NCBI GenBank assembly: GCA_965208575.1
Contig: CBDBOV010000006.1
Span: 1,248,001-1,312,000 of the forward strand
Direction: 5' to 3'
Length of the DNA stretch: 64,000 nt
DNA from: Spirochaetia bacterium
GTDB lineage: Bacteria > Spirochaetota > Spirochaetia > SZUA-6 > Bin103
In this document: positions 1 through 64,000 of the stretch, piece by piece
Layout of the letters: every line of letters starts with the position of its first letter
Numbering within the stretch: the first letter of the stretch is position 1
Program-made: the position numbers and the translations under genes
The notes under the pieces: model-generated
What the model saw: the letters and a program-made list of their open reading frames with translations, nothing else
Databases searched by the model: none
What the model was told of the DNA's origin: nothing

Positions 1-1093
1 TCTCGCCGTGATCGACAGTACCGTCTACGAAGAAGGTTGCGTTCTTGAGTAGATGCTGCATCCCGCTTTGCAGCTCGTCGCGCACCTCCCGCAACCGGTT
101 TTCGGCCGTCTCGCGGAGTTCGTGCGCGATATCGCGGGCTTCGTTCCACTCCTTTATGAGTGCGTCCCGGCGACGCTGCAACTGGTCGCGCACCGCTCCG
201 ATCGCCTGCTCTGCGCGTACAGTGCGCAGAACGCTGCGGGCGATGCCCAGCGCCTTGACGAACTCGTCCTTTTGGAGACTAGCGAACAATCTGACCAGTT
301 CTCGGAGGTCACCGCAGTCCGCACGTTCGAGGGCATCGAGGTAGCGGACGCGCCCTTCGTTCCGTACCACCAATGGAAACCATCCGGCTTTCACGAACAC
401 CAGGGTGGCGAGCGCTCGCGCGATGCGGCCGTTGCCGTCCTGGAACGGGTGGATCTGTGTGAATCGGTGGTGCAGCCATGCCGCCTCGACCTCTGGAGGC
501 ACGCCCACGTGACCCGCATGGAGTGCGATCATCCGATCCATTTCGGCCGCCACGTGCTCCGGCGGACAGTATTCGTGAATGGAGCCGTCGGGTCGAAGTG
601 GATTGTTGGGCCACTTCTTGTAAGCGCCACGAATCAACTCGACTCGGCTGATGCGGCCCTGTGCATCGGCGGCTTCCGCCCACGCCTGATTGCGGGTCAT
701 GAGCGCGTGCATCTCCTTGACGTAACCCGTGGAAAGAGGGCGCTCACCCCGCACGAATCTGAAGATGCTCTCTACCGCGGCTTGGTGATCCCCGATCATG
801 GCGGCAACCGACTCCGGCTGCTGGCCATCCCCATGAGGGATGAGCGCCGCATCAATGCCATGCTCGATCAGCAGTTGCGTGACGCCGCGGTCGAACGCGT
901 ACAAGCGCTCGATCAGCCCGGTCTCGATGGCCCACTCGCGGTGCAATCGCTCGTTGAATTGTACGAACGAATCCTGCGACTCAAGCCGCTCGCGCTGGTC
1001 GTGCCAGACCGCCGCCAAGTGTTTCAGCTCCGCTTGTGCGAGTTCCGCCGGGTCGGTCTCGTAGTCGCTGATGAAGTCCCATGAGTGACCCAT
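1..1093 (-). CDS. Fic family protein (3' end runs off the window)
   Basis: Read manually on the minus strand from ATG at 1093 (MGHSWDFISDY...REWAIETGLIERLY). The Fic motif HPFQDGNGRIAR lies at ~416-451. The frame is still open at the window edge, which explains its absence from the ORF track. Confidence 0.9.
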   Translation of the reverse strand, partial: MGHSWDFISDYETDPAELAQAELKHLAAVWHDQRERLESQDSFVQFNERLHREWAIETGLIERLYAFDRGVTQLLIEHGIDAALIPHGDGQQPESVAAMIGDHQAAVESIFRFVRGERPLSTGYVKEMHALMTRNQAWAEAADAQGRISRVELIRGAYKKWPNNPLRPDGSIHEYCPPEHVAAEMDRMIALHAGHVGVPPEVEAAWLHHRFTQIHPFQDGNGRIARALATLVFVKAGWFPLVVRNEGRVRYLDALERADCGDLRELVRLFASLQKDEFVKALGIARSVLRTVRAEQAIGAVRDQLQRRRDALIKEWNEARDIAHELRETAENRLREVRDELQSGMQHLLKNATFFVDGTVDHGE

Positions 1094-1372
1094 CAGCCGA
1101 ATGATTGCACATCCCGGAGCGCAGTTTCCACCACTGGGCTCGTGTGGGTCGTGTGGGCGGGAACGCCAAGTGGAAAAATCGAAAAAAAGTTGCGCACACC
1201 CCTTGACGCGATTTTCGGGGCGCGTAACGGCTCGCTACGGCCCGCGGCGGCCCCTCCGACTGTCCGAGAACGACTTCGCGTCCGCGGACGCGGCGGCGCC
1301 CCGCTGAGCGGCCTGCAGGGCGCCGCTTCACCGTGGTCGAGGGCTCGATGAAATCGGCTATTTTCAATCCCA

Positions 1373-1381
1373 TGTTATACT
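1373..1381 (+). promoter_or_regulatory. Extended -10 promoter (TGtTATACT), probably leaderless transcript starting at ATG 1389
   Basis: TG-n-TATACT ends 7 bp before ATG 1389, with no obvious Shine-Dalgarno. Confidence 0.55.
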
Positions 1382-2920
1382 TATGAGTATGAGCGAGTCG
1401 TCTTCTCCCGCCCTCTGGTCCACCGTCGCCGCGCTCCCCGACTATCTCCTGCTGGCGCAGACCCGGCAGCTCGCCCGCCACGAGCAGGCGCTGCAGATCC
1501 TGGTGCTCGACCACTTGCGCGAGATCGAGGTGCGACGCCTGCACCTGACGCGCGGGTACGGGAGCCTGTTCGACTACGTGGTGCACGAACTGGGCTACAC
1601 GGCGGCCGCCGCCTGGCGGAGGATCAAGGCGATGCGGCTGTGCGACCAAACCAGCGCGGCGCGCGAGCTGCTGCGGGACGGCTCGTTGAACCTGAGCAAC
1701 GCGGCGCAACTGCAGAACCTGTTCGAGCGCAGCGACCGCAGCGACCGCAGCCGGGGCCGTGCGCCGGGCAGTGCCGGAGCGGGGGGCGGCGCGAGCGGGG
1801 TGCCGCGGAGTGACGGCGCACCGGGGGAATCGGGACCGGCGGCGCCGATGCGCGGCGGCGAGCACGATCCGGCGCCACCGGCAGCCGGGCCGGCGCCGGT
1901 AGCCGGGCCGGTGCTGGACGCGGCGGCGCGGGAGGAGCTGGTCCGGCAGGCGGCGGGCAAGAGCACGCGCGAAGTGCAGCAGATGCTGGCCGAGGTGGAC
2001 CCGGAGTTGGCGCAGCCGAGCGACCGGTTGCGCGCGCTCGGAGGCGGGCGCTGGGAGCTGAAGGCGGCGATCGACGCGGAGTGCCGGCATGGGCTGGAGA
2101 AGTTGCTGATGCTGCTGTCGCACCGCGACCCGCACCTGTCGCTGGGCGGGCTGGTGGCGCGGCTGGTGCGCGACGGCCTGGACCGCTACGACCCGGCGCG
2201 GCCACCGCGCGTGCGGCGTACGGGCGGTCGCGGCTCGGTCGACGGCGCGGGTCCGGTGAGCACGCCGGCGCGGCGCGCTACGGATTCGGTGCCGCGGAAC
2301 GTGGCGCGCGCGACCGGGAGCGATGTCGAACCGCAGAACGAAGTCGAGCGGGATGACAGGTCGTGGACGGCCGATCGGGTTGGCACTCCCCCTCCTTCGG
2401 CGCCGAAGCGGAATGCGCAAACCGAGTGCGACAACACGAAGTCGGCGCCGGTGAGCCACACGGAAGCCGAGCATGGCAGTACGACGTCCGCGGCGGCGGG
2501 GGCGGCGAACGGCGGCGAGCGGGACGATTCGGCGGCGAAGCGGGGTGCGCAAGCCGAGCACGGCACCGCGAAGTCCGCGTCGGCGCGGGGAATTGCGCGC
2601 CGCGCTGATACGGCGGCGGAACCGTCGTCGGCCGAGCAAGGCAGCGCTGCGCTCGTTGCGGCAGCGGGCAGCGGCGCGAACGCCACGCCGTTGGCGGCAC
2701 GCCCATCCGGAGCCGGACCGGGTTGCGCGGTGCGGGTTGGCCGCGGGCGCTCCGATACGGCGACGGAGCGGCACACGAAAGCCGAGCGCGTGTCTGCGGC
2801 GGTGCGCGGAATCTCCGGCCGCGCCGTATCGGCGGCGAAGCGACACCTGGAGTCCGAGCACGGAAGCGATTCGCTCATGGGGGCACCGAACAGCGGCGGG
2901 CACACCACTTCGCCGGCTAA

Positions 2921-4994
2921 CGTGAGTTTCCTAGTTATTTCGGGTGGCTGGTAGTTTGAGTGGATAAGTCATTTTAGGATAGCAAGTTACTCGCTATCCT
3001 GTCGGACGGGGCTTGTATACACTGACCGTGGTGCTGTCAGGGATGGGCGTGTCGGTATACGTCAAGTAGGCGGCACAGTTTGTCTTGCAGGGACGACCGT
3101 TCAGAGAGCACGTATTGAGCCCGGTAGCGCCCTCTGGTGGCCGGCTCAGGCGCGGCGTAGAGGTTGACCACTTCGGTCACGCCGCTGAGTTCCGTCAGTA
3201 GTTGCTCGATGGTAAGGAGTTGTCCGCCGTCGGCCGCCTTGCGTTGCAGCAGCGAACTCAGCAGCAGTGCCAACACACAATAGAACACGTGTACGCGCAG
3301 CTTCTGATCGGTCCAGTGGAAGGTCGGCGAGAAGCTCACCCAGTGGGGATTCTTCATCTGCTTGAACGCCCGCTCCACGTGATGTTGAGCGCGGCTGGCC
3401 AAGATGATCTCCTGGTCGCTCCACGACTCGTTGTCGGTGCACAGGATGCGTTTGCCCAAGCGCCGGCGTTGCAAGCGCTGGTACGCTGCCCAATCGGTGC
3501 GAAATCGAAAACTGAGCACGCCGTCGGATTCGCTGATCTGAACCTTGAGAATCTGCTTTACGTACTGACCCGAGGTGATCGTGTCGAAATGCTTCTGCAA
3601 GGATGCTCTGCTGTAGCCTTTGCCCTTTGCTCCCGGTAGCTGGCTGCGCGCCAGCTTGCTGCGCAAGGCGCGCAACGCAGCGCGCTTCTTGCGCAACGCG
3701 TGGTTGATCCCAGCCAGCTGCCCGTCCAGCAACCGGCGACTGTTGGTGACCACCACGGTGCGGCGCTCACCCCAGATCACCTTGTCGCTGCGGTAAGCGG
3801 TCACCCCGGCCAGCCGTGGGTCAGTGAAGGAGTGAAACCTGCCGGCGGGAACCGCCAGCAGATCCTCGTGCTGAGTCACGGTCAAGGAGGTGACGAAATG
3901 GTATGGGCCGGCTTGCAGCGCCTCGATATTCGCTCTCGAGGTGTTGCCGCCATCGAACACCAGCGTGACATCTTCGCAGTCCTGGGCCAACTGCTTGCAG
4001 CGGCTGATCAGCGTCTCGATCAAGCTCGAGAACATCGCGGCGTCATTCTGATTTCCCGGATACGGGTGTGAGAGCAGCGGAATGTGGTAGTCGCAGCTTA
4101 CCAGGAGTGCCAAGCCCAGGATCCGCAGATCGGCGCGTTTGCTTTTCGCGTGGCCACGTTGTGCCAGTGCACTGACGGTGCGACTGTCGATGAACGTATC
4201 GAAGTTGGTCGCATCGAAGATGAGCGGTCGCAGATCGATCCGGTAGTGGTCGATCACCCGCTGCGCCAGTTGTTGCTCAATCGCGCCGATGGCAGCGCTG
4301 TCGAGCATGTTCATGTGATCCCAGAATCGCTGACTGGCGAGCGAGCGCTGTGCAGCGGGGAGCAGCCGATTCAACACCGTGCGTCGATACCACTGGTACA
4401 GAGAAGCCTTGCTGGAGGCGGCCACACAACGGTTCAGCGCCGCCACCAGCAGATACTGTCCGCAGGACAGTCCTTGGTCTCGCTTGGGGACCTGGGTATC
4501 GATAAGGCCCACCACATCCAACTCTTGGGCGATCTGCCAGAGCGCGGCCAACGCACCGAACTGAATGACCTTCGCCTTTGCCGGTCGGGTGGGAGCCTCA
4601 CGGAGGCGCTGGAGCAACTTCTCTGCGCTGCCGAGATGTTCGAGGACGATGGGACGTGGTTTGCCGTTGACGCGTCTGGACTCGACGATCTGCCAGTAGG
4701 TGTGCCCGCGGGAGACCTTTTTCTGGAGGGTGGCCACTGCAATCAGTGTATACACTTAGTACGGAGACAGTCAAGGAGAACCGGCATGAGTGGGTCGGAA
4801 GGATCGAAGAGGGGATACTTCGAGTAGTATTGAGGAAGCTGTCCGGCACGGCGCTCGATATATTCAGTGTATACACTGATCCTCTCAAGAGGAGAGTCCA
4901 CTTCCGTGAACCTATCTTGTTTCATGGTAACAACTTATCTGGATGAACCAGAGAATCCCGCGGTCAAATCAACGGGATAAGTAGGAAGGTCAGG
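2921..4994 (-). mobile_element. IS1634-family insertion sequence (copy type A)
   Basis: Imperfect TIRs CGTGAGTTTCCTAGTTAT / CCTGACCTTCCTACTTAT. Direct repeat CTAA at 2917-2920 and 4995-4998 (GGCTAA if the boundary is shifted). Confidence 0.85.
3037..4737 (-). CDS. IS1634-family DDE transposase
   Basis: N-terminus KKVSRGHTYWQIVESRRVNGKPR; DATN, RGHAKSKRADL, VFDGG, VERAFKQMK, FHWTDQKLRVH motifs. Probable GTG start at 4737 (ORF track 4755). Confidence 0.9.
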   Translation of the reverse strand: MATLQKKVSRGHTYWQIVESRRVNGKPRPIVLEHLGSAEKLLQRLREAPTRPAKAKVIQFGALAALWQIAQELDVVGLIDTQVPKRDQGLSCGQYLLVAALNRCVAASSKASLYQWYRRTVLNRLLPAAQRSLASQRFWDHMNMLDSAAIGAIEQQLAQRVIDHYRIDLRPLIFDATNFDTFIDSRTVSALAQRGHAKSKRADLRILGLALLVSCDYHIPLLSHPYPGNQNDAAMFSSLIETLISRCKQLAQDCEDVTLVFDGGNTSRANIEALQAGPYHFVTSLTVTQHEDLLAVPAGRFHSFTDPRLAGVTAYRSDKVIWGERRTVVVTNSRRLLDGQLAGINHALRKKRAALRALRSKLARSQLPGAKGKGYSRASLQKHFDTITSGQYVKQILKVQISESDGVLSFRFRTDWAAYQRLQRRRLGKRILCTDNESWSDQEIILASRAQHHVERAFKQMKNPHWVSFSPTFHWTDQKLRVHVFYCVLALLLSSLLQRKAADGGQLLTIEQLLTELSGVTEVVNLYAAPEPATRGRYRAQYVLSERSSLQDKLCRLLDVYRHAHP

Positions 4995-5884
4995 CTAAGG
5001 GTGATTCGGACACCGAGCGCGGCAGCGTGTCGCCGACGGCGGCGCTACCGATCAGCGGCGCGCTCAGCGGTTCGCCGGCGAAGCGCCAGGCCGAGGCCGA
5101 ACTCAGTTTGGCGTCGCGTGCGGTGGCTCAGGACGGCGACGGTCGGGCGGTGTCGGCGGCGAGACAGCGTGCGGAGGACGCGCGCGGCGGCGCGGAGTCG
5201 GCGGCGGGCCGGGACTCTGTCCGCCGTTCCGATTCGGCGCCGAAGCGAGTCACGCAGGACGAGGGCGGGCACACCGAGGAAGCGGAGCGCGTTTGTGCCG
5301 ATGCGGCTTCGGCGCCGGGGCGCGGTCGCGAGAGGGATCACGCATGCGGGCAACCGACGGCGATGCGTGGCAGCGGCGTTCGGGCTGCTTCGCCGGCGAA
5401 GCGGCGGGGGCGAGCAGACGGCGGTGGCCGGGACACCTTGGTGCCCGGCAACTGGCCGCCTTCGCCCGGCTACGCGGGGGTGGGAGGTGTCCCGGACCGC
5501 GCAACGTGCGCCGCCGGCCCGCGGTTCGACGCCGATCGGCGCGGCGCGGGCACCGGGGCGGGGCGGCCGCTGGTGTCCGGCTTCGGCGGCGAAGCGGCTT
5601 GCGGCCGTCGCCGGGCATGGCGCGATGGGGCCGGGGGAGCGTTCGCCGGCACTGGAGCGGCACCTGGCCGCGCTGCGCGGCGTCGGCGCGGTGCCGGGCT
5701 CGCGGTCGCGGTACATTCCGGCGGTTGTGCGGCGCGAGGTGTGGCGCCGAGACCAGGGTTGTTGCAGCTATGTCGACCCGCACAGCGGGCGGCGCTGCGG
5801 CTCCCGCTATCGGCTGGAGATCGACCACATCGTGCCGTTCGCGCTCGGCGGCCCTGCCGAGTCATCGAACTTGTGAGAAGGAGT

Positions 5885-5970
5885 CTATCCGAGCTGTGCC
5901 CGAGAGCAGCGTGCGCTAGCCATAGCCGGCGTCGCCGGGCACAGTTCGGATAGGGTTGATTGAACTAAAC
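5885..5970. other. Terminal hairpin plus dif-like 11-6-11 site
   Basis: CTATCCGAGCTGTGCCCG (5885-5902) pairs with CGGGCACAGTTCGGATAG (5936-5953), 17/18. Site AGTTCGGATAG-GGTTGA-TTGAACTAAAC at 5943-5970. Confidence 0.7.
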
Positions 5971-7946
5971 CGAAGTTCCAGAGCGGGAATCTTGTTAATT
6001 CGTTATTGATCTGAAAATTGCGCTCAACAGCCGATGTCCGTTACTGGCTACACTTGGGCGCTGACCTCCAGGAGATCGAAACAGCGCTGCTGCAGCGCGG
6101 TCGGTTCGCTGTGCATGGTGAACGTGGCGCCGCTATCCACTATCCGCACGCGGTTGGCCGTCAGCGTCCCCAACTCGCTCATCAGGCTGCGAAAGCTGTG
6201 CACCGGCAGACCGTCGTCGGTACGCTTGCTCGCCGCCTTCCGGTGTGCGGCCGGTGAGCGTTCCGCCGGTTGCACCACCGACTCGCGCAGCGCCTCGCCG
6301 GCGGCGCGGTCGTGGTCGTCGAACAGCACCGGCGCCAGCTTGCTGCGCATGTGCCACTCCACGTAGTAGGCCAGCATGCACAGGAACACGTGCGCCCGCA
6401 CCCGGTCAGCACTGCGGTGATAGATCGGTCGCACCTTCAGATCCACCGTTTTCATGCTGCGGAAGGCGCGCTCCACCTTGGCCAGATCCTTGTACGCCGT
6501 CACCGTCTGCTCGGCGTCGAACAGCTCCGGCTCCACGTTGGAGCGCACGATGTAGAGCCCGTCCAGTTCTTCCTCGGCCGCGATCTTGTCCAGGTCACGC
6601 ACGAACGAGAACGAGTCGTCGGTGATGGTGGTGGTGAAATGCTTGCCCACCTTGTAGTGGTTGATCACCTTGCCCACCCGCAGGCCGATCGCGGCGGCGC
6701 CGCGCAGCGGCTTTTTGGCGCGCTGCGTGGCCGTCACGATCGGCGTCAGTTCCTCCTCCGTGGAGGCCAGCAACTTCTGCCTCTTGCGCTGCCGTTGCTC
6801 GGCCAGGATCGGGTTGCGGCACACGATCAGCCGCTCGCCGGGGAACTCGGGTGAGCTGATCTCCGCCAGGTCACGCTCGTCGAACATGGTCTGCGCCACT
6901 TCGCCGGCCTCGATCAGCTTGCGGATGGTGGGCGCCCGCAGGGTCGTGATCCAGCGCAGGCCGTCGATCCCCTGCAGGTCCTCGCGGATGCGCGCGCCGG
7001 TGAGCATGCCGCGGTCGCCGACCAGCACGACGCGCTGCAAGCCGAAACGGTTGCGAATCTTGTCGACCTGAGCGGCGACCGTCTTGGGGTCACTGGTGGA
7101 GCCCTCGAATACCTCGACGGCGATGGGACAGCCGTCTGCGGTACACAGCAGGCCGAACACGATCTGCAAGGTGCCGCGTTTGCCGTCGCGGCTGTGACCA
7201 CGGCGCGCCAACGGGCAGGTGTGGCCATGGAAGTAACTGGAAGTCAGGTCGTACAACATGAGCGTGTTGTCATGCAGATGGCGCTTGGCCAAGCGCTGCT
7301 CGATGCCGTGCTGGCGAGCGAGCAGCCAATCCATGGCGGCATACAGCTCATTCTCGTCGACGGCTCCCAACTGCAGCAGGTGGCCGAGGGAGGAGACGGC
7401 GCTTTCGGGGTTCAGGCCGCGAGCGGTGGCGAGTTTGGAGCGAGCGTCGACGACGCGAGCGACGATCATGGCGACGACCAGGTCGCGTTCACGGGAGGCG
7501 GGACGAGCGACGAGGGAATGGAGGGAGAGCTTGCGGAGGGAACCGAGGACGGCGGCGACGTGGCCGTGGGGATAGCTGCGCAAGATGGAGAGCAGTTCGT
7601 TGGGAGAGCGCAGAGCGATACCGCCGTTGAGGAGGACGCGCAAACCCTCGACGAGGTGATCGGGCCACTTGGAGAGGTTGGCGATGGTGCGTTTTTTGAC
7701 CTTGCCGTGCTGGCGGAAGGACTCGCGGAGGAGGACGGCTGGGGGAGAGTTGCGGTTGGGGACGGTGTCGATGTACATGGGCACCCTACGGAGGGAATGG
7801 TAGATCATTTAATAATTACATGTCAACCAGATGAGAGAAAATTAACGCTGAACCACAGGACTATTTACATGGACACGATTTACACCCATGAACACGCTAA
7901 TTCCTGTAATAGGAAACAGTTACAAGAACGGCCTCTCAAACCTCGG
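5970..7946 (-). mobile_element. IS1634-family insertion sequence (copy type B)
   Basis: TIRs CCGAAGTT / CCGAGGTT. 6-bp target duplication ACTAAA at 5964-5969 and 7947-7952. The empty site is preserved in the second copy at 16611-16630. Confidence 0.9.
6048..7778 (-). CDS. IS1634-family DDE transposase
   Basis: MYIDTVPNRNSPPAVLLRESFR..KVKKRTIANLS; YDLTSSYF, RGHSRDGK, VGDRGM, VERAFRSMK, RPIYH motifs. Confidence 0.92.
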   Translation of the reverse strand: MYIDTVPNRNSPPAVLLRESFRQHGKVKKRTIANLSKWPDHLVEGLRVLLNGGIALRSPNELLSILRSYPHGHVAAVLGSLRKLSLHSLVARPASRERDLVVAMIVARVVDARSKLATARGLNPESAVSSLGHLLQLGAVDENELYAAMDWLLARQHGIEQRLAKRHLHDNTLMLYDLTSSYFHGHTCPLARRGHSRDGKRGTLQIVFGLLCTADGCPIAVEVFEGSTSDPKTVAAQVDKIRNRFGLQRVVLVGDRGMLTGARIREDLQGIDGLRWITTLRAPTIRKLIEAGEVAQTMFDERDLAEISSPEFPGERLIVCRNPILAEQRQRKRQKLLASTEEELTPIVTATQRAKKPLRGAAAIGLRVGKVINHYKVGKHFTTTITDDSFSFVRDLDKIAAEEELDGLYIVRSNVEPELFDAEQTVTAYKDLAKVERAFRSMKTVDLKVRPIYHRSADRVRAHVFLCMLAYYVEWHMRSKLAPVLFDDHDRAAGEALRESVVQPAERSPAAHRKAASKRTDDGLPVHSFRSLMSELGTLTANRVRIVDSGATFTMHSEPTALQQRCFDLLEVSAQV

Positions 7947-8201
7947 ACTAAACCGCGGGCCTATCTATGGGGCTTGGAATGCCGGTATCGCGTGCCGGCG
8001 GAGTGCTGAGCGTGGTGGGGAACGCCCAGGCTGACGAAGAAAGACCGGGAAGCGGTGATGTTGCCGTGCGATGCGGCGGCGGCGCGCGGTTGGCGGGCAG
8101 ATCTCGGGTTCCCGACGGGCACGGATGCGCTCGGGCAGCGACAAAAGGGCTGCCAGAGAGGCGAGTGCTGGAGTCGAGCCGACGGCGTGGTGGCGATTGC
8201 T

Positions 8202-9395
8202 TCATGCGGTGTCGGGTGGACCACGGCGAAGCGGCCGGTATTCCCAGGTGGTTTGGGAGCGGAATTCCTGGATACGCCGCATGGTTTGCTGACACGCAGG
8301 ACAGCGCTCGCCATCATCGGTGGAAGTTTCGAGAGCAGGTGCAGCAATCATTTCGTTGCCGGTGGTGCGCGCGATCAGGCGGCGGCACAGCGGCAGTTTC
8401 TCCTTGCGGGCACGATTGGCGAGAAATCCGTAGTGACGAATGCGGACGAAGCGGTCGGGCAGGACGTGCTGCAGGAAACGACGCAGAAATTCGACCGCAT
8501 CGAGTTGCATCATGCGGTGCCGGTGGCCACCAGCATAGTCCTGGTAGCGGAAGCGCACCGAGTCCGCGTCAGCCGCCGTGATCCTGCTGTTGGCGATGGC
8601 GACGCGATGGGTGTAGCGGGCGAGATATTTCAGCACCTGCTCGGGGCCGCCGAAGGGTGGCTTGCAATACACCACCCACTGCTTGGCGCGCAGTTGCTCG
8701 CAGAGTGCTCGGAAGCGACCGGGATCAGCCAACTCGGCAAGGGCACCGTGGAACTGGAGGCGGTCGGCAGCGAAGTGTTCCTGCAGCGCCGCCAGCATCT
8801 TGCCGCGAAACAGTTTCGAGAGAACCCGGACCGGGAGGAAGAAGCCGTTGCGGCAGGATATCCAGTCGGCGCCGTCGGGTGACAGCCCGCCGCCGGGGAT
8901 GACGCAGTGGAGATGGGGATGGTGCACGAGCGTCTGGCCCCAGGTGTGCAGCACAGCGATGAAGCCGATGTCGGCGCCCAGATGTTTGGGATCGGCGGCG
9001 ATGGTCTTGAGGGTAGCTGCGGTGGCAGCGAACAAAGCGCCGTAGATTGCGCGTTGGTTCTGCAGTGCCAGCGGCGCCAACTCGGCCGGCAGGGTGAAGA
9101 CGAGGTGGAAATAGGGCACCGGCAGCAGATCCTGGCAGCGATTCTCCAGCCAGGTGGCGCGCTGCTGCGCCTGGCACTTCGGACAGTGGCGATTGCGGCA
9201 GGAGTTGTACGACACGCGTACCTCGCCACAGGCATCGCAGGCATCGACGTGGCCGCCGAGCTTGGCGGTACGGCAGGCTGCGAGGTCGCGCATGACGCGC
9301 TGCTGGGCCTGCGACACCCGCAAGCCGGGCACGCGGCCATCGGCAGCTGCCAGGGTACGGATGACGTCGGCCACCTCGAAGGGCGGCTGGGGCAC
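8202..9395 (-). CDS. IS91-family (Y2 HUH) transposase with N-terminal zinc-binding domain
   Basis: CRTAKLGGH..C..C, SCRNRHCPKC, HTWG...HPHLH (HUH), YLARY, RIRHYG. Confidence 0.93.
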   Translation of the reverse strand: MPQPPFEVADVIRTLAAADGRVPGLRVSQAQQRVMRDLAACRTAKLGGHVDACDACGEVRVSYNSCRNRHCPKCQAQQRATWLENRCQDLLPVPYFHLVFTLPAELAPLALQNQRAIYGALFAATAATLKTIAADPKHLGADIGFIAVLHTWGQTLVHHPHLHCVIPGGGLSPDGADWISCRNGFFLPVRVLSKLFRGKMLAALQEHFAADRLQFHGALAELADPGRFRALCEQLRAKQWVVYCKPPFGGPEQVLKYLARYTHRVAIANSRITAADADSVRFRYQDYAGGHRHRMMQLDAVEFLRRFLQHVLPDRFVRIRHYGFLANRARKEKLPLCRRLIARTTGNEMIAAPALETSTDDGERCPACQQTMRRIQEFRSQTTWEYRPLRRGPPDTA

Positions 9396-9402
9396 GGCTC
9401 GC

Positions 9403-9936
9403 TCAGCGCAGCGGCGGCAACGACTCCAGTGGGCTCTCGACCGCGGTGATGCGCTTGCGGGTGACGTGGGTGTAGATCACGGTACTCCTGATCGAGGCGT
9501 GCCCGAGCAGCGCCTGAACGGTGCGCAGATCGGTGCCGGATTCGAGCAGATGGGTGGCGAAACAGTGGCGCATGGTGTGCGGGGATACAGGCTTGCCGGC
9601 GACGACGTGGCGCACCTTGGCGATGGCCTGCGCCACCGCATCCCTGGTGACGTGGCGGTCGGGATAGGTCCTGCTGGGAAACAGCCAGGAGCGGGGCCGG
9701 TAGCGTTGGTAGTGGCAGCGCAAGTGGTGCAGCAGGGCCGGCGACAAGGTCACCAAACGATCCTTGCGGCCCTTGCCTTGCACGACATGCAGCAGCATCC
9801 GCTTGCTGTCGATGTCTGCGACCCTCAGGGAGACCGCCTCGGAAACGCGCAGCCCGGCCGCATACAGGGTCATGGCGATGACGCGGTTCTGCGGGTTGGT
9901 GATCGCTTCGAGTACGGCGCGCACCTGGTCCTGGCT
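9403..9936 (-). pseudogene. Tyrosine recombinase, C-terminal catalytic half (split by transposon)
   Basis: YAAGLRVSE, GKGRKDR, HTMRH, LLGH, STVIY catalytic residues. Joins KLPLVLS (13508+) to QDQVRAVL. Confidence 0.9.
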
Positions 9937-9990
9937 TGTTGGGTCTCACGTAATTCTGCTGTTTTTTCGCACGGTAATCTGGACACCATA

Positions 9991-10305
9991 TTATTCTGCA
10001 CCGGGTTGCCGGTGGCCGCGGGCGAGATCTCCTGTCGGTGGTGCTGAGGGGTCCTCAGGAGATTGTCTCAGGAAGCCGAGAACGGCAGGATGTTTGAGAG
10101 AGAGTTCCTGTTCGACGAGAGTCAGCTTGACGGGTGAGTTCTGGAACACGGCGCGCAGCATGTCGGTGAAGTTGTGCAGCACCATGGCGCCCCAGATGTC
10201 ATCACGGAAATACACGAAGTAGGTGGCGCGACCGGCGAACGTCCTGGCGTAGGCGAAGTATTCGCGGTCGCTGCCGGCGATTTTTCTGATAGCGACGTTG
10301 ATCAC
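9991..10305 (-). CDS. Hypothetical protein (last gene of the transposon operon)
   Basis: 104-aa ORF with protein-like composition, starting about 10 bp after the ATPase stop and lying inside the TIRs. Confidence 0.6.
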   Translation of the reverse strand: MINVAIRKIAGSDREYFAYARTFAGRATYFVYFRDDIWGAMVLHNFTDMLRAVFQNSPVKLTLVEQELSLKHPAVLGFLRQSPEDPSAPPTGDLARGHRQPGAE

Positions 10306-10314
10306 GGAACCGAC

Positions 10315-11145
10315 CTACAGAATCTCGGTGGCAGCGAGCCGGACATGCTCGGCGGCGACCACCGAGCAATGCTCGCGAGCGGCCGCCATGAGGGCGCCGC
10401 GGGCGAGATGATTGGCGCGCCGCAGGAGCCCGCCGGAGCCCTGATGGATGGCGACGGCGGCTTCGTCGCTGAGCAGGTCGGCGCTGCGCCGCGCTGTGGC
10501 GGACTGGGTGTCCCGCCCGGCGGCGAGCTGCAGATGGTGGTCGAGGTAGCCGCGCATGTCATCAAGGGAGAGAGCATCGAGGTGGCTGCGGCCCACGACC
10601 CGTGAGGCGAGCGGGCGCGAGGTATGGAACAACAGGCGGTCAAGCAGGCTGCTCTGGCCGGCCAGCACCATCGGCATCAAGGTCTGCGAATCGAAGGCGA
10701 ACTGAGTGAGAGTGTGGAGCTGTGCGAACACCTCGAAGCGGAGCAGATGTGCCTCGTCGACGACCAGCAACGGGGTCTGCTTCTTGCGCCTGATGTCGGT
10801 CAGCAGGTCGCGCACGGTGCGGCTGAGGACGGCCAGTGAGGAGCGCGGGGGGGTGCCCATCTCCAGGCAGATCTGGCGCAGCAGGTCGAGCAGCGTGCCG
10901 GTGGTGGCGATGACCGCCAGGAGACGGTATTCGGCGGGGTGCAGGGTGCTCGTGACATGGCGCAGGGAAGTGGATTTTCCCGCTCCCACCTCGCCGGTGA
11001 TGACGGTGATGAGGCCGAGCCCGAGGGCATACTGAAAGCGCTCGGTGAGCGCTTTCAGGCCCGGGATCGGGTACAGACCGTTGATCGGGACGTCCTGGGG
11101 GAACGGATCGCGTTGGAAACCGAAGGCATGTCTGAGGTCGATCAT
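10315..11145 (-). CDS. ExeA/GspA-like AAA+ ATPase (transposition helper)
   Basis: FGFQRDPF N-terminus; Walker A GEVGAGKS; Walker B VVDEAH; LAGQ. ATGA overlap with the integrase. Confidence 0.9.
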   Translation of the reverse strand: MIDLRHAFGFQRDPFPQDVPINGLYPIPGLKALTERFQYALGLGLITVITGEVGAGKSTSLRHVTSTLHPAEYRLLAVIATTGTLLDLLRQICLEMGTPPRSSLAVLSRTVRDLLTDIRRKKQTPLLVVDEAHLLRFEVFAQLHTLTQFAFDSQTLMPMVLAGQSSLLDRLLFHTSRPLASRVVGRSHLDALSLDDMRGYLDHHLQLAAGRDTQSATARRSADLLSDEAAVAIHQGSGGLLRRANHLARGALMAAAREHCSVVAAEHVRLAATEIL

Positions 11146-12458
11146 CGGTCGGACTCCTCGAACAGCTGGCCGCCGCGGGGGCCGGGCTGGGGGTCATCAG
11201 CGGGCGGCTCCGGCGCCGGCTCGAGCTCGGTCTCATGGCCGCTGATGCGGCGCACGCGGCTGTTGACGTGGGGGTTCAACTCACTGAGGAAGCCGTAAGA
11301 GCGATCTTCGAAGAACACCTCGATGCGGGACGGATCAGCCTCATGATAGAGCAGGTTGACGGTGTTCCCGATGAGCCCCACCGGCGCTTCGTAGAGCTTG
11401 CCGTAGAGGGCGACGGCACGATCCTTGTCGACCTTGCGGCGCACCATGGTGCGGAAGTGGTCACGCACATTCTGGGGCGCAGGCCGCAGCAGTTCCAGGT
11501 GGCGCAGATAGCGCTGCAGGGGCTGCTCCCCGGTGCTGGAGTGAAGCCGCTGATGGTAGCTGTGGTCGAGCCACTCGGCAAGCTGGGCGTTGAGCTGCTC
11601 GAGGGTATCGTGATCGCTGACCAGAGGCAGCATCTGGGTGCGTATGGTGCGGAAATAGCGCTCGATTTTACCCTTTCCCTGGGGCGTGTATGGGGTCGCG
11701 AAGAGGAGCGCTATGCCCAGCGATGCACAGGCGTAACTGAGTCGTTGGGAGCGAAAGCTGGGGCCGTTATCGACATACAGTTTGCGTGGCAGACCGCGCG
11801 TTTCGAGCGCCCGCAGCAGGCAGTCCTGGAAACAGTCGATGTTTTCACGCAGATAGAAGCGGGCGCCGGTGATGAGCCGCGAGTGATCATCGATGCAGGC
11901 GAACAGAAACGTCTTGCGCAGCTTGCCGTCGCTTTTCACGCGCGGGCCGTGCATGCAATCCGCTTGCCACAAGTCGTTCGGCAGTTCCGCTTCGAAGCGC
12001 CGCCGGTCCTGCGTCGCGGGCCGCTGCCGGTGCAGACCATGGCGCCGGAACAATCGGTAGATGCTTTGCCGTGAGGCTGCGAAGTCGGGCGGCAGGAGAT
12101 TGCGGCGGCGCGCCACCTGCAGCACCACTGACAACGACGCCTGTGCCAGTTCACGCCGGAGATTGACCAGTGCCAACTCGGTCTCGGGATCGATGCTGCG
12201 CCCCACGCCGGCGTCCGCGCGGTCCTTCGGGAACAGGCTCTCCAGTTTCTTGCCGCTGTGCTCGTAACGCCGCAGCCAGTCGCGGATCGTCGACCGGCTG
12301 ATCGAACTGCGCAGCGAGAATGGGATCTTCCATTCCTGCTCCGCCAGGTCCTTGATGCGCGCCTCGCGCTTGCCCTGGTCGAGCTTCGCATACCCGATCA
12401 GGCCGGCGATCACACCGAACCGGAACAACGCGATCCGCTTTTTCTTCTCTTCCTCCAT
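11142..12458 (-). CDS. DDE-type integrase/transposase with Mu-transposase-like C-terminus
   Basis: GGAGG RBS then MEEEKKKRIALFRFGVI; WQADCMHG, IDDHSR, YVDNG, GKGKIER. Confidence 0.9.
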   Translation of the reverse strand: MEEEKKKRIALFRFGVIAGLIGYAKLDQGKREARIKDLAEQEWKIPFSLRSSISRSTIRDWLRRYEHSGKKLESLFPKDRADAGVGRSIDPETELALVNLRRELAQASLSVVLQVARRRNLLPPDFAASRQSIYRLFRRHGLHRQRPATQDRRRFEAELPNDLWQADCMHGPRVKSDGKLRKTFLFACIDDHSRLITGARFYLRENIDCFQDCLLRALETRGLPRKLYVDNGPSFRSQRLSYACASLGIALLFATPYTPQGKGKIERYFRTIRTQMLPLVSDHDTLEQLNAQLAEWLDHSYHQRLHSSTGEQPLQRYLRHLELLRPAPQNVRDHFRTMVRRKVDKDRAVALYGKLYEAPVGLIGNTVNLLYHEADPSRIEVFFEDRSYGFLSELNPHVNSRVRRISGHETELEPAPEPPADDPQPGPRGGQLFEESDR

Positions 12459-12739
12459 GATCGAGGAACCTCCTGGGGTGTTGGTGGCATCAATTTGCTC
12501 CCCATTGGTTCGCCGATCACCGCAAAGATCCGGTAGGCTTGGGGTCACCCAGGCGCCAGTTCGCGTTATTTTCTCCGCTCCGATCATGATCAGCCGCGCC
12601 ACCAGCGCCCTGCCCGCAGCGTCGCCCGGACAGCCACCCAAGCGCCAAAGGCGCTCGCCAGCACCGCGGCGGCGTCCTCCTGCACTGCTCACCAGCCACT
12701 TGCCCGGTCTGAGCCGGCACCCCGCGACCAGCACCGTGC

Positions 12740-13351
12740 TCATCGTGCCCCGTGACTGGGTGTCGGCTCATTCCCTGGCTCCTTCAGGGCGCTGTCTGCT
12801 GTGCTCCCGACGCCATCAAGGTGTCCCGCAAAGCCCACCACCGGCACCGCCAGCACCAACTCGGGGGCGGCATCCACTCGCCGTATCTGGCGGTAGCTCA
12901 CCGAATGCGTACTGACGATGATCAACCGCACCACCAGCGCCTTCAGCGCACTGGCCGCAACCTGGCCCGGCCGGCTCACCGCGGTCACCCCCTCCAGCAA
13001 CAACTGCCGGCGCAACCCCTGGCGCCAGTACTGCTGCCGCTGTCGGCTCACCCGCGCGATCCAGCGACCACCCTTCAGCTTGCCCAGCAGGGCTACCAGA
13101 ATCACTCGCCACGGCGCCCAGAACCCGCGGTAGTGGCTGTCCGGTCGCAGCGTGTACACGGTCCCGCAGTCCGGACACCGGTAGCGCTTCATCCACAGCG
13201 GCTCGCCGCAGCCATCGAAGCACCGTCCGACATAGCCATGGCCCCACGGCCGCCTCCGACCGCACTCCAGGCAGCGCTCCGGCCGCGGCCACCGATACTC
13301 CTTGCCCTGTTCCTGAAGTCTCTTGAAATCAACCGCCAGATGGAGTACCAA
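12740..13351 (-). CDS. Zinc-ribbon accessory protein (DUF6431-like)
   Basis: WPRPERCLECG...HGYVGR...KRYRCPDCG (two CxxC pairs); first gene of the transposon. Confidence 0.7.
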   Translation of the reverse strand: MVLHLAVDFKRLQEQGKEYRWPRPERCLECGRRRPWGHGYVGRCFDGCGEPLWMKRYRCPDCGTVYTLRPDSHYRGFWAPWRVILVALLGKLKGGRWIARVSRQRQQYWRQGLRRQLLLEGVTAVSRPGQVAASALKALVVRLIIVSTHSVSYRQIRRVDAAPELVLAVPVVGFAGHLDGVGSTADSALKEPGNEPTPSHGAR

Positions 13352-13367
13352 TCGGCTGTCCTTAGTT

Positions 13368-13410
13368 CAGGGTAGCTGTCCGGTTCTCATCACCTGGGGC
13401 AGCTACCCTG
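13368..13410. promoter_or_regulatory. Stem-loop near the transposon end
   Basis: CAGGGTAGCTGTCC ... GGGCAGCTACCCTG inverted repeat. Confidence 0.5.
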
Positions 13411-13507
13411 TTTTTCTGGTCAGTTTACCTCGACTCTCCCGTCCTCCACTCCAGTCGATCGTGAGACGTCCGCCCCCATTCCGCTCAGATCAATCTGAGA
13501 GCCGACA

Positions 13508-13820
13508 CGCTCAACACCAGCGGCAGCTTCTTGGGCTGCTTGGCGAACGGGATGGACTCGATGTGCCAGTCCTTGCCGAGGGTCTTGAGGTACAGGAAGC
13601 GGAGCGCGCAGACCGCCTGATTGAAGCTGCCCCAGCCCAGATTTCGCTCCTGCACCAAGTGCAGTTGATAGACCCGTATGTCGTCGAGCCCGAGAAGTTC
13701 CGGAGAGCGGTTGAAGTAGCGAGCAAACAACGCGACCTGGCGGACGTAGTATTCGATGGTGTGCGGCGACAGGTTGCGCACCTGCATGTCTTCGATCATT
13801 CTCTGGCGCAGTGGTGTCAT
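13508..13820 (-). pseudogene. Tyrosine recombinase, N-terminal SAM-like half
   Basis: GAGGAG RBS; MTPLRQRMIEDMQVRNLSPHT..YV...ALRFLY...KLPLVLS, typical of integrases paired with IS91-like transposases. Confidence 0.9.
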
Positions 13821-13989
13821 GATGGACTCCTCCTCGTGTCGAGACACGTGGACCATCAGCCCCCGGGGCGGCGCTTCGCTCCGGGGGCAACCACCTGTCT
13901 CCCGGTTAGTAGCGTTCAGACACCATATGAGCGTTGCGTTTGGAAAGGGGCTCCCGCATCGCGACGGCAGGCGCCCCTACCGCGGAGCG

Positions 13990-14034
13990 GTTTAGTTCAA
14001 CGCATTTTATGTGAAGTGCGGGATTATGTGAAGT
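13990..14034 (-). other. dif-like site with a duplicated XerC-like arm
   Basis: Minus strand reads ACTTCACATAA-TCCCGC-ACTTCACATAA-AATGCG-TTGAACTAAAC. Confidence 0.65.
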
Positions 14035-14356
14035 GATTCAACTTAAATCATGGTATACAGGTAATTTGTATCGACGATCGCTTCGCATTATCCCAAGTCC
14101 AGGAGCATGGCGATGAGAGTGTCGGGTGACGTGGACCCGATAGGTTGGACAGTGGATGGGATATTGTAGAGTGCATCTCGTTCGTTGTCAACCCACCCTC
14201 CTGGTCGAGATGATCAGGCGGCGGTAATGGGGGTGGGGTCCGGGGAGGGGGTGAGCGAGCCTGTGGATATGTGGATACTTCGTCCCCACTGCTCGCGCTC
14301 CCGTTGGTCCTCGGATGCCCTTGCACCCCATGCCAACCGCCTGCCGTTCCTGTTCG

Positions 14357-15193
14357 CTACGCCACCTCCTGCTGTTGTTCCGCCACCCCGTCGCGGTACG
14401 CTTCCGCGGGCGTACGCCCGCCGAGCGCCGAGTGTGGTCGGGTCTCGTTGTAGAATGCCATCCACCCGTCGATCACCCGCTGCGCCTCGAAGCCATCCTC
14501 CAAATCGTGCAGGTATACCGACTCGTACTTCAGCGAGCGCCACAACCGTTCGATGAATACGTTATCCAGACAACGACCGCGCCCGTCCATCGAGCACCGT
14601 ATCCCGGTCGCCTCCAACTGGCCGGTGAACGCGATGCTGGTGAACTGGCTGCCCTGATCGGTGTTGAAGATCTCGGGAATGCCGAAGTCTTCCAGAGCGT
14701 CCGCCAACGCCTCCAGGCAGAAGGAGGTGTCCATCGTGTTGGACAGCCGCCAGGCCAACACCCGCCGGCTCGCCCAGTCCATGATCGCCACCAGGTACAG
14801 AAATCCTCCCTGCACCGGGATGTAGGTCAGGTCCGCGCACCACACCTGGTTCGGGCGCTCAATCGTAAGCCCTCGCAGCAGATACGGATACACCCGATGG
14901 TCCGGGTGCGCGACGCTGGTGCGTGGCTTGCGGTAGATCGCCTCCAGCCCCAACAGCCGCATCAGCCGCCGCACCCGGTGCCGACCGACCCGCTTTCCCT
15001 CGCGTGCCAGATGGCGCATCATCTGCCGGCTGCCGTAGAACGGACATTCCAGATAAAGTTCGTCGATGCGGCGCATCAACGCGAGCGTGTCAGCGCTCTC
15101 GCCCACCGCTCGGTAGTACAGCGTCGACCGGTTCAGCCCGATCAGGCGGCACTGCCGGCTGATGCTCAGACCCTCGTGCTCGCGGTCGATCAT
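14357..15193 (-). CDS. IS3 transposase OrfB (integrase core)
   Basis: FYGSR, PNQVWCADLTY, DWASR, FNTDQGSQFTS, DNVFIERLWRSLKYE. Confidence 0.93.
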   Translation of the reverse strand: MIDREHEGLSISRQCRLIGLNRSTLYYRAVGESADTLALMRRIDELYLECPFYGSRQMMRHLAREGKRVGRHRVRRLMRLLGLEAIYRKPRTSVAHPDHRVYPYLLRGLTIERPNQVWCADLTYIPVQGGFLYLVAIMDWASRRVLAWRLSNTMDTSFCLEALADALEDFGIPEIFNTDQGSQFTSIAFTGQLEATGIRCSMDGRGRCLDNVFIERLWRSLKYESVYLHDLEDGFEAQRVIDGWMAFYNETRPHSALGGRTPAEAYRDGVAEQQQEVA

Positions 15194-15213
15194 CTCTCGT
15201 CGCTCGGCCCGGC

Positions 15214-15498
15214 TCAGCGCCCGAGCCCGCGTGCTAAAAAATCGCGCTCCACGGTCAACTCCCCGATCTTGGCATGCAGGTCGTGAATGGTCTCATCGTG
15301 CTCCTTCTGCCGCCGGCTCCGGCCGTCGGCGAACAGGTCCCGCAGACCGGTCTGAGCCTGCCGCTTCCAACTGCTGATCTGGTTCGGATGTATTTCGTGC
15401 TTGGCCGCGATCGCCTGGATCGTACGGTCTCCCCGCAGCGCCTCAATCACTACCTTCGCCTTGAACTCCGCTGTGAACCGACGCCTCTTCGTCGCCAT
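15214..15498 (-). CDS. IS3 transposase OrfA (HTH)
   Basis: RRRFTAEFKAKV...WKRQ...KIGELTVERDFL. Confidence 0.92.
   Translation of the reverse strand: MATKRRRFTAEFKAKVVIEALRGDRTIQAIAAKHEIHPNQISSWKRQAQTGLRDLFADGRSRRQKEHDETIHDLHAKIGELTVERDFLARGLGR
15235..15241 (-). other. Programmed -1 frameshift heptamer T TTT TTA (OrfA-OrfB fusion)
   Basis: The -1 frame after the heptamer is open into OrfB (FSTRARALSRAERREMID). Confidence 0.75.
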
Positions 15499-15565
15499 CT
15501 TGCTGGCCCTCCTCGTGGCCTTGGATACACTCTACCATACCGTCCGTTTTTCCGGGACCAGCTCA

Positions 15566-16711
15566 ATCGCCGCCGATCCCAAACATCTGGGCGCCGACAT
15601 CGGCTTCATCGCTGTGCTGCACACCTGGGGCCAGACGCTCGTGCACCATCCCCATCTCCACTGCGTCATCCCCGGCGGCGGGCTGTCACCCGACGGCGCC
15701 GACTGGATATCCTGCCGCAACGGCTTCTTCCTCCCGGTCCGGGTTCTCTCGAAACTGTTTCGCGGCAAGATGCTGGCGGCGCTGCAGGAACACTTCGCTG
15801 CCGACCGCCTCCAGTTCCACGGTGCCCTTGCCGAGTTGGCTGATCCCGGTCGCTTCCGAGCACTCTGCGAGCAACTGCGCGCCAAGCAGTGGGTGGTGTA
15901 TTGCAAGCCACCCTTCGGCGGCCCCGAGCAGGTGCTGAAATATCTCGCCCGCTACACCCATCGCGTCGCCATCGCCAACAGCAGGATCACGGCGGCTGAC
16001 GCGGACTCGGTGCGCTTCCGCTACCAGGACTATGCTGGTGGCCACCGGCACCGCATGATGCAACTCGATGCGGTCGAATTTCTGCGTCGTTTCCTGCAGC
16101 ACGTCCTGCCCGACCGCTTCGTCCGCATTCGTCACTACGGATTTCTCGCCAATCGTGCCCGCAAGGAGAAACTGCCGCTGTGCCGCCGCCTGATCGCGCG
16201 CACCACCGGCAACGAAATGATTGCTGCACCTGCTCTCGAAACTTCCACCGATGATGGCGAGCGCTGTCCTGCGTGTCAGCAAACCATGCGGCGTATCCAG
16301 GAATTCCGCTCCCAAACCACCTGGGAATACCGGCCGCTTCGCCGTGGTCCACCCGACACCGCATGAAGCAATCGCCACCACGCCGTCGGCTCGACTCCAG
16401 CACTCGCCTCTCTGGCAGCCCTTTTGTCGCTGCCCGAGCGCATCCGTGCCCGTCGGGAACCCGAGATCTGCCCGCCAACCGCGCGCCGCCGCCGCATCGC
16501 ACGGCAACATCACCGCTTCCCGGTCTTTCTTCGTCAGCCTGGGCGTTCCCCACCACGCTCAGCACTCCGCCGGCACGCGATACCGGCATTCCAAGCCCCA
16601 TAGATAGGCCCGCGGTTTAGTTCAATCAACCCTATCCGAACTGTGCCCGGCGACGCCGGCTATGGCTAGCGCACGCTGCTCTCGGGCACAGCTCGGATAG
16701 ACTCCTTCTCA
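15566..16711 (+). mobile_element. 5'-truncated inverted copy of the IS91-like element (transposase remnant 15566-16366 + intact terminal region)
   Basis: The translation from IAADPKHLG onward is identical to 8202-9003. It begins exactly at the IS3 TIR. Confidence 0.9.
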
Positions 16712-17212
16712 TTATGCGAAGCTTCACATAACGCGTTCGTTGCGGAGCTCACCACAGGTTGCGCCACGCTCAGCGCCATGCTTACGCCGAGAGTGTGCCG
16801 TCGACGATCCACGATCGCGTGCACGACCGGGTGGGCGCCGTCGAACGTGATCATGTCAGGGCGCGCCTCTGAAGCCCGGCGTGCTCCGGTGTTCGCGGTC
16901 GATCCCGGGAACGCGGGCGGACCGTCGGATTGCATGCGGTTATCAAGCGAGCCGGGGCGTGATCGCGCCATCATGGAACCTGCGCTCCCGACTACCGGCG
17001 CCGGCGGGTCGTTCACCGCTCCTACCGCTACCGTCGCCGCGGTCGAAGCCGCGCACGATCGCGCCGCCAATCCAGTTCGCCAGTCTCCGGTCGTTCACTT
17101 CCGCGCCATTGAGCGGGTAGACCTCGCTGCAAAGTTGTCCATGCCGCTCTCCCCGCTCTCCCCGCTCGTGTACCGCGTGTGCCCCGCGCCGCCCACGCCG
17201 TCGCTTGCGTGG

Positions 17213-18013
17213 TCAGCGGGCGAGGATTGCTTCGAGGTTGGGGCGGTCGATCAGGGCGGCGTCGGCGGGGCGCTCCAGGAAGGGCTGCACGTCGCGGGCC
17301 AGTTCGCGGGTGTCCAGGCCGGCCAGGCGCGCGGACAGCAGGTCGCGCCAATCGGCCGCCCGGTACGTGCCTGCGCCTTGCGTCTGGTCGAGTGCGTTCT
17401 GCAGGAGTTGCAGGTTCGGCTCCAGCGGCGGGCGGCGTGAGCGGTACCAGATCAGGTCGTACCAGTCGCGGCCCTTGGGGTAGCCGCGGGTCAGCAGCGC
17501 GTGCAGCTTGCCGGCGAACAGCGATGGCAGGTCGTAGTGGCTGACGACGAAGGTGAAGTGGCGGGTCACGAGCGTGCGCTGCATCGCGGCGCCTGCCGGC
17601 GGACGGATGTCGATCTCCAGCTTCACGGAGAGGTTCTGGCGCGCGTGGCCGGACAGGCCGGCCTCCGCTAGCAGGTGCGCGGTTCGCACCCAGGCCACCT
17701 GCACCGGCTCGCGGTCGATCCAGCGAATGGTGCTGTCGAAGCCGGCGAGGTGGAGGTCGCGCTTCAGTTTCTCCAGCCAGCGCACGGGTTCGTAGCCGTC
17801 AGCAGAGACGCGGGAGAAGTCGAGGTCTTCCGAGAAGCGCGGCAACTCCTCCAGGAAGCGCAGCGCCGTGCCGCCGACGAACGCCACCGCCCGCCCCGCC
17901 TCGCTCTCGTGCAGCGACCGCATGATGAACGCCTGCAGGTACTCGCGCAGCGCGTTGAGCCGGCGCGGCGGATCGTCGAATCGTAGCGCCTGGGCGAGCG
18001 CCTGATCCTTCAC
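17213..18013 (-). CDS. AbiEii-family nucleotidyltransferase toxin
   Basis: LREYLQ, FVGGTALR, RFSEDLDFS, GKLHAL, KGRDWYD. GTGA overlap with the upstream gene. Confidence 0.9.
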   Translation of the reverse strand: MKDQALAQALRFDDPPRRLNALREYLQAFIMRSLHESEAGRAVAFVGGTALRFLEELPRFSEDLDFSRVSADGYEPVRWLEKLKRDLHLAGFDSTIRWIDREPVQVAWVRTAHLLAEAGLSGHARQNLSVKLEIDIRPPAGAAMQRTLVTRHFTFVVSHYDLPSLFAGKLHALLTRGYPKGRDWYDLIWYRSRRPPLEPNLQLLQNALDQTQGAGTYRAADWRDLLSARLAGLDTRELARDVQPFLERPADAALIDRPNLEAILAR

Positions 18014-18651
18014 AGTTCGACTCCCTCGGCTTCCTGCTCGGCGCTGCACGCCAGCCACACGTCCACGGCGCGCCCGATGCGCGGCTTTCCGATGCGATGC
18101 GCAAAAGCGCGCAGGCGGTCGCGGTCGACGACGTCGGTCTGCTGGAACCGCATCTCGGTCATCCGGCGCCGGTCCCACTCGCCCGGGTGCAGGTGGAACA
18201 GGTCGAGCAGCGCCTTCTCGGCGGTCGCCACCAGCGCGTCGCTGCCGGCGACCGACACGCCGTGGTAGCCGAAGAACATGCTCCTCTTGATGGCCGTGTA
18301 GCGGAACATGCCGAACGTATTTTCGAAATGAGCGGGACCGCGGGTGGTCACGCTGGTGTAGACCGGCACCGCCTCGGGGATCAGGCCGTAGAAACCGAGC
18401 GCCCAGGGGCCGCTGAGATAGGACGGAGAGCAGAGGGCGTTGGCCAGCGCCGCCGGCGGCACCGGCACGCGGCGGTAGCGGTCGGCCAGGGCATACATGC
18501 CGCGGCGCAGCGGGATCAGCTTGCCCGCCCGGCTCCAGCGGTAGAGCTGGTTCACCACGTCGCGCCGCGGTTCGCCGCACAGTTGCACGACCGTCGCCAA
18601 GTCGAACCAGGGCGTCGCACCCAGCAGGTCTGCCACTTCATCAAGGCGCAT
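18010..18651 (-). CDS. AbiEi-family antitoxin (type IV TA)
   Basis: LRRGMY, PSYLS..WALGFYGLIPE, TSVT, EKALLDL. Confidence 0.88.
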   Translation of the reverse strand: MRLDEVADLLGATPWFDLATVVQLCGEPRRDVVNQLYRWSRAGKLIPLRRGMYALADRYRRVPVPPAALANALCSPSYLSGPWALGFYGLIPEAVPVYTSVTTRGPAHFENTFGMFRYTAIKRSMFFGYHGVSVAGSDALVATAEKALLDLFHLHPGEWDRRRMTEMRFQQTDVVDRDRLRAFAHRIGKPRIGRAVDVWLACSAEQEAEGVEL

Positions 18652-18661
18652 ATTACAAACC

Positions 18662-18699
18662 GTTGATGATAACCTACAGAAACGCCGGTTATTGTCAAC
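18662..18699 (-). promoter_or_regulatory. abiE promoter with inverted-repeat operator
   Basis: GTTGATGATAACC / GGTTATTGTCAAC (11/13 IR) overlapping a minus-strand TTGACA. AbiEi autoregulation through promoter IRs is established for this family. Confidence 0.6.
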
Positions 18700-18760
18700 A
18701 GTTCCCGCCTGAGAGACCCAGGGTTCCACCAAGTTTCGACGGGCAGTGCTGCGGACCGTA

Positions 18761-19324
18761 CTAAACGTTAGCGGCGTCGAAGAGCGAGTGGACGTCGACG
18801 GTCAGGCCCGGCAGGAGGGGGGATTCCACTTGCGCTCCACGGGCAAAGGTGCCGTGCTCGATATACGCGCCGTCGCGGTAGGTCAGCACCGTGACCTCGG
18901 CGGTGCGAGGGTCGACGATCCAGTACTCGGGGATCCCGGCACCGGCGTAGTCGCGCCGCTTGTCCACCACGTCGCGTTCCGGTTGGTCTGGGCTGACGAT
19001 CTCGACCACCACGTCCGCCCCGGTCCAGAACCGGTTGCCGCGGCGGGCATCGGCGGCGTCCCGCGCCAGCAACAGGTCCGGTTCGCGAAACGTCCCGTCC
19101 GCTGTGCGCAACCGCAACGGGGCGAACAGTACCTTGCCGCCGCGTCCATGCACGAACGCCGCAAACAACTCGTAGAGAAAGGCCAGGATGCTCTGGTGCT
19201 CGTCGGTCGGCATCGGAAGCAACTCAAGGTGGCCATCGGTCAACTCGATCAACTGACTGCTGTGGTCGCTCAGCCATAGATACTCGTCCTCGCGCCACCC
19301 ACCTTGCTGGAGACAAACCGCCAC
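18761..19324 (-). CDS. Uma2-family PD-(D/E)XK endonuclease
   Basis: ELTDGHL, P..EHQ, REPDL, VVEIVSP, D..DKRRDY, GIPEYWIVDP. Confidence 0.9.
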   Translation of the reverse strand: MAVCLQQGGWREDEYLWLSDHSSQLIELTDGHLELLPMPTDEHQSILAFLYELFAAFVHGRGGKVLFAPLRLRTADGTFREPDLLLARDAADARRGNRFWTGADVVVEIVSPDQPERDVVDKRRDYAGAGIPEYWIVDPRTAEVTVLTYRDGAYIEHGTFARGAQVESPLLPGLTVDVHSLFDAANV

Positions 19325-19328
19325 TGTC

Positions 19329-20249
19329 TTACTTTGCCTTCCTTGCTGCGTCGTAGCGGCCGGCGCCGCCTCTCAGGCGCGGGTCGAGGAGGTCCCTTAT
19401 CGCGTCGCCGACCATGTTCAGGCTGTACACCACGGTGGTCAGGCAGAGACCCGGCCAGAGCGCCAGCCACGGCGCCGACTCCATGTACTTGCGGCCTTCC
19501 CGGCTGAGCATCCCGCCCCAGCTCGGGACCTCGATCGGCATGCCGTAACCGAGGAAACTGAGGGACGCCTCCGATATGACTACCGCGCCGATGTTGATGC
19601 TGAAGATGATGATCACCGGAGCCGCAATATTGGGCAGCACGTGGCGCGTGAGTATATTCCATTGCGAGCATCCGATTGCTTCTGCGGCCTGAAAATAGGT
19701 GTTCTCCTTCACCCCGATGACCGCGCCTCTGGCGATTCTCGAGCCGGGTATGCCGCCGGATATGCCGAGCACGATGATGATCTGAAACATTCCACGTCCC
19801 ACTATCGACATGATCGTCAACAACAGGAGAAGGCCGGGGAAACACATCCAGGCATCGACGAATCTCTGCACCGCCAGGTCGAATCTGCCGCCGATGAATC
19901 CCGACGTCCCGCCGATGAGCACCGCTACCGTGACCGTCAAGGCGCTGGCCACCATGCCCACGGTCAACGAAATACGGGCACCGTAGATAAGGCGGCTCAA
20001 GAAGTCCCGCCCCAGGTAGTCGGTGCCCAACGGATACGTTATCGATGGACCGGTCAAGCGGTCCTCCAAGTGCGGCTCATCATACGCGTACGGAGCAACG
20101 AAATCGGCACAAACAGCGACGATCACGAAGACCACGACGACGACACCGCAGATCGTGCCGAGCGGTTTTCGTTGCCACAACCGAATCAGGAAATTGACCG
20201 ACCCGATGCCTCTCTTGCGGTCGCCGTCCGCCGGCCCTGTTTCCCTCAC
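19329..20249 (-). CDS. ABC transporter permease (DppC-like), cassette 1
   Basis: LGTDYLGRD.LSRLIYGARISL, HVLPN, EASLSFLG, PSWG. Confidence 0.93.
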   Translation of the reverse strand: MRETGPADGDRKRGIGSVNFLIRLWQRKPLGTICGVVVVVFVIVAVCADFVAPYAYDEPHLEDRLTGPSITYPLGTDYLGRDFLSRLIYGARISLTVGMVASALTVTVAVLIGGTSGFIGGRFDLAVQRFVDAWMCFPGLLLLLTIMSIVGRGMFQIIIVLGISGGIPGSRIARGAVIGVKENTYFQAAEAIGCSQWNILTRHVLPNIAAPVIIIFSINIGAVVISEASLSFLGYGMPIEVPSWGGMLSREGRKYMESAPWLALWPGLCLTTVVYSLNMVGDAIRDLLDPRLRGGAGRYDAARKAK

Positions 20250-21202
20250 TTGTAGCGGATCCGGGGATCGAGATATGGATAGATCAGGTCGATGAGCAGG
20301 TTGATCCCGACCACCGATGTGGCGAAAAAGAGATTCACCCCGGACACCATCGGGTAGTCTCTATCCTCGAGGGCGAGCAGAAACAACCGACCCAAACCGG
20401 GCAGGTTGAAAATGTTCTCTATGATGACAGAGCCGCCGACCAGTACCGGAAGCTGGAGACCAATCAGGGTAACCACGGAGATGAGGGCGTTCTTGACCGC
20501 ATGCCTCATGACCACCACCCGCTCCCGCAATCCCTTCGACCACGCGGTCCTGATGTAGTCCTGCCGGAGCACCTCCAGCATCATGGTACGGGTCATGCGC
20601 ATGGTCGACGCGGAAAAGTATGTCCCCATAATTAGACTGGGGAGGAAGAACATGCCCAGATTCTCGAGCGGGTTGTCGGCGAATCGGATCAACCTCATCG
20701 GCGGTGACCAGTTCCACCAGATTGCCGGGAACACCATGATCATGGTGGCGATCCAGAAGCTCGGGGTGGCGATGCCGATTACCGCTACGGTGCGACCCAG
20801 ATAATCGCCGGCGGTCTCCTGCCGGATCGCTGAATAGACGCCGATCGGGAGAGCTATCACGAGGCCGATAATGATCGCCAGCAGACCAAGTTCGAGGGTC
20901 ACCGGTAGTCGGTCGGCAATCTTTTCTTCCACGGTCCAATCGCTCATCATCGATTCGCCGAGGGTGCCGTGCAGAATAATCCCGCCGATCCAGCGTCCGT
21001 ACTGGACGTGCGCGGGCACGTCCAGGCCCAGCCTGCGCTCGAGAATTTCCCGGTCGACGTTGCCGATCTGCTGTTCCATCACGCCCAGCATGGCATCTAC
21101 CACGTCACCCGGAATGAACCGGACCGAGAAGAACACCAGGACGCTGAGCAGAAACAGGGTTGGGATGATGAGCAGCAGCCGCCTGATGATGTAGGCTCTC
21201 AT
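20246..21202 (-). CDS. ABC transporter permease (DppB-like), cassette 1
   Basis: MRAYIIRRLL, PGD, DYIRTAWSKGL, RDYP. Confidence 0.93.
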   Translation of the reverse strand: MRAYIIRRLLLIIPTLFLLSVLVFFSVRFIPGDVVDAMLGVMEQQIGNVDREILERRLGLDVPAHVQYGRWIGGIILHGTLGESMMSDWTVEEKIADRLPVTLELGLLAIIIGLVIALPIGVYSAIRQETAGDYLGRTVAVIGIATPSFWIATMIMVFPAIWWNWSPPMRLIRFADNPLENLGMFFLPSLIMGTYFSASTMRMTRTMMLEVLRQDYIRTAWSKGLRERVVVMRHAVKNALISVVTLIGLQLPVLVGGSVIIENIFNLPGLGRLFLLALEDRDYPMVSGVNLFFATSVVGINLLIDLIYPYLDPRIRYK

Positions 21203-21222
21203 GTCCCCAACCTCAAGGTTGC

Positions 21223-21249
21223 GGGACGGCGGCGTGGCACCGCCGTCCC
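21223..21249 (-). terminator. Intercistronic hairpin after SBP
   Basis: GGGACGGCGG-7nt-CCGCCGTCCC perfect 10-bp stem; no U tract. Confidence 0.55.
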
Positions 21250-21262
21250 ACGGGTGAAATCC

Positions 21263-23056
21263 CTAGTAGCCCATTTCCTTTTTCAGCGCGCTGTCGAGCC
21301 AAAGCCGCGACCAGATGATACCGCCATAGTTCATCCCGCCGAGGGTGACCTCGCCGTTGAACCCGACAACCCACGGCTGAGCCGCCTGGTAGAGCGGGCC
21401 CTTCGGACCCCACGTCTGCACGTGCTGCTCTACCCAATACATGCTTCCCTTGATCGACTGTTCCTTCAGTTCCTCGATGGTGGTAGCCGCTCTCGCAGCC
21501 GCCACGATCGCGTTATAGGCAGGATCGTCAAACTGTCCGCGGTTCCATTGATGTCCTACCTCAAAGGTCGACAGGGCATCTACAGGCGGATAAGGAGTGC
21601 CCGCAATCGATTGTACCAGGCCACCAAAGCTCAGGTCCTTGATGCGGGCGACATGGGTAGCTCCTTGCACCGGCGTCAACGTGACATCGACACCAATCTT
21701 GGACCAGGAATTCTTGACCAGCTCTGCCCACTCCGGAGTGCTCGTCCAGTGGTCCAGGTTGGTCCTGATTCTGATCCCGTCGGCGCCCCGCGGATAGCCG
21801 GCTTCATCGAGCAGTTCCTCTGCCCGTTCCGGATTGTACGCGTACTCTTCCTTGAGCTCATCCGGCCACTCGTCGTATGGGGTCACGTACCCCACCCAGC
21901 CATCGCCGAGATAAGCTTGCGGCTTCCAAAAACTCGCGCCACCGAAAAAGGTATTGTGGAATGTCTCATTGTCCAGCGCCAACTGCATCGCGATACGCAC
22001 CCTGATGTCGTCGAATGGCGGTGCCGTCATGTTGAAGGCAAAACAATAATTGGACCTGAAGTACCACGGATACAAAACGATATCCGGATTGGTCTCGGCA
22101 AGGTTTTGCGCGGTCTCCAATACGCGTATGTTCGAGCCCCTCGCGCCGTGCCCGATGAAATCGATCTTGCCGGTTCTCAGTGCCGACAGGCGGGTGGTCT
22201 CTTCCGGCATGACCAGGGCTTCTACCCGGTCCATGTAGGGCAACCGGTTTTCCGGAAATTTCTCGTCGAATCCCCAGTAATTCGGGTTCCTTTCCCAGGT
22301 GATGGAACTGCCATCGACCCAATCGGTCAGCATGAAGGGGCCAGTACCGACCACATCCCGCCAATCGTTCACATCGCCCTTCTCCATGATCACCTCGGGG
22401 GGCAGGATGTAGGCAAGCGCGTCGTCGATGATTACCCGGAAGGCGGCCAGAGACGGTGTCTTCAGCTTGAACACGACGGTGTAGTCGTCGACCGCGGTTA
22501 CGGATTCCGCCGGAACCTGCGGAAGCTGCAAAGTGTAGCCGGGATAGTCGGTGAAGCCGCTGCCCAGGCCCATCAGGCGATGATAGTTGTACTCGATATC
22601 CTTGGCGGTCAGCTCGCGTCCGTTGAGCGGCGCCTTGTCGTGCCAATGCACGCCTTTGCGGATGTGGAAGACGTAGGTTAGCTGGTCCGGTGTCTCCCAG
22701 CTTTCGGCGAGAGCACCGGTATAGGCGACGTCGGCGACCAGCTCGGTACCGTAGTCGTACACGCTCCTGTCTATGCCCCAGTTTCCCTGGGAGAGCTTTT
22801 CATTGACGCCGCTGAGCAGGAATCCGGCGTGGTGACGTGCTACCGAGGGATCGGTTCCGTCCGGTTGACCGTTGTAGCCTGGAAAGAACGTTCCGCCGTA
22901 TTGCGGCGCCAGGATTTCCTTGCCGGTGGTGGGGTCGGTCACGTATGTCTTGGCGGCTGCCGGCGCCTCTTCCGAGGCAGCGGCCCATAGGCCGGTTGCG
23001 GCCAGGACGAGGACCAACGCAACCGCGAGGGTGGTCGTGAGTTTTCCTACCTTCAT
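21263..23056 (-). CDS. ABC transporter substrate-binding protein, family 5, cassette 1
   Basis: AAGGAG RBS; signal peptide MKVGKL...ATGLWAAASEE; LAESWE, RKGVHWH, GTGPF, RNPNYW. Confidence 0.93.
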   Translation of the reverse strand: MKVGKLTTTLAVALVLVLAATGLWAAASEEAPAAAKTYVTDPTTGKEILAPQYGGTFFPGYNGQPDGTDPSVARHHAGFLLSGVNEKLSQGNWGIDRSVYDYGTELVADVAYTGALAESWETPDQLTYVFHIRKGVHWHDKAPLNGRELTAKDIEYNYHRLMGLGSGFTDYPGYTLQLPQVPAESVTAVDDYTVVFKLKTPSLAAFRVIIDDALAYILPPEVIMEKGDVNDWRDVVGTGPFMLTDWVDGSSITWERNPNYWGFDEKFPENRLPYMDRVEALVMPEETTRLSALRTGKIDFIGHGARGSNIRVLETAQNLAETNPDIVLYPWYFRSNYCFAFNMTAPPFDDIRVRIAMQLALDNETFHNTFFGGASFWKPQAYLGDGWVGYVTPYDEWPDELKEEYAYNPERAEELLDEAGYPRGADGIRIRTNLDHWTSTPEWAELVKNSWSKIGVDVTLTPVQGATHVARIKDLSFGGLVQSIAGTPYPPVDALSTFEVGHQWNRGQFDDPAYNAIVAAARAATTIEELKEQSIKGSMYWVEQHVQTWGPKGPLYQAAQPWVVGFNGEVTLGGMNYGGIIWSRLWLDSALKKEMGY

Positions 23057-23078
23057 CAGGTATCTCCTTGTGTCGATG

Positions 23079-23246
23079 TGTCGATTTTCCGAGAGTATTG
23101 CAGTGCGGGTGGTCGCTCCCTGGCTACTCCCTCGCCGGCAACGCCGGCGGCCAGACGTAGTCAAATGGATTACAGCGCGCGGCGTGTGACTCAGCGGGGT
23201 TCACCCGCGCTCACGCCGCGCGCGGGTAGGGTTCTTTGAGTGTCAT
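23079..23246 (-). ncRNA. Candidate structured cis-regulatory RNA leader, copy 1
   Basis: Conserved with 31871-32038, with compensatory stems and two pseudoknot-type pairings (see findings). Confidence 0.7.
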
Positions 23247-23446
23247 CAAGCACCTCCAACGTTCGGTACGGTGACGGTGAATGGCGGCGACGGCGCGCGC
23301 GGGGGAGTGATCAGCCGGAGTGCTTGGTCGTTCTCGGTTCGACAAGGTTGACGGGTGGGCACCGGCTGCGTCACCGCCAACCGGTCACTGCGCTCACTGT
23401 CGCCATTGCGCATCATGACCATCCGTTCGATCCTTGAACCCTCCCG

Positions 23447-23475
23447 AGTCTCACAGGCTCGCCGGACCATGTCAA
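23447..23475 (-). promoter_or_regulatory. Sigma70-like promoter
   Basis: TTGACA-17 bp-GAGACT with a TG extension. Confidence 0.45.
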
Positions 23476-23558
23476 GCGCGCCGGCCGTCCGGTCTCGCCG
23501 GCCGGCGACTGTTCCGCCGTTACCCAGGCAGGCGGCGACGGCGCCGCGCGGGCAAGGG

Positions 23559-24710
23559 CTACTTGTAGGGGTCGGCGGCGTCGCGGAGGCCGTCGCCGAG
23601 GAAGTTGAAGGCGAGCACCGCGGCTACCACGAACAGGCCGGGGATCAGCAGCCACGGGTGCAGCAGCACGGCGTGCACGTTCTGGGCGTCCTTCAGCAGG
23701 GTGCCCCAGCTCACCACCGGCGGGCGCAGGCCCAGGCCCAGGAAGCTGAGCGCGGTTTCGCCCAGGATCATGTAGGGCACCGCCAGGGTCAGGCTCACGA
23801 TCAGGTAGCTCAGGAACGACGGCAGGAGGTGCAGGGCGACGATCTTGCCCTCGCCCCTGCCCGCCACCCGCGCCGCGGTTACGAAGTCCTGCTGGCGCAA
23901 CTCCAGCAGCTTGCCGCGCACCACCCGCGCCAGCCCCGCCCAGCCGAACATCGACAGGATGATGGTGATCGCGAAGTAGGTCTTCAGGGTGCCCCAGTGG
24001 GTCGGCAGGGCGGCGCTCAGCGCCATCCAGAGGGGGATGGTGGGCAGCGAGATCAGGATCTCGATGCCGCGCTGTATGATCATGTCGGGCTTGCCGCCGT
24101 AGTAGCCGGAAATGCCGCCCATGGTGCAGCCGAGCACGAAGCTCAGGAACACGCCCACCAGGCCGATCGACAGCGAGATGCGCGACGCGTAGACGGTGCG
24201 CGAGTACAGGTCGCGGCCGAGTTTGTCGGTGCCGAACAGGTAGAACGCACCGTCCTCGACCCCGGCCAGGCGCAGGTCCGCCTCCCAGATGCCCCACAGC
24301 TTGTAGGGGTCGCCGTGCACGAAGAAGCGGACGTAGTGGCGCGTCTCGGGGTCTTCCTTGTACACGCGGCGGAACGCCTTGCGGTCCACCACCTTCTGCA
24401 CGTCGTACACGAACGGGCGCAGCCCCCAGCCGTTCTGGTCGCCGAAGCGGATCTTCTGCGGCCGCATGTACACGAACTCCGCGTCGTGCTTGAGGATGTC
24501 GTGGGTGGCGAAGAACTCGCTGAAGAGGGCGAACAGGTAGAACACCGCCAGCACCGCCCCGCCGGCGATGGCCAGCCGGTGGCGCGTGAACTTGCGCCAC
24601 ATGAGCTGCCACTGCGAGGCGACGAAATAGCGGTCGTCCTCGGCGGCACGCGAGACCGGTCCGGCGGTGCGCGGCGCCTGACCCGCGCCGGGTGCGGCGA
24701 TGTCGCTCAT
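23559..24710 (-). CDS. ABC transporter permease (long DppC-like), cassette 2
   Basis: ASQWQLMWRKF, FGTDKLGRD, GETALSFLGLG, DAADPY. Confidence 0.93.
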   Translation of the reverse strand: MSDIAAPGAGQAPRTAGPVSRAAEDDRYFVASQWQLMWRKFTRHRLAIAGGAVLAVFYLFALFSEFFATHDILKHDAEFVYMRPQKIRFGDQNGWGLRPFVYDVQKVVDRKAFRRVYKEDPETRHYVRFFVHGDPYKLWGIWEADLRLAGVEDGAFYLFGTDKLGRDLYSRTVYASRISLSIGLVGVFLSFVLGCTMGGISGYYGGKPDMIIQRGIEILISLPTIPLWMALSAALPTHWGTLKTYFAITIILSMFGWAGLARVVRGKLLELRQQDFVTAARVAGRGEGKIVALHLLPSFLSYLIVSLTLAVPYMILGETALSFLGLGLRPPVVSWGTLLKDAQNVHAVLLHPWLLIPGLFVVAAVLAFNFLGDGLRDAADPYK

Positions 24711-24711
24711 G

Positions 24712-25707
24712 TCAGCCCGCCATCGCCTCGTAGCGGATGCGCGGATCGATCAGCACCAGCAGCATGTCGGAGATGAACGTGCCGATTACCACCATGAAGG
24801 TCAGCAGCATGGTGATGCTGCCGGCCAGGTACATGTCCTGCGCCAACAGCGCCCGGAACAGCAGCGGCCCGGTGGTCTCCAGCCCCAGCACGATCGCCGT
24901 AATCGTCTCTCCCGAAACGATGCCGGCCAGCGCCCAGCCCACCGTGCTGACGATCGGGTTGATCGACAGCCGCACCGGGTACTTGTACAGCAGCGTATGC
25001 TCGTCCACCCCCTTGGCGCGCGCCGTGATCACGTACTGCCGCGCCAGCTCGTCGAGCAGCGAACCGCGCATCACGCGCACCAGGTAGCCGGTGCCGGCGG
25101 TGCCGATCACCAGCACCGGAATCGGCATGTGCTTGAGCAGGTCGAGCACCCGCGCCCAGCTCCACGGCGCGTCGACGAACTCCGGCGAGAAAAGCCCGCC
25201 GATGCTCCAGCCGAACCAGCGGTTGAACAGCAGCATGAAGATCAGCGCGAGCAGGAAGTTGGGCGTCGCCAGGCCCACGAATCCCATGAAGGTGAAGGAG
25301 AAGTCGGCGACCGAGTACTGGTGGGTGGCGGAGTAGATGCCGATCGGGATCGCGATGACGTAGGCGAACAGCAGCGACGACAGCGACAGCAGCACCGTGA
25401 ACGGTAGCCGGTCGGCGATCAGCGTGCCCACCTTCTCCTTGAGGTTGAACGACCAGCCCAGGTTGCCGCGCGAAATGCGCCAGATCCACACCGCGTACTG
25501 CACGTGCACCGGCTTGTCCAGGCCGTACAGCTTGCCCATCGCCGCCAGCTCCGCCTCGTCGACGTCGCGCCCGAGCGCCTGCTGGTTGGCGCGGTACACG
25601 GTCAGGTAGTCGCCCGGCGGAAGCTGGATGATCAGGAACGAGATCATCGACACCAGCACCAGGACCAGGGCCATGTACAGCACGCGCCGGATGACGTAGT
25701 TAACCAT
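24712..25707 (-). CDS. ABC transporter permease (DppB-like), cassette 2
   Basis: IIQLPPGDY, YVITARAKG, QDMYLAG, DPRIR. Confidence 0.93.
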   Translation of the reverse strand: MVNYVIRRVLYMALVLVLVSMISFLIIQLPPGDYLTVYRANQQALGRDVDEAELAAMGKLYGLDKPVHVQYAVWIWRISRGNLGWSFNLKEKVGTLIADRLPFTVLLSLSSLLFAYVIAIPIGIYSATHQYSVADFSFTFMGFVGLATPNFLLALIFMLLFNRWFGWSIGGLFSPEFVDAPWSWARVLDLLKHMPIPVLVIGTAGTGYLVRVMRGSLLDELARQYVITARAKGVDEHTLLYKYPVRLSINPIVSTVGWALAGIVSGETITAIVLGLETTGPLLFRALLAQDMYLAGSITMLLTFMVVIGTFISDMLLVLIDPRIRYEAMAG

Positions 25708-25720
25708 TTGCTGCGCTTGG

Positions 25721-25762
25721 AAAAAACGGCGGGCACCGGCTGCTGCGGCCGGCGCCCGCCGT
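25721..25762 (-). terminator. Intrinsic terminator/attenuator between SBP and permease
   Basis: ACGGCGGGCGCCGGC...GCCGGTGCCCGCCGT stem followed by a T run on the minus strand. Confidence 0.75.
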
Positions 25763-25791
25763 CATCTATCGTACGCTAACGCTCCGTGGAG

Positions 25792-27747
25792 CTACTGCTT
25801 GACCCACCACTGGTAGACGCGCCCGCGGAAGTTGCCCGCGGTGGCGTTGGTCCACGCCAGCTCGTCGTACAGGTTCATGATGTTGCGGCGGAAGATCATC
25901 GGGCGCGGCGGCAGGCCGACGGTACCGATGGCAAACACGTTCTCGGCGAACATCATCATGAATTCCTTGCCCATTGCCTGCCACTTGGCGTCGTCGAGCT
26001 CGTTGCGCATCGCGTGGCCGAGATCGAGCATCTCCTTGGCCACGCCGACCGGCTCCTCGCCCGACTCGCCGTTGGACTGGTACCAGTTGCGCCACATCGG
26101 CGCCCAGTGACCGATGGTCAGGAACCAGCCGCTCGCCGGGCTGTCGGTGCGGTACTTCAACTGGCTCGGTTCCATGATCCAGGTAGTCAGGTCGTAGTCG
26201 GCGTTGTTGGTGCGCAGCGAGAACAGGCTGCGCTCGATGATGCTGAACTTCAGCTCGATGCCCACCTCGCGCCAGTAGTTGGTGACCAGCTCGGAGATGG
26301 TGACCAGGTCGGCCAGGCCGGTGCCGGTGATCACCTCCAGGGTCAGGCGGTTGCCGTCGGAACTGAGCCGGTAGCCGTCGCCGTCGCGCTCGGTCAGGCC
26401 GATCTCGTCGAGCAGCCGGTTGGCCTCGTCCACGTCGTAGCGGATCGCCTCCTGCTCGGCGGCCTGCACCTCTTCATCGTAGAACGGCTCGTCGCCGAGG
26501 GCGAAGCCGAGCAGCGGCGTGGCCAGCCCCTGGAACACGATGTCGTTGATCTCGTCGCGGTCGATGGCGTGCGACAGCGCCTGCCGGAACCGCTTGTCGC
26601 GGTACAGCTCGCGCCGCACCGGGTCCTTGTGGTTCAGGTTCAGGTAGTAGGAGCCGGCGCCGGCCCAGGTGTTGGGGCCGATGATCACGTTGTAGTTGTA
26701 GCGCTCGGCGTTCTGCTCCAGCAGCGGCGCCTCGTCCATGCCGAAGCCCTCGACCAGGAAGTCGAACTCGCCGGCGATGCCGCGCGCCTTGACCAGCTCC
26801 GACTCGACCACCAGCACGCCGTAGATGTTGTCCAGGTAGGGGAGCTGGTTGCCGGCCTCGTCCACCTTCCAGTAGTAGGGATTGCGGTCCCAGACGGTGC
26901 GGTCCATGGTCACCGAGGTGGGTACCCAGGCGTACAGGTAGGGCGGGCCGGGATAGTGGATGTAGGGCCGCGTCTTTTCGCGCGTCTGGTTGAACAGTTG
27001 CCACCACTCCTCGAGCCCCTCTTCCTTGGCCTTCTTGTCGGCGTCCTCGTTGTAGTCGATGTGCAGCTCCTTGAAGTAGTGCGCCGGGAAGTAGTGGTTC
27101 ATGTAGCCATTGGCGGCCGTGAACATGAACAGTTGCGCGGGCGACGGCCCGGCGAACCCGAACTGCACGGTGCTGTCGTCGATCTGCGTGAAGGTCATGC
27201 GGGAGCCGTGCGACATCCAGGCGCCAGGGGTGAGCGGCGTCAGCTTGTCGTTGAACTGCACGTCCTCGTAGTAGAAGCGCAGGTCCTCGGCGGTGAACGG
27301 CGATCCGTCCGACCACTTGATGCCCTCGCGCAGGTGCACGGTGAGCTGCGACTTGTCGTCGTTCCAGTCCCAGGCGCGCGCCACGTTGGGCACCACGTTC
27401 AGGGAGTCCTCGGGGTCGAGCTCCATCAACGGTTCGATGTTGACGTGCGCGATCATGTACCAGTTGCCGGTGCTGTGCTTGATCGCCGTGATCGCACCGC
27501 CGTACTCGCCGATCTCATCCTTGACCTTTACCACCAGCGGCTCCGGCGGCAGCCGTTCCTCCACCGGCGGCAGGTCTCCGGACGCCACCAGTTGCGCCAG
27601 CGCGGGCGCCTCGTTGAAGCTGCCGGAAGCGGCCATCGCCCCCGCCGAGCTCGCCTCTGACGAGCCCTCGTCCTCGCCGCCGGCCCAGACCATCGCGGCC
27701 GAACCGAGCAGCACCAGCGAAACCATTACGCCGGTCATCGCTTTCAT
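25792..27747 (-). CDS. ABC transporter substrate-binding protein, family 5, cassette 2
   Basis: Signal peptide; EAPALAQLVASGDLPPVEERLP, KWSDG.PFTAED, RNPYYWKVD..GNQLPYLD. Confidence 0.93.
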   Translation of the reverse strand: MKAMTGVMVSLVLLGSAAMVWAGGEDEGSSEASSAGAMAASGSFNEAPALAQLVASGDLPPVEERLPPEPLVVKVKDEIGEYGGAITAIKHSTGNWYMIAHVNIEPLMELDPEDSLNVVPNVARAWDWNDDKSQLTVHLREGIKWSDGSPFTAEDLRFYYEDVQFNDKLTPLTPGAWMSHGSRMTFTQIDDSTVQFGFAGPSPAQLFMFTAANGYMNHYFPAHYFKELHIDYNEDADKKAKEEGLEEWWQLFNQTREKTRPYIHYPGPPYLYAWVPTSVTMDRTVWDRNPYYWKVDEAGNQLPYLDNIYGVLVVESELVKARGIAGEFDFLVEGFGMDEAPLLEQNAERYNYNVIIGPNTWAGAGSYYLNLNHKDPVRRELYRDKRFRQALSHAIDRDEINDIVFQGLATPLLGFALGDEPFYDEEVQAAEQEAIRYDVDEANRLLDEIGLTERDGDGYRLSSDGNRLTLEVITGTGLADLVTISELVTNYWREVGIELKFSIIERSLFSLRTNNADYDLTTWIMEPSQLKYRTDSPASGWFLTIGHWAPMWRNWYQSNGESGEEPVGVAKEMLDLGHAMRNELDDAKWQAMGKEFMMMFAENVFAIGTVGLPPRPMIFRRNIMNLYDELAWTNATAGNFRGRVYQWWVKQ

Positions 27748-27776
27748 ACCTACCTCCCTTGGAAGTGTGATGGTCG

Positions 27777-27805
27777 TTTATAGGCCACCCGGCCCCACCC
27801 GTCAA
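27777..27805 (-). promoter_or_regulatory. Sigma70-like promoter
   Basis: TTGACG-17 bp-TATAAA, upstream of a GGAGG RBS. Confidence 0.65.
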
Positions 27806-28014
27806 GGAGCACCGGCTCGCCCATCGGCGTCCGCTGATGCGAATCGGCACGTCGTCACGTGCCGCGCGGGCGGTTGGGGCGCTGCAGCGATGGGGGAGGG
27901 ACAAAGGCATTGCAGCGGGGTAGATCAAGGGTTAGCATGTACCTATGGCTGAGAGGTTGCAACCAGCCCTCGTCGCCTTGATTCCCGCGTTGATCGGCTC
28001 CGGGATGGCGTTGT

Positions 28015-28980
28015 TTATCGCCGTGAAGGGGTGGCGACGTTCGACTTGGCGGCATCGGCGCCGAGACGACCCACGCCGCCCCTGAGCGTGGTTGCGCCAC
28101 GCAACCTTGGATCGAGCAGGTCGCGCACCGCGTCACCCAACATGTTGAAACTGTACACCACGATGGTCAGGCACAGGCCGGGCCACAGCGCCAACCACGG
28201 CGCCTGCTCCATGTACTTGCGCCCCTCCCGGCTGAGCATGCCTCCCCAGTCGGGGATGGTGGCCGGCAGACCGAATCCCAGGAAGCCCAGTGCGGCCAAC
28301 GCCATGATCACGCCGCCTATACTGGTGCTGAATGAAATGATTATGACCGGTGTGATATTGGGCACGACATGGCGTAGGAGCGATCTCCATCGCGACGAGC
28401 CAACCGCCTCGGCGACGTCGAAATAGGCGTTCTCCTTGATAGCGATGACAGCGCCTCTGATTACTCTCGCGCCGCCTATGCCGCCCGATATCCCCATGAC
28501 CAGGATGATCTGCAGCAGTCCCTCCCCCACTATGGCTATGAGGGTCAACAGCAGCAGCAATCCCGGAAACGCCATCCAGGCATCGACGAATCTCTGCACG
28601 CCCAGGTCCAGTTTGCCACCGACAAATCCCGAAACCCCACCGATCACGGTGCTGATGAATACGCTGATGGTGGTCACCGATACGCCGACCAGTACGGACA
28701 CGCGAGCTCCGAAGATAAGGCGGCTCAGGAGGTCTCGTCCGGCCTGGTCGGTACCAAGCAGATAACGGGCCGATGGGCCCTGCAGGCGGTCTACCAGGTG
28801 CAGTTCGGCATATGGATAGGGCGACAATGCATCTCCAAAGACAGCCACCAGGATTACCATGAGTATGACGACCCCGCTGGCCGCGCCCAACGGCTTCTCG
28901 GTGACCAGCCTGATAACGAATCTGGCCGCCGCGCTGCGTCTCCTGGGCTCGTTCACTGCGCCGACGGGCATCCGAGACAT
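28015..28980 (-). CDS. ABC transporter permease (DppC-like), cassette 3
   Basis: TGATG coupling with the upstream gene; LGTDQAGRD; close paralog of 19329-20249. Confidence 0.92.
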   Translation of the reverse strand: MSRMPVGAVNEPRRRSAAARFVIRLVTEKPLGAASGVVILMVILVAVFGDALSPYPYAELHLVDRLQGPSARYLLGTDQAGRDLLSRLIFGARVSVLVGVSVTTISVFISTVIGGVSGFVGGKLDLGVQRFVDAWMAFPGLLLLLTLIAIVGEGLLQIILVMGISGGIGGARVIRGAVIAIKENAYFDVAEAVGSSRWRSLLRHVVPNITPVIIISFSTSIGGVIMALAALGFLGFGLPATIPDWGGMLSREGRKYMEQAPWLALWPGLCLTIVVYSFNMLGDAVRDLLDPRLRGATTLRGGVGRLGADAAKSNVATPSRR

Positions 28981-29945
28981 CACTGGTAGCGAATCCTGGG
29001 ATCCAGGTAGGGGTACAGCATGTCGATGAGTAGAGAGCTGAACAACACGACGCTGGCCAGGAGCAGGTTGATTGCGGAAACGACCGGGTAGTCTCTCTGG
29101 TTGAGCGCAGCCACGAACAGGCGACCTATGCCCGGCAAAACGAATATCTCTTCCAAGATAACCGAGCCCCCGACCAGGAGAGGGAGCTGCAGGCCGATCA
29201 GGGTAAGGACTGGGATGAATGCATTCTTGATGGCGTGTCTGACAATGATCACCCTCTCCCTGAGCCCCTTGGACCAGGCCGTCCGGATATAGTCCTGCCT
29301 GAGCACCTCCAGCATCATGGTGCGCATCAGCCGCATGGTGGCGGCCGACATGGCCGTGCCCAGGATGAGGGACGGAATGAGGAACATCCCGAGATTCCCC
29401 AGCGGGTCTTCCGCAAACGGAATCAACTCTACCGATGGCGACCAGCCCCACCAGATTGCCGGGTAGAGCATGACCATGACGCCAAGCCAGAAGTTGGGCG
29501 TTGCCAAGCCGATGACGGCGACGGTGCGGCCTGCGTAGTCGATCGCCGTATCCTGGCGAATCGCCGAGTAGAGACCGACTGGCAGCGCTATGACGAGCCC
29601 TATTACGATTGCCATAACGCCAAGCTCGACGGTTACCGGCAATCTGCTTATGATCCTCTCCTCTATTGACCAGTGTCCCGTAAGTGACTCACCGAACGTG
29701 CCGCGCAGGAGAATATCTCCCATCCAGCGTCCATATTGCACGTGCACGGGCACGTCCAATCCCAGCATGCGCTCAAGCGCTTCACGGTCTACCACGCCAC
29801 CGGCGGAAGACCATGCTTCCATCTCCGCCACCATTGCGTCTATTACGTCGCCGGGGAGGAAGCGGACCGCGAGAAAGACTATGACGGTCAATATCCACAA
29901 GGTGGGGATGGTCAGCAACAAGCGTCTGATGAGATAGGCTCTCAT
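28980..29945 (-). CDS. ABC transporter permease (DppB-like), cassette 3
   Basis: MRAYLIRRLL, DYIRTAWSKGL; close paralog of 20246-21202. Confidence 0.93.
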   Translation of the reverse strand: MRAYLIRRLLLTIPTLWILTVIVFLAVRFLPGDVIDAMVAEMEAWSSAGGVVDREALERMLGLDVPVHVQYGRWMGDILLRGTFGESLTGHWSIEERIISRLPVTVELGVMAIVIGLVIALPVGLYSAIRQDTAIDYAGRTVAVIGLATPNFWLGVMVMLYPAIWWGWSPSVELIPFAEDPLGNLGMFLIPSLILGTAMSAATMRLMRTMMLEVLRQDYIRTAWSKGLRERVIIVRHAIKNAFIPVLTLIGLQLPLLVGGSVILEEIFVLPGIGRLFVAALNQRDYPVVSAINLLLASVVLFSSLLIDMLYPYLDPRIRYQ

Positions 29946-29989
29946 GGGACAAATGCCCTTGTCATTGCTTAGCCTGAGCTATTTAGATG

Positions 29990-30032
29990 GGGAGCCGGGA
30001 AGCGCCCGCAGGCGAATCGCCTCCCGGCTCCC
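29990..30032 (-). terminator. Intercistronic hairpin after SBP
   Basis: GGGAGCCGGGA ... TCCCGGCTCCC 11-bp perfect stem. Confidence 0.55.
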
Positions 30033-30042
30033 TTATTCATCA

Positions 30043-31857
30043 CTAGTTTCCCATCTCTTCCTTCATCTCCTGGTCGATCCAGAGGCGCGCCAGGTGGGTC
30101 ATGCGTTCGCCCCATCCCATGCCTGCTTCACCGAAATAACCCTGAACCCACGGTTGGTTCACGAAATGATTGGGGATGTTGGATTTCACCAAGCCGCAGT
30201 GCTCCCTTACGCAGAGCTCATCGGACTGTCTCTGTATCCTCTTGAACTCCTCGATGTCGGTAGTCTCCGAGGCGGCAACATAAAGGGCGTCCATGCGCGG
30301 ATCATTCATCTTGTTGGCGCTGCGGCCGCTGACCAGTGTGGTTACCGCTCCAAACGTGTATCCGACCAGGCCGGGGCCGCCGAAGTAGCCGTAATACGAA
30401 GTAAATAAGCCGTACTCAAGCGTTTCCGCCTTCAAGGCAGCTCCCATTTCAGCGGTACCGAACACCTCAAGCTCGCCTTTTACGCCAATGGCGTCGAGGT
30501 AGCCGATGACCAGTTCCGGATAGGTCTCATCCCACCGGTCGAAATGGCCCAGCTTGATGGTAAATCTATAACCGTCGTCGCCGCGCGGATAGCCGGCAGC
30601 ATCAAGCAACGCCTCTGCCTCTTCCGGGTGATACTCATACTCATGCTTGACGTCGTCCGGCCACTCTGCATATGGCCAGCTATACTGTGGCGTGAATTGG
30701 CCAACCAACCCGTACGGTGTTGGATCGCCCATACCCTTGTTGTAGGTAGCGTTGATGGTCTCGCGGTCCACTGCCATCTGCAGTGCCTTGCGCACATTGA
30801 CGTCCTGCATGAACGGCACAGTCCAATTGAAATAGAACGTGCCGCTAGGCCGGCTATAGACCGGCCAGAACTCCATTTCAGGGTTGGTCTGCTGGAGGCT
30901 CGCTACGTCGTCGATAGAGGTTACATAGGCGTCGCCGACGTTACTCAGCATATCAATCTTGCCGGTGCGCAGTGCCGCCAGACGTGTCGATGTGTCCGGC
31001 ATGAGCAGCGACCGGTACTCGTCAATATAGGGCAACCGGTTGCCGAATTTCTCGTCAACGCCCCAGTAGTCAGGATTCTTCACCCAGGTTGCCGAGCTGC
31101 CCTCCACGAAATCAGTCAGTCGCAAGGGCCCGGTGCCGACCACGTTGTTCCAGTCCTTGGCGTCTCCGTATTTCTCGATTACTTCGCGAGGTAACACGAT
31201 AAAGTAGTTGTTGGTCATTTTCCCGAGCACATCGAGCTGAGGCTTTGCCAGCTTGATCTCAATCGTCCATTGGTCGGTGGCCGTTACCGAGACGATTTCT
31301 GCACCCTGAGTTACCCCACCCTTGCCGGTGCTCGGCCCGTCTTCGGCGAAGTCCCCCAGGCCCAGAAAGCGGTGATAGTTCCATTCGACGTCATGAGCAT
31401 CGAACTGCCGACCGTTGACCGGCTCCTTGTCGTCCCAGTTGACGCCCTGGCGAATGTTGAAGATGAACGTGGTGTCGTCGGGCATCGACCAGCTTTCGGC
31501 CAGAGACCCTGTGCTCATCTCCGGGGTCACCACTTGGTACAATTCACCGCGCCATATATCTCTGGATAGTCCCCAGTCGGCGAACGCGAGCCGTTCATTG
31601 ACACCCCCGATGAGGTGTTGCGCCCAGCCAGTATTGAACCAGGGGTCGATACCCGGAGGATAGACCTTGGCGCCCCACGTGAGGATCCCGCCATACTCCG
31701 GCGCGGTCCACGTCCTTCCGGTCGCGGTGTCGAACACCGTTTCCCTCTCCGTAGCCGCCGCCGGCTCCTCTTCCGCGGCGGCGGCCCAGAGGCCGGTCGC
31801 CATCAGCACCAGGATCAACGCAACCGCAAAGGTCCTGGTAACTTGCATGAAATTCAT
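30043..31857 (-). CDS. ABC transporter substrate-binding protein, family 5, cassette 3
   Basis: Signal peptide ...ATGLWAAAAEEE; LAESWS, GTGP, KNPDYW; paralog of 21263-23056. Confidence 0.93.
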   Translation of the reverse strand: MNFMQVTRTFAVALILVLMATGLWAAAAEEEPAAATERETVFDTATGRTWTAPEYGGILTWGAKVYPPGIDPWFNTGWAQHLIGGVNERLAFADWGLSRDIWRGELYQVVTPEMSTGSLAESWSMPDDTTFIFNIRQGVNWDDKEPVNGRQFDAHDVEWNYHRFLGLGDFAEDGPSTGKGGVTQGAEIVSVTATDQWTIEIKLAKPQLDVLGKMTNNYFIVLPREVIEKYGDAKDWNNVVGTGPLRLTDFVEGSSATWVKNPDYWGVDEKFGNRLPYIDEYRSLLMPDTSTRLAALRTGKIDMLSNVGDAYVTSIDDVASLQQTNPEMEFWPVYSRPSGTFYFNWTVPFMQDVNVRKALQMAVDRETINATYNKGMGDPTPYGLVGQFTPQYSWPYAEWPDDVKHEYEYHPEEAEALLDAAGYPRGDDGYRFTIKLGHFDRWDETYPELVIGYLDAIGVKGELEVFGTAEMGAALKAETLEYGLFTSYYGYFGGPGLVGYTFGAVTTLVSGRSANKMNDPRMDALYVAASETTDIEEFKRIQRQSDELCVREHCGLVKSNIPNHFVNQPWVQGYFGEAGMGWGERMTHLARLWIDQEMKEEMGN

Positions 31858-31870
31858 ACGTTACTCCGCA

Positions 31871-32038
31871 TGTCGATTGTCGAGAGTATTGCGTAGCGGC
31901 CTGCCGCTCCCTGGCTACCCTCAAGCCCGCAACGCGGGCCGCCAGACTGAGTCAAAATTCACCGGCAGCGCGCGGCGTGTGACTCACCGGGCTCGCCCGG
32001 GCTCACGCCGTGCGCGGATGCGGTTCCTTGAGTATCAT
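31871..32038 (-). ncRNA. Candidate structured cis-regulatory RNA leader, copy 2
   Basis: Conserved with 23079-23246 (see findings). Confidence 0.7.
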
Positions 32039-32446
32039 TTTGCACCCCCTATTTTGATTTACTTGGCCACGGGGTGCCCGGTCATATGGCTGACAGAAGC
32101 TGTGTGTCTCGGGTCGGAAGGAGGGGTCGCCTACGGGGCGATCAGCCGGAGCGGTTAGTTGTTTCTCGGTCGAAAGTGCCGCGGAGGGAAGTGGGGGGGG
32201 GCGACGAGGCATGAATCTGTTCATGATTCTATCGCGGGCTTGTGATCGTGTCACGGACGTGGAGCGCGGGTAGCGCGGGTCAGCGCCAGCCCACCGACCG
32301 AGCCCCAGCGAGCCCCACTGCGGCATCGCCCGTGCTCGCGCAGCGAGAGGGCAACTGTCTCGGAAGCGCTTTGTCCACATTTTGCGCGCCGCGGCTACAA
32401 GCGCGCAAGTGACCCTTCGCACCAGGCCGGGCCTGCCGGACGCGAG

Positions 32447-33522
32447 TCACATACCCCACACGTCGACTGCCACCGCGCTGCCGCCGCGCGCCGGGTTGTG
32501 CCGCAGATGGAGCACCTTCTCCTCCCAGCTCCGCCGCTCCCGGCGGTCGATCACGACCAGGTGCCCCGCTTCGGCCGCGCTGCGGTCCACGTAGCGAGCC
32601 GTCTGCGCGACGCCCTCCGCGATGACGCCATCGAGCCCGTCGCGCTCCCGCACCACCTTGCACTCCACCACGAACTCCTGCACCCGGTCGGCCATCGGCC
32701 ACACGATCAGCAGGTCCACCCTCCCGCTGCCCAGGGCGTATTCGCGCTCGATGCGCCCGCCGCCGTTCACCACGCGCTGCAAGTACGCCTGCAGGAGCAA
32801 CTGCGCGCCTGGGTCCACACCGCCTCCAGCGCCTCAGGCGCGAATGCCTGGCCGGTCTCTTCCGCGTGCTGGGTCAGCAGCGCCAGCGTCTGCGCCCGTG
32901 AGAAGTCTCCCAGCCGCAGCGACGCCGCGGCGATGTTGAATGGGCTGCCGGCGGCGCCCATGCGGTAGTCGCGCAGGTCGCGCATGCCGCACAGGACCAC
33001 GCTGTGCGGGAAGCGTTCCGGACGCCCGGGGTAGCCGGCGCGGATCTGCTGGAGCACCGACAGGAGCGAATCGCCCACCAGCGTGTCGATCTCGTCGATC
33101 AGCAGCACCAGCGGGCGCGCCGACGCCTGCGCCCAGCGCTCCAGAGCTACGCTCAACGCCAGGTCCGGACCGAACTCAGCGAGGATCTCCGCCCAAACGC
33201 CTCGCAGGAATCGGTCGCCCGACGCCGCATCTGCCGCATTCGCCAGCGTGGCGAGGACCACGCGCATCGCCCGCTGCACGTCGTCGCGGGCGGTGCGGGC
33301 GGTCTCGACCGTGACGTAAACGCAACCGTATCCTCGCTCGTTCAACACTTCGGCCAGCGCCAACAGCGCCGACGTCTTGCCAGTCTGCCGCGGCGCGTGC
33401 AGCACGAAGTACTGCTCGTCCCGTACCAGCCCGAGCACTTCGTCCAGGTCGATGCGTTCAAGCGATGGGATACAATAGTGCTTGTCGGGCTTGACGGGAC
33501 CGGCGGTGGTGAACGAACGCAT
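32447..33522 (-). pseudogene. AAA-like ATPase with C-terminal PD-(D/E)XK-like domain, internally deleted and frameshifted
   Basis: MRSFTTAGP, APRQTGKT, LLIDEID. At ~32810 it jumps in another frame to QLLLQAYLQRVVNGGGRIEREYALGSGRVDL...VECK. Confidence 0.8.
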
Positions 33523-33686
33523 GGTATCCTCGCTTGGCGACGGCCGGGAGTGGCCCGGCGCTCCCGTGCGGAGTGTATCATAGCGCCTGCTCCACCTCCG
33601 GGAGCGCCCCTTGCTGCGATCTGCAACGGGTCGACGAGGAGATTCCCGCAGCCTTCGACCAATACGATGGAAGGAGACAAGAGAAA

Positions 33687-34610
33687 ATGAAGTTCGGTTC
33701 ACAGCTCAAGATCTACCGTGCCCGGTGGGACGAGATGGAGGCGCAGATTCAGGCAATGGAAGCGGGGCGCTGGAACAGCATCTGGTTTCCCGACCACTTC
33801 CTGCCGCCTACCGCCGTCACCAGCATTCCCGCCGAGCAGGATGAGCGCAATCCGGCCTGGGAAGCGTTCATCCCGCTCGCCGTGACGGCCGGAATCACCA
33901 AGCGGCTCAAGCTCGGCACCCTGGTCGCCGGCAACCCGTACCGCAACCCGGCGCTGGTGGCGAAGATGGCCGCCGAGATCGACCAGGCCTCCAGGGGCCG
34001 CCTGATCCTGGGCATCGGCGCCGGCTGGTTCGAACGCGAGCACCAGGCGTACGGTTGGGACTTCGCCGCAATGAAGGAGCGGCAGGACCGGCTGGAGGAG
34101 GCCTGCGCCGTGATCCGCGGGCTGTTCACGGCGGGACAGCCCGTGGACTTCCAGGGCGAGTACTACCGGCTGGAGCGGGCGCCGCTGTCCCCCGGCTGTT
34201 ATCAGCAGCCCAACATTCCGATCATGATCGGCGGCAACGGCGAGCGCCGTACGCTGCGCACTGCCGCGCGCTACGCGGACATCTACAACTACAATGGCTG
34301 GGCGGGGATGGACGTCGAGGTGTTCAAGCACAAGCGCAGCGTGCTGGAGCGGCACTGCGACGACATCGGCCGCGATCCGGCGGAAATCAGGTTGACGGTT
34401 CACTACCCGTTGCGGCTTGCCAACACCGAAGCGGAGCGGAAACGCATTCTGCAGGAACATCCGAACCGTACGGTGGGATCGCGCGATTTCCACATCGATC
34501 TGGTCGGCGAGTTCGCGGAGGCGGGCGTCGAGGAGATGTGCTGCGCCACCCAGGACAATGTCGAAGACCTGCAGCGGGTGGACGAGGAGATCATCGCCGC
34601 CTTCTCTTAG
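33687..34610 (+). CDS. LLM-class flavin/F420-dependent oxidoreductase
   Basis: AAGGAG RBS; WFPDH, KLGTLV...YRNPALVAKMAAEID..S.GRLILGIGAGW, IMIGGNGE. Confidence 0.92.
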   Translation: MKFGSQLKIYRARWDEMEAQIQAMEAGRWNSIWFPDHFLPPTAVTSIPAEQDERNPAWEAFIPLAVTAGITKRLKLGTLVAGNPYRNPALVAKMAAEIDQASRGRLILGIGAGWFEREHQAYGWDFAAMKERQDRLEEACAVIRGLFTAGQPVDFQGEYYRLERAPLSPGCYQQPNIPIMIGGNGERRTLRTAARYADIYNYNGWAGMDVEVFKHKRSVLERHCDDIGRDPAEIRLTVHYPLRLANTEAERKRILQEHPNRTVGSRDFHIDLVGEFAEAGVEEMCCATQDNVEDLQRVDEEIIAAFS

Positions 34611-34708
34611 CTGCCCTTCACGAGCTGGCAGCCCGGTCGCGACGGCAACCACGCGCCCGCGTGCCGACGCGCCTTGATGCGGTGATGTAACGATGCGATG
34701 ATACCGTG

Positions 34709-34939
34709 ATGCGTACCACCGTGACGATCGACGATGACGTACTGGCCGTTGCCCGGGCGCTCGCGCAGAGAGACGGCGGCAGCTTGGGGAGTGCTTTGTC
34801 CACGCTCGCGCGCCGCGGCTTCAGGAGCGCGGCAATCGATGACGACGATGAGGACGACCTGCCCACATTCCGCGTTACGCCCGACTCCGCACCCATCACC
34901 AGCGAGGATGTCCGGAAAGCGCTCAGCGACTGGCCATGA
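34709..34939 (+). CDS. VapB-type antitoxin
   Basis: MRTTVTIDDDVLAVARALA (RHH-like); ATGA overlap with a PIN gene. Confidence 0.85.
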   Translation: MRTTVTIDDDVLAVARALAQRDGGSLGSALSTLARRGFRSAAIDDDDEDDLPTFRVTPDSAPITSEDVRKALSDWP

Positions 34940-35370
34940 TCGCGCTGCCCGACGTCAATACGCTGATAGCGCTCGCCTGGCCCAACCACGTCCACCACGA
35001 CGCGGCGCGCACCTGGTTCGCAGCGGCCCGCGCCGCCGGGTGGGCGACGTGTGCCATCACCGAAGCCGGCTTCGTCCGCGTATCCTGCAATCGCTCCGCG
35101 GTCGGCCACGAGGTAACGCCACTCGACGCGCTCGCGCTGTTGCGCAGGCTGCGGCGGCGCGGGGCGCACACGTTCTGGGTGCAGGATCGCTCGATCACCT
35201 CGTTGCCGGATGAGATCCTCACCCGCATCCAGGGATACCGCCAGATCACCGATGCCGTGCTGGTCGCGCTGGCCATGCAGCACGCCGGCCGGCTCGCGAC
35301 GTTCGACGGGGGAATCAAGAACCTGTTGCCCAAGACTCGACAACCGTCGGTACACGTCATCCCGGTCTGA
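34936..35370 (+). CDS. vapC: VapC PIN-domain toxin
   Basis: DVNTLIAL..P.H.HH, TEAGFVR, QITDA.L, LATFD. Confidence 0.9.
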   Translation: MIALPDVNTLIALAWPNHVHHDAARTWFAAARAAGWATCAITEAGFVRVSCNRSAVGHEVTPLDALALLRRLRRRGAHTFWVQDRSITSLPDEILTRIQGYRQITDAVLVALAMQHAGRLATFDGGIKNLLPKTRQPSVHVIPV

Positions 35371-35403
35371 ACGCGCAGCGCCCGATCCGAGATTGCGCGC
35401 AGG

Positions 35404-36204
35404 TCACCCAAGCAAGCGCAGCAGGTCGTCTCGGTTGACCAGTTCGATATCCTCCTGCCGTTCGAGGAACGGACGCAGGTCGGTCACGGCGCGGCCCCAA
35501 TCCATGGCGTCCATTCGCTCGGCCAGCGACCTCCGCCATTTGTGCGGCGTCATTTCCGGGCCGCGCCAGTCGGTTTGCCGCAGCGCCGCGTTGAGCAGTA
35601 CGAGGTTGGGCGGCGGCCACTCCGGGTCGCTCAGATACCAGGCCAGGTCGTACACGTCACGCCCCTTGGTATACGGACGCTGCAGCACGGCATGCAGCTT
35701 GCCGGCGAGCAGGGACGCGCGGTCATGGTGAAACAGCCGCAGCGTTTCGTGGCGGCGCACCAGGCTGGTGGTCATGCGCGCGCCGGACGGCGGCCGGGTG
35801 TCCACCTCGATCTTGATGGCGAGCACTTCCGCCCGGTGCGGCGACAGGCCGATTTCGTACAGCAGGCCCGGGAACCGCACCCAGGCGCCGTGCACGGTGC
35901 GGGTGTCCTGGACGCGCAGCTCGATGCGGTAGTGCTCCGCGGCCAGCTCGGCGCGGATCGCCTGCAGCCAGCCGCGCAGCCGGTATCCGCCCCGGTCGCC
36001 TTCCAGGGCGAAGTCGAGGTCTTCGGAATAGCGCGGCAGGCTGAACAGAAAGCGCAGGCACGTTCCGCCGTGAAACGCCAGCGAGGTCATCGCGCCGGCC
36101 CGCTGCAGCGCTCCGAGAATGCGCGCCTGCAGATATTCGCGGGCGACATTCCGGGCTTGCAGCGGACCGCGCCCCTGCACGAGCTGCCGCAGGTGATCCT
36201 TCAC
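35404..36204 (-). CDS. AbiEii-family nucleotidyltransferase toxin
   Basis: REYLQ, FHGGTCLR, RYSEDLDF, GKLHA, KGRDVYD. Confidence 0.9.
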   Translation of the reverse strand: MKDHLRQLVQGRGPLQARNVAREYLQARILGALQRAGAMTSLAFHGGTCLRFLFSLPRYSEDLDFALEGDRGGYRLRGWLQAIRAELAAEHYRIELRVQDTRTVHGAWVRFPGLLYEIGLSPHRAEVLAIKIEVDTRPPSGARMTTSLVRRHETLRLFHHDRASLLAGKLHAVLQRPYTKGRDVYDLAWYLSDPEWPPPNLVLLNAALRQTDWRGPEMTPHKWRRSLAERMDAMDWGRAVTDLRPFLERQEDIELVNRDDLLRLLG

Positions 36205-36836
36205 AGGGCCTCGTAGCCCGGCTCGTCACCGGCGATCCAGCGAATACCGCCGGCGGCGCGGAGCAGTTTCGGCGTCGCACAGATCCCCGCAAGCGCCTCC
36301 AGCCGCTGCAGGTGCAACCTGTCGAAGTCAAGACGCAACTCGCGCAGGTACGCCGCGTCGTCTCCCCCGGGGTGCAGATGGATCAGGTCAAGCAGCGCCT
36401 TCTCCGGCTCCGCAACGAATGCGCTTTGGCCGCCGCCCAACTCGACCTGGCGATAGCCGAACAGCAGGCCGGGCTTCAGGTGACGGAAGGAGAACCTGCC
36501 GATCGCGGTATCGCGCAGGTGCGGGCGCCCCGGCGTGACGCTGGTCACTTCCGCCACGTACTCGGGAATCGCCTGCACGAACGCCAACGCCGCCAGCCCG
36601 CTGACGTAGGACCCCCGCGCCAGCCGGTTCGCCACCAGGAACGGGTGCGGAGTCCGTCTCTCCCATGGCGGCGCCAGGGTATACAGTCCGCGTCGCAGTT
36701 GCCGAATGCGCCCGCTGCGCGTCCAGCGCGAGAGCTGGCGCCGCAGACTGGCAGGATCGACGGCCCCCGCCAGCAGCAGCCCGGTCTCGAACACCGGCTC
36801 ATCCGCCACGATCTCCACCAACTCCTCAAATCGCAT
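36201..36836 (-). CDS. AbiEi-family antitoxin
   Basis: QLRRGLY, SYVS...IPE, TSVT, EPEKALLDL. Confidence 0.88.
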   Translation of the reverse strand: MRFEELVEIVADEPVFETGLLLAGAVDPASLRRQLSRWTRSGRIRQLRRGLYTLAPPWERRTPHPFLVANRLARGSYVSGLAALAFVQAIPEYVAEVTSVTPGRPHLRDTAIGRFSFRHLKPGLLFGYRQVELGGGQSAFVAEPEKALLDLIHLHPGGDDAAYLRELRLDFDRLHLQRLEALAGICATPKLLRAAGGIRWIAGDEPGYEAL

Positions 36837-36889
36837 TGCAATAAGTTACCACTTAAGGCAAAATATTGCCACATAGATTCGGAAAGCGT

Positions 36890-37030
36890 GCATCCGCTCA
36901 CCGTGAGCGCGGGGATGACCAAGAGGCTCAAGCTCGCCACTTGGTCGCCGGAACCCCCATCGCAATCCAGCCCTGGCGGCAGAGATCGCTGCCGAGATCG
37001 ACCAAGTCTCCGAGCTTGGCCGGCTGGTTC
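36890..37030 (+). pseudogene. Degenerate LLM oxidoreductase fragment
   Basis: Nucleotide similarity to 33870-34030 (…CAAG.GGCTCAAGCTCG…TGGTCGCCGG…GCCGAGATCGACCA…GCCGGCTGGTTC) with indels. Confidence 0.65.
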
Positions 37031-37056
37031 CGGCAAGCGATATCAGCGCCCGCGGG

Positions 37057-37332
37057 TCATGACAGCTCGATGTGGACCACTTTGCCGAGTGCGCGGGCCA
37101 CCTTCTCGAGCGTCGCAAGGGTAATGCTCTCGGCGTGATTCTCGAGTCTGGAGATCGCACTCTTGGTGGTCTGAATTTCCCGCGCGAGCTGTTCCTGCGT
37201 CATGCCTTTTTCGAGGCGCAGCTCTTTGATCAGCAGGCCGATCCGCAGATTGCGCCGCTCATCCTCCAGTCCGGCTCGGAAGTTCGAGTTCTTCTTCTCC
37301 CGCTTCCGTACGTATCTCTCAACATCGCTCAT
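37057..37332 (-). CDS. XRE-HTH antitoxin (HigA-like)
   Basis: LRLEKGMTQEQLAREIQTTKSAISRLE; GGAGG RBS; ATGA overlap. Confidence 0.88.
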   Translation of the reverse strand: MSDVERYVRKREKKNSNFRAGLEDERRNLRIGLLIKELRLEKGMTQEQLAREIQTTKSAISRLENHAESITLATLEKVARALGKVVHIELS

Positions 37333-37679
37333 GGTTGCCTCCGTGCGAAATAGTCCCGGCGATATCGTTCCGCGCGATCGATTTCCCGCCGTGGCGTTCG
37401 TTGAGTCTTCTTCATGAACCCGTGCGTAATCACCACGGTGTTGTTCCGGTCGAAGAAGCACAGCAGTCGGTAGATGTTCCTCTCCCACCGTATGCGAAAC
37501 TCGAACAGTTCGGTACCGACCAGCTTCCTGAAGTACTTTGCAGGGACGATTGGCACTGTTTCGACGAGTTCGATCACTGCGATGACCTTCTGCACGACCT
37601 TGTCCGACAGCATGTCCAAGAACGCTTCCGTCGGAACGGCTCCGTTCTTCGTCCTGTAGAACTCAATCGTTCGTCTCAC
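37329..37679 (-). CDS. RelE/HigB (Gp49-like) toxin
   Basis: IEFY...ELFEFRI...YRLLCF...THGFMKKTQRTP..EI..A. Confidence 0.88.
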   Translation of the reverse strand: MRRTIEFYRTKNGAVPTEAFLDMLSDKVVQKVIAVIELVETVPIVPAKYFRKLVGTELFEFRIRWERNIYRLLCFFDRNNTVVITHGFMKKTQRTPRREIDRAERYRRDYFARRQP

Positions 37680-37799
37680 TGACGAAGGTTAGCAAGAATG
37701 TGAATATCGATCAAGCGGAGACATCGAGGAGCACCTCAATGGACGGCTGGCAGCTTGACCGGCCCCGCTTGGCGTAGGGCCGCGCCGGTGAGGGGTGAG

Positions 37800-38543
37800 C
37801 TACGGGGCGAGGTGGCGGCAAAACCAGGTCAGGGCATTGGCCCAGCCGGCCGCGGTGAACTCGTGGGCCACGCCGTCGTGGAGGACCACTTCCAGCCGCT
37901 CCGGGCAGTGCGCGTATACCTCCTCGCGCAGGGCGGCGACGAACCGTTGGCTGCCGTCGGGCGGAACCTGCCGGTCCTCGGCGCCGTTCTGGAAGCTGAT
38001 GGCGGGAGTGTGGCGATACGCCGCCAGGTTGGTGAGTGGGTCGCGCCGCTCGTAGCAGGCCTCAGCCGCCGCATCGGGCGCCCCCGGCGGCTCGAACGAG
38101 CCGGGCCGCAACCAGTCCGCCGTGGCGATGGCCGCGGCCACAACCGTAACGCGCGGATCCACCGCTGCCGCCACGACGGAGGTGTCGCCGCCGGCGGAGA
38201 TGCCGCCCATGCCGGCCGCCTCGGCCACGCCGAGATGCCGTACCGCCCAATCGAGCACCTGCGGCACTTCTTCCGCGGTGTGCGCCAGGATCGGCCAGAA
38301 GTAGCGGCGGATGTTGCCGCGCACCCGTTCGCGCAGTTGGTCAATCGACTCGATGCGCCGCTCACCGTGCTGGTACGGGTCGAAGCTCAGCGCCACGAAT
38401 CCCGCCGCCGCCAGGTCGGCCAGGTAGGGCTGCATCATCTCCTTGGTGCCGCTGAACCCCGGCAGCCAGATCACCAGCGTCCGCGTCGCCGCCGCCGGCT
38501 CCACCCATACCAGCGGAATCTCCCCCGCCCGCCCGGTACGCAT
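37800..38543 (-). CDS. Alpha/beta hydrolase (esterase/peptidase)
   Basis: Nucleophile elbow GISAGG, GAEDRQVP, VAHEF catalytic triad; starts 2 bp after the desaturase stop. Confidence 0.85.
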   Translation of the reverse strand: MRTGRAGEIPLVWVEPAAATRTLVIWLPGFSGTKEMMQPYLADLAAAGFVALSFDPYQHGERRIESIDQLRERVRGNIRRYFWPILAHTAEEVPQVLDWAVRHLGVAEAAGMGGISAGGDTSVVAAAVDPRVTVVAAAIATADWLRPGSFEPPGAPDAAAEACYERRDPLTNLAAYRHTPAISFQNGAEDRQVPPDGSQRFVAALREEVYAHCPERLEVVLHDGVAHEFTAAGWANALTWFCRHLAP

Positions 38544-38545
38544 AG

Positions 38546-39697
38546 CTACAGTCCGGCCGGGGCGAGTCCGCCGATCGATTGGGATAGGTTGTCGGGCTGC
38601 TCCCGGCGGGTAGCGGCAGGTTCGGTGCCCGGGTTGGCGGTGGCGGGCAGCGGGGTGTCGTACTGGTAGTCCGGTTCGGTTTGCTGGCGCTTCCAGACGG
38701 CGCGCATCTCGCGCCATGCCTCGGCGAGCGTGCGCGGCTTCGGCATGTCGGCGGCGATCTCCCGGTACAGCTTGGACAGGTTGTAGCAGGGTACGCCGGC
38801 GTACATGTGGTGCTCGGTGTGCCAGTTCATGTGCCAGTAGATGAACTCCGAAAACGGGTCCAGGGTGATCGAGCGCACGCACTTGCGGAAGTCGGTGACG
38901 TTGTCGCGCAGGCCGGCGTGCATCGGCAGGCCGACGAAGTGTGCCCACCAGTTGGCGATGAACGGAAACAGCGACAGCACGATCGGCAGCACCCACAATC
39001 CGGTGGCGATCGCCACCGCGAGGATGGCGCCGTGAAACGCCAGGATGGCGCGCGCCCACCAGATCGCCTTGCGCTTCTCCTGCTGCTGGTCGGCGTACAT
39101 GGCGGTCCACCACTCGCCGCCGACCACGCCGAACGCCGCCTCCACGGTGTCGATCAGGGTCGGCAGCAGGCCGCCGTGGCCGAGGTTGCGGCGCGAGCGC
39201 CACACGTTGAAGGTGAACAGCTGCAGCAGGAGCAGGAAACGCAGCGACACGTTGGCCGGCAGCACCGCCTCGCGGTCGCCCTCCGGGTGCAGGGTGTAGC
39301 GGTGGTGATAGGTGTGGCTCACCGCGTAGTGGAACGGGTTGTCCCAGCTCGGCAGCGCGTACACGTACAGGAACAGCTTGTTCAGCCACTTGGTGCGGAA
39401 CACCGTCTTGTGGTTCAGCTCGTGGGTCGCCAGGCCGCGGAAGAAGGTGCCGATGGTGCCGTGCGCGAACAGCGCCAGCGCGAACAGGAACCAGAGCTGG
39501 TGCGCCCAGCACAGGATCACCAGCGCCGCCGTGCACGCGAACAGGGCCAGGTGCCCGCCGGCCTGAAACCAGCCCCTCGCGTCGCTGCGCCGCATCAGCT
39601 CGCGCAGCTTCGCCGGCGCCACCGGGCACCGGTACCACTGTACCCGCAGTTCCTTGCGCACTTCCGCCAGCGGCGGCCACTGATCGTTCACACCCAT
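38546..39697 (-). CDS. Fatty-acid-desaturase-family membrane di-iron enzyme
   Basis: Histidine boxes HELNH, HTYHH, HTEHH, plus transmembrane segments. Confidence 0.9.
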   Translation of the reverse strand: MGVNDQWPPLAEVRKELRVQWYRCPVAPAKLRELMRRSDARGWFQAGGHLALFACTAALVILCWAHQLWFLFALALFAHGTIGTFFRGLATHELNHKTVFRTKWLNKLFLYVYALPSWDNPFHYAVSHTYHHRYTLHPEGDREAVLPANVSLRFLLLLQLFTFNVWRSRRNLGHGGLLPTLIDTVEAAFGVVGGEWWTAMYADQQQEKRKAIWWARAILAFHGAILAVAIATGLWVLPIVLSLFPFIANWWAHFVGLPMHAGLRDNVTDFRKCVRSITLDPFSEFIYWHMNWHTEHHMYAGVPCYNLSKLYREIAADMPKPRTLAEAWREMRAVWKRQQTEPDYQYDTPLPATANPGTEPAATRREQPDNLSQSIGGLAPAGL

Positions 39698-39867
39698 ACC
39701 TGTGGCGCGATCTTATCAGGCCTCCTGCTCTTCGCGTAGCCGCCACCTCGCCTCGGCTGACCCGGCAGGCCCCGGCAGGCACGAGCAATTTCAGCGCGGC
39801 ACGGATTCGTGATACGGTGAGCGGAAGCCGCTCCGTGCGGCATGGAGCAGGCATAGGAGGTTAAGGA

Positions 39868-41898
39868 ATGAGACGGAGTGTAGTCTCCTCGCTGCTGGCC
39901 GCGTTCGCGGCCCTGCTGCTGTCGGGGGCCACCGCGTGGGCCGGCGCAACGTCCGAGCCGGAGGAACAGGCGTCAGGCACCATGGCCGCCACGGGCACGT
40001 ACAACGAAGCCCCCATGCTGGCCAAGCTGGTCGCCGCCGGCGAACTCCCACCGGTCGATGACCGGCTGCCCGAAGTACCCAAGGTGCACCACATGATCGA
40101 AAGCGTCGGCCGGTATGGCGGCGAGTTGCGCGCCTTTGCCGTGACCGACAACATCTGGGAGAACGACCTGCAGGGGCAGTTCGGATCCTCCCTGTTCCGC
40201 CGGCCGATAGACAACCCGTTCGGCGTAGAGGGCGACCTGGCGCAGGGCTACGCGATCAACGACGACCGCACCGCCATGACCATCTCTCTGCGCAAGGGAT
40301 TGAAGTGGTCTGACGGCACCCCCTACACGTCGGAGGACATCCGCTTCATGCTGGAGGATTACCGCTGGCATCCCGACCTGCGCGGCGGCTCGACCTACTA
40401 CGGCGTCGACTCGGTGGAGGTAATCGACGACTACACGATCCGCCTGCACAGCCCGGACGGGTTGGGGGACATCCCGTTGATCCTGACCGCCTGGCGCGGC
40501 GGATTCCGCATGGTCTTCACGCCGTCGGAGTACATGAAACAGTTCCACATCGACTTCAATTCCGGCGCTCAGAAGACTGCCGCCGAAAACGGCTTCGACA
40601 GTTGGACCGACTACTTTCAGAATCGCATCAACGACGCCCCCTTGCGCAACATCGACAAGCCGCAGGTCGAGCCGTGGGAGCTGACCCAGATCACCGACAC
40701 GATCAAGGTGATGGAGCGCAATCCATACTTCTGGAGGGTCGATCCCGACGGCAACCAGCTCCCCTACATCGACCGGGTCGTGATCCAGATCGTCAATCCC
40801 GAAGTCTATCAACTGAAGGTGAGCGGCGGCGATGCTTCAATCGCGTACTATCGCACCAGTCTGGACAACCTGCCCCTGTACATGGCCGGAGCCGACGCCG
40901 GCGACTACCGGACAATCCTGTACCGCAGCCACTCTACCGCATGGATGAAGTACTTCACGGTCGGCAGATTCAACAAGGATCCGGTGATCCGCGAGTTGTT
41001 CTCCGACATCGACTTCCGCCATGCACTCTCGGTGGCGCTCAACCGCGACGAGATCAACAACGTGATCTACCAGGGACTGGGCGTGCCGGGCGTGGTGGCG
41101 CCGCTGTCGAGCGTGTCGTTCTACCAGGAAGGATGGCGCACCGATTGGGCGCAGTACGATCCCGACCTCGCCAATCAACTGCTCGACAAGGTGGGACTGG
41201 ACAAGCGCGACGCGGAGGGCTTCCGGATGCTGCCCGACGGGCGCCCCTTCAACTTCGTCATCGACTACGGCGCCGACCGCTGGACCGCGGAACTGGAACT
41301 GTACGTGGAGCAGTACCGGGACGTCGGCATTCGTACCGTGATACGCCTCGGCGATGCGCGTTCGTACAGTGATCGGCGCTGGCAGGGCGAGGGCATGGGC
41401 TGGGTTCACAACAACCCGATTGTTCCGCAGGCGGGCGAGCGCCAGTTGATCGAGGACTTCTTTACCTGGGACCAGCAGTTCGATGCCTGGAAGCTGTGGA
41501 TCCAGTCGCACGCCAATGCGGTTCGTTCGACGCTTCCCGAGGGCGCCATTCTGCCCGCCGGGTGGCAACTGCTGCCGCCCGTAACGGGCTGGGAGTACGT
41601 CGGCAGCCGCGGCCGCGCCGCGGAGGAGCCGCCGCTGCACTGGAAGGAGTGGCGGGTGCTCAAGGACCGCTGGTTGAACATGGAGCACGGCTCGGACGAG
41701 TTCATCGCAGCGGCTATCGAGATCTTCAACTACGTGGTGAAGGACTTCGGCATCATCGGGGCAGTTGGCGAGGTTCCGTCGGTGATTGTTGCCAAGAACA
41801 ATCTCGGCAACGTGGTTACCGAGGACATCTGGCCGGGAACGGGGGTGGCCGATCTGCTGATGCAGTCCTGGATGGACCAGCTCTACTGGAAGCAGTAG
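39868..41898 (+). CDS. ABC transporter substrate-binding protein, family 5, cassette 4
   Basis: Signal peptide; EAPMLAKLVAAGELPPVDDRLP, KWSDG, RNPYFW.VD..GNQLPYID. Confidence 0.93.
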   Translation: MRRSVVSSLLAAFAALLLSGATAWAGATSEPEEQASGTMAATGTYNEAPMLAKLVAAGELPPVDDRLPEVPKVHHMIESVGRYGGELRAFAVTDNIWENDLQGQFGSSLFRRPIDNPFGVEGDLAQGYAINDDRTAMTISLRKGLKWSDGTPYTSEDIRFMLEDYRWHPDLRGGSTYYGVDSVEVIDDYTIRLHSPDGLGDIPLILTAWRGGFRMVFTPSEYMKQFHIDFNSGAQKTAAENGFDSWTDYFQNRINDAPLRNIDKPQVEPWELTQITDTIKVMERNPYFWRVDPDGNQLPYIDRVVIQIVNPEVYQLKVSGGDASIAYYRTSLDNLPLYMAGADAGDYRTILYRSHSTAWMKYFTVGRFNKDPVIRELFSDIDFRHALSVALNRDEINNVIYQGLGVPGVVAPLSSVSFYQEGWRTDWAQYDPDLANQLLDKVGLDKRDAEGFRMLPDGRPFNFVIDYGADRWTAELELYVEQYRDVGIRTVIRLGDARSYSDRRWQGEGMGWVHNNPIVPQAGERQLIEDFFTWDQQFDAWKLWIQSHANAVRSTLPEGAILPAGWQLLPPVTGWEYVGSRGRAAEEPPLHWKEWRVLKDRWLNMEHGSDEFIAAAIEIFNYVVKDFGIIGAVGEVPSVIVAKNNLGNVVTEDIWPGTGVADLLMQSWMDQLYWKQ

Positions 41899-41909
41899 CC
41901 GGCGCTCGG

Positions 41910-41949
41910 CGACGAGAGGAGGGCCCGGTGCGATTGCCCTCCTCTTGTC
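41910..41949. terminator. Hairpin between convergent genes
   Basis: GACGAGAGGAGGGC ... GCCCTCCTCTTGTC. Confidence 0.55.
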
Positions 41950-42069
41950 ACGGTTCGTCGGCCTCGGGGGCGTATGTACGGTGGTTTACGCCGGACGGGC
42001 TGATGTGCCGGCCCGTGTCGTGGCAAGCATGGACGACGACACTCGGTGCATCGCCGACCGGTGCACGAC

Positions 42070-43221
42070 TCACTTGTAGGGATCCGCAGCATCCCGCAGG
42101 CCGTCGCCGAGGAAGTTGAATGCAAGCACGGTGAGTACCACCAGCAGCGCCGGGATGATGAGCCACGGATACAGCGTGACCGAGCGGATGTTCTGCGCCT
42201 GCTGCAGGAGTACTCCCCAGCTCACCGCCGGCGGCCGCATCCCGATGCCCAGAAAGCTGAGTGCGGTCTCTCCCAATATCATCTGCGGTATGGCAAGGGT
42301 GATGCTCACGATCAGGTAGCTGGTGAAGGACGGCAACAGATGGCGAACCAGTATTCGAGGCTCCCCGGACCCGGCGATCTTGGCCGCCAGCACGTAGTCT
42401 TCTTCCCTGGTGGCGAGCAGCTTCCCGCGGACCACTCGTGCCAGTCCGGTCCAGCCGAAGATCGACAGGATTATGGTAATCCCGAAGTACACCTGAATGA
42501 TCGGCCATACCGGCGGCAGCGCGGCGCTCAGCGCCATCCACAACGGGATCTGCGGGATGTTCTGGAGGAACTCGATGAGTCGTTGGATGATCATGTCGGG
42601 CGCTCCGCCGAAGTAGCCTGACACTCCGCCCAGGAAACAACCCAGGATGAAACTGATCGCGATACCCACCAGGCCGACGCTCAGCGACACGCGCGTTGCG
42701 TACAGAATCCGGGACAGCACGTCCCTGCCGATGCTCTCGGTACCGAGCAGGTGGATCACGCCGGGCTCGTCCACGCCGAAGAAGTGGATGTTGCTCGGAA
42801 TGAGACCGAGCAGCTTGTAGTCCGAGCCCCGGACAAAGAAGCGTACCGGGTAGCGCTGCGACCTGTCCTCCGAAAACTCCAGGAAAAAGGTCTTCGTGCT
42901 GCGTTCGCTGGTGACAGCGTAGACGAACGGACGGTGAAGTTTCCCGGCGTGCAACAGTCGCACTCGTTGCGGCGGAAGATGGACCAGGTCGGTGTGCCGC
43001 TCGTAGATGTCGTAGGGCGACCAGAACTCCGCGAACACCGCCAGAACGACGAATGTCAGGATGACCGCGGCCCCCAGTCTGGCCAACCGGTGGCGGCGGA
43101 ACTTGCGCCAGATGAGTTGCCGTTGAGATGCGACGAAGTAAGCCTCTTCAGCTTGACTCAAGCGACCGTCCGAGGGAGTACCGCTGTCGTCAACCGATTC
43201 CCGGGAGCCGTGCCGAGTCAC
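42070..43221 (-). CDS. ABC transporter permease (long DppC-like), cassette 4
   Basis: ASQRQLIWRKF, GETALSFLG, DAADPY; paralog of 23559-24710. Confidence 0.93.
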   Translation of the reverse strand: MTRHGSRESVDDSGTPSDGRLSQAEEAYFVASQRQLIWRKFRRHRLARLGAAVILTFVVLAVFAEFWSPYDIYERHTDLVHLPPQRVRLLHAGKLHRPFVYAVTSERSTKTFFLEFSEDRSQRYPVRFFVRGSDYKLLGLIPSNIHFFGVDEPGVIHLLGTESIGRDVLSRILYATRVSLSVGLVGIAISFILGCFLGGVSGYFGGAPDMIIQRLIEFLQNIPQIPLWMALSAALPPVWPIIQVYFGITIILSIFGWTGLARVVRGKLLATREEDYVLAAKIAGSGEPRILVRHLLPSFTSYLIVSITLAIPQMILGETALSFLGIGMRPPAVSWGVLLQQAQNIRSVTLYPWLIIPALLVVLTVLAFNFLGDGLRDAADPYK

Positions 43222-44204
43222 TTTTCGAGCCTTATCCGTGGATCGACGACCGCCAGAAGGATGTCCGAGATCAGGGTCCCGATCACGCCGAGTGTGCTCA
43301 CCATGAGTACCAGGGCAGCGGCCAGATGCATGTCCTGTGCCTGCAGCGCACCGAACAGAAGGGGGCCAACGGTAGGCAGGTTGAGGACGATCGAGGTGAT
43401 GGTCGAGCCGGACACGATCGCGGGCAGCAGGTTGGAGACCTGGCTGATGATCGGGTTCAGCGCGATACGCACGGGATACTTGAAGACCAGGCGCGACTCC
43501 GGGAGGCCCTTGGCTTGCGCCGTCACCACGTAGTTCTTGGCAAGCTCGTCGAGCAGCGACGCACGCAGGACGCGGATCAGGCCCGCGGTGCCGGCGGTGC
43601 CCAGGACTACTATGGGAATGGGCAGGTGCTTGATCAGGTCCCAGACCTTGGCGATGCTCCAGGCCGACAGTTCATACTCGACCGAAAACAGCCCGCCGAC
43701 ATCCATTCCGAACGTGCTCGAGAAGAACAGCATCAGGATCATCGCGAGCAGGAAATTGGGCGTAGCCAGGCCGACGAAACCGAAAAACGTCCACAGGTAA
43801 TCGCCCACCGAGTACTGCCGGGTAGCGGAGTAGATGCCGATCGGTATCGCCATGACGTAGGTGAATACGAGGGTGGTCATGGAGATGATCACGGTGAGGG
43901 TGAGCCGGTCGCCGATCAGTTGCGAGACCGGCCGCTGGTACTCCATGCTGCGGCCGAAGTCGCCCTGCAGGATACGCCACGCCCACCGGAGGTACTGCTG
44001 ATGGAGCGGCATGTCGAGGCCGTAGCGCCTTGCCAGCAGCTCGATCAGTTCATCGGTCACCCGCTCGCCGCGCAATCTCATGTTGTCGATCATGTTGGTC
44101 ACGTAGTCGCCGGGTGGAAGCTGGATGATCACGAACGCGACCATCGAAATCGCCACCAGCACGAAGACCATGTACACCACACGGCGAACGATGTAGCTTA
44201 CCAT
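43218..44204 (-). CDS. ABC transporter permease (DppB-like), cassette 4
   Basis: IIQLPPGDY, YVVTAQAKG; paralog of 24712-25707. Confidence 0.93.
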   Translation of the reverse strand: MVSYIVRRVVYMVFVLVAISMVAFVIIQLPPGDYVTNMIDNMRLRGERVTDELIELLARRYGLDMPLHQQYLRWAWRILQGDFGRSMEYQRPVSQLIGDRLTLTVIISMTTLVFTYVMAIPIGIYSATRQYSVGDYLWTFFGFVGLATPNFLLAMILMLFFSSTFGMDVGGLFSVEYELSAWSIAKVWDLIKHLPIPIVVLGTAGTAGLIRVLRASLLDELAKNYVVTAQAKGLPESRLVFKYPVRIALNPIISQVSNLLPAIVSGSTITSIVLNLPTVGPLLFGALQAQDMHLAAALVLMVSTLGVIGTLISDILLAVVDPRIRLEK

Positions 44205-44211
44205 GTGGAGC

Positions 44212-45777
44212 TTATGGTCTTGTCGTGATGAGCGCCCGGCCCTGCGTTTGGCCGGCGCGGAATACCGCGAGATTGGTTCCGCTCGCGTCTTTTGCGACCC
44301 AGATGTGGCCGTCGAAGGTGTGCTGAGTTACCTCGGCACCCGGAGCAACGCTCCCGTAGTAGGCCTCCTTGCCTTCGAAGTCTATCCAGTAGTAGTGGAT
44401 ATCCGAGTTGGTACGATTGACGAAGACAATGGCGGTTTCGACGCGGCTTCCGGGCGATTTCAGACGCGAAAGCAGACTCGGGTCGAGTCGTTCCAGTTCC
44501 GGCGGCCCATCACCACGATCCCCGACTTGTCGCCTGGTCTCCGTGCCGGGCCCCGAGGTGACAAGCGCTCTCCCCGTTTTGCCGGACGCGCGAAACGCAG
44601 CCAGGTTCCTCCCGCTCGCATCCTTGATCAACCAGACGTGGCCCTCATAGGTTGACTGGGTCGCATAATCACCAGGACCAATTCGTCCGTAGTGGTGTTC
44701 CTCGCCCCTATCATCGATCCAATGGTAGGAGACCTCCGATCGGGTACCGTTGACCAGCATCACCGTGACTTCACGCCGGCTTTGCTCCGATCTCATCCTG
44801 GGAACCAAACCCGGTTCATGACGCCGTAAATCAGTCCACTTGCCGCCGCCATCGCTGTCCGGACTGCGTAACTCCCGATTCAACTCCGACAGTTCCATCA
44901 ACTCGGGAGGCCACTCGAACCTTGGCGAGTCCGCCGGATTGAAGCCGCGCAGATGTGCCATGTGCGTGCGCGCCGTCGCCGGAGAGTAACGCCACTCCGT
45001 GTCGCCGAATACTTCCTCCAGCAATGTGGCCAGAGCGGGGTCGTATTGCTTCAACTCGGCGCGCGTATCGACGTGGTTGTGTTCGCTGTCATGCTCGCGG
45101 TTGGTATCAAACCAGGACTGGACCCCCTCCGCCCAATACTCCTCCTTGTTGGTGGCGGCGTAGGTGTTGGTCCACAGCCCGTTCCGCAGAGCCTCGTCGT
45201 ATGCCTTCCGGAGGCGGCTCTCGAAACGTGGATCAACGGTGTTCAACCCCATTTCATGAATGGCGTGACTGAACTCATGGATCAGGATGTTTTCGGTTGC
45301 ATAGGGATCTCCCGGAAAGCTGAGCAGGTTCTCCTCGCCGCAACTAGTTGCCGGCCTGATCCGTGTAGGACCCAAGCCGCGCGCCCGGCGATCCCAATAG
45401 AAACCGGGAATGAGATCGCTGTGTTCGGGAATGTCGGTGGTCAACTCGTCATGGGCCATCACCGCAAATCGCACCCGGTTTGCTGCAAGTGCCCCGAGCA
45501 CGTCCTTGCGATGGCCGATCATCTTTCCAATGAGCCATGCCGCTTCCTTCACGGCGTATGGATCAACGCTGGCTGACGCTACGACCGGCATACCCTCCAC
45601 GTCGATCCACTGCCGGTAGAACGGGCTCAGGCCGAAGGCATTCCGGACAGAGGCCGGGGGAGGGATCGGCTCCGGAATGGCGATATCTCGTGCCGCTGCA
45701 GGTAGTTGGATGGCGCACAGAAGCACGCCGACCAGCGCAACGCGACGGTGGCACGCTTGTCTCAGGACCGCTGTCAT
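44212..45777 (-). CDS. Secreted zinc metallopeptidase with two C-terminal VHL-beta-like domains
   Basis: Signal peptide; HEFSH and YAATNKEEYWAE motifs; two repeats VN.T...(V/I).Y.WID..G.E..YG...PG....Q.T..GHxW..KD. Confidence 0.75.
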   Translation of the reverse strand: MTAVLRQACHRRVALVGVLLCAIQLPAAARDIAIPEPIPPPASVRNAFGLSPFYRQWIDVEGMPVVASASVDPYAVKEAAWLIGKMIGHRKDVLGALAANRVRFAVMAHDELTTDIPEHSDLIPGFYWDRRARGLGPTRIRPATSCGEENLLSFPGDPYATENILIHEFSHAIHEMGLNTVDPRFESRLRKAYDEALRNGLWTNTYAATNKEEYWAEGVQSWFDTNREHDSEHNHVDTRAELKQYDPALATLLEEVFGDTEWRYSPATARTHMAHLRGFNPADSPRFEWPPELMELSELNRELRSPDSDGGGKWTDLRRHEPGLVPRMRSEQSRREVTVMLVNGTRSEVSYHWIDDRGEEHHYGRIGPGDYATQSTYEGHVWLIKDASGRNLAAFRASGKTGRALVTSGPGTETRRQVGDRGDGPPELERLDPSLLSRLKSPGSRVETAIVFVNRTNSDIHYYWIDFEGKEAYYGSVAPGAEVTQHTFDGHIWVAKDASGTNLAVFRAGQTQGRALITTRP

Positions 45778-45853
45778 GGAGGTTACCCCGCGGTCATGAT
45801 ACCAGCCCGGACGCACCTCTTCCACGCCGGACTCCCTGGTTTACAATTGCGGC

Positions 45854-47446
45854 ATGATTCAGGACAGTCACCGGCCCGTCTATCACCACCTCCCGGATGA
45901 GGGCCTGCTGTGGGATCCGTGCGCGGCGGTGTTCCACGGCGAGCGCTACCACCTGTTCTACCTGCACGACTCGTGGGCGGAGGCAGGGCCGTCGAAGCGC
46001 TCCGACGGCTACAACTACAAGGCGTGGGCGCACGTGTCGAGCGAGGACCTCGTGCACTGGCGGCGCCACGCGGACGCGATCGCGCGCGGCCAGACCGGCA
46101 ACCTGTTCGATTGGAACGGCACGCCGGCGATCGTGTTTCCCCACCCCGACGGCGGCGGCGCGAGCTGCTTCGCGAGCAACCCGGAGGGTGACCTGGAGAA
46201 CTGGCGGTTCGACCCGGCCGGCGCGGCGCTGCGCCACCCGGTGCAGGGCAACTCGCTCTATCCGGGCAGCAACGACGTCACCGCCTGGCAGGAGGGCGAG
46301 TGGTGCCACGTGCTCACCGGCACCCGCGACCAGCGCCACGGCGGCGACACGCAGCACCTGTTCCGCAGCCGCAGCCCGTTCGCGCCGGGCGCGCGCCACG
46401 GCGACACGGCGGCGTGGGAGTACGTGCACCAGTTCTACCGGGCGCGGCGCGAGTGGACGGCGGCCGGGGACGACTGCGCCTGTCCCGACTTTTTCCGCAT
46501 CGGCAGCGGGGAGGCGGCCAAGTGGATGCTGCTGCACTTCTGCCACAACGCGCCGGGCGGCAGCCGCTACTACCTGGGCAGCTATCGCGACCGCCGCTTC
46601 CACCCGGAGTGCTTCGACCGCATCAACTGGCCCGGCGGCAACCTGCACGCGCCGCGCGCGATGCTCGACGGCCAAGGCCGCCGCATCCTGTTTGCCAACC
46701 TCAACGAGCGCCGCCCGCCGGACGAGCTGGTGGCCGCCGGCTGGAGCGGCTGCATGAGCCTGCCGGTGGCGCTGACGCTGGCCCCGGGCGGCGGGCGGAT
46801 ACTGTTCGCGCCGGTAGAGGAGCTGCAGGCGCTGCGCCACGAGCCGCGCGAGTGGACCGACATGGCGCTGTCAGAGGCCCGTGCTTCGGCGGATGCGAAG
46901 GCGGCGCTCCCGGAGGCCGGTGCCGCCGACGCCGGCTCGGCAGGTCCGTCGAGCGGCGCTGCCCGTACGGCCGAGGCAGAGGTGGCGCTGCCGGACGCGG
47001 GCGGCGACGCGCTGGAGATAGAGCTGCAGATCGAGGCCGGCAGCGCCGCCGCCTGCGGCGTCAAGGTGCGCTGCTCGCCTGACGGCGCCGAGGAAACCGC
47101 CATCGCCCTCAACGCCGCCGAGCGCGCGGTCGAGATCGAGTTCGGCAAGGCGAACCTGCGAAGCGACCTGGCCCTTGCCCGCTGGGACGCAAAGCTGGAA
47201 AGCCCCGTGCAGAGCGCTCCGCTGGAATTCGACCCGGTGCGGCCGGTGACCGTGCGGGTTTTCGTAGACCACTCGGTGGTGGAGGTGTTCGCCGGCGCCG
47301 GTGCCGACGCCCGCCAGTTCGAGCGTTACCTCGTGCAGCGCATCTACCCCACCCGCCCCGACGCTCTGGAAGTGAAGCTGTTCAGCCGCGGCGGCACCGC
47401 CCGTGCGCGCCGTCTGCGCACTTGGCGGATGCACCCCGCCAGATAG
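45854..47446 (+). CDS. GH32-like beta-propeller protein with degenerate catalytic motifs
   Basis: RPVYH, WDP, YHLFY, WAHVSSEDLVHW, CPDFF, WSGCMSLP, VFVDHSVVEVF, RIYP. Confidence 0.85.
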   Translation: MIQDSHRPVYHHLPDEGLLWDPCAAVFHGERYHLFYLHDSWAEAGPSKRSDGYNYKAWAHVSSEDLVHWRRHADAIARGQTGNLFDWNGTPAIVFPHPDGGGASCFASNPEGDLENWRFDPAGAALRHPVQGNSLYPGSNDVTAWQEGEWCHVLTGTRDQRHGGDTQHLFRSRSPFAPGARHGDTAAWEYVHQFYRARREWTAAGDDCACPDFFRIGSGEAAKWMLLHFCHNAPGGSRYYLGSYRDRRFHPECFDRINWPGGNLHAPRAMLDGQGRRILFANLNERRPPDELVAAGWSGCMSLPVALTLAPGGGRILFAPVEELQALRHEPREWTDMALSEARASADAKAALPEAGAADAGSAGPSSGAARTAEAEVALPDAGGDALEIELQIEAGSAAACGVKVRCSPDGAEETAIALNAAERAVEIEFGKANLRSDLALARWDAKLESPVQSAPLEFDPVRPVTVRVFVDHSVVEVFAGAGADARQFERYLVQRIYPTRPDALEVKLFSRGGTARARRLRTWRMHPAR

Positions 47447-47518
47447 CGCGACTGTTCCCAACAGCACCGGACTGGCGGGAAGAGCTGCTACTACAGAGAC
47501 GGACGTCGGAGGTCACCC

Positions 47519-47737
47519 TTGGGCAAACTGAAGCAACTGTCAGGACGGGAGGTTTGTCGAATCCTTCAAGCCCATGGGTTTGTAGAGGTCCGCCGTCGAG
47601 GCAGTCACGTGATCGTGCAGAAGCGGGAAGGGGAGGACACGGTAACCGTTCCTGTTCCTGATCACTCGGAGGTGCGTATCGGGACGCTGACGGCGATCAT
47701 CCGTCAGTCCGATGTGCCTCGTTCCGCGTTCGAGTAA
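47519..47737 (+). CDS. hicA: HicA-family mRNA interferase toxin
   Basis: SGREVCRIL...GF...RRRGSH...VPVP.H....GTL..IIRQ. Confidence 0.88.
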   Translation: MGKLKQLSGREVCRILQAHGFVEVRRRGSHVIVQKREGEDTVTVPVPDHSEVRIGTLTAIIRQSDVPRSAFE

Positions 47738-47747
47738 TCCAGGTGGG

Positions 47748-48074
47748 TCAGCGAGGGGCCGTCGCCGTCACCTTTGGCGCGCGGACCGAGACCTGAACCC
47801 GCGTCACGTAGACTTCCGAACGGAGTCGGCGCGCAATCTCGCTGTCCGAGGCCGTTTCGAAAAACAGTTCCAGCGCTTCCTGGAGGTTGGTGCGGGCCTC
47901 CTGGATCGTGTTACCCTGACTGGCTACGTCAACCTCCGGACACAGGGCCACATAACCGGTGCCCTCGCGCTCGATGATCGCGGTCAATTCCGCGGGACCG
48001 TCGCGCCCGCCACCAGGTTCTGCCTTCGTAGCTTGGCCCGACACGGGCGCGTGCGTTGAACGAACTGGCACCAT
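47748..48074 (-). CDS. hicB: HicB-family antitoxin (short form; start uncertain)
   Basis: LTAIIEREG.GYVALCPEVDVASQG.TIQEARTNL.EALELF. Confidence 0.8.
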   Translation of the reverse strand: MVPVRSTHAPVSGQATKAEPGGGRDGPAELTAIIEREGTGYVALCPEVDVASQGNTIQEARTNLQEALELFFETASDSEIARRLRSEVYVTRVQVSVRAPKVTATAPR

Positions 48075-48178
48075 GACAGGAGTATCGCTGACAATGCGAG
48101 GTGCAGCAACAGCTACAGCGCCTCACCTCTGTGATAAACCTTATGAGAACCCGTTACTGAAAGCGTTGCTGCGCGCGC

Positions 48179-48988
48179 TTATTGCGCCAGGAAGCCGCCG
48201 TCTACCGGGATGGCGGCGCCGTTGACGAAGGAGGCGGCGTCCGAGCACAGCCACACTACCAGCTCGGCGACCTCGGGCGGCTGCCCGAAACGCCCGGCGG
48301 GGTACATGCGCAGCAGGCGCTCCATGTATTCCGGCCGGTCGCGCATGCCGATGGTCATCGGCGTCCACACGTGGCCCGGACACACCGCGTTGACGCGGAT
48401 GCCCTTGGCGGCGTAGTCGAGCGCCGCCGACTTGGTAAGGCCCACCACGGCGTGCTTGCTGGCCACGTAGCCGGCCTGCCGGTCGCCGCTCACGCCGCCG
48501 GCCGCAAGCCCGTAGATAGAGGCGACGTTGCACACCGCCCCGCCGCCCTGCTCCACCATCTGGCGCAACTCCTGCTGCATGCACAGGAACACGCCGTGCA
48601 GGTTGACCGCGATGGTGCGTTGCCAACGCTCCCACGACACCTCGGTCACGCTCTTCCCGTCGCCGCCGACGCCGGCGCTGTTGAACGCGCAGTCCAGCCG
48701 CCCCCAGCGTTCCAGCGTCGCAGCCAGCAGCGCTTCCACGTCGGCCGGCTCGGTGACGTCGGTCTGCACCACGATCGCTTCGCCACCCGCGGAAGCCACG
48801 GCATGCGCGGTCTCCTCGCAGCCGGCAGTATTCTGGTCGGCGACCACCACCCGCGCCCCCTGGCGGGCAAACACCACCGCCGATGCCCGGCCGAGGCCCG
48901 ACCCGCCCCCGGTAACCAGCGCGACCCTGCCGTCGAAGGAGGTGGGAGCCGGCGCGCCGCCGGTTTCGGCCTTCTCGCTTGTAGCCAT
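48179..48988 (-). CDS. SDR-family oxidoreductase
   Basis: TGGGSGLG, NSAG, YVASK, IRVNAVCPG, VDGG. Confidence 0.93.
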   Translation of the reverse strand: MATSEKAETGGAPAPTSFDGRVALVTGGGSGLGRASAVVFARQGARVVVADQNTAGCEETAHAVASAGGEAIVVQTDVTEPADVEALLAATLERWGRLDCAFNSAGVGGDGKSVTEVSWERWQRTIAVNLHGVFLCMQQELRQMVEQGGGAVCNVASIYGLAAGGVSGDRQAGYVASKHAVVGLTKSAALDYAAKGIRVNAVCPGHVWTPMTIGMRDRPEYMERLLRMYPAGRFGQPPEVAELVVWLCSDAASFVNGAAIPVDGGFLAQ

Positions 48989-49098
48989 ACCAGTCGAAGC
49001 TTACCGGCACTGCCGGCCCCGTACCAGTCTGTGTTCCAGGTGTATCTACGCCGGCGCGGGTTGCCGGGACGACTCGAACCGCAGTGGGCGCGGCCAAC

Positions 49099-49126
49099 TT
49101 GACGCATGGCATGAGGAGGGCACAAT
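49099..49126 (+). promoter_or_regulatory. Sigma70-like promoter
   Basis: TTGACG-16 bp-CACAAT upstream of the SBP; short leader with two hairpins and a GGAGG RBS. Confidence 0.5.
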
Positions 49127-49205
49127 AGGGAGTCTCGCTGCCCGGCGACCGGCTTGCCGGGCCAGGTGGTCACATCGAGTGTGACCAGGATCAACGGAGG
49201 AAGAA

Positions 49206-51041
49206 ATGACTGTTCTACGTGGCTTGATGCCGTCGCCGGCGCGGGTTGCCGGGGGCGTGCTGGTGCTCGCGCTGGCCGCCGCCGGCTTGTGGGGCGCGCC
49301 GGCCGGCGAAGAGGGATCGGGCGCCGCGGCAATGGAGATGGTGGCCAACGTGTATGGCGAGATGGTCGAGAAGCCGCAGTACGGCGGCACCATCGCGGTC
49401 GCCATCACCGAGTCGCCGACCAACTTCGACCCCTGGTTCGGCTACAGCGTGCCGGAGGTGCTCAACGGGCAGGAACCGGTGTTCGAGCGGCTCGGCGACC
49501 TGAACTGGGCGTTCAGAGGCGGCGCCGGCGGCGAGCCGTCGCGCTACATCAGCCTGCCGGAGACCGCCGGCGAGCTGGCCGAGAGCTGGCAGATCTCGCC
49601 CGATCTCAAGACCTACACGTTCCGCATCCGGCGCGGCATCCACTGGCAGGACAAGGGCGAGGTGGCCGGCCGCGAATTCGACGCCCACGACGTGTTGTTC
49701 ACCTTTCAGCGCAACTGGGGCCTGGAAGAGTTCAGCGACAAGGGCGGCGGCCCGGCGTGGTGGAAGACGGGGCAGATCCCCTACGAGTCGGTGGAAGCGC
49801 CCGACCAATGGACGTTCGTGATCAGGACCCACACGCCGGCGCTCGACACGCTCGACCAGATCCTTTGCGCCAACCGGTGCCCGAACTTCATGGTGGCCCC
49901 GGAGGTGATCCGCGCCCACGGCGACATGAGTGACTGGCGCAACGTGGTCGGCACCGGCCCGTTCATGCTCACCGACTTCGTGCCCGGATCGTCGGTCACC
50001 TACACCCGCAATCCCAACTACTGGAACTCCGACCCGCTGCATCCCGACAACCAGCTCCCGTACGCCGACGAGGTCAAGTACTTCGTGATCCCGGAGCCGG
50101 AAGCGCGGGTGGCGGCGTTCCGTAGCGGACGGGTAGCGCTGCCGGGCCTGTACTGGAGCTCGCTCACCTTCGAGCAGCGCCGGACGCTCGCGCAGACCAA
50201 CCCCGAGCTGGTGGAGGTGGCGATTCCCGGCGAGCAGTCCACTACCTTCACGTTCCGCATGGACCGGCCGCCATTCGACGACAAGAACGTGCGCATCGCG
50301 ATGCAGAAGGCGATCAACGCCGCCGAGCTCAACGACCTGTACTACGACGGCAAGGGCGATCCCACGCCGTACGGCTACGTGAGCACGCTCACGGGCGGCA
50401 TGAACGTGCCCTACGCCGAGTGGCCGGACGACATCAAGTGGCAGTACGAGTACGACCCGGAGGAGGCGGAGCGGCTCCTGGACGAGGCGGGCTACCCGCG
50501 CGGCGCGGACGGCACCCGGTTCAAGGCCGGCTGGGACGTGACCACCGCCTGGGGCCACGACGTCGACCTGGCGCAGGCGGTCACCACCTACTTCGAGCAG
50601 ATCGGGGTGGACATCGAGGTGAACGAGCTGCCCGACGGCACCACCATGCAGGACCGGCTGAGCGCGGGATCGCACGGCGGCATCACGGCGGGTTGCTGCC
50701 GGCACGCCCCCTACGATGCCTACGCCTCGATGCGCTACCGCTTCTACGGCGAACCCGGCCTGTACCACGGCGTCGCCGACGCGGCGTTCAACGCGCTCAT
50801 GGATCAGATCGCGGCGGCGACCGACAACGAGACGATGGCCGAGCTGGTGCGCGCGGTGGACCTGCACTACATCAGCGAGATGTGGTCGGTGTCGTGGCCG
50901 CTCAGCCCGATCGGCATGATGCACCAGCCGTGGCTGAAGGGTTACACCGGCCAGCTCGGCGCCGCCATGGAGGGCGCCGTGTACCTGTTGCCGTACCTGT
51001 GGGTCGACCAGGGGCTGAAGGCCCGGATGGGACACGAGTAG
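49206..51041 (+). CDS. ABC transporter substrate-binding protein, family 5, cassette 5
   Basis: Signal peptide ...AGLWGAPAGEE; PQYGG, LAESWQ, GTGPF, RNPNYW. Confidence 0.93.
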   Translation: MTVLRGLMPSPARVAGGVLVLALAAAGLWGAPAGEEGSGAAAMEMVANVYGEMVEKPQYGGTIAVAITESPTNFDPWFGYSVPEVLNGQEPVFERLGDLNWAFRGGAGGEPSRYISLPETAGELAESWQISPDLKTYTFRIRRGIHWQDKGEVAGREFDAHDVLFTFQRNWGLEEFSDKGGGPAWWKTGQIPYESVEAPDQWTFVIRTHTPALDTLDQILCANRCPNFMVAPEVIRAHGDMSDWRNVVGTGPFMLTDFVPGSSVTYTRNPNYWNSDPLHPDNQLPYADEVKYFVIPEPEARVAAFRSGRVALPGLYWSSLTFEQRRTLAQTNPELVEVAIPGEQSTTFTFRMDRPPFDDKNVRIAMQKAINAAELNDLYYDGKGDPTPYGYVSTLTGGMNVPYAEWPDDIKWQYEYDPEEAERLLDEAGYPRGADGTRFKAGWDVTTAWGHDVDLAQAVTTYFEQIGVDIEVNELPDGTTMQDRLSAGSHGGITAGCCRHAPYDAYASMRYRFYGEPGLYHGVADAAFNALMDQIAAATDNETMAELVRAVDLHYISEMWSVSWPLSPIGMMHQPWLKGYTGQLGAAMEGAVYLLPYLWVDQGLKARMGHE

Positions 51042-51246
51042 GCGCCAGGCAGGCAGGATCTCGACACACCGTGGCGGTACCCGGCAGCGCGCCGACAGCG
51101 GTGCGGCGCCCGGCCGGCTGGGCGCGGCGAACGAGCCGATCGGCCATCGCTGAGCGAGGAGCGAGCCAACCGGCCGGGATGCATCGCCGCTGGAGTGTAG
51201 CCGGTGGTTCGCCACCGGCCGCCACGGCCTGCGCACCGCCGCGCCG

Positions 51247-52203
51247 ATGTTGCGCTATGTAGTCCGCCGCCTGCTGCTGACCATCCCCACCCTGTTCCTG
51301 GTGGCGACCATCGTGTTCCTGCTGCTGCGGCTGGTGCCGGGCGACATGGTCGACACGGTGATGGCTCGGCTGGCGGTGCTCGGCGGCACCGTGGACCGGG
51401 CGGCCCTGGAGCGCGCCTTCGGGCTCGACGCGCCGCTGCACGTGCAGTACGTGCGCTGGTGGGCCGACCTGCTGCTGCGCGGCAGCCTGGGCATCTCCAT
51501 GAACTCCGGGCAGCCGGTGGTGCCGCTCATCCTGGGCCGGCTGCCGGTGACCATTGAGCTGGGCCTGCTCGGCATCGCCGTGTCGGTGGCAATCGGCCTG
51601 CCGGTCGGCATCTACTCCGCGCTGCGGCAGGACACCGTGGGCGACTACGCCGGGCGCAGCCTGGCGATCCTGTTCGTGGCCGCGCCGAGCTTCTGGGTGG
51701 CGACGCTGGTGATCCTGTACGCGTCGCTCTGGTGGGGGTGGTCGCCGCCGCTGGAGTTGGTGCCGCTGGCGCGCGACCCGATCGGCAACCTGCGCATGTT
51801 CATCCTGCCGGCGTTCATCCTCGGCATGGTGATGGCCGGCACCACGATGCGGATGACCCGCACCATGATGCTGGAAGTGCTGCGCCAGGACTTCATCCGC
51901 ACCGCCTACGCGAAGGGGCTGCGCGAGCGGCTGGTGGTGGTGGGCCACGCGCTCAAGAACGCGCTGATCCCGGTGGTGACGATCGTGGGGGCGGACCTGA
52001 CCGTGCTGATCGGCGGCGCGGTGATCATCGAATCGATCTTCGCCCTGCCGGGCACCGGGCGGCTGATGGTGGACGCGCTGAAGGTGCGCGACTACGCACT
52101 GGTGTCGGGCGTGAACCTGGTGTTCGCGGTGGCGGTGGTCGGCGCCAACCTGCTGGTCGACCTGTCGTACGCGTTTCTGGACCCGCGCGTGCGCTACCGG
52201 TGA
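51247..52203 (+). CDS. ABC transporter permease (DppB-like), cassette 5
   Basis: MLRYVVRRLL, DFIRTAYAKGL, DPRVR. Confidence 0.93.
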   Translation: MLRYVVRRLLLTIPTLFLVATIVFLLLRLVPGDMVDTVMARLAVLGGTVDRAALERAFGLDAPLHVQYVRWWADLLLRGSLGISMNSGQPVVPLILGRLPVTIELGLLGIAVSVAIGLPVGIYSALRQDTVGDYAGRSLAILFVAAPSFWVATLVILYASLWWGWSPPLELVPLARDPIGNLRMFILPAFILGMVMAGTTMRMTRTMMLEVLRQDFIRTAYAKGLRERLVVVGHALKNALIPVVTIVGADLTVLIGGAVIIESIFALPGTGRLMVDALKVRDYALVSGVNLVFAVAVVGANLLVDLSYAFLDPRVRYR

Positions 52204-53111
52204 ACGTGCGCTCCGGGACGCAGGAGCGCGGCGCGGCGCGCGCCTTGCTGCGCCGCTTCATCCGCGAGAAGCGGCTGGGCGCGGTGGGCGCGGTCATCGT
52301 GCTGCTGCTGCTGGTGTGCGGCATCTTCGCCGACCTGCTCGCCCCCTACGGTATGGACGAGAAGAGCCTGCCCGACCGATTCGCGGCCCCGTCGGCGCAG
52401 CACCTGCTCGGCGCCGACCAGGTGGGCCGCGACATTCTCAGCCGCCTGATCTACGGGGCGCGCATCTCGATGCTGGTCGGCCTGGCGGCCACCACCGTCA
52501 CCGTAACGGTGGCGGCGCTGGTCGGGGTGCCGTCCGGCTACTTCGGCGGCCGCTTCGACGTGATCACGCAACGGTTCGTGGACGCCTGGATGTCGTTTCC
52601 CGAGCTCCTGGTGCTGCTGACCGTGATGAGCATGGTGGGCCGCGGGCAACTGCAGATCATCCTGGTCATCGGCATCTTCACCGGCATCCGCTGGACCCGC
52701 GTGGTACGCGGCGCGGTGATCGGCATCAAGGAGAACGACTACTTCGAGGCGGCGCGGGCGGTCGGCCAGCCCCACCTGGGCATCATCGTGCGCCACGTCC
52801 TGCCCAACATCCTGGGCCCGCTGATCGTGATCTACAGCGTCAGCCTGGGCTGGGCAATCCTGGCCGAGGCGAGCCTCAGCTTTCTCGGCTTCGGCCTGCC
52901 CCTGGACGTGCCGAGCTGGGGCGGCATGCTCAGCGGCGAAGGCCGCCGCTACCTGGAACGCAAGCCGGCGCTGGCGATGTGGCCGGGCGTCTGCCTGACC
53001 GTGGTGATCTACGGCATCAACATGCTCGGCGACGCCCTGCGCGACCTGCTCGACCCCCGCCTCGCCGGCCCCGCCCGCGGTGGTGGCCGCGGTGGACCGG
53101 ACGTTGGGTGA
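52200..53111 (+). CDS. ABC transporter permease (DppC-like), cassette 5
   Basis: GTGA overlap; LGADQVGRD, HVLPN, EASLSFLG, PSWG. Confidence 0.92.
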   Translation: MNVRSGTQERGAARALLRRFIREKRLGAVGAVIVLLLLVCGIFADLLAPYGMDEKSLPDRFAAPSAQHLLGADQVGRDILSRLIYGARISMLVGLAATTVTVTVAALVGVPSGYFGGRFDVITQRFVDAWMSFPELLVLLTVMSMVGRGQLQIILVIGIFTGIRWTRVVRGAVIGIKENDYFEAARAVGQPHLGIIVRHVLPNILGPLIVIYSVSLGWAILAEASLSFLGFGLPLDVPSWGGMLSGEGRRYLERKPALAMWPGVCLTVVIYGINMLGDALRDLLDPRLAGPARGGGRGGPDVG

Positions 53112-53258
53112 ACGGGTGCGCGACTTGGAGCGCGACGTTGCCGAGCTGAAGCGATAGCGATTCCCGTGCAGTGGGCGCGATCCGCGAAGCCTGCGTAGCA
53201 GCCCGAGGTGCAGCCCGGAGCGGCTCGACAGTAGCCGGCGCTTTGCTCACCGTGATAC

Positions 53259-54020
53259 CTACGGGCGGGTCGTTCGCCGGGTGTCGCGGTAGTGCTTGCT
53301 CGGCGGCTGCAGGATCTGGCGCTGGCGTTCGGTCACGGCGAGCCCGTCGGCTGCCGGGTAGTTGTGGCTCCAGGCGCCGCCGCGGTGGTGGTACTTGTAG
53401 AACAGGGTGCGGCGCTCGTGGGCGCCGGACCACGGCAGCGGGCCGTGGGTGAGTGCCTCGGTAAACAGGACGGCGGTACCGGCCGGGCCGGTGATGCGCT
53501 CCACGAACGGCTGCCGGCCGGTCAGGTCGCGCAGGTCGCGCCACTCGGCCGGGAACGGGTAGTTGCTCTTGTGGCTGCCGGGCACGCACGCGAAGCCGCC
53601 GTCCTCCGGCCCCACGTCCGCCAGGTTGTAGGCCACCACGAACAACCCGCTGTACATGCGGCCATTGCGGAAGTCGTAGAAGTTCACCCGGTCGAACGGC
53701 GTGCCGCCGCCGTGCAGGGTGGCGCCGATCGGGCTCAGGCCGCTGCGGATCATGTCCAGGTAGACGTGATCGACGCGGAACCCGTCGCCCAGTATCTCGG
53801 TCAGGTGCGGCATCACCGGCGGGTTGTCGAGCAGGTCCACGAACGGCTGCCCCCAGGTCAACGGATTCATGAACCGGTGGGTGGCCTCATCCGGCCCCAT
53901 CCCGCGCGCGACATGTTCATCGAGCGCGGCGTTCAGACTCGCGACCTGGCCGGCGGTCAGCGCATCCGGAACCACCAGGTAGCCCTGCAGATCGAACAGG
54001 TACCGCTCTTGATCGGTCAT
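53259..54020 (-). CDS. PhyH-family Fe/2OG dioxygenase-like protein
   Basis: FDLQGYLVV.DAL, GGFACVPGSHK, G.AVLF.EALTHG, RR.LFYKY. Confidence 0.85.
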   Translation of the reverse strand: MTDQERYLFDLQGYLVVPDALTAGQVASLNAALDEHVARGMGPDEATHRFMNPLTWGQPFVDLLDNPPVMPHLTEILGDGFRVDHVYLDMIRSGLSPIGATLHGGGTPFDRVNFYDFRNGRMYSGLFVVAYNLADVGPEDGGFACVPGSHKSNYPFPAEWRDLRDLTGRQPFVERITGPAGTAVLFTEALTHGPLPWSGAHERRTLFYKYHHRGGAWSHNYPAADGLAVTERQRQILQPPSKHYRDTRRTTRP

Positions 54021-54169
54021 CCGTCACGCTCCTCCATGCATTGCGCCGCACGTCACCAGGGCCACCCGACGCGTGCCGTCCGCAGAGGCGCGGCTCGCAC
54101 TCCACTCGACCATCCTGCACACCCGCGTGTCAAGCACTCGGGCGCTGTCAATTATTGTAGTATATTGCA

Positions 54170-55342
54170 TTGTTGTCATCGGATAATCGACATTACATTG
54201 AACGTCTGAAGCTTGTTCGGACGATCCGGCAGAATCTTGCCGAGGCCCCGATCGTTGCGTTGCTTGGAGCCCGGCAGGTCGGCAAGACGACACTCGCCCG
54301 GCAGGTCGCCGGCGGCTGGCCGGGCGGATCGGTGGTATTCGACCTGGAACGTGCTGCGGTGCGGGAGGCGCTGTCGAGTACTCCCGAGCGGTTGCTGGGC
54401 GGCCGCGAGGGCCTCGTGGTGATCGACGAAGTGCAGCGCCTGCCAACCCTGTTCGAAACGCTGCGCCCGATCGCCGACGACCCGGCACGGAAGGCGGTCT
54501 TCCTCCTGCTCGGCAGTGCGTCCTGGGACCTGGTTCGCGGGATCTCCGAGACCCTCGCGGGCCGGATCCTGTTCGTGGACGTGGGCGGATTCTCCCTGGC
54601 CGAAGTGGGGCCGGCAGGTCAGGACCGGCTCTGGATGCGCGGCGGATTTCCGCGCGCCTGGCTGGCTCCGTCGGCGCCGGCGTGGACCCGGTGGATGCGA
54701 TCCTTCACGCGCACGTTCCTGGAGCGCGACATTCCCGGCCTGGGCTCGAGGGTGGCTCCCGAAGCACTCGGTCGCTTCTGGCGGATGCTCGCGCACCGGC
54801 ACGGCCAGCTCTGGAACGCCAGCGAACTCGCCCGGTCGATGGCCATGAGCGTGACCTCCGTAAACCACTACCGGGACCTGCTCGCCGGCACTTTCATGAT
54901 CCGCGTGCTGCCGCCGTGGTTCGAGAACGTCGGCAAACGCCTGGTCAAGTCGCCGCGGGTCTTCCTGCGCGACAGCGGCATCGTGCACTCGCTGCTCGGC
55001 ATCGACGATCCCGAACAGTTGCCGATGCACCCGGTCTACGGTGCAAGTTGGGAGGGGTTCGCGGTGGAACAGACGCTCCTTGCCCACGGCGGGCACGAGG
55101 CGTATTTCTACCGCACCCAGCGCGGTGCGGAGCTCGACCTGATGCTGCTGCGCGGCGGCAAGCGGTTCGGATTCGAGTTCAAGTGTTCCGACGCACCCCG
55201 GACGACCCGTTCGATGCACCTGGTATCCGACGACCTCGGGCTCGCCCACCTCTGGGTGATCTATCCCGGTGACCTGGAGTACCCCCTCGGCAACCGAATC
55301 ACCGCCCTCCCCCTCAAGCAGATCCCCGATCTCCGACTGTAG
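54170..55342 (+). CDS. AAA_14 ATPase + DUF4143 protein (start approximate)
   Basis: GARQVGKT, IDEVQ, LGSAS, RGGFP, KRLVKSP...RDSG, ELDL...FEFK. Confidence 0.9.
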   Translation: MLSSDNRHYIERLKLVRTIRQNLAEAPIVALLGARQVGKTTLARQVAGGWPGGSVVFDLERAAVREALSSTPERLLGGREGLVVIDEVQRLPTLFETLRPIADDPARKAVFLLLGSASWDLVRGISETLAGRILFVDVGGFSLAEVGPAGQDRLWMRGGFPRAWLAPSAPAWTRWMRSFTRTFLERDIPGLGSRVAPEALGRFWRMLAHRHGQLWNASELARSMAMSVTSVNHYRDLLAGTFMIRVLPPWFENVGKRLVKSPRVFLRDSGIVHSLLGIDDPEQLPMHPVYGASWEGFAVEQTLLAHGGHEAYFYRTQRGAELDLMLLRGGKRFGFEFKCSDAPRTTRSMHLVSDDLGLAHLWVIYPGDLEYPLGNRITALPLKQIPDLRL

Positions 55343-55462
55343 CGTTCCAAAGGAGGTTGGTGGCGCCGCAGCACCTCCTCGCCTGTCACCACCGCGGCTG
55401 ACTGCCGCTCGACGCGCCCTGCTACTGGATGCTCACACACCGGCAGGCGCGGCCGGCCGGCG

Positions 55463-55906
55463 TTGACCGCGTTGACCCGCGTTGACCACTCCCACTTGCT
55501 CCGCGTCGCGGAGATGCAGAGGGCATCTGCAGATGCGACGCATCCCGCACACGGCGCGGCGCTGCGATTCATGACCAGAAAGCACTATCGGCACGTATAC
55601 AGTCCCCGCCCCGATCACTACTATATGTCACCGGATCCTGGAGAGACCGTCTACCGATCGTTAGTTGAGGTATGCGGGAAGGAGAACGTGAAACATCATG
55701 TCAACTATGATGTCGGCGGACTACCTGACTTTCCGGTTGAACTGGACGAAGAAGTGGTGGTTTCAGCTTCGTCAGTGTCGGATGTGCTGCAACAAAATAT
55801 GCCGCTAAGTTTCGATTCCGTTTTCGTGGCGCCAGAGGTGGCCAGTCACGCACGTGGTTATCTGAAAGTCAACACACGAAGGATACTTGAAGGAAGTTCA
55901 TCATGA
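55463..55906 (+). pseudogene. Probable C-terminal remnant of an HD-domain phosphohydrolase
   Basis: Lower-GC coding-like segment with no convincing start; ATGA overlap with a YwgA-like gene. The assignment rests on the known HD + YwgA gene pairing, since no HD motif is retained. Confidence 0.4.
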
Positions 55907-56475
55907 ATCATGAGAAGGCGTTAGATTCAACTCGCAATGCAGCAGTTATCGGCGTCTTGGTTGCGGAGTTGAGGAAGGCGGATAACTGGTGTGGCGAGAC
56001 CCATGTTCAGAAGGCCGTGTACTTCCTGCAGACTGCTTGTCGGGTACCGATGGGCTATTCGTTCGTACTCTACAAGCATGGACCTTATTCGTTCGACCTT
56101 AGGGTGGATACAGCAAGGCTATTGGGACGCCGCATGTTGAAGCAGGAGCCGTCAACCCCACCCTACGGGCCTCGACTGAAAGCCACCACGATCATGACAA
56201 AGCATGTGGAACGCCACCGTGAAGCGATCTTTCACCACCTGGAGGAGGTCACACGTGTAGTCCAGTTTGTTGGTAGGCGGGGAGTTGGCGAACTGGAGAG
56301 GCTGTCAACGGCGCTCTACGTCACCATCCAACAAGACAAACATTCGATGGAATCCCGAGCGGAACGTTTACATCACCTGAAGCCGCATGTCTCGGTAGAA
56401 TCCGCGACCGCGGCAGTCAGGGAACTTGACGCATCGTCCATCTTCAAGAGCCCGTACTCTGGTGCCTCTGGATAG
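55903..56475 (+). CDS. YwgA/SocA(Panacea)-like antitoxin protein
   Basis: GETHVQKAVYFLQ...F.LYKHGPYSFDL...LE.LST.LY. Confidence 0.65.
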   Translation: MNHEKALDSTRNAAVIGVLVAELRKADNWCGETHVQKAVYFLQTACRVPMGYSFVLYKHGPYSFDLRVDTARLLGRRMLKQEPSTPPYGPRLKATTIMTKHVERHREAIFHHLEEVTRVVQFVGRRGVGELERLSTALYVTIQQDKHSMESRAERLHHLKPHVSVESATAAVRELDASSIFKSPYSGASG

Positions 56476-56530
56476 ATCCGAAGTGTAGGGAGCACCCCAC
56501 CGGCGTGCGGCCGGCGCAGTAGTAGTTGTT

Positions 56531-56982
56531 GGTGAGCCGATTACGCCACCGACCAGTATCGAAGAGATCGATACGCCCCATGGGTATACTCTGGTGTCCG
56601 TCCCCTTGATCCGCCTGTCGGGCCGTAGCGTGCAAGCGAATCTCACGCTCGACGAAGGCGTTGCAGCGTTCATCGACGGCGGAGCGCGACGCCGGAAGAT
56701 GACACGGACCGCCTACATCGAATGGATGGCTCGGCGAATCGCCCAGGCCGGCGGATAACTGGATCAGGTTCTCCCCAAAGCAATACTGACCGCGGCTGCC
56801 CACGTGTCGTGGCTTCCCAAGCTGCTGGAGAAAGGTGGCGTGGTGGAGCAGCTCGATGCCGTCTTCGGTGATGCGGTCGTGGGGGTCCAGGGAGACGACG
56901 ATGCGGCGGCCGGTCTCCGGGTGATCGGCATTCAGCTCGCGCAGCCCCTTGGCGTGATCGGCGCGCACCCGGCTGACCGCCT
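56531..56982. repeat. Diverged duplicate of ~60623-61090 (hicB 3' half + DUF4143 3' end)
   Basis: Long near-identical stretches, e.g. TCCGTCCCCTTGATCCGCCTGTCGGGCCGTAGCGTGC, in both copies. Confidence 0.9.
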
Positions 56983-57123
56983 GTCTACGCTGAAGACTCG
57001 GCCGGCTCGGTGGTGATGAACCACGCTCTTCCAGAATCCGGGGCAGATGTCGAACGAGTAGTACAGATTCTTCGCCGTGATGAAGACGTCCGAATCTACG
57101 ATGTACGTCAGATCCACCCTCAC
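56980..57123 (-). pseudogene. DUF4411 (PIN-like) protein, 3'-truncated
   Basis: YIVDSDVFITAKNLYYSFDICPGFW, then fused to the DUF4143 fragment. Confidence 0.75.
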
Positions 57124-58274
57124 GGGAGACTCACGCCCAGTCGACGGGCGTACTTCTGAAACGTTCCTCCGCGCAGCCCTGTCAGGTCATAGGCTTCCTT
57201 GAAACCGATACGGCCCTCCATCGCCGCACGCAGCACCTGCGTCGCAAACAGTTCGCCTATACGCGTGTTCTGGTTGTTGTAGAAGTCGCCGCCTCCACTC
57301 GGTTCGGCGCCACTCTCCTTGCGGTTCGGACTGACGTAGCGCTCGTAGAACTCGGCAAAGGTGTTGCGCTCAACCAGATGCAGGTCGAGAGCACGGCGGG
57401 CGGCAACCACGGGGCTTACCTTGAACCTTCGGGCGAGAGCATCGAAGGGCTTGCCCTGGCGTCTGACTTCTGCCCAACGCGCTCTAACCTCCTGTGCTGG
57501 CGCAAGGAACTCCGCCGCCGCTCGGTTGCACCAGTCCTCCACGTTCGTGCCGCGGGGGAGCAGACCATCAAAGCCGGAGACGCCTTCCGAGCCGAGCCAT
57601 ACGTGCGCCAACTCGTGAGCAAGCGTGAACATCTGTGCCGACTTCGCGTCGGCACCGTTCACGAAGATCAGCGGCGCATGGGAATCGGTAAGCGCGAAGC
57701 CGCGGAATTCCTCTACGCTCAGCCGGCGCGAGGTGTTGTTGCCCACGACCCCATTTATCACAGCCATCACGCCGAGTTGCTCGATCGTGCGGCGCAACTC
57801 GCTCACTGCGACCTGCCAAGTGGCCACTTCCACGCCCCATCCTTCGCCGAGACCGAGCGTCCGTCGCATCTCGCGACCCACAACTTCCGGCTCATCGGCA
57901 AGCCGGGCACTTGCCACGAACGTCAGCGGGGCCACGTCGTTCTCGACGAGGGTTTCCCGTAGCCACTCCTGCCGACGTTGCATCGTGTAGAGCGTGTCGA
58001 GCAAATCGGGGCTCGGCGTGCCTCGCGTCGTGCCCGCCACGGTGCGATAGTCAGGCACTGGAAGGCGTTCGGCCGGGGGCTCGGGGAGGAAAAGGTAGCC
58101 GAACGGCGTATGAGTGAGTTTGGCAAGCTTCTCCAGCTGCTTCAGCGTTGGTTGTCCCTCGCGCCGGACCCAGGCCGGGAGTTGTGGCATGCGCTTGGCA
58201 AGGCGCGCAACGTCGAAGCCGGCACGTTCACAGGCCCAGCGAAGCATCTCCGGCGACACGGGGACGCGCGTCAT
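57120..58274 (-). CDS. XRE-HTH + ImmA/IrrE metallopeptidase
   Basis: N-terminal HTH (PTLKQLEKLA); EFRGFAL, FTLAHELAH, EDWCN..AAEFL. Confidence 0.9.
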   Translation of the reverse strand: MTRVPVSPEMLRWACERAGFDVARLAKRMPQLPAWVRREGQPTLKQLEKLAKLTHTPFGYLFLPEPPAERLPVPDYRTVAGTTRGTPSPDLLDTLYTMQRRQEWLRETLVENDVAPLTFVASARLADEPEVVGREMRRTLGLGEGWGVEVATWQVAVSELRRTIEQLGVMAVINGVVGNNTSRRLSVEEFRGFALTDSHAPLIFVNGADAKSAQMFTLAHELAHVWLGSEGVSGFDGLLPRGTNVEDWCNRAAAEFLAPAQEVRARWAEVRRQGKPFDALARRFKVSPVVAARRALDLHLVERNTFAEFYERYVSPNRKESGAEPSGGGDFYNNQNTRIGELFATQVLRAAMEGRIGFKEAYDLTGLRGGTFQKYARRLGVSLP

Positions 58275-58424
58275 GCCCGTCTCCCCGCGGCACCAACCCG
58301 ACTGGACCGGACGTGGAACACACCGCCACAGTCCTTGCCCGATTCTTCGACGATCACGGTCATTCCGGCGGACCTCGGAATCCTATCAATGATCGGCTGC
58401 TTGCGCCTGCCCGCGGCCCGAACT

Positions 58425-59576
58425 TCAGAACAGCGCGCCTTCCCAGAGCTGCTGGAGGAAGGTGGCGTGGTAGAGCAGGTCGATGCCGTCTTCGGTGGTG
58501 CGGTCGTGGGGGTCCAGGGACACGACGATGCGGCGGCCGGTCTCCGGGTGATCGGCCTTCAACTCGCGCAGCCCCTTGGCGTGATCGGCGCGCACCCGGC
58601 TCACCGCCTTCGCCTCCACCGCGCAATCGATGTGGTTGACCACGAAGTCGACTTCGATGCCCGAACTGAGCCGCCAGTAGAAGAAGTCGGCGTAGCGCGC
58701 CCGGTACGAGTTGTAGCAGCACAGCTCGTGGAACACCCAGTTCTCGAATGCCTTGCCAAACAGCTCGCCGCCCGGCTGCAGCGCCCCGCGCCGGGCCAGG
58801 AAGTTCACCACCCCCACGTCCCCGAAGTAGAACTTCGGCGCCGCCACCACCCGCCGCTTCGGCCGCCTGCGGTACGCGGGCAGGAACCGACCCAGGAGCG
58901 TGTCCTCCAGGATCTCGAAGTAGCCCCGCACCGTCTGGCTGGAGGTGCCGGTGTCGCGCGCGATGGTCGTGTAGTTCACCACGTCACCGTCGGAGAGGGC
59001 GGCGAGCGCGAGGAAGTCCGCGTAGGCGGGCAGGCGCCGCACCAGACCCTCCGCAGCGATCTCCTCCTTCAGGTACTGGGAGACGTATGCGTCGAGCAGC
59101 GGCAGCGGGCGCTCGGCGTCGTATATGGGCGGCAGGTATCCGTGGTTCAGCAGTCGGACCAGGTCGACTCCCGGTCCGATCTCCATCGCCGACAGCCCAT
59201 GCAGCTCGCGCCGCTCGCCGCGCCCGCCGAGGAGGTTTGCCTGCCCGCGCCGCACCTTGCGCGCGCTCGATCCACACAACGCGAAGTGCACGCCGCGCCG
59301 CTCCATGAGCCAGTGCACCACATCGAGCAGCTCCGGCACCTTCTGGACCTCGTCGATTACGATGAATCCGGCACCATGCCGGTGCTGCTCCTCGATCAGC
59401 AGTTCCGGAGTCTGCAGATAGCGCCGGTAGGTCGCCGGCAACAGCAGGTCGACCCACGGCACGCCGGGAAACTCGGCTCGGAGCAACGTGCTCTTGCCCG
59501 ATTGCCGCGGCCCCCAAAGGAAGAACGTCCCCTGTGGATCCCCACGCAACCCGAGCAATCTCGTGTACTCTCCCAT
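58425..59576 (-). CDS. AAA_14 ATPase + DUF4143 protein
   Basis: GPRQSGKS, IDEVQK, CGSSARK, PKFYFGDVG, EVDF...EAK. Confidence 0.9.
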   Translation of the reverse strand: MGEYTRLLGLRGDPQGTFFLWGPRQSGKSTLLRAEFPGVPWVDLLLPATYRRYLQTPELLIEEQHRHGAGFIVIDEVQKVPELLDVVHWLMERRGVHFALCGSSARKVRRGQANLLGGRGERRELHGLSAMEIGPGVDLVRLLNHGYLPPIYDAERPLPLLDAYVSQYLKEEIAAEGLVRRLPAYADFLALAALSDGDVVNYTTIARDTGTSSQTVRGYFEILEDTLLGRFLPAYRRRPKRRVVAAPKFYFGDVGVVNFLARRGALQPGGELFGKAFENWVFHELCCYNSYRARYADFFYWRLSSGIEVDFVVNHIDCAVEAKAVSRVRADHAKGLRELKADHPETGRRIVVSLDPHDRTTEDGIDLLYHATFLQQLWEGALF

Positions 59577-59698
59577 GATAACTTGAATATTACATGAAAA
59601 TCGAAAGTTCCGCTACGCACGCATGCACGAACAACCGCTGACGACACGATTCGGCGGCGGTTCCGGGGAGCCCCTGCACGCGCGGCCTCCGGTGGATG

Positions 59699-59883
59699 GG
59701 TGCTTGCGCCGATGAGCAGGTCACCCATCAACGGCCCCTCGCGCATTTCAGCGGCCCGGCTCGGGCACTCGAGCACGGAACAGGAGCGCGGTGCCGCGCT
59801 CGCGGTGGCCGCCGACCGCGGCGGGAACGAACAACGCTTCGCCGTCGCGGCACTCTCCAACGAGCGTCCCTGTGCGTCTGCGG
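59699..59883 (-). repeat. Diverged duplicate of the manA 3' end and downstream DNA (~61399-61583)
   Basis: Shared TGCTTGCGCCGATG...GTCACCCATCAACGGCCC...GCCGCCGACCGCGGCGGGAACGAACA. Confidence 0.85.
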
Positions 59884-59897
59884 TCGTTCCACTGGGG

Positions 59898-60066
59898 CGT
59901 CGGCGCATCTCCGGCGGAGCCCTCACGACGAGATCGACGGGATTCTCGACCTCACTCTGCGCGCGATTTCGAGAGCTTGCGCGATGCCGGTGCTGCTGCG
60001 CTCCATGATTACGAGCAAGTCGACATCCGAGTCCTCGGAAGCCGTGCCGTAGGCATGAGAGCCGAA
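59898..60066 (-). pseudogene. Minimal nucleotidyltransferase (MNT) remnant
   Basis: Manual translation FGSHAYGTASEDSDVDLLVIM..., then a 1-nt frameshift to VDLVVRAP. Confidence 0.7.
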
Positions 60067-60251
60067 TGCTCGCCGGCCCGCAGGCCGCCGACCTGGCCGC
60101 GCCCTGAGCGACGGCTACGTCAACGTCCCCCTCGGCCCCGGCTTCGGCGTCACCCTGGGACGAAGCCAAGATCCGCACCCACGAACTCCCCAAGCCCCAC
60201 GGACGCCGGCTGTCCGGGCCCAGAAGTCCGTGCTAATATATGCACGCGGCG

Positions 60252-60440
60252 ATGGTTGAAACCAGGACCAGCGACGTCAGGCGTCGATTGCTGAGGGATG
60301 AGTGGTACCTCGATCGCCACGGAGCCAACCACGACATCTATCGGCATCCGACGATCAAGGGCATTATCACGTTGCCCCGCCACAAGCAACTCTCGGTCGG
60401 GGTCGCGCGGTCGATTGCCAAGCAAGCTGGCTGGTCGTAG
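60252..60440 (+). CDS. hicA: HicA-family toxin
   Basis: RHGANHDIYRHP...ITLPRH....GVARSIAKQAGW; extended -10 TGCTAATAT at 60231-60239. Confidence 0.88.
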   Translation: MVETRTSDVRRRLLRDEWYLDRHGANHDIYRHPTIKGIITLPRHKQLSVGVARSIAKQAGWS

Positions 60441-60449
60441 GGCCGGCCC

Positions 60450-60851
60450 ATGGAGGATGTGCGCGTGACCAGATATCCAGCCTGGATCGACGGAGAGCGA
60501 GGCTCCTATGGCGTCTCGTTTCCTGATCTCCCCGGCATCGTCGCCATGGGCACGACGGTGGACGAGGCATTGCTGCATGCCGAGGAATCACTACGCGACT
60601 ACGTGATCGAGACCGAGAGAGACGGTGAGCCGATCACGCCACCGACCAGTATCGAAGAGATCGAAACGCCCACCGGTTATACCCTGGTCTCCGTCCCCTT
60701 GATCCGCCTGTCGGGCCGTAGCGTGCGTGCGAATCTCACGCTCGACGAGGGCGTTGCAGCGTTCATCGACGGCGAAGCGCGACGCCGGAAGATGACACGG
60801 ACCGCCTACATCGAATGGATGGCTCGGCGCATCGCCCAGGCCGGCGGATAA
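60450..60851 (+). CDS. hicB: HicB-family antitoxin with C-terminal RHH
   Basis: YGVSFPDLPG....G.TVDEAL..A.E.L; RANLTLDEG....ID..A....MTRTAYI. Confidence 0.9.
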   Translation: MEDVRVTRYPAWIDGERGSYGVSFPDLPGIVAMGTTVDEALLHAEESLRDYVIETERDGEPITPPTSIEEIETPTGYTLVSVPLIRLSGRSVRANLTLDEGVAAFIDGEARRRKMTRTAYIEWMARRIAQAGG

Positions 60852-60904
60852 CCGGATCAGACTCTCCCAAGCACGACTGACCGCGGCTGCCCACATGGAG
60901 TGGC

Positions 60905-61350
60905 TCAGAACAGCGCGCCTTGCCAGAGCTGCTCCAGGAAGGTGGTGTGGTGGAGCAGCTCGATGCCGTCCTCCGTGGTGCGGTCGTGGGGGTCCAGGGA
61001 CACCACGATGCGGCGGCCGGTCTCGGGATGATCGGCCTTCAGCTCGCGCAGCCCCTTGGCGTGATCGGCGCGCACCCGGCTGACCGCCTTTGTCTCCACC
61101 GCGCACTCGATGTGGTTGACCACGAAATCCACTTCGATGCCCGAACTGAGCCGCCAGTAGAACAAGTCGGCGTAGCGCGCCCGGTACGAGTTGTAGCAGC
61201 ACAGCTCGTGGAACACCCAGTTCTCGAATGCCTTGCCGAACAGCTCGCCGCCCGGCTGCAGCGCCCCGCGTCTGGCCAGGAAATTCACCACTCCCACGTC
61301 GGAGCAACGTGCTCTTGCCCGATTGTCGCGGCCCCCAAAGGAAGAACGTC
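60905..61350 (-). pseudogene. Internally deleted AAA_14/DUF4143 copy
   Basis: The N-terminal FFLWGPRQSGKSTLL is joined at ~61300 directly to DVGVVNFLA. About 660 bp is missing relative to 58425-59576. Confidence 0.85.
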
Positions 61351-61447
61351 GGCGTCGGTCCCGGGGAGATTCTGCACGCGCGCGGGCTCTGCTGGGTCGG
61401 TGCTTGCGCCGATGTGCGGGTCACCCATCAACGGCCCGTCGCGCATT

Positions 61448-62680
61448 TCAGCGACCCGGCTCGGGCACTTGAGCACGGAACAGAAGCGCGGTGCCGCGCA
61501 CGCGGTAGCCGCCGACCGCGGCGGGAACGAACAGCGCTTCGCCGCCGCGGCACTCCAACGAGCGTCCTTGCGCGTCTGTGACGGTCGCTTCGCCATGGAG
61601 GAAAAGCAGGATCTCCGGGCCGGTTGTGTTCGGCGCGAACACGGATTCGCGCTGCAGGCGGTCGAGCGCCACCGACGAGAGCGCGAACTCCGCCGCCGGA
61701 GTCGGGTAGCGCCGCTCGCCGTTGGCGTCCGCCGCCGGGTTCAACACGCCAGCCTCCTGAGGTTCGAAGCGGGCCACGTGCAACAGCTCCGGAACGTCGA
61801 CGTGCTTCACCGTCAGGCCCCCGCGCAGCACGTTGTCGGAGTTGGCCTGCAACTCCACCGCCGTTCCGCTCAGCGCGGCGTGCAGCGTGCCGGCTCCGGT
61901 GAAGGTTCCCTCGCCCGGTGCCAAGCGCACCACGTTCAGCAGATACGGACTGAGCACGCCGGCGTCACCGGGGTAACTTGCGGCCAGCCGTTCCACCCAG
62001 CGAGCCGCAGCTTCGGCGCCGGTTTCGAGACCGCCGCCGCGGAGTTGGCTGGCGGCGTGCTCCGCGGTGTGGGACACCAGGTCGGCACGTTGCCGGTCAT
62101 TCAACTGCAGCGCCGTCGCCAACAGTGAGCCCAGCGCTCGCGCCGTCGGGCGCTCGCGCAGCGCGGCGGTCGCCGCTCGCAGGTCCGGCACGTCGACAGA
62201 CTCCAGGTGCCGGACCAGCTCGGCGTAGGGCCGAAAGCCGCTCATCATCCAATACGGTTCCAGCGCCACCGCCAGTTCCGGCTTGTGGTTGCGGTCACGG
62301 TAGTTGCGGTTCGGCGCGTCGGGCGGGATGGCGGCCGCCTGCTCGCGCGCGAACCCCTCCGCCGCCTGCGCCAGCGAGGGATGCGCCTGGATCGACAGCG
62401 GCTCCGCAACGGCGAGTATCTTGAGCAGAAACGGCAGCTCCGTTCCGAACCGCTGCACGGCCGGCCCGAGGGTCTCGGCGGGGCGCTCGGCCACCAGCCG
62501 GTCCAGCTTGATGCGGCCACCGGCAACCGTAACGGCCGACGGTGCCTGCGGATGCGCCCCGATCCACAGTTCCGCCTCCGGTTCATCAGCCGGTGGCCTT
62601 CCCTGCAGCCTGGCAAGCGCCGTCTTCGAGCCCCACGCATAGTGCTGGATCGGGTTGTCCAACTTCAGCAGACCGAGCAT
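61448..62680 (-). CDS. manA: Mannose-6-phosphate isomerase, class I
   Basis: QHYAWG, AELWIGAHP, LPFLLKIL, LSIQAHP, NYRD.NHKPE, ANSDNVLRGGLT.KHVD. Confidence 0.95.
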   Translation of the reverse strand: MLGLLKLDNPIQHYAWGSKTALARLQGRPPADEPEAELWIGAHPQAPSAVTVAGGRIKLDRLVAERPAETLGPAVQRFGTELPFLLKILAVAEPLSIQAHPSLAQAAEGFAREQAAAIPPDAPNRNYRDRNHKPELAVALEPYWMMSGFRPYAELVRHLESVDVPDLRAATAALRERPTARALGSLLATALQLNDRQRADLVSHTAEHAASQLRGGGLETGAEAAARWVERLAASYPGDAGVLSPYLLNVVRLAPGEGTFTGAGTLHAALSGTAVELQANSDNVLRGGLTVKHVDVPELLHVARFEPQEAGVLNPAADANGERRYPTPAAEFALSSVALDRLQRESVFAPNTTGPEILLFLHGEATVTDAQGRSLECRGGEALFVPAAVGGYRVRGTALLFRAQVPEPGR

Positions 62681-62685
62681 CCGGC

Positions 62686-63627
62686 CTACGGCCCCTCCTC
62701 GCTGACGGCGGCAGCGTCTCGCCGGCCGCGGGGCGGGGCGCGGAACACCTGCCTAGTGTGCCACGCGACGTACCGGCCGGCAGGCTCGCGGGTCCCCTCC
62801 TGCGGTGGCCGTATAGGGCGGTCGTGGTAATCCAGGAGCCAGCGCACCGCCGGGCTCATGCCATGCACCTCGCGCGAGACCAGCAACCGCCAGCCTGAAC
62901 CGCGTTCGTCCTCCGCCAGACCGATTGCTCCGCGGTCGAACGCGCCATGATGGAACGTACACAACGCCAGTCCGTTGGCAACCTGATCGGGACCGCCGTG
63001 GGAGTGCCACTGGATGTGAGCGGCTTCGAGACCGAGCAAATCGTCCCTGAGACGCAGGTCGAAGTCGCACACCGCGCACCGCCGCTCGTATGCCGTCAGT
63101 ACCGCCTCGCGGAAGTGCGGGTCGCGGCGCGGACGGGGAGTGACCCTCTCCTCCACCTCGGGAACTCCCCACAACCCGACCGCCTCCAGGATGTGCTGAT
63201 GCATGGAGGCAGGAAAGTGCTGGTCCAGAATCCACCGAGCTTCCGCCAGCGCTCGACCAGGGTTGTCAGCCAGTTCGCGAAACAGTGGCTCGGGTAGGCC
63301 TCCGGTGACGCCTCTCTCTCGTAGCTCTTTGATGTGGAAGTCACCACCCGTCGTCCGCGTAAGCGAGGAAACCTCAGGCACTTCCCACAACTCGTTTTCC
63401 AAGTGCGAAAATGGATACACCGGACGAGGTGATCGCGGGGTGCCGAAATGCCGAAGCAGACCAACCAACTCACTCTCGATGTCGCGGAATCGCACCAACC
63501 GATCTCGCCCACGCAAGGCCCAACCCATTGCCAACAGCAAGAGCAGTGGCTTGTGAGGTGCGCGCCTGCCACCTTTCCGCCACACCTTGAGCTTGGTGAG
63601 TCTGTGGTGGAATTCATCCAAGGTCAA
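62686..63627 (-). CDS. SBD-HNH restriction endonuclease (phosphorothioate-DNA-binding type)
   Basis: RAPHKPLLLL and YPF.HL N-terminal motifs; FREAVL.AY..RCAVC, LEAAHI.W...GGP....NGLALC..HH..FD.G. Confidence 0.8.
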   Translation of the reverse strand: MTLDEFHHRLTKLKVWRKGGRRAPHKPLLLLLAMGWALRGRDRLVRFRDIESELVGLLRHFGTPRSPRPVYPFSHLENELWEVPEVSSLTRTTGGDFHIKELRERGVTGGLPEPLFRELADNPGRALAEARWILDQHFPASMHQHILEAVGLWGVPEVEERVTPRPRRDPHFREAVLTAYERRCAVCDFDLRLRDDLLGLEAAHIQWHSHGGPDQVANGLALCTFHHGAFDRGAIGLAEDERGSGWRLLVSREVHGMSPAVRWLLDYHDRPIRPPQEGTREPAGRYVAWHTRQVFRAPPRGRRDAAAVSEEGP

Positions 63628-63738
63628 TTTGGAACCCTCTGTCCAGGAACTATGACATAAGAGCCCGGTGAACCGGTAGTCAGCGCCGGATGAGAGTCGG
63701 TTGAGGTTGCCGAACCCTTCTGAATCGGCAGGTCTGTA

Positions 63739-63915
63739 TCATGGGATGCGGAAGTTCCTGGCTTTGTAGAATTGGAAGTCGGAGATGCAGGGAATCTTCA
63801 CTTGCCCTGCAGAGGCCTCGGCAATCAACCAGTCCCAGAACGGCCGGATGCGATCGAGCGGGTAGTAGTCCTCATGGACGCGGGTCAGCACATTCGCATC
63901 AAGCAGGTACAGCAC
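63739..63915 (-). pseudogene. DUF4411 (PIN-like) protein, internally deleted (58 aa)
   Basis: Manual translation MLYLLDANVL....DYYPLDRIRPFWDWL...GQVKIP|CISDFQFYKARNFRIP*. Confidence 0.65.
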
Positions 63916-63917
63916 GA

Positions 63918-64000
63918 CTATCCCGACTGCCGCGTTGGACTTCCAGCCACCAATCCGCCCAAGAGCGGCTCTACGCCGCTGGGCTTCACGCCAAGGATCA
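63918..64000 (-). CDS. 3' end of a CDS, probably a second XRE-ImmA/IrrE protein
   Basis: ...ILGVKPSGVEPLL...SG* ends 2 bp before the DUF4411 start, matching the 57120 arrangement. Confidence 0.5.
   Translation of the reverse strand, partial: ILGVKPSGVEPLLGGLVAGSPTRQSG

Follow-up and report, generated by a model that had tools for sequence, protein, structure and literature searches.

In CTX-phi-type IMEX, single-stranded DNA is produced by an HUH protein; its two inverted sites fold into one, and a one-strand exchange carries it into an 11-6-11 site of the dif type. ISfinder lists IS91-family entries that have a 'phage integrase' gene upstream; in the literature searched, no description was found of the end structure, target sites or recombinase role of such integrase-bearing entries. 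The 'TRs found in IS91 and IS3 transposons' have been placed in an integron-like subgroup (bioRxiv 10.1101/542381). For IS91 itself, PMC13181058 describes insertion of only the bottom-strand single-stranded circle, ends that are functionally distinct and not inverted repeats, CTTG as the classical target, and an upstream ORF that modulates termination. The IS1202 family (ISAjo2 relatives; 1.5 kb, 24-26-bp imperfect terminal inverted repeats) is reported to target dif and pdif, 5 bp from the XerC arm (PMC10132070).

The locus analysed here lies in a 64-kb stretch of Spirochaetia DNA, called the window below, and the feature at 5874-14000 (-) was firmly identified from its sequence as a dead copy of an element of an IS91-family subgroup in which a tyrosine recombinase gene precedes the HUH/Y2 transposase gene. 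It resembles IS91, IS801 and IS1294 in its HUH/Y2 transposase (NF033538), its oriIS-type subterminal hairpin downstream of tnpA, its small ter palindrome, the lack of a target duplication (empty versus occupied sites in Rhizobium) and the CTTG beside the ori end of copy 1; its accessory gene stands directly upstream of tnpA, in the position of orf121 of IS91. It differs from them in that the upstream gene encodes a full tyrosine recombinase, in that most flanks form the border of arm-6-arm palindromes instead of CTTG or GTTC, and in a TnpA about 25-30% identical to theirs. Its ends also have a conserved 14-bp inverted repeat, and no such repeat was found in the two classical recombinase-less members examined, IS91 (L091) and an IS1294-like element (L092), which speaks for a link between this repeat and the recombinase. 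With the integrase-bearing IS91-family entries it shares the two-gene architecture, the recombinase being IntI-like without the IntI insertion.

Two copies of the element in the window

An earlier note on this DNA had described an IS91-type HUH transposase with an upstream tyrosine recombinase in an element spanning 5874-14034. Both genes were upheld by Pfam and NCBIfam matches, the tnpA product scoring 449 bits on NF033538 (cut-off 125). The two copies, and the gene that copy 1 interrupts, are made up as follows:

5001-5873 (+): HNH endonuclease gene, 3' end cut by the element insertion, with CTTG at 5870-5873 adjoining the element (sequence reading; Pfam HNH match covering just profile positions 3-33 of 47)
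5874-14000 (-): copy 1, IS91-family element with recombinase gene (profile matches, sequence reading, relatives)
5874-5884 (-): 11-nt tail of the right (oriIS-type) end, element strand ...ACTCCTTCTCA and then the end (copies 1 and 2 diverge there)
5885-5953 (-): oriIS-type hairpin, 18-bp stem, 33-nt loop (fold; same-place hairpins in relatives)
5960-5972 (+): right-hand 14-bp repeat (inner arm), interrupted after its 13th nt, where the IS1634-like insertion begins, and resuming at about 7947-7955
5973-7946 (-), approximate: nested IS1634/IS4-like insertion sequence, DDE transposase gene at 6048-7808 (Pfam DDE_Tnp_1, 5.5e-15)
8202-9395 (-): tnpA, intact IS91-family HUH/Y2 transposase gene, 397 aa (Y2_Tnp 1.5e-68, Zn_Tnp_IS91 1.1e-30, NF033538)
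9403-9936 (-): tyrosine recombinase gene, catalytic (C-terminal) part (Phage_integrase 2.7e-35)
9937-13508 (-), approximate: nested transposon of about 3.57 kb splitting the recombinase gene, with TGT...ACA-type ends (sequence reading, break in the recombinase frame), an rve/Mu-C transposase gene at 11142-12743 and an AAA_22 ATPase gene at 10315-11145
13509-13820 (-): tyrosine recombinase gene, N-terminal SAM-like part, likely start ATG at 13820 (Phage_int_SAM_4 1.3e-21)
13987-14000 (-): left terminal 14-bp repeat TTGAACTAAACCGC, followed inward by the small palindrome CCGC-N3-GCGG; putative terIS-type end
15566-16711 (+): copy 2, the 3' two-thirds of tnpA with an intact right end (identity to copy 1): inner arm 16612-16625, spacer 16626-16631, hairpin arms 16632-16649 and 16683-16700, tail 16701-16711

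The order of the unit is therefore the 14-bp repeat TTGAACTAAACCGC and the small palindrome (terIS-type end), and then, at the other end, the inverted repeat, 6 nt, the 18-bp hairpin and the 11-nt tail (oriIS-type end). Copy 1 is dead because the IS1634-like insertion sequence splits its right repeat and the transposon of about 3.6 kb splits its recombinase gene. The former is flanked by an 8-9-bp target duplication, (A)CTAAACCG, and is missing from copy 2; in the latter, the ORFs 9991-10305 and 12740-13351 had no family match in the profile search. After removal of both nested insertions, copy 1 is about 2.56 kb long, repeat units in relatives measuring 2486-2588 bp and the Rhizobium alignment 2563 bp. 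Copy 2 is partial, its left part being gone, and is 100% identical to copy 1 over 1056 + 99 nt.

The start at 5874 is right, since the two copies diverge exactly there and CTTG occupies 5870-5873. The other end lies most likely at 14000 and not at 14034, as judged from relatives because the window has one left end only; of the span given before, the start thus stood and the end was moved. The identity of the element, its ends and the assignment of the left outer arm to the flank, taken together, can be held with high confidence.

The inner arm TTGAACTAAAC was found as an exact 11-mer three times in the 64-kb window (5960+, 13990- and 16615-) against 0.01 expected, a number reached in 0 of 100 shuffles, which excludes chance; all three occurrences are at ends of the two identical IS91-family copies, the third (16615-) belonging to partial copy 2. 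With up to two mismatches, the window held eight matches against 2.86 expected. The perfect inverted repeat TTGAACTAAACCGC is longer than this 11-nt arm. The 11-6-11 sites at 5943-5970 (+), AGTTCGGATAG-GGTTGA-TTGAACTAAAC, and at 13990-14017 (-), ACTTCACATAA-AATGCG-TTGAACTAAAC, were confirmed in letters and coordinates, as was the extra arm 6 nt further out, a second ACTTCACATAA at 14024-14034 (-). Their reading as two dif-like sites of the element's own that bound it had to be abandoned. The right outer arm AGTTCGGATAG falls within the 3' hairpin arm 5936-5953, at the base of the oriIS-type hairpin, whose arms (5885-5902 and 5936-5953) are 94% complementary and fold with -26.5 kcal/mol (z = -3.8), and the right 11-6-11 site is the 14-bp repeat plus this hairpin base. 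The left outer arms are flanking DNA beyond the repeated unit, and therefore the left 11-6-11 site is a composite in which the arm and spacer of the target meet the end of the element.

Ends and left flanks among relatives

The comparison set consisted of 80 related loci kept from genomes, with TnpA identities of 49-61% to the window copy; the closest relatives (75-95%) are on metagenome contigs, where unnamed proteins reach up to 95%. A recombinase catalytic-domain match was present directly upstream of tnpA in 78 of the 80 loci, and both domains in 76; one of the two loci without a match has just 188 nt upstream. The two-gene element, a rolling-circle transposase with an integron-like recombinase, is widespread, with a broken copy in the window.

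The top-scoring inverted repeat stood at the same two places in 44 of the 57 loci with both flanks (length 13-36 nt, median 19), and the family-wide form of the inner arm in the 80 relatives was the 14-bp inverted repeat TTGAACnAAnCCGC. With at most two mismatches allowed, 47 of 59 eligible loci had this motif on the left and 52 of 77 had it on the right; 34 of 57 carried it on both sides. Shuffled loci yielded 45 matches over 1.48 Mb. The inner arm common to both ends is a real inverted repeat, conserved across relatives. A hairpin (score at least 20) was detected at the same place in 53/59 loci, compared to 1.7% of 295 shuffles, its stem sequences varying between clades with the pairing preserved. 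In seven pairs of near-identical copies (six within one genome or locus, one across two MAGs), identity ended 0-8 nt outside TTGAAC, and three contigs (L022, L069 and L072) start at the repeat, the last two also finishing at the tail.

The arm-6-arm geometry was found at both ends throughout the family, but the left outer arms could not be kept as part of the element when the ends of homologues were aligned; they vary between copies inside one genome. Of 54 unique left flanks, 34 have A at -10, 36 have A at -8 and 45 have either A or T at -7, against a background of 21% A. This A-N-A-(A/T) signal stands at a fixed 6 nt from the element end, and the spacer from -6 to -1 is unconserved. The target arms are generally unlike the element's own arms.

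Insertion sites in Rhizobium johnstonii and in the window

Near-identical copies (99.96% over 2563 bp) were found on pRL10 and pRL11 of Rhizobium johnstonii 3841, and the comparison with empty sites in other strains (L084, L088), a check proposed by the earlier note, revealed that the element had inserted precisely where spacer and arm of an arm-6-arm palindrome meet, without duplication. The insertions occur in either orientation, always with the left end of the element beside the spacer, and the two copies are oriented oppositely relative to the same pair of flank repeats. Their target is the tip of the 81-nt terminal repeat of a RIT element, and a RIT trio also adjoins the element in L008. 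RIT elements, described as separate elements with three recombinases and without an HUH transposase (PMC3414803, PMC5737581), are the target providers: the element adjoins their terminal repeat on pRL10, on pRL11 and in L008. The element and its relatives show a tendency to occupy the spacer edge of palindromic recombinase sites, a hint of cooperation between the two enzymes.

The opposite orientations could also reflect inversion or resolution within the element by its recombinase, acting on the two inverted 14-bp repeats or on the right-end site between tandem copies, in which case the flank pattern would mirror safe-haven ends of other mobile elements and not recombinase targeting. Inverted sites with 6-nt spacers are indeed present at both ends. 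However, the reversal in R. johnstonii covers the whole unit including hairpin and tail, beyond the segment between the repeats, the copies are on different plasmids at separate target copies, and no inverted-interior variant was found among the 80 loci, the order always being recombinase gene, tnpA, hairpin. We regard such an activity as improbable.

In the window, the following flanking features were read as target DNA:

14001-14090 (-): left flank, with spacer 14001-14006, arm ACTTCACATAA 14007-14017, a second spacer, the identical arm 14024-14034 and an inverted arm-like CTTCGCATTA 14081-14090
16712-16731 (+): palindrome of TTATGCGAAG and CTTCACATAA adjoining the right end of copy 2 (sequence reading)

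At about 84 nt, the arrangement in the left flank (an inverted arm, about 45 nt, two direct arms with a 17-nt period) matches the layout of the RIT terminal repeat of 81 nt in Rhizobium; the 64-kb window itself contains no RIT genes. The palindrome at 16712-16731 presumably represents the remaining half of the target. Joined together, the flanks to the left of copy 1 and to the right of copy 2 would form one target, ACTTCACATAA-AATGCG, the element, and TTATGCGAAGC, and a single inversion involving the two identical inverted copies would have broken it apart. We infer both the left boundary in the window and this single ancestral target.

It had been proposed that two inverted dif-like sites of the element itself fold in single-stranded DNA and recombine with the chromosomal dif, the inner arm being served by the element's recombinase and the outer one by host XerC, as in IMEX. 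The 11-6-11 geometry exists, the repeats can pair in a single-stranded circle in a computed fold, and the arms ACTTCACATAA and (as reverse complement) GCTTCGCATAA are identical at 10 of 11 positions, by manual count, to the XerC-side first 11 letters of the dif sites given for Thiobacillus and for Methylobacillus in PMC2731167. In contrast, the XerD-position arm agrees with the XerD arm given in the earlier note at only 7/11 positions (manual count), although PMC2731167 reports the XerD arm as the better conserved; XerC-like arms stand on both sides, four arms are present instead of two, the left outer arms are outside the element, and sites of this kind in relatives are RIT termini on plasmids. 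The target is not a canonical dif. Moreover, the element encodes its own recombinase and, unlike dif with its single site per chromosome, is multi-copy (two in the window, pairs in other genomes). HUH-driven production of single-stranded DNA, folding of inverted sites and entry into an 11-6-11 site by a one-strand exchange, here proposed from sequence, would be shared with CTX-phi-type IMEX; the own recombinase, the copy number, the non-canonical target and a left junction in which only one of the two arms belongs to the element would not. The dif proposal is very improbable, and in the best reading the feature would not be an IMEX at the host dif. With the IS1202 family it shares a fixed position and orientation relative to a Xer-type site (PMC10132070), the difference being that insertion here is at the spacer/arm border and without duplication.

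The recombinase and a possible route of insertion

The recombinase is IntI/Xer-like, with integron integrase as best family match and VchIntIA as best solved-structure match; its NCBIfam matches (XerD, integron integrase) were all below cut-off (191 vs 265 bits for integron integrase). Sequence comparison showed the IntI-specific insertion to be absent, and therefore integron-type recognition of a folded strand cannot be assumed. The positions taken as catalytic R, K, H-x-x-R, H and Y had the majority residue in 71/71 relatives, and in TnpA the HUH and Y2 motifs were invariant in 17/17 sequences.

In our preferred reading, the feature is an IS91 rolling-circle element, and its recombinase directs insertion to sites of the tyrosine-recombinase type and perhaps also catalyses it. 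Starting at the ori end and stopping at the ter end, TnpA would peel off the bottom strand and close a single-stranded circle, as shown for IS91. In the circle, the two 14-bp repeats would pair and stack on the hairpin, giving a long stem with an asymmetric bulge (6 vs 11 nt) and the ori-ter joint at the arm/bulge border; the computed fold of the joint gave -45 kcal/mol (z = -4.7), as predicted. The circle would enter arm-6-arm palindromes, RIT tips among them, whose inner arm ends in ...A-N-A-(A/T); it would do so precisely at the phosphodiester between arm and spacer and without duplication. As the insertion position and the kind of target are what tyrosine recombinases cut, the IntI/Xer-like recombinase would choose the target and probably perform or position a one-strand exchange completed by replication, as for integron cassettes. 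TnpA alone would still be able to insert at the classical CTTG, as at the ori end of copy 1. Of the earlier idea that the recombinase is coupled to rolling-circle DNA, junctions at tyrosine-recombinase cut positions on the strand mobilised by IS91 are thus retained, and IMEX at the host dif is not.

We consider the chances of this whole reading to be evenly balanced, and those of an active role of the recombinase in insertion to be even at best. Plain IS91 transposition, in which TnpA does all the DNA chemistry (nicking at ori, terminating at ter and inserting the circle), is a serious but less probable explanation. The 14-bp repeats would then be the TnpA sites of the subgroup, palindromic targets would be favoured for extruding the single-stranded hairpins that HUH enzymes like, and the recombinase would be an accessory, either a regulator or termination helper like Orf121 of IS91, or a resolvase at the right-end site undoing tandem or cointegrate products. 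The ori hairpin and ter palindrome fit the end anatomy described for IS91, whose TnpA alone is reported to insert bottom-strand circles, with the upstream ORF modulating termination (PMC13181058). The integrated ends, the right end included, are the same at the palindrome flank of copy 2 and at the plain CTTG inside the HNH gene that adjoins the ori end of copy 1, and the simplest explanation for this is that TnpA alone defines and joins the ends. In favour of palindromic targets, at least 8 of the 11 left-arm positions paired with the right flank in 9/40 loci, compared to 5.8% of 1560 cross-locus controls, and at least 9 in 3/40, compared to 0.6%; a clear palindromic partner (at least 8/11) was thus absent at 31/40 insertions, and this, like the dissimilarity between target arms and element arms, weighs against our reading. 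However, the complete catalytic set in 71/71 relatives argues for catalysis over mere binding, and the classical tetranucleotides do not open most right flanks. The A-N-A-(A/T) signal at a fixed 6 nt beyond the cut and the insertion at the arm/spacer border of two-arm sites are also hallmarks of a dimeric recombinase site and not of a tetranucleotide target.

Under the preferred reading, the closest parallel would be cassette insertion in integrons by attC x attI recombination, as outlined in PMC8946536. There is an IntI-like recombinase and a predicted folded bottom-strand substrate, which as in attC would be an imperfect palindrome whose central part is unpaired and whose loop varies. Insertion takes place at a single border of the spacer with the target spacer retained, as expected for a one-strand exchange followed by replication. 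Unlike integrons, the recombinase lacks the IntI-specific insertion and scores below cut-off, no integron platform or cassette array is present, and the single strand would be supplied by the HUH transposase of the element itself. Next to its core pair of arms, the target carries additional direct arms, similar to DR1 and DR2 of attI1 (PMC8946536).

Two copies of the element and their insertions

Both 28-nt stretches and the extra arm on which the earlier note had based an element bounded by inverted dif-like 11-6-11 sites were present in the window sequence exactly as it had stated. The 11-mer TTGAACTAAAC occurred three times in the window (5960, +; 13990, -; 16615, -), compared to 0.01 occurrences expected, and none of 100 shuffles gave three. 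Its third occurrence revealed a second, partial copy of the IS91-type element (copy 2, 15566-16711, +), which was 100% identical to copy 1 (5874-14000, -) over 1056 and 99 nt. As the two copies diverge exactly at 5874 and 16711, position 5874 is the true end of copy 1. The right end was uninterrupted in copy 2, and comparison with this copy revealed a perfect inverted repeat of 14 bp, TTGAACTAAACCGC, which in copy 1 is split by an IS1634-like insertion (approximately 5973-7946) with an 8-9-bp duplication. The genes of copy 1, all on the minus strand, and the insertions in and beside the two copies are listed below.

Genes of copy 1 and insertions in and beside the two copies
8202-9395, minus strand: tnpA, intact, IS91-family HUH/Y2 transposase (Y2_Tnp 1.5e-68, Zn_Tnp_IS91 1.1e-30)
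9403-9936, minus strand: tyrosine recombinase gene, catalytic part
13509-13820, minus strand: tyrosine recombinase gene, SAM-like part
9937-13508: transposon of approximately 3.57 kb with TGT...ACA-type ends, inside the recombinase gene
11142-12743: rve/Mu-C transposase of this transposon (IS481 model 208 bits, below the cut-off of 224)
10315-11145: AAA_22 ATPase gene of this transposon
approximately 14250-15565: IS3-family element (rve, HTH_21), adjoining the truncated copy 2

The product of tnpA scored 449 bits with NF033538 (cut-off 125), and its HUH and two-Tyr columns were invariant in 17/17 aligned sequences. In the 3.57-kb transposon, which has a TniA/TniB-like layout, two further ORFs (104 and 203 aa) had no match in Pfam or NCBIfam. 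Two IS4/IS1634-like DDE transposase genes (5973-7946 and 3037-4755) lie less than 5 kb apart, one of them exactly in the right 14-bp repeat. The left part of copy 2 was removed by the IS3-family element and a deletion; the sequence to the left of the IS3 element (14093-14250) had no match in anything searched, so that the deletion accompanied the IS3 insertion. Given the nested insertions and the interrupted recombinase gene, copy 1 is dead, and insertion sequences have accumulated throughout this region.

At the right end, the outer arm AGTTCGGATAG, taken before for a dif-like arm, turned out to be the inner arm of an 18-bp hairpin (5885-5902/5936-5953; -26.5 kcal/mol as folded DNA, z = -3.8), beyond which an 11-nt tail extends to the end of copy 1. 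The HNH gene at this side is interrupted directly after CTTG (5870-5873). At the other end, the left repeat of copy 1 is followed by a small palindrome, CCGC-N3-GCGG.

The element within the IS91 family

According to PMC13181058, IS91-family ends carry subterminal palindromes at oriIS and terIS, there is no target duplication and a target tetranucleotide lies beside oriIS; the two ends are functionally distinct and not inverted repeats. The window element encodes a HUH/Y2 rolling-circle transposase with an N-terminal zinc-binding domain and has subterminal palindromes at both oriIS (downstream of tnpA) and terIS (upstream). In relatives, comparison of an occupied Rhizobium site (L083) with an empty one (L084) revealed no target-site duplication, and the flanks of the two window copies do not match each other. 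The tetranucleotide beside oriIS was CTTG in copy 1 and TTAT, CTAT or TTGG-type (element strand) in copy 2 and most relatives. Apart from this variable tetranucleotide, the end anatomy matches that description of the family with one addition: whereas the ends described are without terminal inverted repeats, here each end has a 14-bp inverted repeat, either terminally or close by.

When TnpA homologues were searched among proteins, all 8000 candidates scored had E ≤ 0.001, and the closest of them (P0001-P0031) were 75-95% identical and all from metagenome contigs. A genome scan with an alignment of 17 TnpA sequences matched 597 stretches, 595 of which were confirmed; the best 80, with 49-61% identity to the window TnpA, were kept, and their hosts were Acidobacteriota, Planctomycetota, Alpha-, Beta- and Gammaproteobacteria, Clostridia and other groups. 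On plasmids, 10/3756 records fell in the 60-80% band, and among the 70 matches listed the identity was at most 56%. A recombinase catalytic-domain match was found directly upstream of tnpA in 78/80 loci, with both domains in 76, and one of the two exceptions had just 188 nt of upstream sequence. Therefore, the two-gene unit is ancient and widespread, and the 8000 protein matches and 595 genome stretches across many phyla make recombinase-carrying IS91-family elements very common. Such units had been noted earlier: a preprint (bioRxiv 10.1101/542381) places "TRs found in IS91 and IS3 transposons" in an integron-like subgroup.

One Sinorhizobium copy (L081) lacks the recombinase gene and might have served as a natural control. 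It was rejected for this purpose, as it seems to be a truncated copy, in which the same right end is kept and the upstream part is replaced by an unrelated gene.

A terminal repeat and a hairpin common to the relatives

When the sequence upstream of the recombinase gene was compared with that downstream of tnpA, the top-scoring inverted repeat lay in the same two places in 44/57 loci with both flanks, 40-260 nt before the recombinase start codon and 180-300 nt after the tnpA stop. In these 44 loci the repeat was 13-36 nt long (median 19). Its consensus, TTGAACnAAnCCGC, was found with at most two mismatches on the left side in 47/59 eligible loci, on the right in 52/77 and on both in 34/57, compared to 45 matches in 1.48 Mb of shuffled loci. 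In 7/57 it was found at this threshold on neither side, and these were mostly divergent variants that still pair.

The right-hand repeat is followed by 1-6 nt, a hairpin (16-26-bp stem, loop of approximately 30-38 nt) and a short tail. Hairpin scores of at least 20 were obtained in 53/59 loci versus 1.7% of 295 shuffles, and the stem sequences vary between clades with the pairing kept. The tail was longer than the spacer across the stem wherever the end is known (window, Rhizobium, L035, L044, L061, L064, L032, L069 and L072), with 11 nt versus 6 nt in the window. The inner arm noticed before at both ends was thus borne out as part of a family-wide inverted repeat, whereas the outer arms proved to be flanking DNA on the left and hairpin on the right.

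Two classical recombinase-less members, IS91 on an E. coli plasmid (L091) and an IS1294-like element (L092), were without the 14-bp repeat. Their best inverted matches (17 nt with 2 mismatches, score 24, and 10 nt, score 20, respectively) had scores within the range of off-position matches among the relatives. The terminal inverted repeat is a feature of the subgroup, and the element remains in the IS91 family.

Other arrangements were seen at the ends of some relatives. Just beyond the right end in L033 (past approximately 7530) and L061, the final part of the element (distal hairpin arm plus tail) is present once or twice more, in tandem in L033; these stretches resemble solo remnants of right ends or footprints left by earlier copies. 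In L050, a 44-nt inverted repeat with 3 mismatches (4835-4878/7587-7630) lies approximately 90 nt outside the element ends, so this element seems to be inside another repeat-bounded unit. One Roseovarius copy (L028, approximately 7443-7925) has been rearranged: the breakpoint is in its right 14-bp repeat, where the copy passes into the middle of a different tnpA.

The left boundary and the target register

Near-identical copies diverge 0-8 nt outside TTGAAC. This was seen in pairs within one genome or locus (L025/28, the two copies in L029, L032/58, L035/37, L044/45 and L061/62), in L064/68, which come from two different MAGs, and between both R. johnstonii copies. Three stand-alone contigs (L022, L069, L072; 2.5-2.6 kb) start at most 2 nt from the repeat, and L069 and L072 end at the tail. 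The left 11-6-11 site is therefore the junction of the element's terminal repeat with flanking DNA, its outer arm belonging to the flank, and not a dif-like site of the element itself. As the window holds just one left end, its position was judged from the relatives, which place it most likely at 14000 instead of the 14034 proposed before. The classical rule would put the terIS cut after GTTC, inside the repeat; this was rejected, since the sequence common to paired copies includes TTGAAC and another 0-8 nt.

Among 54 unique left flanks, the flanking sequence (NEVERTHELESS) was non-random, with A at -10 in 34, A at -8 in 36 and A/T at -7 in 45 (background A 21%), and the six positions adjoining the element were not conserved. 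ATA(G/C) also occupies this register in the right-hand site, which is the element's own, so that the same bipartite geometry is present at both ends. The 11-6-11 geometry thus held across homologues as a bipartite register, but at the left end it is the target that provides the outer half of the site.

Outside the spacer, the next 11 nt tend to form an inverted partner of the DNA directly past the other end. At least 8/11 inverted matches were found in 9/40 loci versus 5.8% of controls (cross-locus comparisons, n = 1560), and at least 9/11 in 3/40 loci versus 0.6%; the offsets that matched best coincide with the end of the element, and 31/40 loci had no clear inverted partner. Target arms resembling the element's own outer arm (7/11 in the window) were also considered, but this was not general across clades. 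No empty target site of the form CATAA-N6-TTATG was found in the window with at most one mismatch; CTTCRCATAA was present only in the flanks of the two copies, plus two matches with one mismatch. The left flank (14001-14246) had no match when searched against plasmids.

Empty and occupied sites in Rhizobium

Rhizobium johnstonii 3841 carries near-identical copies on pRL10 and pRL11 (99.96% over a 2563-bp alignment) with the architecture of the window element and a TnpA 54% identical to its TnpA. On pRL10, an 81-nt repeat (S) ending in GCTCGGTATAA is followed by GTGCCT, the element and the palindrome TTATGCCGAATTCGGCATAA; on pRL11, the order is the palindrome TTATGCCGAATTCGGCATAA, CGGAAC, the element and S inverted. 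In other strains (L084, L088), empty sites consist of S, six nucleotides and the palindrome, with nothing between. The comparison with empty target sites proposed in the earlier note therefore demonstrates precise insertion without duplication, at the border of the 6-nt spacer and the arm. The target is two-fold symmetric and receives the element in either orientation, the spacer always adjoining the element's left end.

The repeat S was present in 114 plasmid records. It is the terminal repeat of a recombinase-in-trio (RIT) element, of the kind described in PMC3414803: three overlapping tyrosine recombinase genes (pRL11 376296-379437) have S on both sides. In Cognatazoarcus (L008), a trio of recombinase genes ends approximately 160 nt from the element's left end. 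In the sequences compared, IS91-type elements with a recombinase seem to prefer tyrosine-recombinase-type palindromes such as RIT tips. RIT elements lie directly beside the IS91-type element in L082 (1-1493), L090 (pRL11 374.9-379.6 kb) and L008 (1556-4807). Their 81-nt terminal repeat in Rhizobium itself consists of arrayed arm-like direct repeats with a single inverted arm.

The probable target in the window and its relation to dif

The left flank of copy 1 consists of an inverted arm-like CTTCGCATTA, approximately 45 nt, ACTTCACATAA, six nt, ACTTCACATAA, six nt and the element, and the right flank of copy 2 is the palindrome TTATGCGAAG/CTTCACATAA. When joined, both flanks reproduce the layout of pRL10 and also that of the intact relative L043. 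As the copies are identical and inverted, this layout points to one original insertion between ACTTCACATAA-AATGCG and TTATGCGAAGC; a single homologous exchange between copies 1 and 2 would have swapped their flanks accordingly. We infer two original insertions, the one between ACTTCACATAA-AATGCG and TTATGCGAAGC and a classical-looking one at CTTG in the HNH gene, the remainder of which would have been in the stretch later lost beside the IS3 element.

The window flank holds four arms in all, with 11-6-11-type geometry. According to PMC2731167, chromosomal dif sites consist of a XerC arm, a 6-nt centre and a well-conserved XerD arm, and occur once per chromosome, at the terminus; the flank arms were 10/11 identical to the first 11 letters (XerC side) of the Thiobacillus and Methylobacillus dif sites in that source. 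The arm in the XerD position was 7/11 identical to the XerD arm quoted in the earlier note. Judged by these arms, the window flank appears to be a Xer/RIT-type site and not a canonical dif. An IMEX is without its own recombinase and integrates at the single chromosomal dif through the host Xer proteins. The IMEX-like mechanism suggested before, taken as integration at the host dif, is very improbable, since the element has its own recombinase, two copies lie within 64 kb and its relatives are found at RIT tips on plasmids.

The recombinase and the insertion mechanism

The best model for the recombinase of L043 was integron integrase TIGR02249 (191 bits in two stretches, cut-off 265), with the XerA, XerD and XerC models ranking next. 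The best solved structure was VchIntIA (2a3v, 4e-35), in an alignment that skips IntI residues 179-245 against 25 query residues; thus, the IntI-specific insertion is absent. With this segment absent and the score below the family cut-off, the protein falls outside IntI. The presumed catalytic R, K, H-x-x-R, H and Y were each the majority residue in 71/71 intact relatives, and this set is visible in the window's C-terminal recombinase fragment, the window gene itself being interrupted.

In IS91, as shown in PMC13181058, only a bottom-strand single-stranded circle is inserted, and an upstream ORF modulates termination. If the same holds here, a bottom-strand circle would bring the two 14-bp repeats together. 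When the ori-ter joint was assembled by script from both ends in the window and folded, a 14-bp stem was obtained, followed by a bulge and an 18-19-bp hairpin (-45 kcal/mol, z = -4.7). In the bottom strand the arm GTTTAGTTCAA directly precedes this joint on its 5' side, just as the arm GCTTCGCATAA in the target directly precedes the phosphodiester that is joined. Tyrosine recombinases cut at such an arm-then-spacer position. The insertion product retains the target spacer on the left, as expected if one strand is exchanged and replication completes the process, a route shown for integron cassettes (PMC8946536).

The cut positions and the retained spacer fit a recombinase-driven insertion and a joining by TnpA alone equally well. 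In the latter case, as in plain IS91, TnpA would join ends that TnpA itself made; the identical right end at the CTTG flank argues for it, and we regard this explanation as a serious one, with a probability well short of even. An active role of the recombinase in insertion, for which the chances are about even, is favoured by three observations in combination: the two-arm targets are symmetric, the 6-nt register is fixed and the catalytic residues are conserved. A specific pathway with two enzymes can be proposed tentatively, and is on the unlikely side: the HUH transposase would make the bottom-strand single-stranded circle, the paired repeats and hairpin would form an attC-like bulged stem, and the IntI-like recombinase would insert the circle by one-strand exchange into core sites such as RIT termini and Xer-type palindromes. 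Such elements would then represent free-living relatives of the integron cassette/IntI system that produce their single-stranded substrate themselves.

If the recombinase does insert, integrons and CTX-type phages would be joined by a second natural system in which folded single strands recombine; among the relatives of integron integrases, it would be the closest one known that provides its own substrate. If it does not, we are dealing with an ordinary, if decayed, IS, and the pile-up of such IS at RIT ends is still accounted for by the site geometry.

The subgroup is catalogued, and the window element adds a new member to it, in a decayed state. In the literature searched, no description was found of the role of the recombinase, ends and targets in the recombinase-carrying IS91 subgroup; nor did we find there a terminal repeat shared across the family, a register of the target, a preference for palindromes of the tyrosine-recombinase type (RIT tips) or natural empty/occupied pairs, each of which may have a prior description in ISfinder or TnPedia. 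The anatomy is testable in a conserved terminal repeat that accompanies the recombinase, a fixed 6-nt register to a target A-N-A-(A/T) and an exact insertion point where spacer and arm of palindromic recombinase sites meet; R. johnstonii, a tractable and harmless host, offers natural empty/occupied pairs.

Other features of the window

Two loci for AbiEii-type nucleotidyltransferase toxins (type IV toxin-antitoxin) were found at 17213-18732 and 35404-36836, and a Uma2-family endonuclease gene at 18761-19324. Duplicated AAA_14/DUF4143 ATPase genes, together with several internal repeats of 89-95% identity (54170-55342, 58425-59576 and 56.5-61.6 kb), make up another repeated unit. At least five genes for family-5 solute-binding proteins, together with paralogous peptide-type ABC permease genes, lie at 19.3-31.9, 39.9-44.2 and 49.2-53.1 kb and are approximately 71-75% identical at the DNA level. 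The GC content of the host DNA was 65%.

Follow-up and report, generated by a model that had tools for sequence, protein, structure and literature searches.

A repeated structured RNA leader with a conserved short reading frame precedes SBP-permease operons in one spirochaete genus

A leader of ~190-210 nt, in which a folded RNA is combined with a short open reading frame (the leader ORF), forms the 5' part of the mRNA of SBP-permease operons in a Spirochaetia genome, where it recurs about 60 times. The leader probably controls these operons by a mechanism not described before. Two of its copies lie in the window, by which we mean the whole 64-kb stretch of DNA that was analysed. The features of these two copies and of the operons behind them are as follows.

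23447..23475, minus strand: candidate promoter, TTGACA-N17-GAGACT, ~195 nt before the leader ORF; weak, read by eye and putative
23253..23257, minus strand: Shine-Dalgarno (SD) sequence GGAGG of the leader ORF, copy 1
23211..23246, minus strand: leader ORF of copy 1, 11 codons plus TGA, MTLKEPYPRAA
23175..23223, minus strand: stem P1, 12 bp, 23212-23223 paired with 23175-23186
23194-23210, minus strand: apical hairpin inside P1, variable and deletable
23187-23193, minus strand: 3' bulge UGAGUCA in P1
23159..23163, minus strand: UGACU, partner of UGAGUCA (pseudoknot 1); family consensus UGACUC
23120..23154, minus strand: module 2, with outer stem CUGGC/GCCAG formed by 23150-23154 and 23120-23124
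23133-23149, minus strand: module-2 hairpin CGCCGGC-GUU-GCCGGCG
23125-23131, minus strand: module-2 bulge GGGAGUA
23102..23119, minus strand: P4 hairpin region, consensus GGAGCGG-CAAU-CCGCUCC; weak in copy 1
23091..23101, minus strand: conserved tail GCAAUACUCUC, whose UACUCUC (23091-23097) pairs with the GGGAGUA bulge
23054..23068, minus strand: SD AGGAG (23064-23068) and ATG (23054-23056) of the SBP gene
19329..23056, minus strand: operon 1, SBP 21263-23056, permeases 20246-21202 and 19329-20249, no ATPase gene
31880..32049, minus strand: leader copy 2, SD GGGGG 32045-32049, tail UACUCUC 31882-31888
32003-32038, within copy 2: leader ORF of copy 2, MILKEPHPRTA
28015..31857, minus strand: operon 2, SBP 30043-31857, permeases 28980-29945 and ~28015-28980, assigned by Pfam

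The first-pass annotation had proposed two tandem modules of stems, bulges and complementary segments upstream of both SBP genes. All of these elements were present on the minus strand in the two window copies, and the bulge variants GGGAGUA (copy 1) and GAGGGUA (copy 2) each pair fully with UACUCUC. The block of ~165 nt that it took as the extent of the element is indeed conserved, but the true 5' edge lies ~15 nt further out, at the GGAGG of 23253-23257. Likewise, the DNA beyond, held to be unrelated between the copies, is mostly so, except for a short common block, CTCCGGCTGATC, ~70-110 nt upstream. The position at which the element had been started, 23246, is the A of the ATG that opens the conserved 11-codon ORF. 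This ORF had been missed, as had the P4 hairpin, the copy number and the sister leader classes described below. With a covariance model, copies 1 and 2 scored 156.7 and 166.1 bits (E ~1e-38 to 1e-41), and a conserved 19-mer occurs twice in the window vs 0.11 occurrences expected.

Sites of the form TTGACN-N17-nAnAnT were found 75-200 nt before the leader ORF in ~6 other copies, while a stricter sigma-70 promoter scan of 22950-23600 found none. Two further elements were observed upstream of the leader. A block reading GAGAA.CAAC.AAC.GCTCCGGCTGATC lies ~50-150 nt upstream of the leader ORF (23290-23330 and 32140-32180, minus strand) in both window copies and in at least four other copies of the same genome. 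Directly 5' of the leader-ORF GGAGG, most copies in this genome (e.g. G000:C6:953178, plus strand) have a small GC hairpin of varying sequence (CCGG-N-CCGG, GGGCA-N-TGCCC and others), which could be a 5' protective stem.

The window's own genome (G000; 6.5 Mb, 67% GC, 6 contigs, 95% complete) holds not two copies, as counted from the window, but about 60, located at 58 places by BLAST, in 63 matches by nhmmer and in 62 by the covariance model; a DNA search of the genome gave 40 scored matches among 160 candidates. Nearly all nhmmer matches (59 of 63) lie less than 400 nt from the 5' end of a same-strand SBP-like ORF. The other four comprise two before SBP starts, one orphan truncated copy and one weak partial match (23.8 bits). 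The scatter that would mark a REP/MITE-like repeat was thus not seen, as 61 of the 63 directly precede a same-strand SBP gene.

Checked against Pfam, all eight further downstream ORFs that were tested contained SBP_bac_5, and behind 52 of 60 leaders stands an SBP gene with one or two permease genes. According to a local profile, the genome carries 204 SBP5-like ORFs, mostly with one or two permease genes beside them; 108 are close paralogues, and 53 of these were assigned this leader. The gene runs downstream of the 60 leaders showed no ATPase gene; the ATPases must therefore be shared and encoded elsewhere. In operon 1, Pfam gave SBP_bac_5 (4.5e-73) and two BPD_transp_1 matches. For the substrate of its SBP, no NCBIfam equivalog reached cutoff, and the nearest solved structures are generic binders of the Dpp/Opp/AccA type (E 1e-22 to 1e-27).

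The third SBP gene of the window (25792-27747) is without the leader. It is a distant SBP5 gene which, together with a permease gene at 24712-25707, occupies a minus-strand region (25792-27800) with no structured leader; a good promoter-like sequence, TTGACG-N17-TATAAA, stands ~35 nt before its SD. Directly after operon 1 (17213-19324, minus strand) there is an AbiEii/AbiEi type IV toxin-antitoxin pair, with overlapping ORF calls at 17213-18580 and 18010-18732, followed by a Uma2-family endonuclease at 18761-19324. Upstream of copy 2, the ORF at 32767-33702 (minus strand) encodes an AAA-type ATPase with AAA_22 and related domains, and its neighbour at 33699-34652 has no Pfam match.

To map the leader across genomes we used its covariance model, R1. 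In total, ~260 copies were found over eight genomes of one genus. Apart from the window's genome, R1 gave 84 matches in G005, 43 in G001, 35 in G006 and 33 in G003, with 5 in G007 and a single one in each of G004 and G008 at the low end. R1 had no match in three further genomes of the genus, in 13 from the sister genus or in 80 others sampled across the class, and BLAST found none in 17 genomes from other families of the same order. The leader was not found outside the genus and is, in the genomes searched, confined to it. Two of the leaderless genomes of the genus have only 7 SBP homologues each, and the closest homologue in one of them (48% identity) is preceded by a short, plain upstream region. 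The leader thus accompanies the SBP expansion within a subclade of the genus.

Pattern scans were also carried out on a species-genome collection and on metagenomes. The scan of species genomes matched two Spirochaetia bacterium MAG records (14 stretches and 1 stretch), and a full leader copy (172 bits) was found on JAPPFQ010000701.1 (L149), a 4-kb contig binned as Acidobacteriota that is probably mis-binned. A pattern match in Chromohalobacter was set aside as chance, having no covariance-model match. In the metagenome scan, none of six stretches was a true copy, and the sole covariance-model match reached 17.5 bits.

RNAalifold, run on 50 copies aligned with MAFFT, returned P1 and a single spurious helix and nothing else. 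Because so little was recovered, the structure was written by hand on a 70-copy alignment and its pairs were counted. The proposed stems, with P4 added, do pair: 91.7% of 3328 cells held standard pairs, vs 32-52% when the partners were slid. Two-sided changes were found at 16 pairs, vs 8.1 ± 2.0 in shuffles, and only one of 500 shuffles reached 16. P1 is nearly invariant, with 97% of cells paired, and its apical hairpin is absent in 14-16 of 70 rows, both arms of P1 being kept. In module 2, the outer stem is paired in 91% of cells and the inner hairpin in 99%, with three compensatory pairs and many changes of C-G to U-G in the latter. P4, finally, is paired in 90% of cells and has two compensatory pairs. 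Wobbles point to the strand: two pairs changed from C-G to U-G, in 22 and 27 rows respectively, and one P4 pair from G-C to G-U, in 24 rows. None of these replacements would pair on the opposite strand, which places the RNA on the sense strand; thermodynamic z-scores (sense -2.4, antisense -2.9) fail to separate the strands. Taken together, these counts uphold the earlier suggestion that the SBP operons have in their 5' leader a structured RNA, read from the sense strand, whose fold is under selection.

The two pseudoknots of the first reading fared less evenly. Both complementarities are present and the RNA is capable of forming them, but pseudoknot 1 is conserved almost without covariation: its five inner pairs match the consensus in 85-92 of 96 rows, 22 rows have a mismatch at the terminal A-U, and a two-sided change occurs in only two rows at each of two pairs. 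As P1 and pseudoknot 1 are nearly invariant, they yield no covariation, and a bound factor could explain their conservation equally well. The second helix, GAGAGUA:UACUCUC, has compensatory variants within the class (GAGCGUA/UACGCUC, GAGAGCA/UGCUCUC and GAGAGUG/CACUCUC) besides about a dozen uncompensated single changes. This covarying helix closes the second domain, which lies 8-25 nt before the SD of the SBP gene. In the minimum-energy fold of copy 1, GGGAGUA:UACUCUC appears as an ordinary nested helix and the CUGGC/GCCAG stem is not formed; only when both coexist do they make a pseudoknot.

A hairpin that presents the SBP SD in its loop, with the AUG paired, was predicted in 30 of 47 copies. 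It is not predicted in window copy 1, and with this distribution it was dropped as a defining part of the leader. We also considered a DNA operator formed by the P1 arms and TGAGTCA/TGACTC, which is unlikely given that the spacing varies and that the apical hairpin is deleted in many copies.

The leader ORF has the family consensus MILKEPHARAA and a short form, MILKEP-stop. Its SD is GGAGG in 35 of 55 copies in the window's genome and GGGGG or GAGG in 11 more, with 5-6 nt between SD and start in 49 of 53. The 11-codon frame is intact in 63 of 96 distinct copies, 33 of which read exactly MILKEPHARAA. Among the 33 copies without the canonical frame, nine are MILKEP-stop, several have an in-frame upstream GTG, four are long and a few are broken. 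At the start codon, the first base alternates (A in 72, G in 15, T in 5, C in 4) and bases 2 and 3 are conserved, so that ATG, GTG and TTG replace one another. In codons 3-6, non-consensus bases number 14, 19 and 73 at the first, second and third positions, nearly all of the changes being synonymous; the third-position excess is small when counted by variant type, and because the copies are related by descent, variant counts exaggerate how many independent events there were. The stop codon is TGA in 60 copies and TAA in three, where it is kept at the cost of one P1 pair. By these patterns, the leader ORF appears to bear the evolutionary marks of translation.

The ORF spans model positions 1-36, with the stop at 34-36, and the 5' arm of P1 spans positions 24-35. 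Its last four codons and stop thus constitute the 5' strand of P1, and any ribosome that translates the ORF has to open this stem. Codon 7 is poorly constrained (His, Tyr, Trp, Arg, Cys, Asp or stop). Read-through of the TGA, or its decoding as selenocysteine, was rejected, as the hairpin after the stop is often deleted and has indels whose lengths are not divisible by three.

Close SBP paralogues that lack the MILKEP leader (class A) carry other leaders, and at least five other classes occur in other SBP clades (examples at G000:C5:378842, minus strand; C4:609119, minus; C6:178321, plus; C1:351500, minus). Several classes share a 3' theme, namely an outer stem, an inner hairpin and a GAGAG-type bulge, followed at a constant ~20 nt, which include a small hairpin, by a CUCUC-type tail and then the SD. 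The helix between bulge and tail covaries across classes (GAGAGUG/CACUCUC, GGGAACA/UGUUCUC, GGGAGUG/CGCUCCC and GAGAGUGCU/AGCACUCUC). Class B has a strong SD and only a 1-3-codon start-stop ORF where the leader ORF would be, SD-in-loop hairpins were also seen by eye in classes B and D, and two sister classes have unrelated hairpin leaders. A CTCTC at 8-75 nt from the start becomes rarer with decreasing relatedness: it was seen for 65 of 107 close paralogues, for 5 of 23 of intermediate distance and for none of 60 distant SBP5 genes.

The reading that we favour, plausible yet tentative and based on sequence comparison, is that of a structured leader that acts in cis and is coupled to translation. 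While translating the leader ORF, a ribosome would melt P1 and may slow at the conserved Lys-Glu-Pro; proline reacts slowly as a peptidyl donor, and termination at Pro-stop is slow as well. The passage of ribosomes along the leader ORF would then decide the fold of the downstream RNA, during or after transcription. The chosen fold would include the UGAGUCA:UGACUC contact, the conserved GUU loop and the CGCAAU tail, and would set the usage of the SBP start site. In this fold, GAGAGUA might hold the pyrimidine tail UACUCUC and so keep it off the GGAG of the SBP start site. Because the same leader stands before ~55-60 different SBP paralogues, the signal would be global and not the substrate of each transporter; translation capacity, amino-acid supply or a common metabolite are candidates.

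We searched for signs of a switch by several means. No intrinsic terminator was found on the sense strand; the two terminator-like sites in 22950-23600 are plus-strand ones that fall within the SBP coding region. When the first 48 nt were made unavailable for pairing in a nested partition-function model, which leaves out pseudoknots, SD accessibility did not change consistently over 37 copies (median change 0.005; 13 copies up, 4 down), and the tail stayed paired. In this nested model, the UACUCUC tail is paired in almost all copies (median unpaired probability 0.04). Its complementarity to the SBP GGAG amounts to only four pairs, with no covariation. The conserved alternative complementarities that were found are invariant and GC-rich, show no covariation and hence prove nothing.

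An elaborated version of translation coupling is a peptide-gated class of riboregulators, in which Ile-Leu-Lys-Glu-Pro would pause the translating ribosome within the P1 5' arm, thereby gating a double-pseudoknot RNA. This RNA might bind a global ligand or cleave itself, more than 50 uptake operons would be switched at once, and codon 7 in the A site could tune operons to particular amino acids. We regard this version as doubtful.

The first-pass annotation did not recognise the element as a known riboswitch class, and this was borne out, as no Rfam 15 family reached its gathering threshold anywhere in the window. At E up to 10, the best match in 23000-23520 was radC, on the opposite strand and at 20.5 bits vs a gathering threshold of 40. 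Since the leader is absent from Rfam, annotation pipelines do not report it. A full-text literature search found nothing on the leader motif.

In its proposed mode of action, the leader has its closest parallels among leaders read by ribosomes. In the Salmonella mgtA leader, a proline-containing ORF, mgtL, is translated and the progress of the ribosome selects the RNA fold. The spirochaete leader resembles it in being a long 5' leader before a transport gene, with a structured RNA and a short ORF that overlaps one stem arm. It differs in that there is no similarity in sequence or by Rfam, that no terminator or Rho site was identified in it, and that it occurs in ~60 copies per genome with a peptide, Ile-Leu-Lys-Glu-Pro, that has a single proline. 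The ermC, cat, cmlA and tnaC leaders have a short ORF with its own SD, on which a paused ribosome opens an adjacent stem and the identity of the peptide matters; the spirochaete leader, too, has a short ORF with its own SD overlapping a stem. In the erm and cat leaders, the SD of the following gene is hidden directly by the stem that the ribosome opens, whereas P1 lies ~120-150 nt before the SBP SD, so that any coupling would have to pass through the second domain. Neither an attenuator-type terminator nor an SD-hiding helix exclusive with P1 was found, the complementarities being weak and invariant. Finally, a report on Sinorhizobium meliloti (PMC13285730) describes uORFs in 5' leaders whose action relies on translational coupling or on occlusion by ribosomes. 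As described there, they share with the spirochaete leader upstream ribosome-binding sites and uORFs in bacterial 5' leaders, and differ in being single-copy and in belonging to another organism, with no motif known to be common to the two.

Among RNAs that sense ligands directly, preQ1-II and SAM-II riboswitches likewise place the 3' strand of a pseudoknot just before the SD in a 5' leader. Their Rfam models do not match the spirochaete leader, which is much larger and has two modules and an ORF inside. HDV-like ribozymes have a nested double-pseudoknot-like arrangement, with a hairpin enclosed by an outer helix together with one strand of a further helix, the other strand of which comes after a second hairpin, and module 2 resembles their fold. 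However, the order of strands is a,b,b',c,a',d,d',c' in the spirochaete leader vs a,c,b,b',a',d,d',c' in HDV-like RNAs, and none of the Rfam ribozyme models matched. A riboswitch for a metabolite or ion, that is, a double-pseudoknot aptamer for one global ligand with the ORF being accessory or part of the expression platform, is rather unlikely. The leader does have the look of an aptamer, with the unpaired UGAGUCA bulge, the GUU loop, the GAGAGUA bulge and CGCAAU highly conserved while linkers and the peripheral hairpin vary. It also sits in the 5' leader adjoining the SD and, matching no known family, would be a new class. Yet neither a terminator nor a clear SD-sequestering alternative was found, and one aptamer ahead of ~55-60 transporters that presumably differ in specificity would be atypical. 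Furthermore, a strongly conserved translated ORF inside an aptamer is unusual among riboswitches.

The null result of the fold test and the nearly always paired tail would suit a leader that senses nothing and serves as a constitutive expression or stability module, where a ribosome at the leader ORF and stable helices would block decay from the 5' end and present the SD in a loop. The SD-in-loop hairpins of class A and of classes B and D fit this explanation, as do the strong SD and minimal ORF that class B retains at the equivalent place, and an identical module on many paralogues suits a generic role. Still, 5' stabilisers such as ermC and STAB-SD need little sequence specificity, and the near-invariance of the loops, the bulges and Ile-Leu-Lys-Glu-Pro sets the leader apart from them. 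We consider a pure stability module unlikely.

Alternatively, the leader could be a platform on which a trans-acting RNA-binding protein or small RNA co-regulates the SBP regulon. P1, UGAGUCA/UGACUC and the CGCAAUACUCUC tail are invariant in sequence beyond what structure conservation asks for, and there are several GGA or GGAG motifs and a C/A-rich single-stranded tail before the SD, all of which such a factor might recognise. CsrA is the obvious candidate. It was rejected, as PF02599 had 0 matches in the 95%-complete genome of the window in a search whose controls matched, and no candidate partner was identified. Moreover, the internal compensatory complementarity explains GAGAGUA/UACUCUC without a partner in trans. 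We hold this explanation to be quite unlikely.

The claim that the leader itself is under selection was supported by comparing it with its surroundings, of which it is the best-conserved part at each locus, above both upstream and coding DNA. Among paralogues (150 random pairs from 33 motif-picked copies), the median identity is 0.80 for the leader and 0.61, about background, for the region 260-420 nt before the SBP start; in coding DNA it is 0.79 over the signal-peptide codons, 0.77-0.79 over the N-terminal part and 0.65-0.71 in the middle and late gene. Between genomes, at five loci, identities are 0.86-0.91 for the leader, 0.58-0.69 upstream and 0.68-0.83 in coding sequence. For one copy in the window's genome, the best matches in other genomes reach 89-90% and the best within the genome 87%; that cross-genome matches exceed within-genome paralogues argues against simple within-genome homogenisation. 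A functionless REP/MITE-like repeat, or uniformity owed to recent duplication and gene conversion, might account for very many copies in few related genomes with none elsewhere, and for the similarly uniform N-terminal coding region (0.77-0.79), but is very improbable in view of the fixed position and orientation before SBP genes (61 of 63), the patterned conservation in which linkers vary and helices are kept with some compensatory changes, the codon-periodic variation of the leader ORF, and the between-genome identities, by which the leader is better conserved than coding sequence and copies are closer across genomes than to paralogues within one.

The leader is unusual both in its copy number and in coupling a conserved peptide with a pseudoknot-capable fold. 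As proposed, it would bring together two principles of control that are usually studied separately, the conserved leader peptide and the RNA domain folded into pseudoknots, and hundreds of natural variants already show which positions tolerate change. The leader dates the explosive expansion of SBP-permease operons to a subclade of one genus and ties this expansion to itself. If it works as proposed, one design would govern about a quarter of the 204 SBP5-like ORFs in a 6.5-Mb genome, which would place the leader among the most highly repeated cis-regulatory RNAs in any single bacterial genome.

Follow-up and report, generated by a model that had tools for sequence, protein, structure and literature searches.

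A structured leader of ~170 bases, which includes an 11-codon mini-gene (uORF), lies on the minus strand of the window (the whole 64,000-nucleotide stretch of DNA analyzed here) at 31871-32038, directly 5' of a family-5 binding-protein (SBP) gene at 30043-31857. Its copies indicate that it has been propagated, within one genus, in front of members of a greatly expanded set of family-5 (peptide/nickel/opine-type) SBP genes. We interpret it, with about even confidence, as a genus-specific cis-regulatory leader in which translation of the uORF would be coupled to a tandem-pseudoknot fold, placing ~60 divergent cassettes under one common signal. The sharing of one leader by so many divergent SBPs makes a global signal more likely than a transporter-specific one.

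Architecture of the leader

The initial annotation described this region as the second copy of a conserved structured leader (copy 2), and the stems, bulges and pseudoknots that it proposed were recovered where it had placed them (Table 1). The element extends beyond 31871-32038 on both sides, to the Shine-Dalgarno sequence (SD) of the uORF at 32049-32045 and to a start-codon hairpin at 31872-31855. Read 5' to 3', P1 (11 to 12 G-C-rich pairs) surrounds P1a and the bulge UGAGUCA and is followed by a variable linker and by UGACUC, which closes the first pseudoknot (PK1); P2 then surrounds P2a, with its near-invariant GUU loop, and the bulge GAGAGUA (GAGGGUA in copy 2); P3 and GCAAUACUCUC complete the fold, the UACUCUC of the latter closing the second pseudoknot (PK2). 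The two modules are alike: in each, an outer stem encloses a hairpin and a GAGU-containing bulge, and this bulge pairs with an ACUC-containing stretch further downstream.

The 7-bp pairing of UGAGUCA with UGACUCA claimed for copy 2 is present, and bulge-to-downstream pseudoknots of this kind are conserved in the 101 copies aligned below. The hairpin AGCGGC-AG-GCCGCU was also correctly placed between module 2 and AAUACUCUC. GGAG follows the end of the conserved block as described, at a distance of 3 nt rather than immediately.

Table 1. Features of the copy 2 leader and cassette and of copy 1, in window coordinates
Feature	Position	Strand	Remarks
Promoter-like site GTGACA-17-TAGAAT	32226-32254	minus	Predicted; 10/12 matches, 1 site vs 0.1 expected; ~190 nt 5' of uORF
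uORF SD, GGGGG (GGAGG in most copies)	32045-32049	minus	6 nt before AUG
uORF, 11 codons + UGA	32003-32038	minus	MILKEPHPRTA-stop in copy 2; consensus MILKEPHARAA-stop
5' segment ATGATACTCAAGGAACC	32038-32022	minus	Twin in copy 1 at 23246-23230
P1 5' strand GCGCACGGCGUG	32004-32015	minus	Pairs with 31968-31979; 12 bp, one A-C mismatch in copy 2; helix 1 97.6% of cells paired (101 copies)
P1a hairpin CCGGG-CGAG-CCCGG, inside P1	31987-32000	minus	85.8% paired; both-side changes in 3/5 pairs; GCGGG...CCCGC in copy 1
Module-1 bulge UGAGUCA (PK1 5' strand)	31980-31986	minus	PK1 93.4% paired; compensatory changes in 2/6 pairs
P1 3' strand CACGCCGCGCGC	31968-31979	minus	Read from sequence and 101-copy alignment
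PK1 3' strand UGACUCA	31948-31954	minus	Exact complement of UGAGUCA, 7 bp
Module 2	31911-31945	minus	P2, P2a and PK2 5' bulge
P2, CUGGC with GCCAG	31945-31941 with 31915-31911	minus	95.4% paired
P2a inner hairpin GCCCGC-GUU-GCGGGC	31939-31925	minus	94.5% paired; many C-G to U-G changes
Module-2 bulge GAGGGUA (PK2 5' strand)	31922-31916	minus	Part of module 2
P3 hairpin AGCGGC-AG-GCCGCU	31895-31908	minus	90.6% paired
PK2 3' strand UACUCUC	31882-31888	minus	92.5% and 95.6% paired; compensatory changes in 4/7 pairs
Segment AAUACUCUC	31890-31882	minus	Read from sequence
Conserved block AAUCGACA	31878-31871	minus	Read from sequence
GGAG (SBP SD)	31867-31864	minus	3 nt after AAUCGACA; SBP ATG at 31857
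Start-codon hairpin CAUGCG-GAGUAA-CGUAUG	31855-31872	minus	SBP AUG in 3' strand, most of SD in loop; copy 1 without it
SBP gene (family 5), leader-served	30043-31857	minus	604 aa; Pfam SBP_bac_5, E 1.6e-58
Two permease genes 3' of SBP gene	28980-29945; 28015-about 28980	minus	SBP cassette, copy 2
Copy 1 leader core	23089-23261	minus	uORF 23246-23211; 5' of SBP gene 21263-23056
Copy 1 cassette permease genes	20246-21202; 19329-20249	minus	Downstream of SBP gene 21263-23056

Conservation of the fold

In 48 MAFFT-aligned copies from the one genome, 91.3% of the cells at paired positions were able to pair, against 31.9 to 51.3% when the partners were slid, and both sides had changed at 15 pairs, against 6.4 ± 1.8 in shuffles (0/500). 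The corresponding values for 101 model-aligned copies from eight genomes were 93.8% against 31.8 to 49.7% and 19 pairs against 8.5 ± 1.9 (0/500). This second alignment was fitted to nested stems, the pseudoknots standing outside the aligning model, and in it the pseudoknots were 92.5 to 95.6% paired, and 6 of their 13 pairs had compensatory changes; an example from PK2 is the replacement of A-U by C-G in copies with GAGCG...ACGCUC. G-U and U-G pairs are frequent in the 101 copies (43, 37 and 29 copies at three pairs) and would be A-C mismatches on the opposite strand, which identifies the RNA strand as that of the gene.

Substitution events, counted on a tree, are distributed unevenly among columns (variance/mean, 7.6), with means per column of 4.9 in stems, 4.1 in pseudoknots, 13.2 in other unpaired positions and 18.6 in the 5' flank. 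No more than four events were counted for the GUU loop and for the GCAA preceding PK2. Kinship among the copies means that cell counts overstate the independent events, and such strong conservation leaves little room for compensatory changes, of which only a modest number are independent. We regard the comparative support for the predicted structure as good, if short of overwhelming. A conserved fold with covariation support, as would be looked for in a generic riboswitch, was thus found, with limited variation and with all copies coming from one genus.

A conserved uORF

The initial annotation drew attention to a 5' segment that is present in both copies (its pattern has two matches in the window, with 0.03 expected) and considered it to be either a promoter -10 region or a strand competing, through its ACUC, for the GAGU bulges. 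The -10 reading was rejected, as the promoter-like site is ~190 nt upstream (Table 1), and AUGAUACUCAAAGAACC is instead the start of an SD-led 11-codon uORF with the consensus MILKEPHARAA-UGA. The competing fold fared no better: ACUC is replaced by ACUG in 14 of 101 copies, 12 of which were itemized and have no matching change in either bulge, and by ACGC in several copies.

Several features of the 101 copies point to translation. An SD-like word occurs ≤15 nt upstream in 93 copies, with a spacing of 5 to 6 nt in 83. The start codon is ATG in 74, GTG in 10 and TTG in 5 (89 copies together); its first base varies (A78/G15/T5/C3), and the other two are each the same in ≥95 copies. Exactly 11 codons are kept in 73 copies (stop codon TGA in 71 and TAA in 2), and 40 of these 73 intact uORFs encode an identical peptide. 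With a tree of the remaining columns as reference, events in codons 3 to 6 are divided 6/10/50 among the codon positions (50 of 66 in the third) and those in the start codon 22/6/5. The third-position changes are almost all synonymous (CUC/CUG, AAA/AAG, GAA/GAG and CCN). Such a pattern of substitution is characteristic of a frame that is translated and whose peptide is selected for.

Codons 8 to 11 and the stop codon form the 5' strand of P1, so that a ribosome on the uORF and a folded module 1 would be mutually exclusive. The remaining 28 copies, which count against this reading, do not keep the intact form: a canonical start is missing from 12, a stop follows codon 6 (K-E-P) in 5, and several others are frameshifted by 2-nt deletions. 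These copies may be decaying, unless the uORF is dispensable. In copy 2, the uORF forms the end of a 139-codon ORF in the same frame (32003-32422), which we take as a chance product of DNA with 67% G+C, since conservation begins only at the SD.

Distribution of the leader among SBP genes and genomes

A two-sequence nhmmer profile detected 61 copies in the 6.5-Mb genome, and a 48-sequence profile detected 63 (E below 1e-3). Of the 61, 59 are directly 5' of an SBP paralogue, mostly within 25 nt, and all of these are on the strand of the gene. The genome has 199 family-5 SBP ORFs (≥300 aa with a profile match), 59 with and 140 without the leader. Leader-bearing SBPs are mostly 40 to 47% identical to the copy 2 SBP (31 to 69% overall). 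Their similarity to peptide-, nickel- and opine-binding proteins is remote (E 4e-21 for the best solved chain), and no NCBIfam model came near its cutoff. Within the window, a covariance model found just the two copies, in agreement with the initial observation that the SBPs at 49206, 27747 and 39868 lack the motif and that it marks a subset of cassettes.

Mapping of the leader onto an SBP phylogeny, which had been proposed as a check, gave a patchy picture. On a FastTree phylogeny of 179 SBPs, from which 20 of the 199 ORFs, shorter than 450 or longer than 800 aa, had been left out, the leader changed state 28 times, compared with 42 to 51 times in the five label shuffles listed, and 55 of 56 leader-bearing SBPs fell within one clade of 121 leaves. 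The leader-bearing SBPs were not found to be monophyletic. As far as this tree can tell, the leader marks a subset of SBPs that is enriched in one subfamily and patchy inside it.

The covariance model (R1; 171 positions, 35 pairs) matched in 7 of the 10 other congeneric genomes and, with stricter filters, had no match in 13 genomes of the sister genus or in 37 genomes from seven other families of the order. When more candidates were scored, five sister genomes had 85, 43, 33, 35 and 5 copies, which brings the total for six genomes to ~260. Across genomes, leader number tracks the size of the SBP expansion: sister genomes G005, G007, G009, G010 and G011 have 85, 5, 0, 0 and 0 leaders and ≥150, 33, 5, 4 and 1 SBP homologues, respectively (matches to the copy 2 SBP at E up to 1e-30, the G005 figure being a lower bound). 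Rfam 15 gave no match in the whole window at the gathering threshold and none at E up to 10 in 31800-32200. Fourteen runs contained ≥50% of the words sampled from the stretch, among them four labeled sponge metagenome, from three studies.

Selection and exchange of 5' cassettes

The initial annotation would have been contradicted by a leader no more conserved than synonymous sites, with substitutions placed at random relative to the stems. The cores of the two window copies are 74.9% identical (131/175), whereas their SBPs are 43% identical and four-fold sites in identical residues agree at 47.3% (70/148, with ~30% expected by chance). The refuting outcome was thus missed by a wide margin, and substitutions avoid the stems.

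Conservation is not confined to the leader. Mean pairwise identity remains at 0.70 to 0.82 for ~150 nt into the coding region (signal peptide) and then falls to 0.40. Orthologues of the copy 2 SBP in two sister genomes, 87% identical to it, lack the leader; the upstream region of one is a different leader type and that of the other a short, promoter-proximal 5' UTR, so that three orthologues have three different upstream regions. The first codons of the copy 2 SBP gene also differ from those of both sister orthologues. Identity running into the coding region and differing 5' ends of orthologues imply that recombination of 5' cassettes contributes to conservation, and the leader, together with the first codons of the gene, is apparently an exchangeable 5' cassette. 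On these comparisons, both recombination between paralogues and purifying selection shape the leader.

Nine further SBP genes have rarer leader types, which share with the main leader the 3' block AGGGAGCGGCA...CUCUCGAA. In several of them an SD precedes a minimal ORF (ATG-stop or three codons), and ribosome loading in leaders seems to be a general theme in this genome.

Transcription and the SBP start region

TTGAC(A)-17-nAnnnT sites occur 100 to 200 nt upstream of many other copies, and each transcript probably starts 100 to 200 nt further upstream. RNA-library contigs from four runs, in which DNA carryover is possible, covered parts of 30040-31545 (SBP coding) and left 31629-32600 uncovered within the interval 29900-32600. 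Contigs are expected to break at a ~60-copy repeat, and the gap therefore carries no information on the leader.

Start-codon stems of ≥5 bp were found in 14 of 43 copies of the genome, against a mean of 1.9 and a maximum of 7 in shuffles, and they include the compensatory variants CAUAGG...CCUAUG and UAUGG...CCAUG. Copy 1 has no such stem, and a start-codon hairpin was rejected as a general feature; it is a feature of a subfamily. An intrinsic terminator after P1 was likewise rejected, as the one weak terminator-like site belongs to copy 2 only. A search after P1 found no conserved terminator or U-tract, the consensus there not being U-rich, and no alternative antiterminator pairing was found. 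In nested partition functions without pseudoknots for 37 copies, occupancy of the uORF gave no consistent shift in exposure of the SBP start region, the mean unpaired probability of the SD falling from 0.46 to 0.43 and that of the AUG rising from 0.37 to 0.41.

Proposed mechanism

In the arrangement that we propose, an SD and a uORF would lead into P1, followed by two pseudoknot modules, P3 and a short A-rich linker to the SBP RBS. If, as we infer, the leader is transcribed and its uORF translated, a ribosome translating or pausing on the uORF would have to melt P1 and hence module 1 and PK1, which makes the fold of the leader dependent on ribosome traffic on the uORF. That traffic could be set by the nascent chain itself, for example by pausing, as the conservation of x-L-K-E-P suggests, and also by termination at the UGA that lies within P1. 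Traffic would decide whether module 1 and PK1 fold, and folding would in turn tune SBP translation and/or mRNA life, upward or downward, in response to one common signal for ~60 cassettes here and for up to 85 in a sister genome.

A stronger version of this proposal is a new class of sensor, in which the nascent peptide (x-L-K-E-P...) and the tandem-pseudoknot RNA would jointly read one global signal and co-regulate 60 to 85 ABC-importer cassettes per genome. Its spread would have occurred by exchange between paralogues of a 5' cassette that perhaps includes the first codons of the gene. The signal might be, for instance, an alarmone, a metabolite derived from peptides or amino acids, or the status of termination at the P1 UGA. 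We advance this version tentatively, as a possibility with the balance against it.

Alternative explanations

Other readings of the leader account for parts of the same evidence. The initial annotation implied that each leader senses the ligand of its own SBP; this is unlikely, as ~60 divergent SBPs share the leader and the 87%-identical orthologues lack it. A ligand common to all would explain one leader for many SBPs, and a metabolite or alarmone riboswitch of this kind, with the tandem pseudoknot domain as one or two aptamers for a global signal, e.g., nitrogen or amino acid status, and with the uORF and start-codon hairpin as parts that would belong to the expression platform, is in keeping with a complex conserved fold of two similar modules in which some unpaired nucleotides hardly vary (GUU loop, GCAA) and which is placed directly 5' of transporter genes; with no Rfam match, it would be a new class. 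Against it, the element is confined to part of one genus (7/10, 0/13 and 0/37 genomes), and the 87%-identical orthologues manage without it. Neither a terminator nor a clear SD-sequestering alternative was found to be conserved in the site searches and nested-fold models, and a pure riboswitch does not require selection on the uORF at the peptide level. We therefore think a riboswitch unlikely. Ribosomes bound near the 5' end can stabilize mRNA, and the leader might sense nothing: a ribosome-loaded uORF and a compact fold could protect the 5' end of the SBP message or boost its translation, which would give SBPs the high level needed relative to permeases. The rarer leaders keep this constitutive role in play, for their SD is followed by a start-stop or three-codon ORF in which the peptide cannot matter, and the leader appears to travel with the first codons of the gene as an exchangeable cassette. 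Simple loading of ribosomes has no need of the selection on L-K-E-P that the third-position bias reveals, however, and 140 of 199 SBP genes do without the leader; we consider this role rather improbable.

An RNA operator for a trans-acting RNA-binding protein would interpret the two bulged hairpins as sites for a dimeric regulator of a post-transcriptional SBP regulon, and tandem modules with invariant bulge and loop nucleotides, present in many copies per genome, have the look of such a regulon. A candidate protein was not found, CsrA (PF02599) having no match in the 95%-complete genome searched and matches in 3 of 14 control genomes, and conserved pseudoknot pairing already explains the bulges, all of which makes an operator very improbable. 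The patchiness of the leader (28 changes among 179 SBPs), its high copy number in one genus and the differing upstream regions of orthologues might also be expected of a nonfunctional dispersed repeat, or gene conversion tract, hitchhiking with duplicating SBP genes. Neutral repeats are not expected to have a fixed orientation and distance from the start codon (59 of 61 copies), substitutions that avoid stems and pseudoknots, pairing that is kept or codon periodicity in a uORF, and we give this explanation almost no credence. A regulatory leader coupling the uORF to the fold thus remains our preferred reading.

Significance

If that reading holds, a large share of the nutrient uptake of a sponge-associated bacterium would be under one genus-specific leader of RNA and mini-peptide; 199 family-5 binding-protein genes make up that capacity in this genome, and ≥150 do so in a 4.9-Mb sister genome. 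Ecologically, such control would suggest that sponge symbionts coordinate their uptake of peptide-like dissolved organic matter. The leader also illustrates how a regulon may be built by the spread of a 5' cassette among paralogues, and its 100-plus natural variants already amount to a mutational series in which a conserved uORF is coupled to a structured RNA. At 170 nt and with two pseudoknots, it is a compact candidate for a new ligand- or ribosome-sensing element, and if the stronger version, joint sensing by peptide and RNA, were true, its regulon would be among the largest of any structured cis-RNA in a single genome.

Comparison with known systems

In copy number and size, the leader resembles REP/BIME- and MITE-like elements, which occur as tens of structured copies of 150 to 200 nt per genome without a fixed gene partner. 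It differs from them in keeping to the coding strand and to a constant distance from the start codon of one gene family, and in containing a coding uORF; gene-independent copies in either orientation, as those elements would have, are not its pattern, 59 of 61 copies being 5' of an SBP paralogue on the same strand. A full-text literature search, which covered articles without their supplementary files, found no description of such an SBP leader.

The closest described kind is the odc1 motif (uORF-25-1) of alphaproteobacteria, a structured 5' leader with a highly conserved 11-amino-acid uORF and an RBS tied into the fold, for which the authors weigh both a riboswitch role and a peptide role (Brewer et al. 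2021, PMC8632094). The likeness is in the conserved structured leader that incorporates an 11-residue uORF. As the motif is presented there, it is a single extended hairpin, unrelated in sequence, and not a pair of pseudoknot modules; its uORF start adjoins the main start codon, whereas the uORF of the SBP leader ends ~145 nt upstream of the main start; and it serves one gene family with one copy per genome, compared with 5 to 85 copies per genome of the SBP leader (PMC8632094).

Leader-peptide attenuators and arrest-peptide sensors (trp/his-type; TnaC [PMC8429421]; the topAI uORF [PMC12121999]) likewise have an SD-led short ORF that overlaps a stem, with ribosome position deciding the fold, and the SBP leader has such an ORF. 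With arrest peptides it shares conservation of the peptide, which here appears to be under selection. Unlike attenuators, the SBP leader has no run of regulatory codons (alanine alone recurs in MILKEPHARAA, its codons being part of the stem); no conserved terminator, U-tract or antiterminator pairing was found, and stalling in it is hypothetical.

Translation of a uORF likewise remodels a structured 5' UTR to control a downstream (transporter) gene in the atypical B12 riboswitches of Mycobacterium tuberculosis (PMC11260477) and in the case of a translation-aborting small ORF in Salmonella, which opens a downstream RBS (PMC8092293). In both cases, as far as these accounts describe them, the aptamer or signal is known and the locus is single, whereas the SBP leader serves dozens of paralogous genes. 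Set against the published descriptions cited here, the SBP leader shares a logic with these systems but not their sequence, fold, gene partner or copy number.

Expansion of family-5 SBPs and transporter cassettes

The expansion of family-5 solute-binding proteins (SBPs) in the source genome is extreme: the whole 6.5-Mb genome contains 199 such ORFs of ≥300 amino acids. At least 150 SBP homologues were found in a sister genome of 4.9 Mb, and 4 to 5 in two genomes of the same genus that are free of the R1 leader, the structured RNA leader with an 11-codon upstream ORF (uORF) that precedes SBP genes. Five SBP genes lie in the window, which includes three SBP-permease-permease cassettes in succession. 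No match to an ABC ATPase family was found among the ORFs scanned between and beside these cassettes; the ATPase may be a shared one, with its gene elsewhere.

Contigs of four metatranscriptomic-library runs, from two studies and labelled sponge metagenome, partly cover the coding region of the SBP at 30043-31857 (window 30040-31545) with 93 to 99% likeness, although this coverage is not proof of transcription, because libraries of this kind can also contain DNA.

Several other genes were observed in the window. An AbiEi-like partner accompanies one of two loci encoding AbiEii toxin-like nucleotidyltransferases. A 537-amino-acid protein, whose gene adjoins a GH32 glycoside hydrolase gene, was matched twice by the VHL beta domain, a eukaryote-type domain (PF01847; E value, 8e-21).

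Features of the window and loci of the second leader type in the source genome
Feature	Position	Strand	Remark
SBP gene	21263-23056
SBP gene	25792-27747
SBP gene	30043-31857	minus
SBP gene	39868-41898
SBP gene	49206-51041
Three SBP-permease-permease cassettes	19329-31857	minus
AbiEii toxin-like genes	17213-18580; 35404-36836		PF08843, PF13338
VHL beta domain gene	44212-45825
GH32 gene	45854-47446
Second leader type	C6:943266-943529; C6:985212-985432; C4 near 1003579; C5 near 329627; others

Modular composition and probable exchange of upstream regions

Similarity links 96 of the 199 SBP upstream regions in the source genome. A second leader type, rarer than the R1 leader, precedes nine genes, as counted by single-seed searches. 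It contains the stem GUCGCCCUCG...CGAGGG, shares the 3' block AGGGAGCGGCA...CUCUCGAA with the R1 leader, and often has a Shine-Dalgarno (SD) sequence followed by a mini-ORF consisting of a start-stop or three codons. Upstream of many R1 leader copies (e.g., h4, h6, h7, h10, h11, h16, h17, and h32), the 130 to 200 nt from promoter-like sites to the uORF are made of additional repeated modules, which are common to subsets of copies; one is the hairpin GCCGG-UUUGU-GCCGGC, immediately 5' of the SD sequence.

Orthologues of the SBP at 30043-31857 in two other species (loci L083 in G001 and L142 in G005) are 87% identical to it. Comparison with window 31858-32260 revealed that no two of these three genes share an upstream region: one has the R1 leader, another a leader of the second type, and the remaining one a short promoter-proximal untranslated region. 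The first codons of the window gene also differ from those of both orthologues. Such differences point to the exchange of 5' cassettes.
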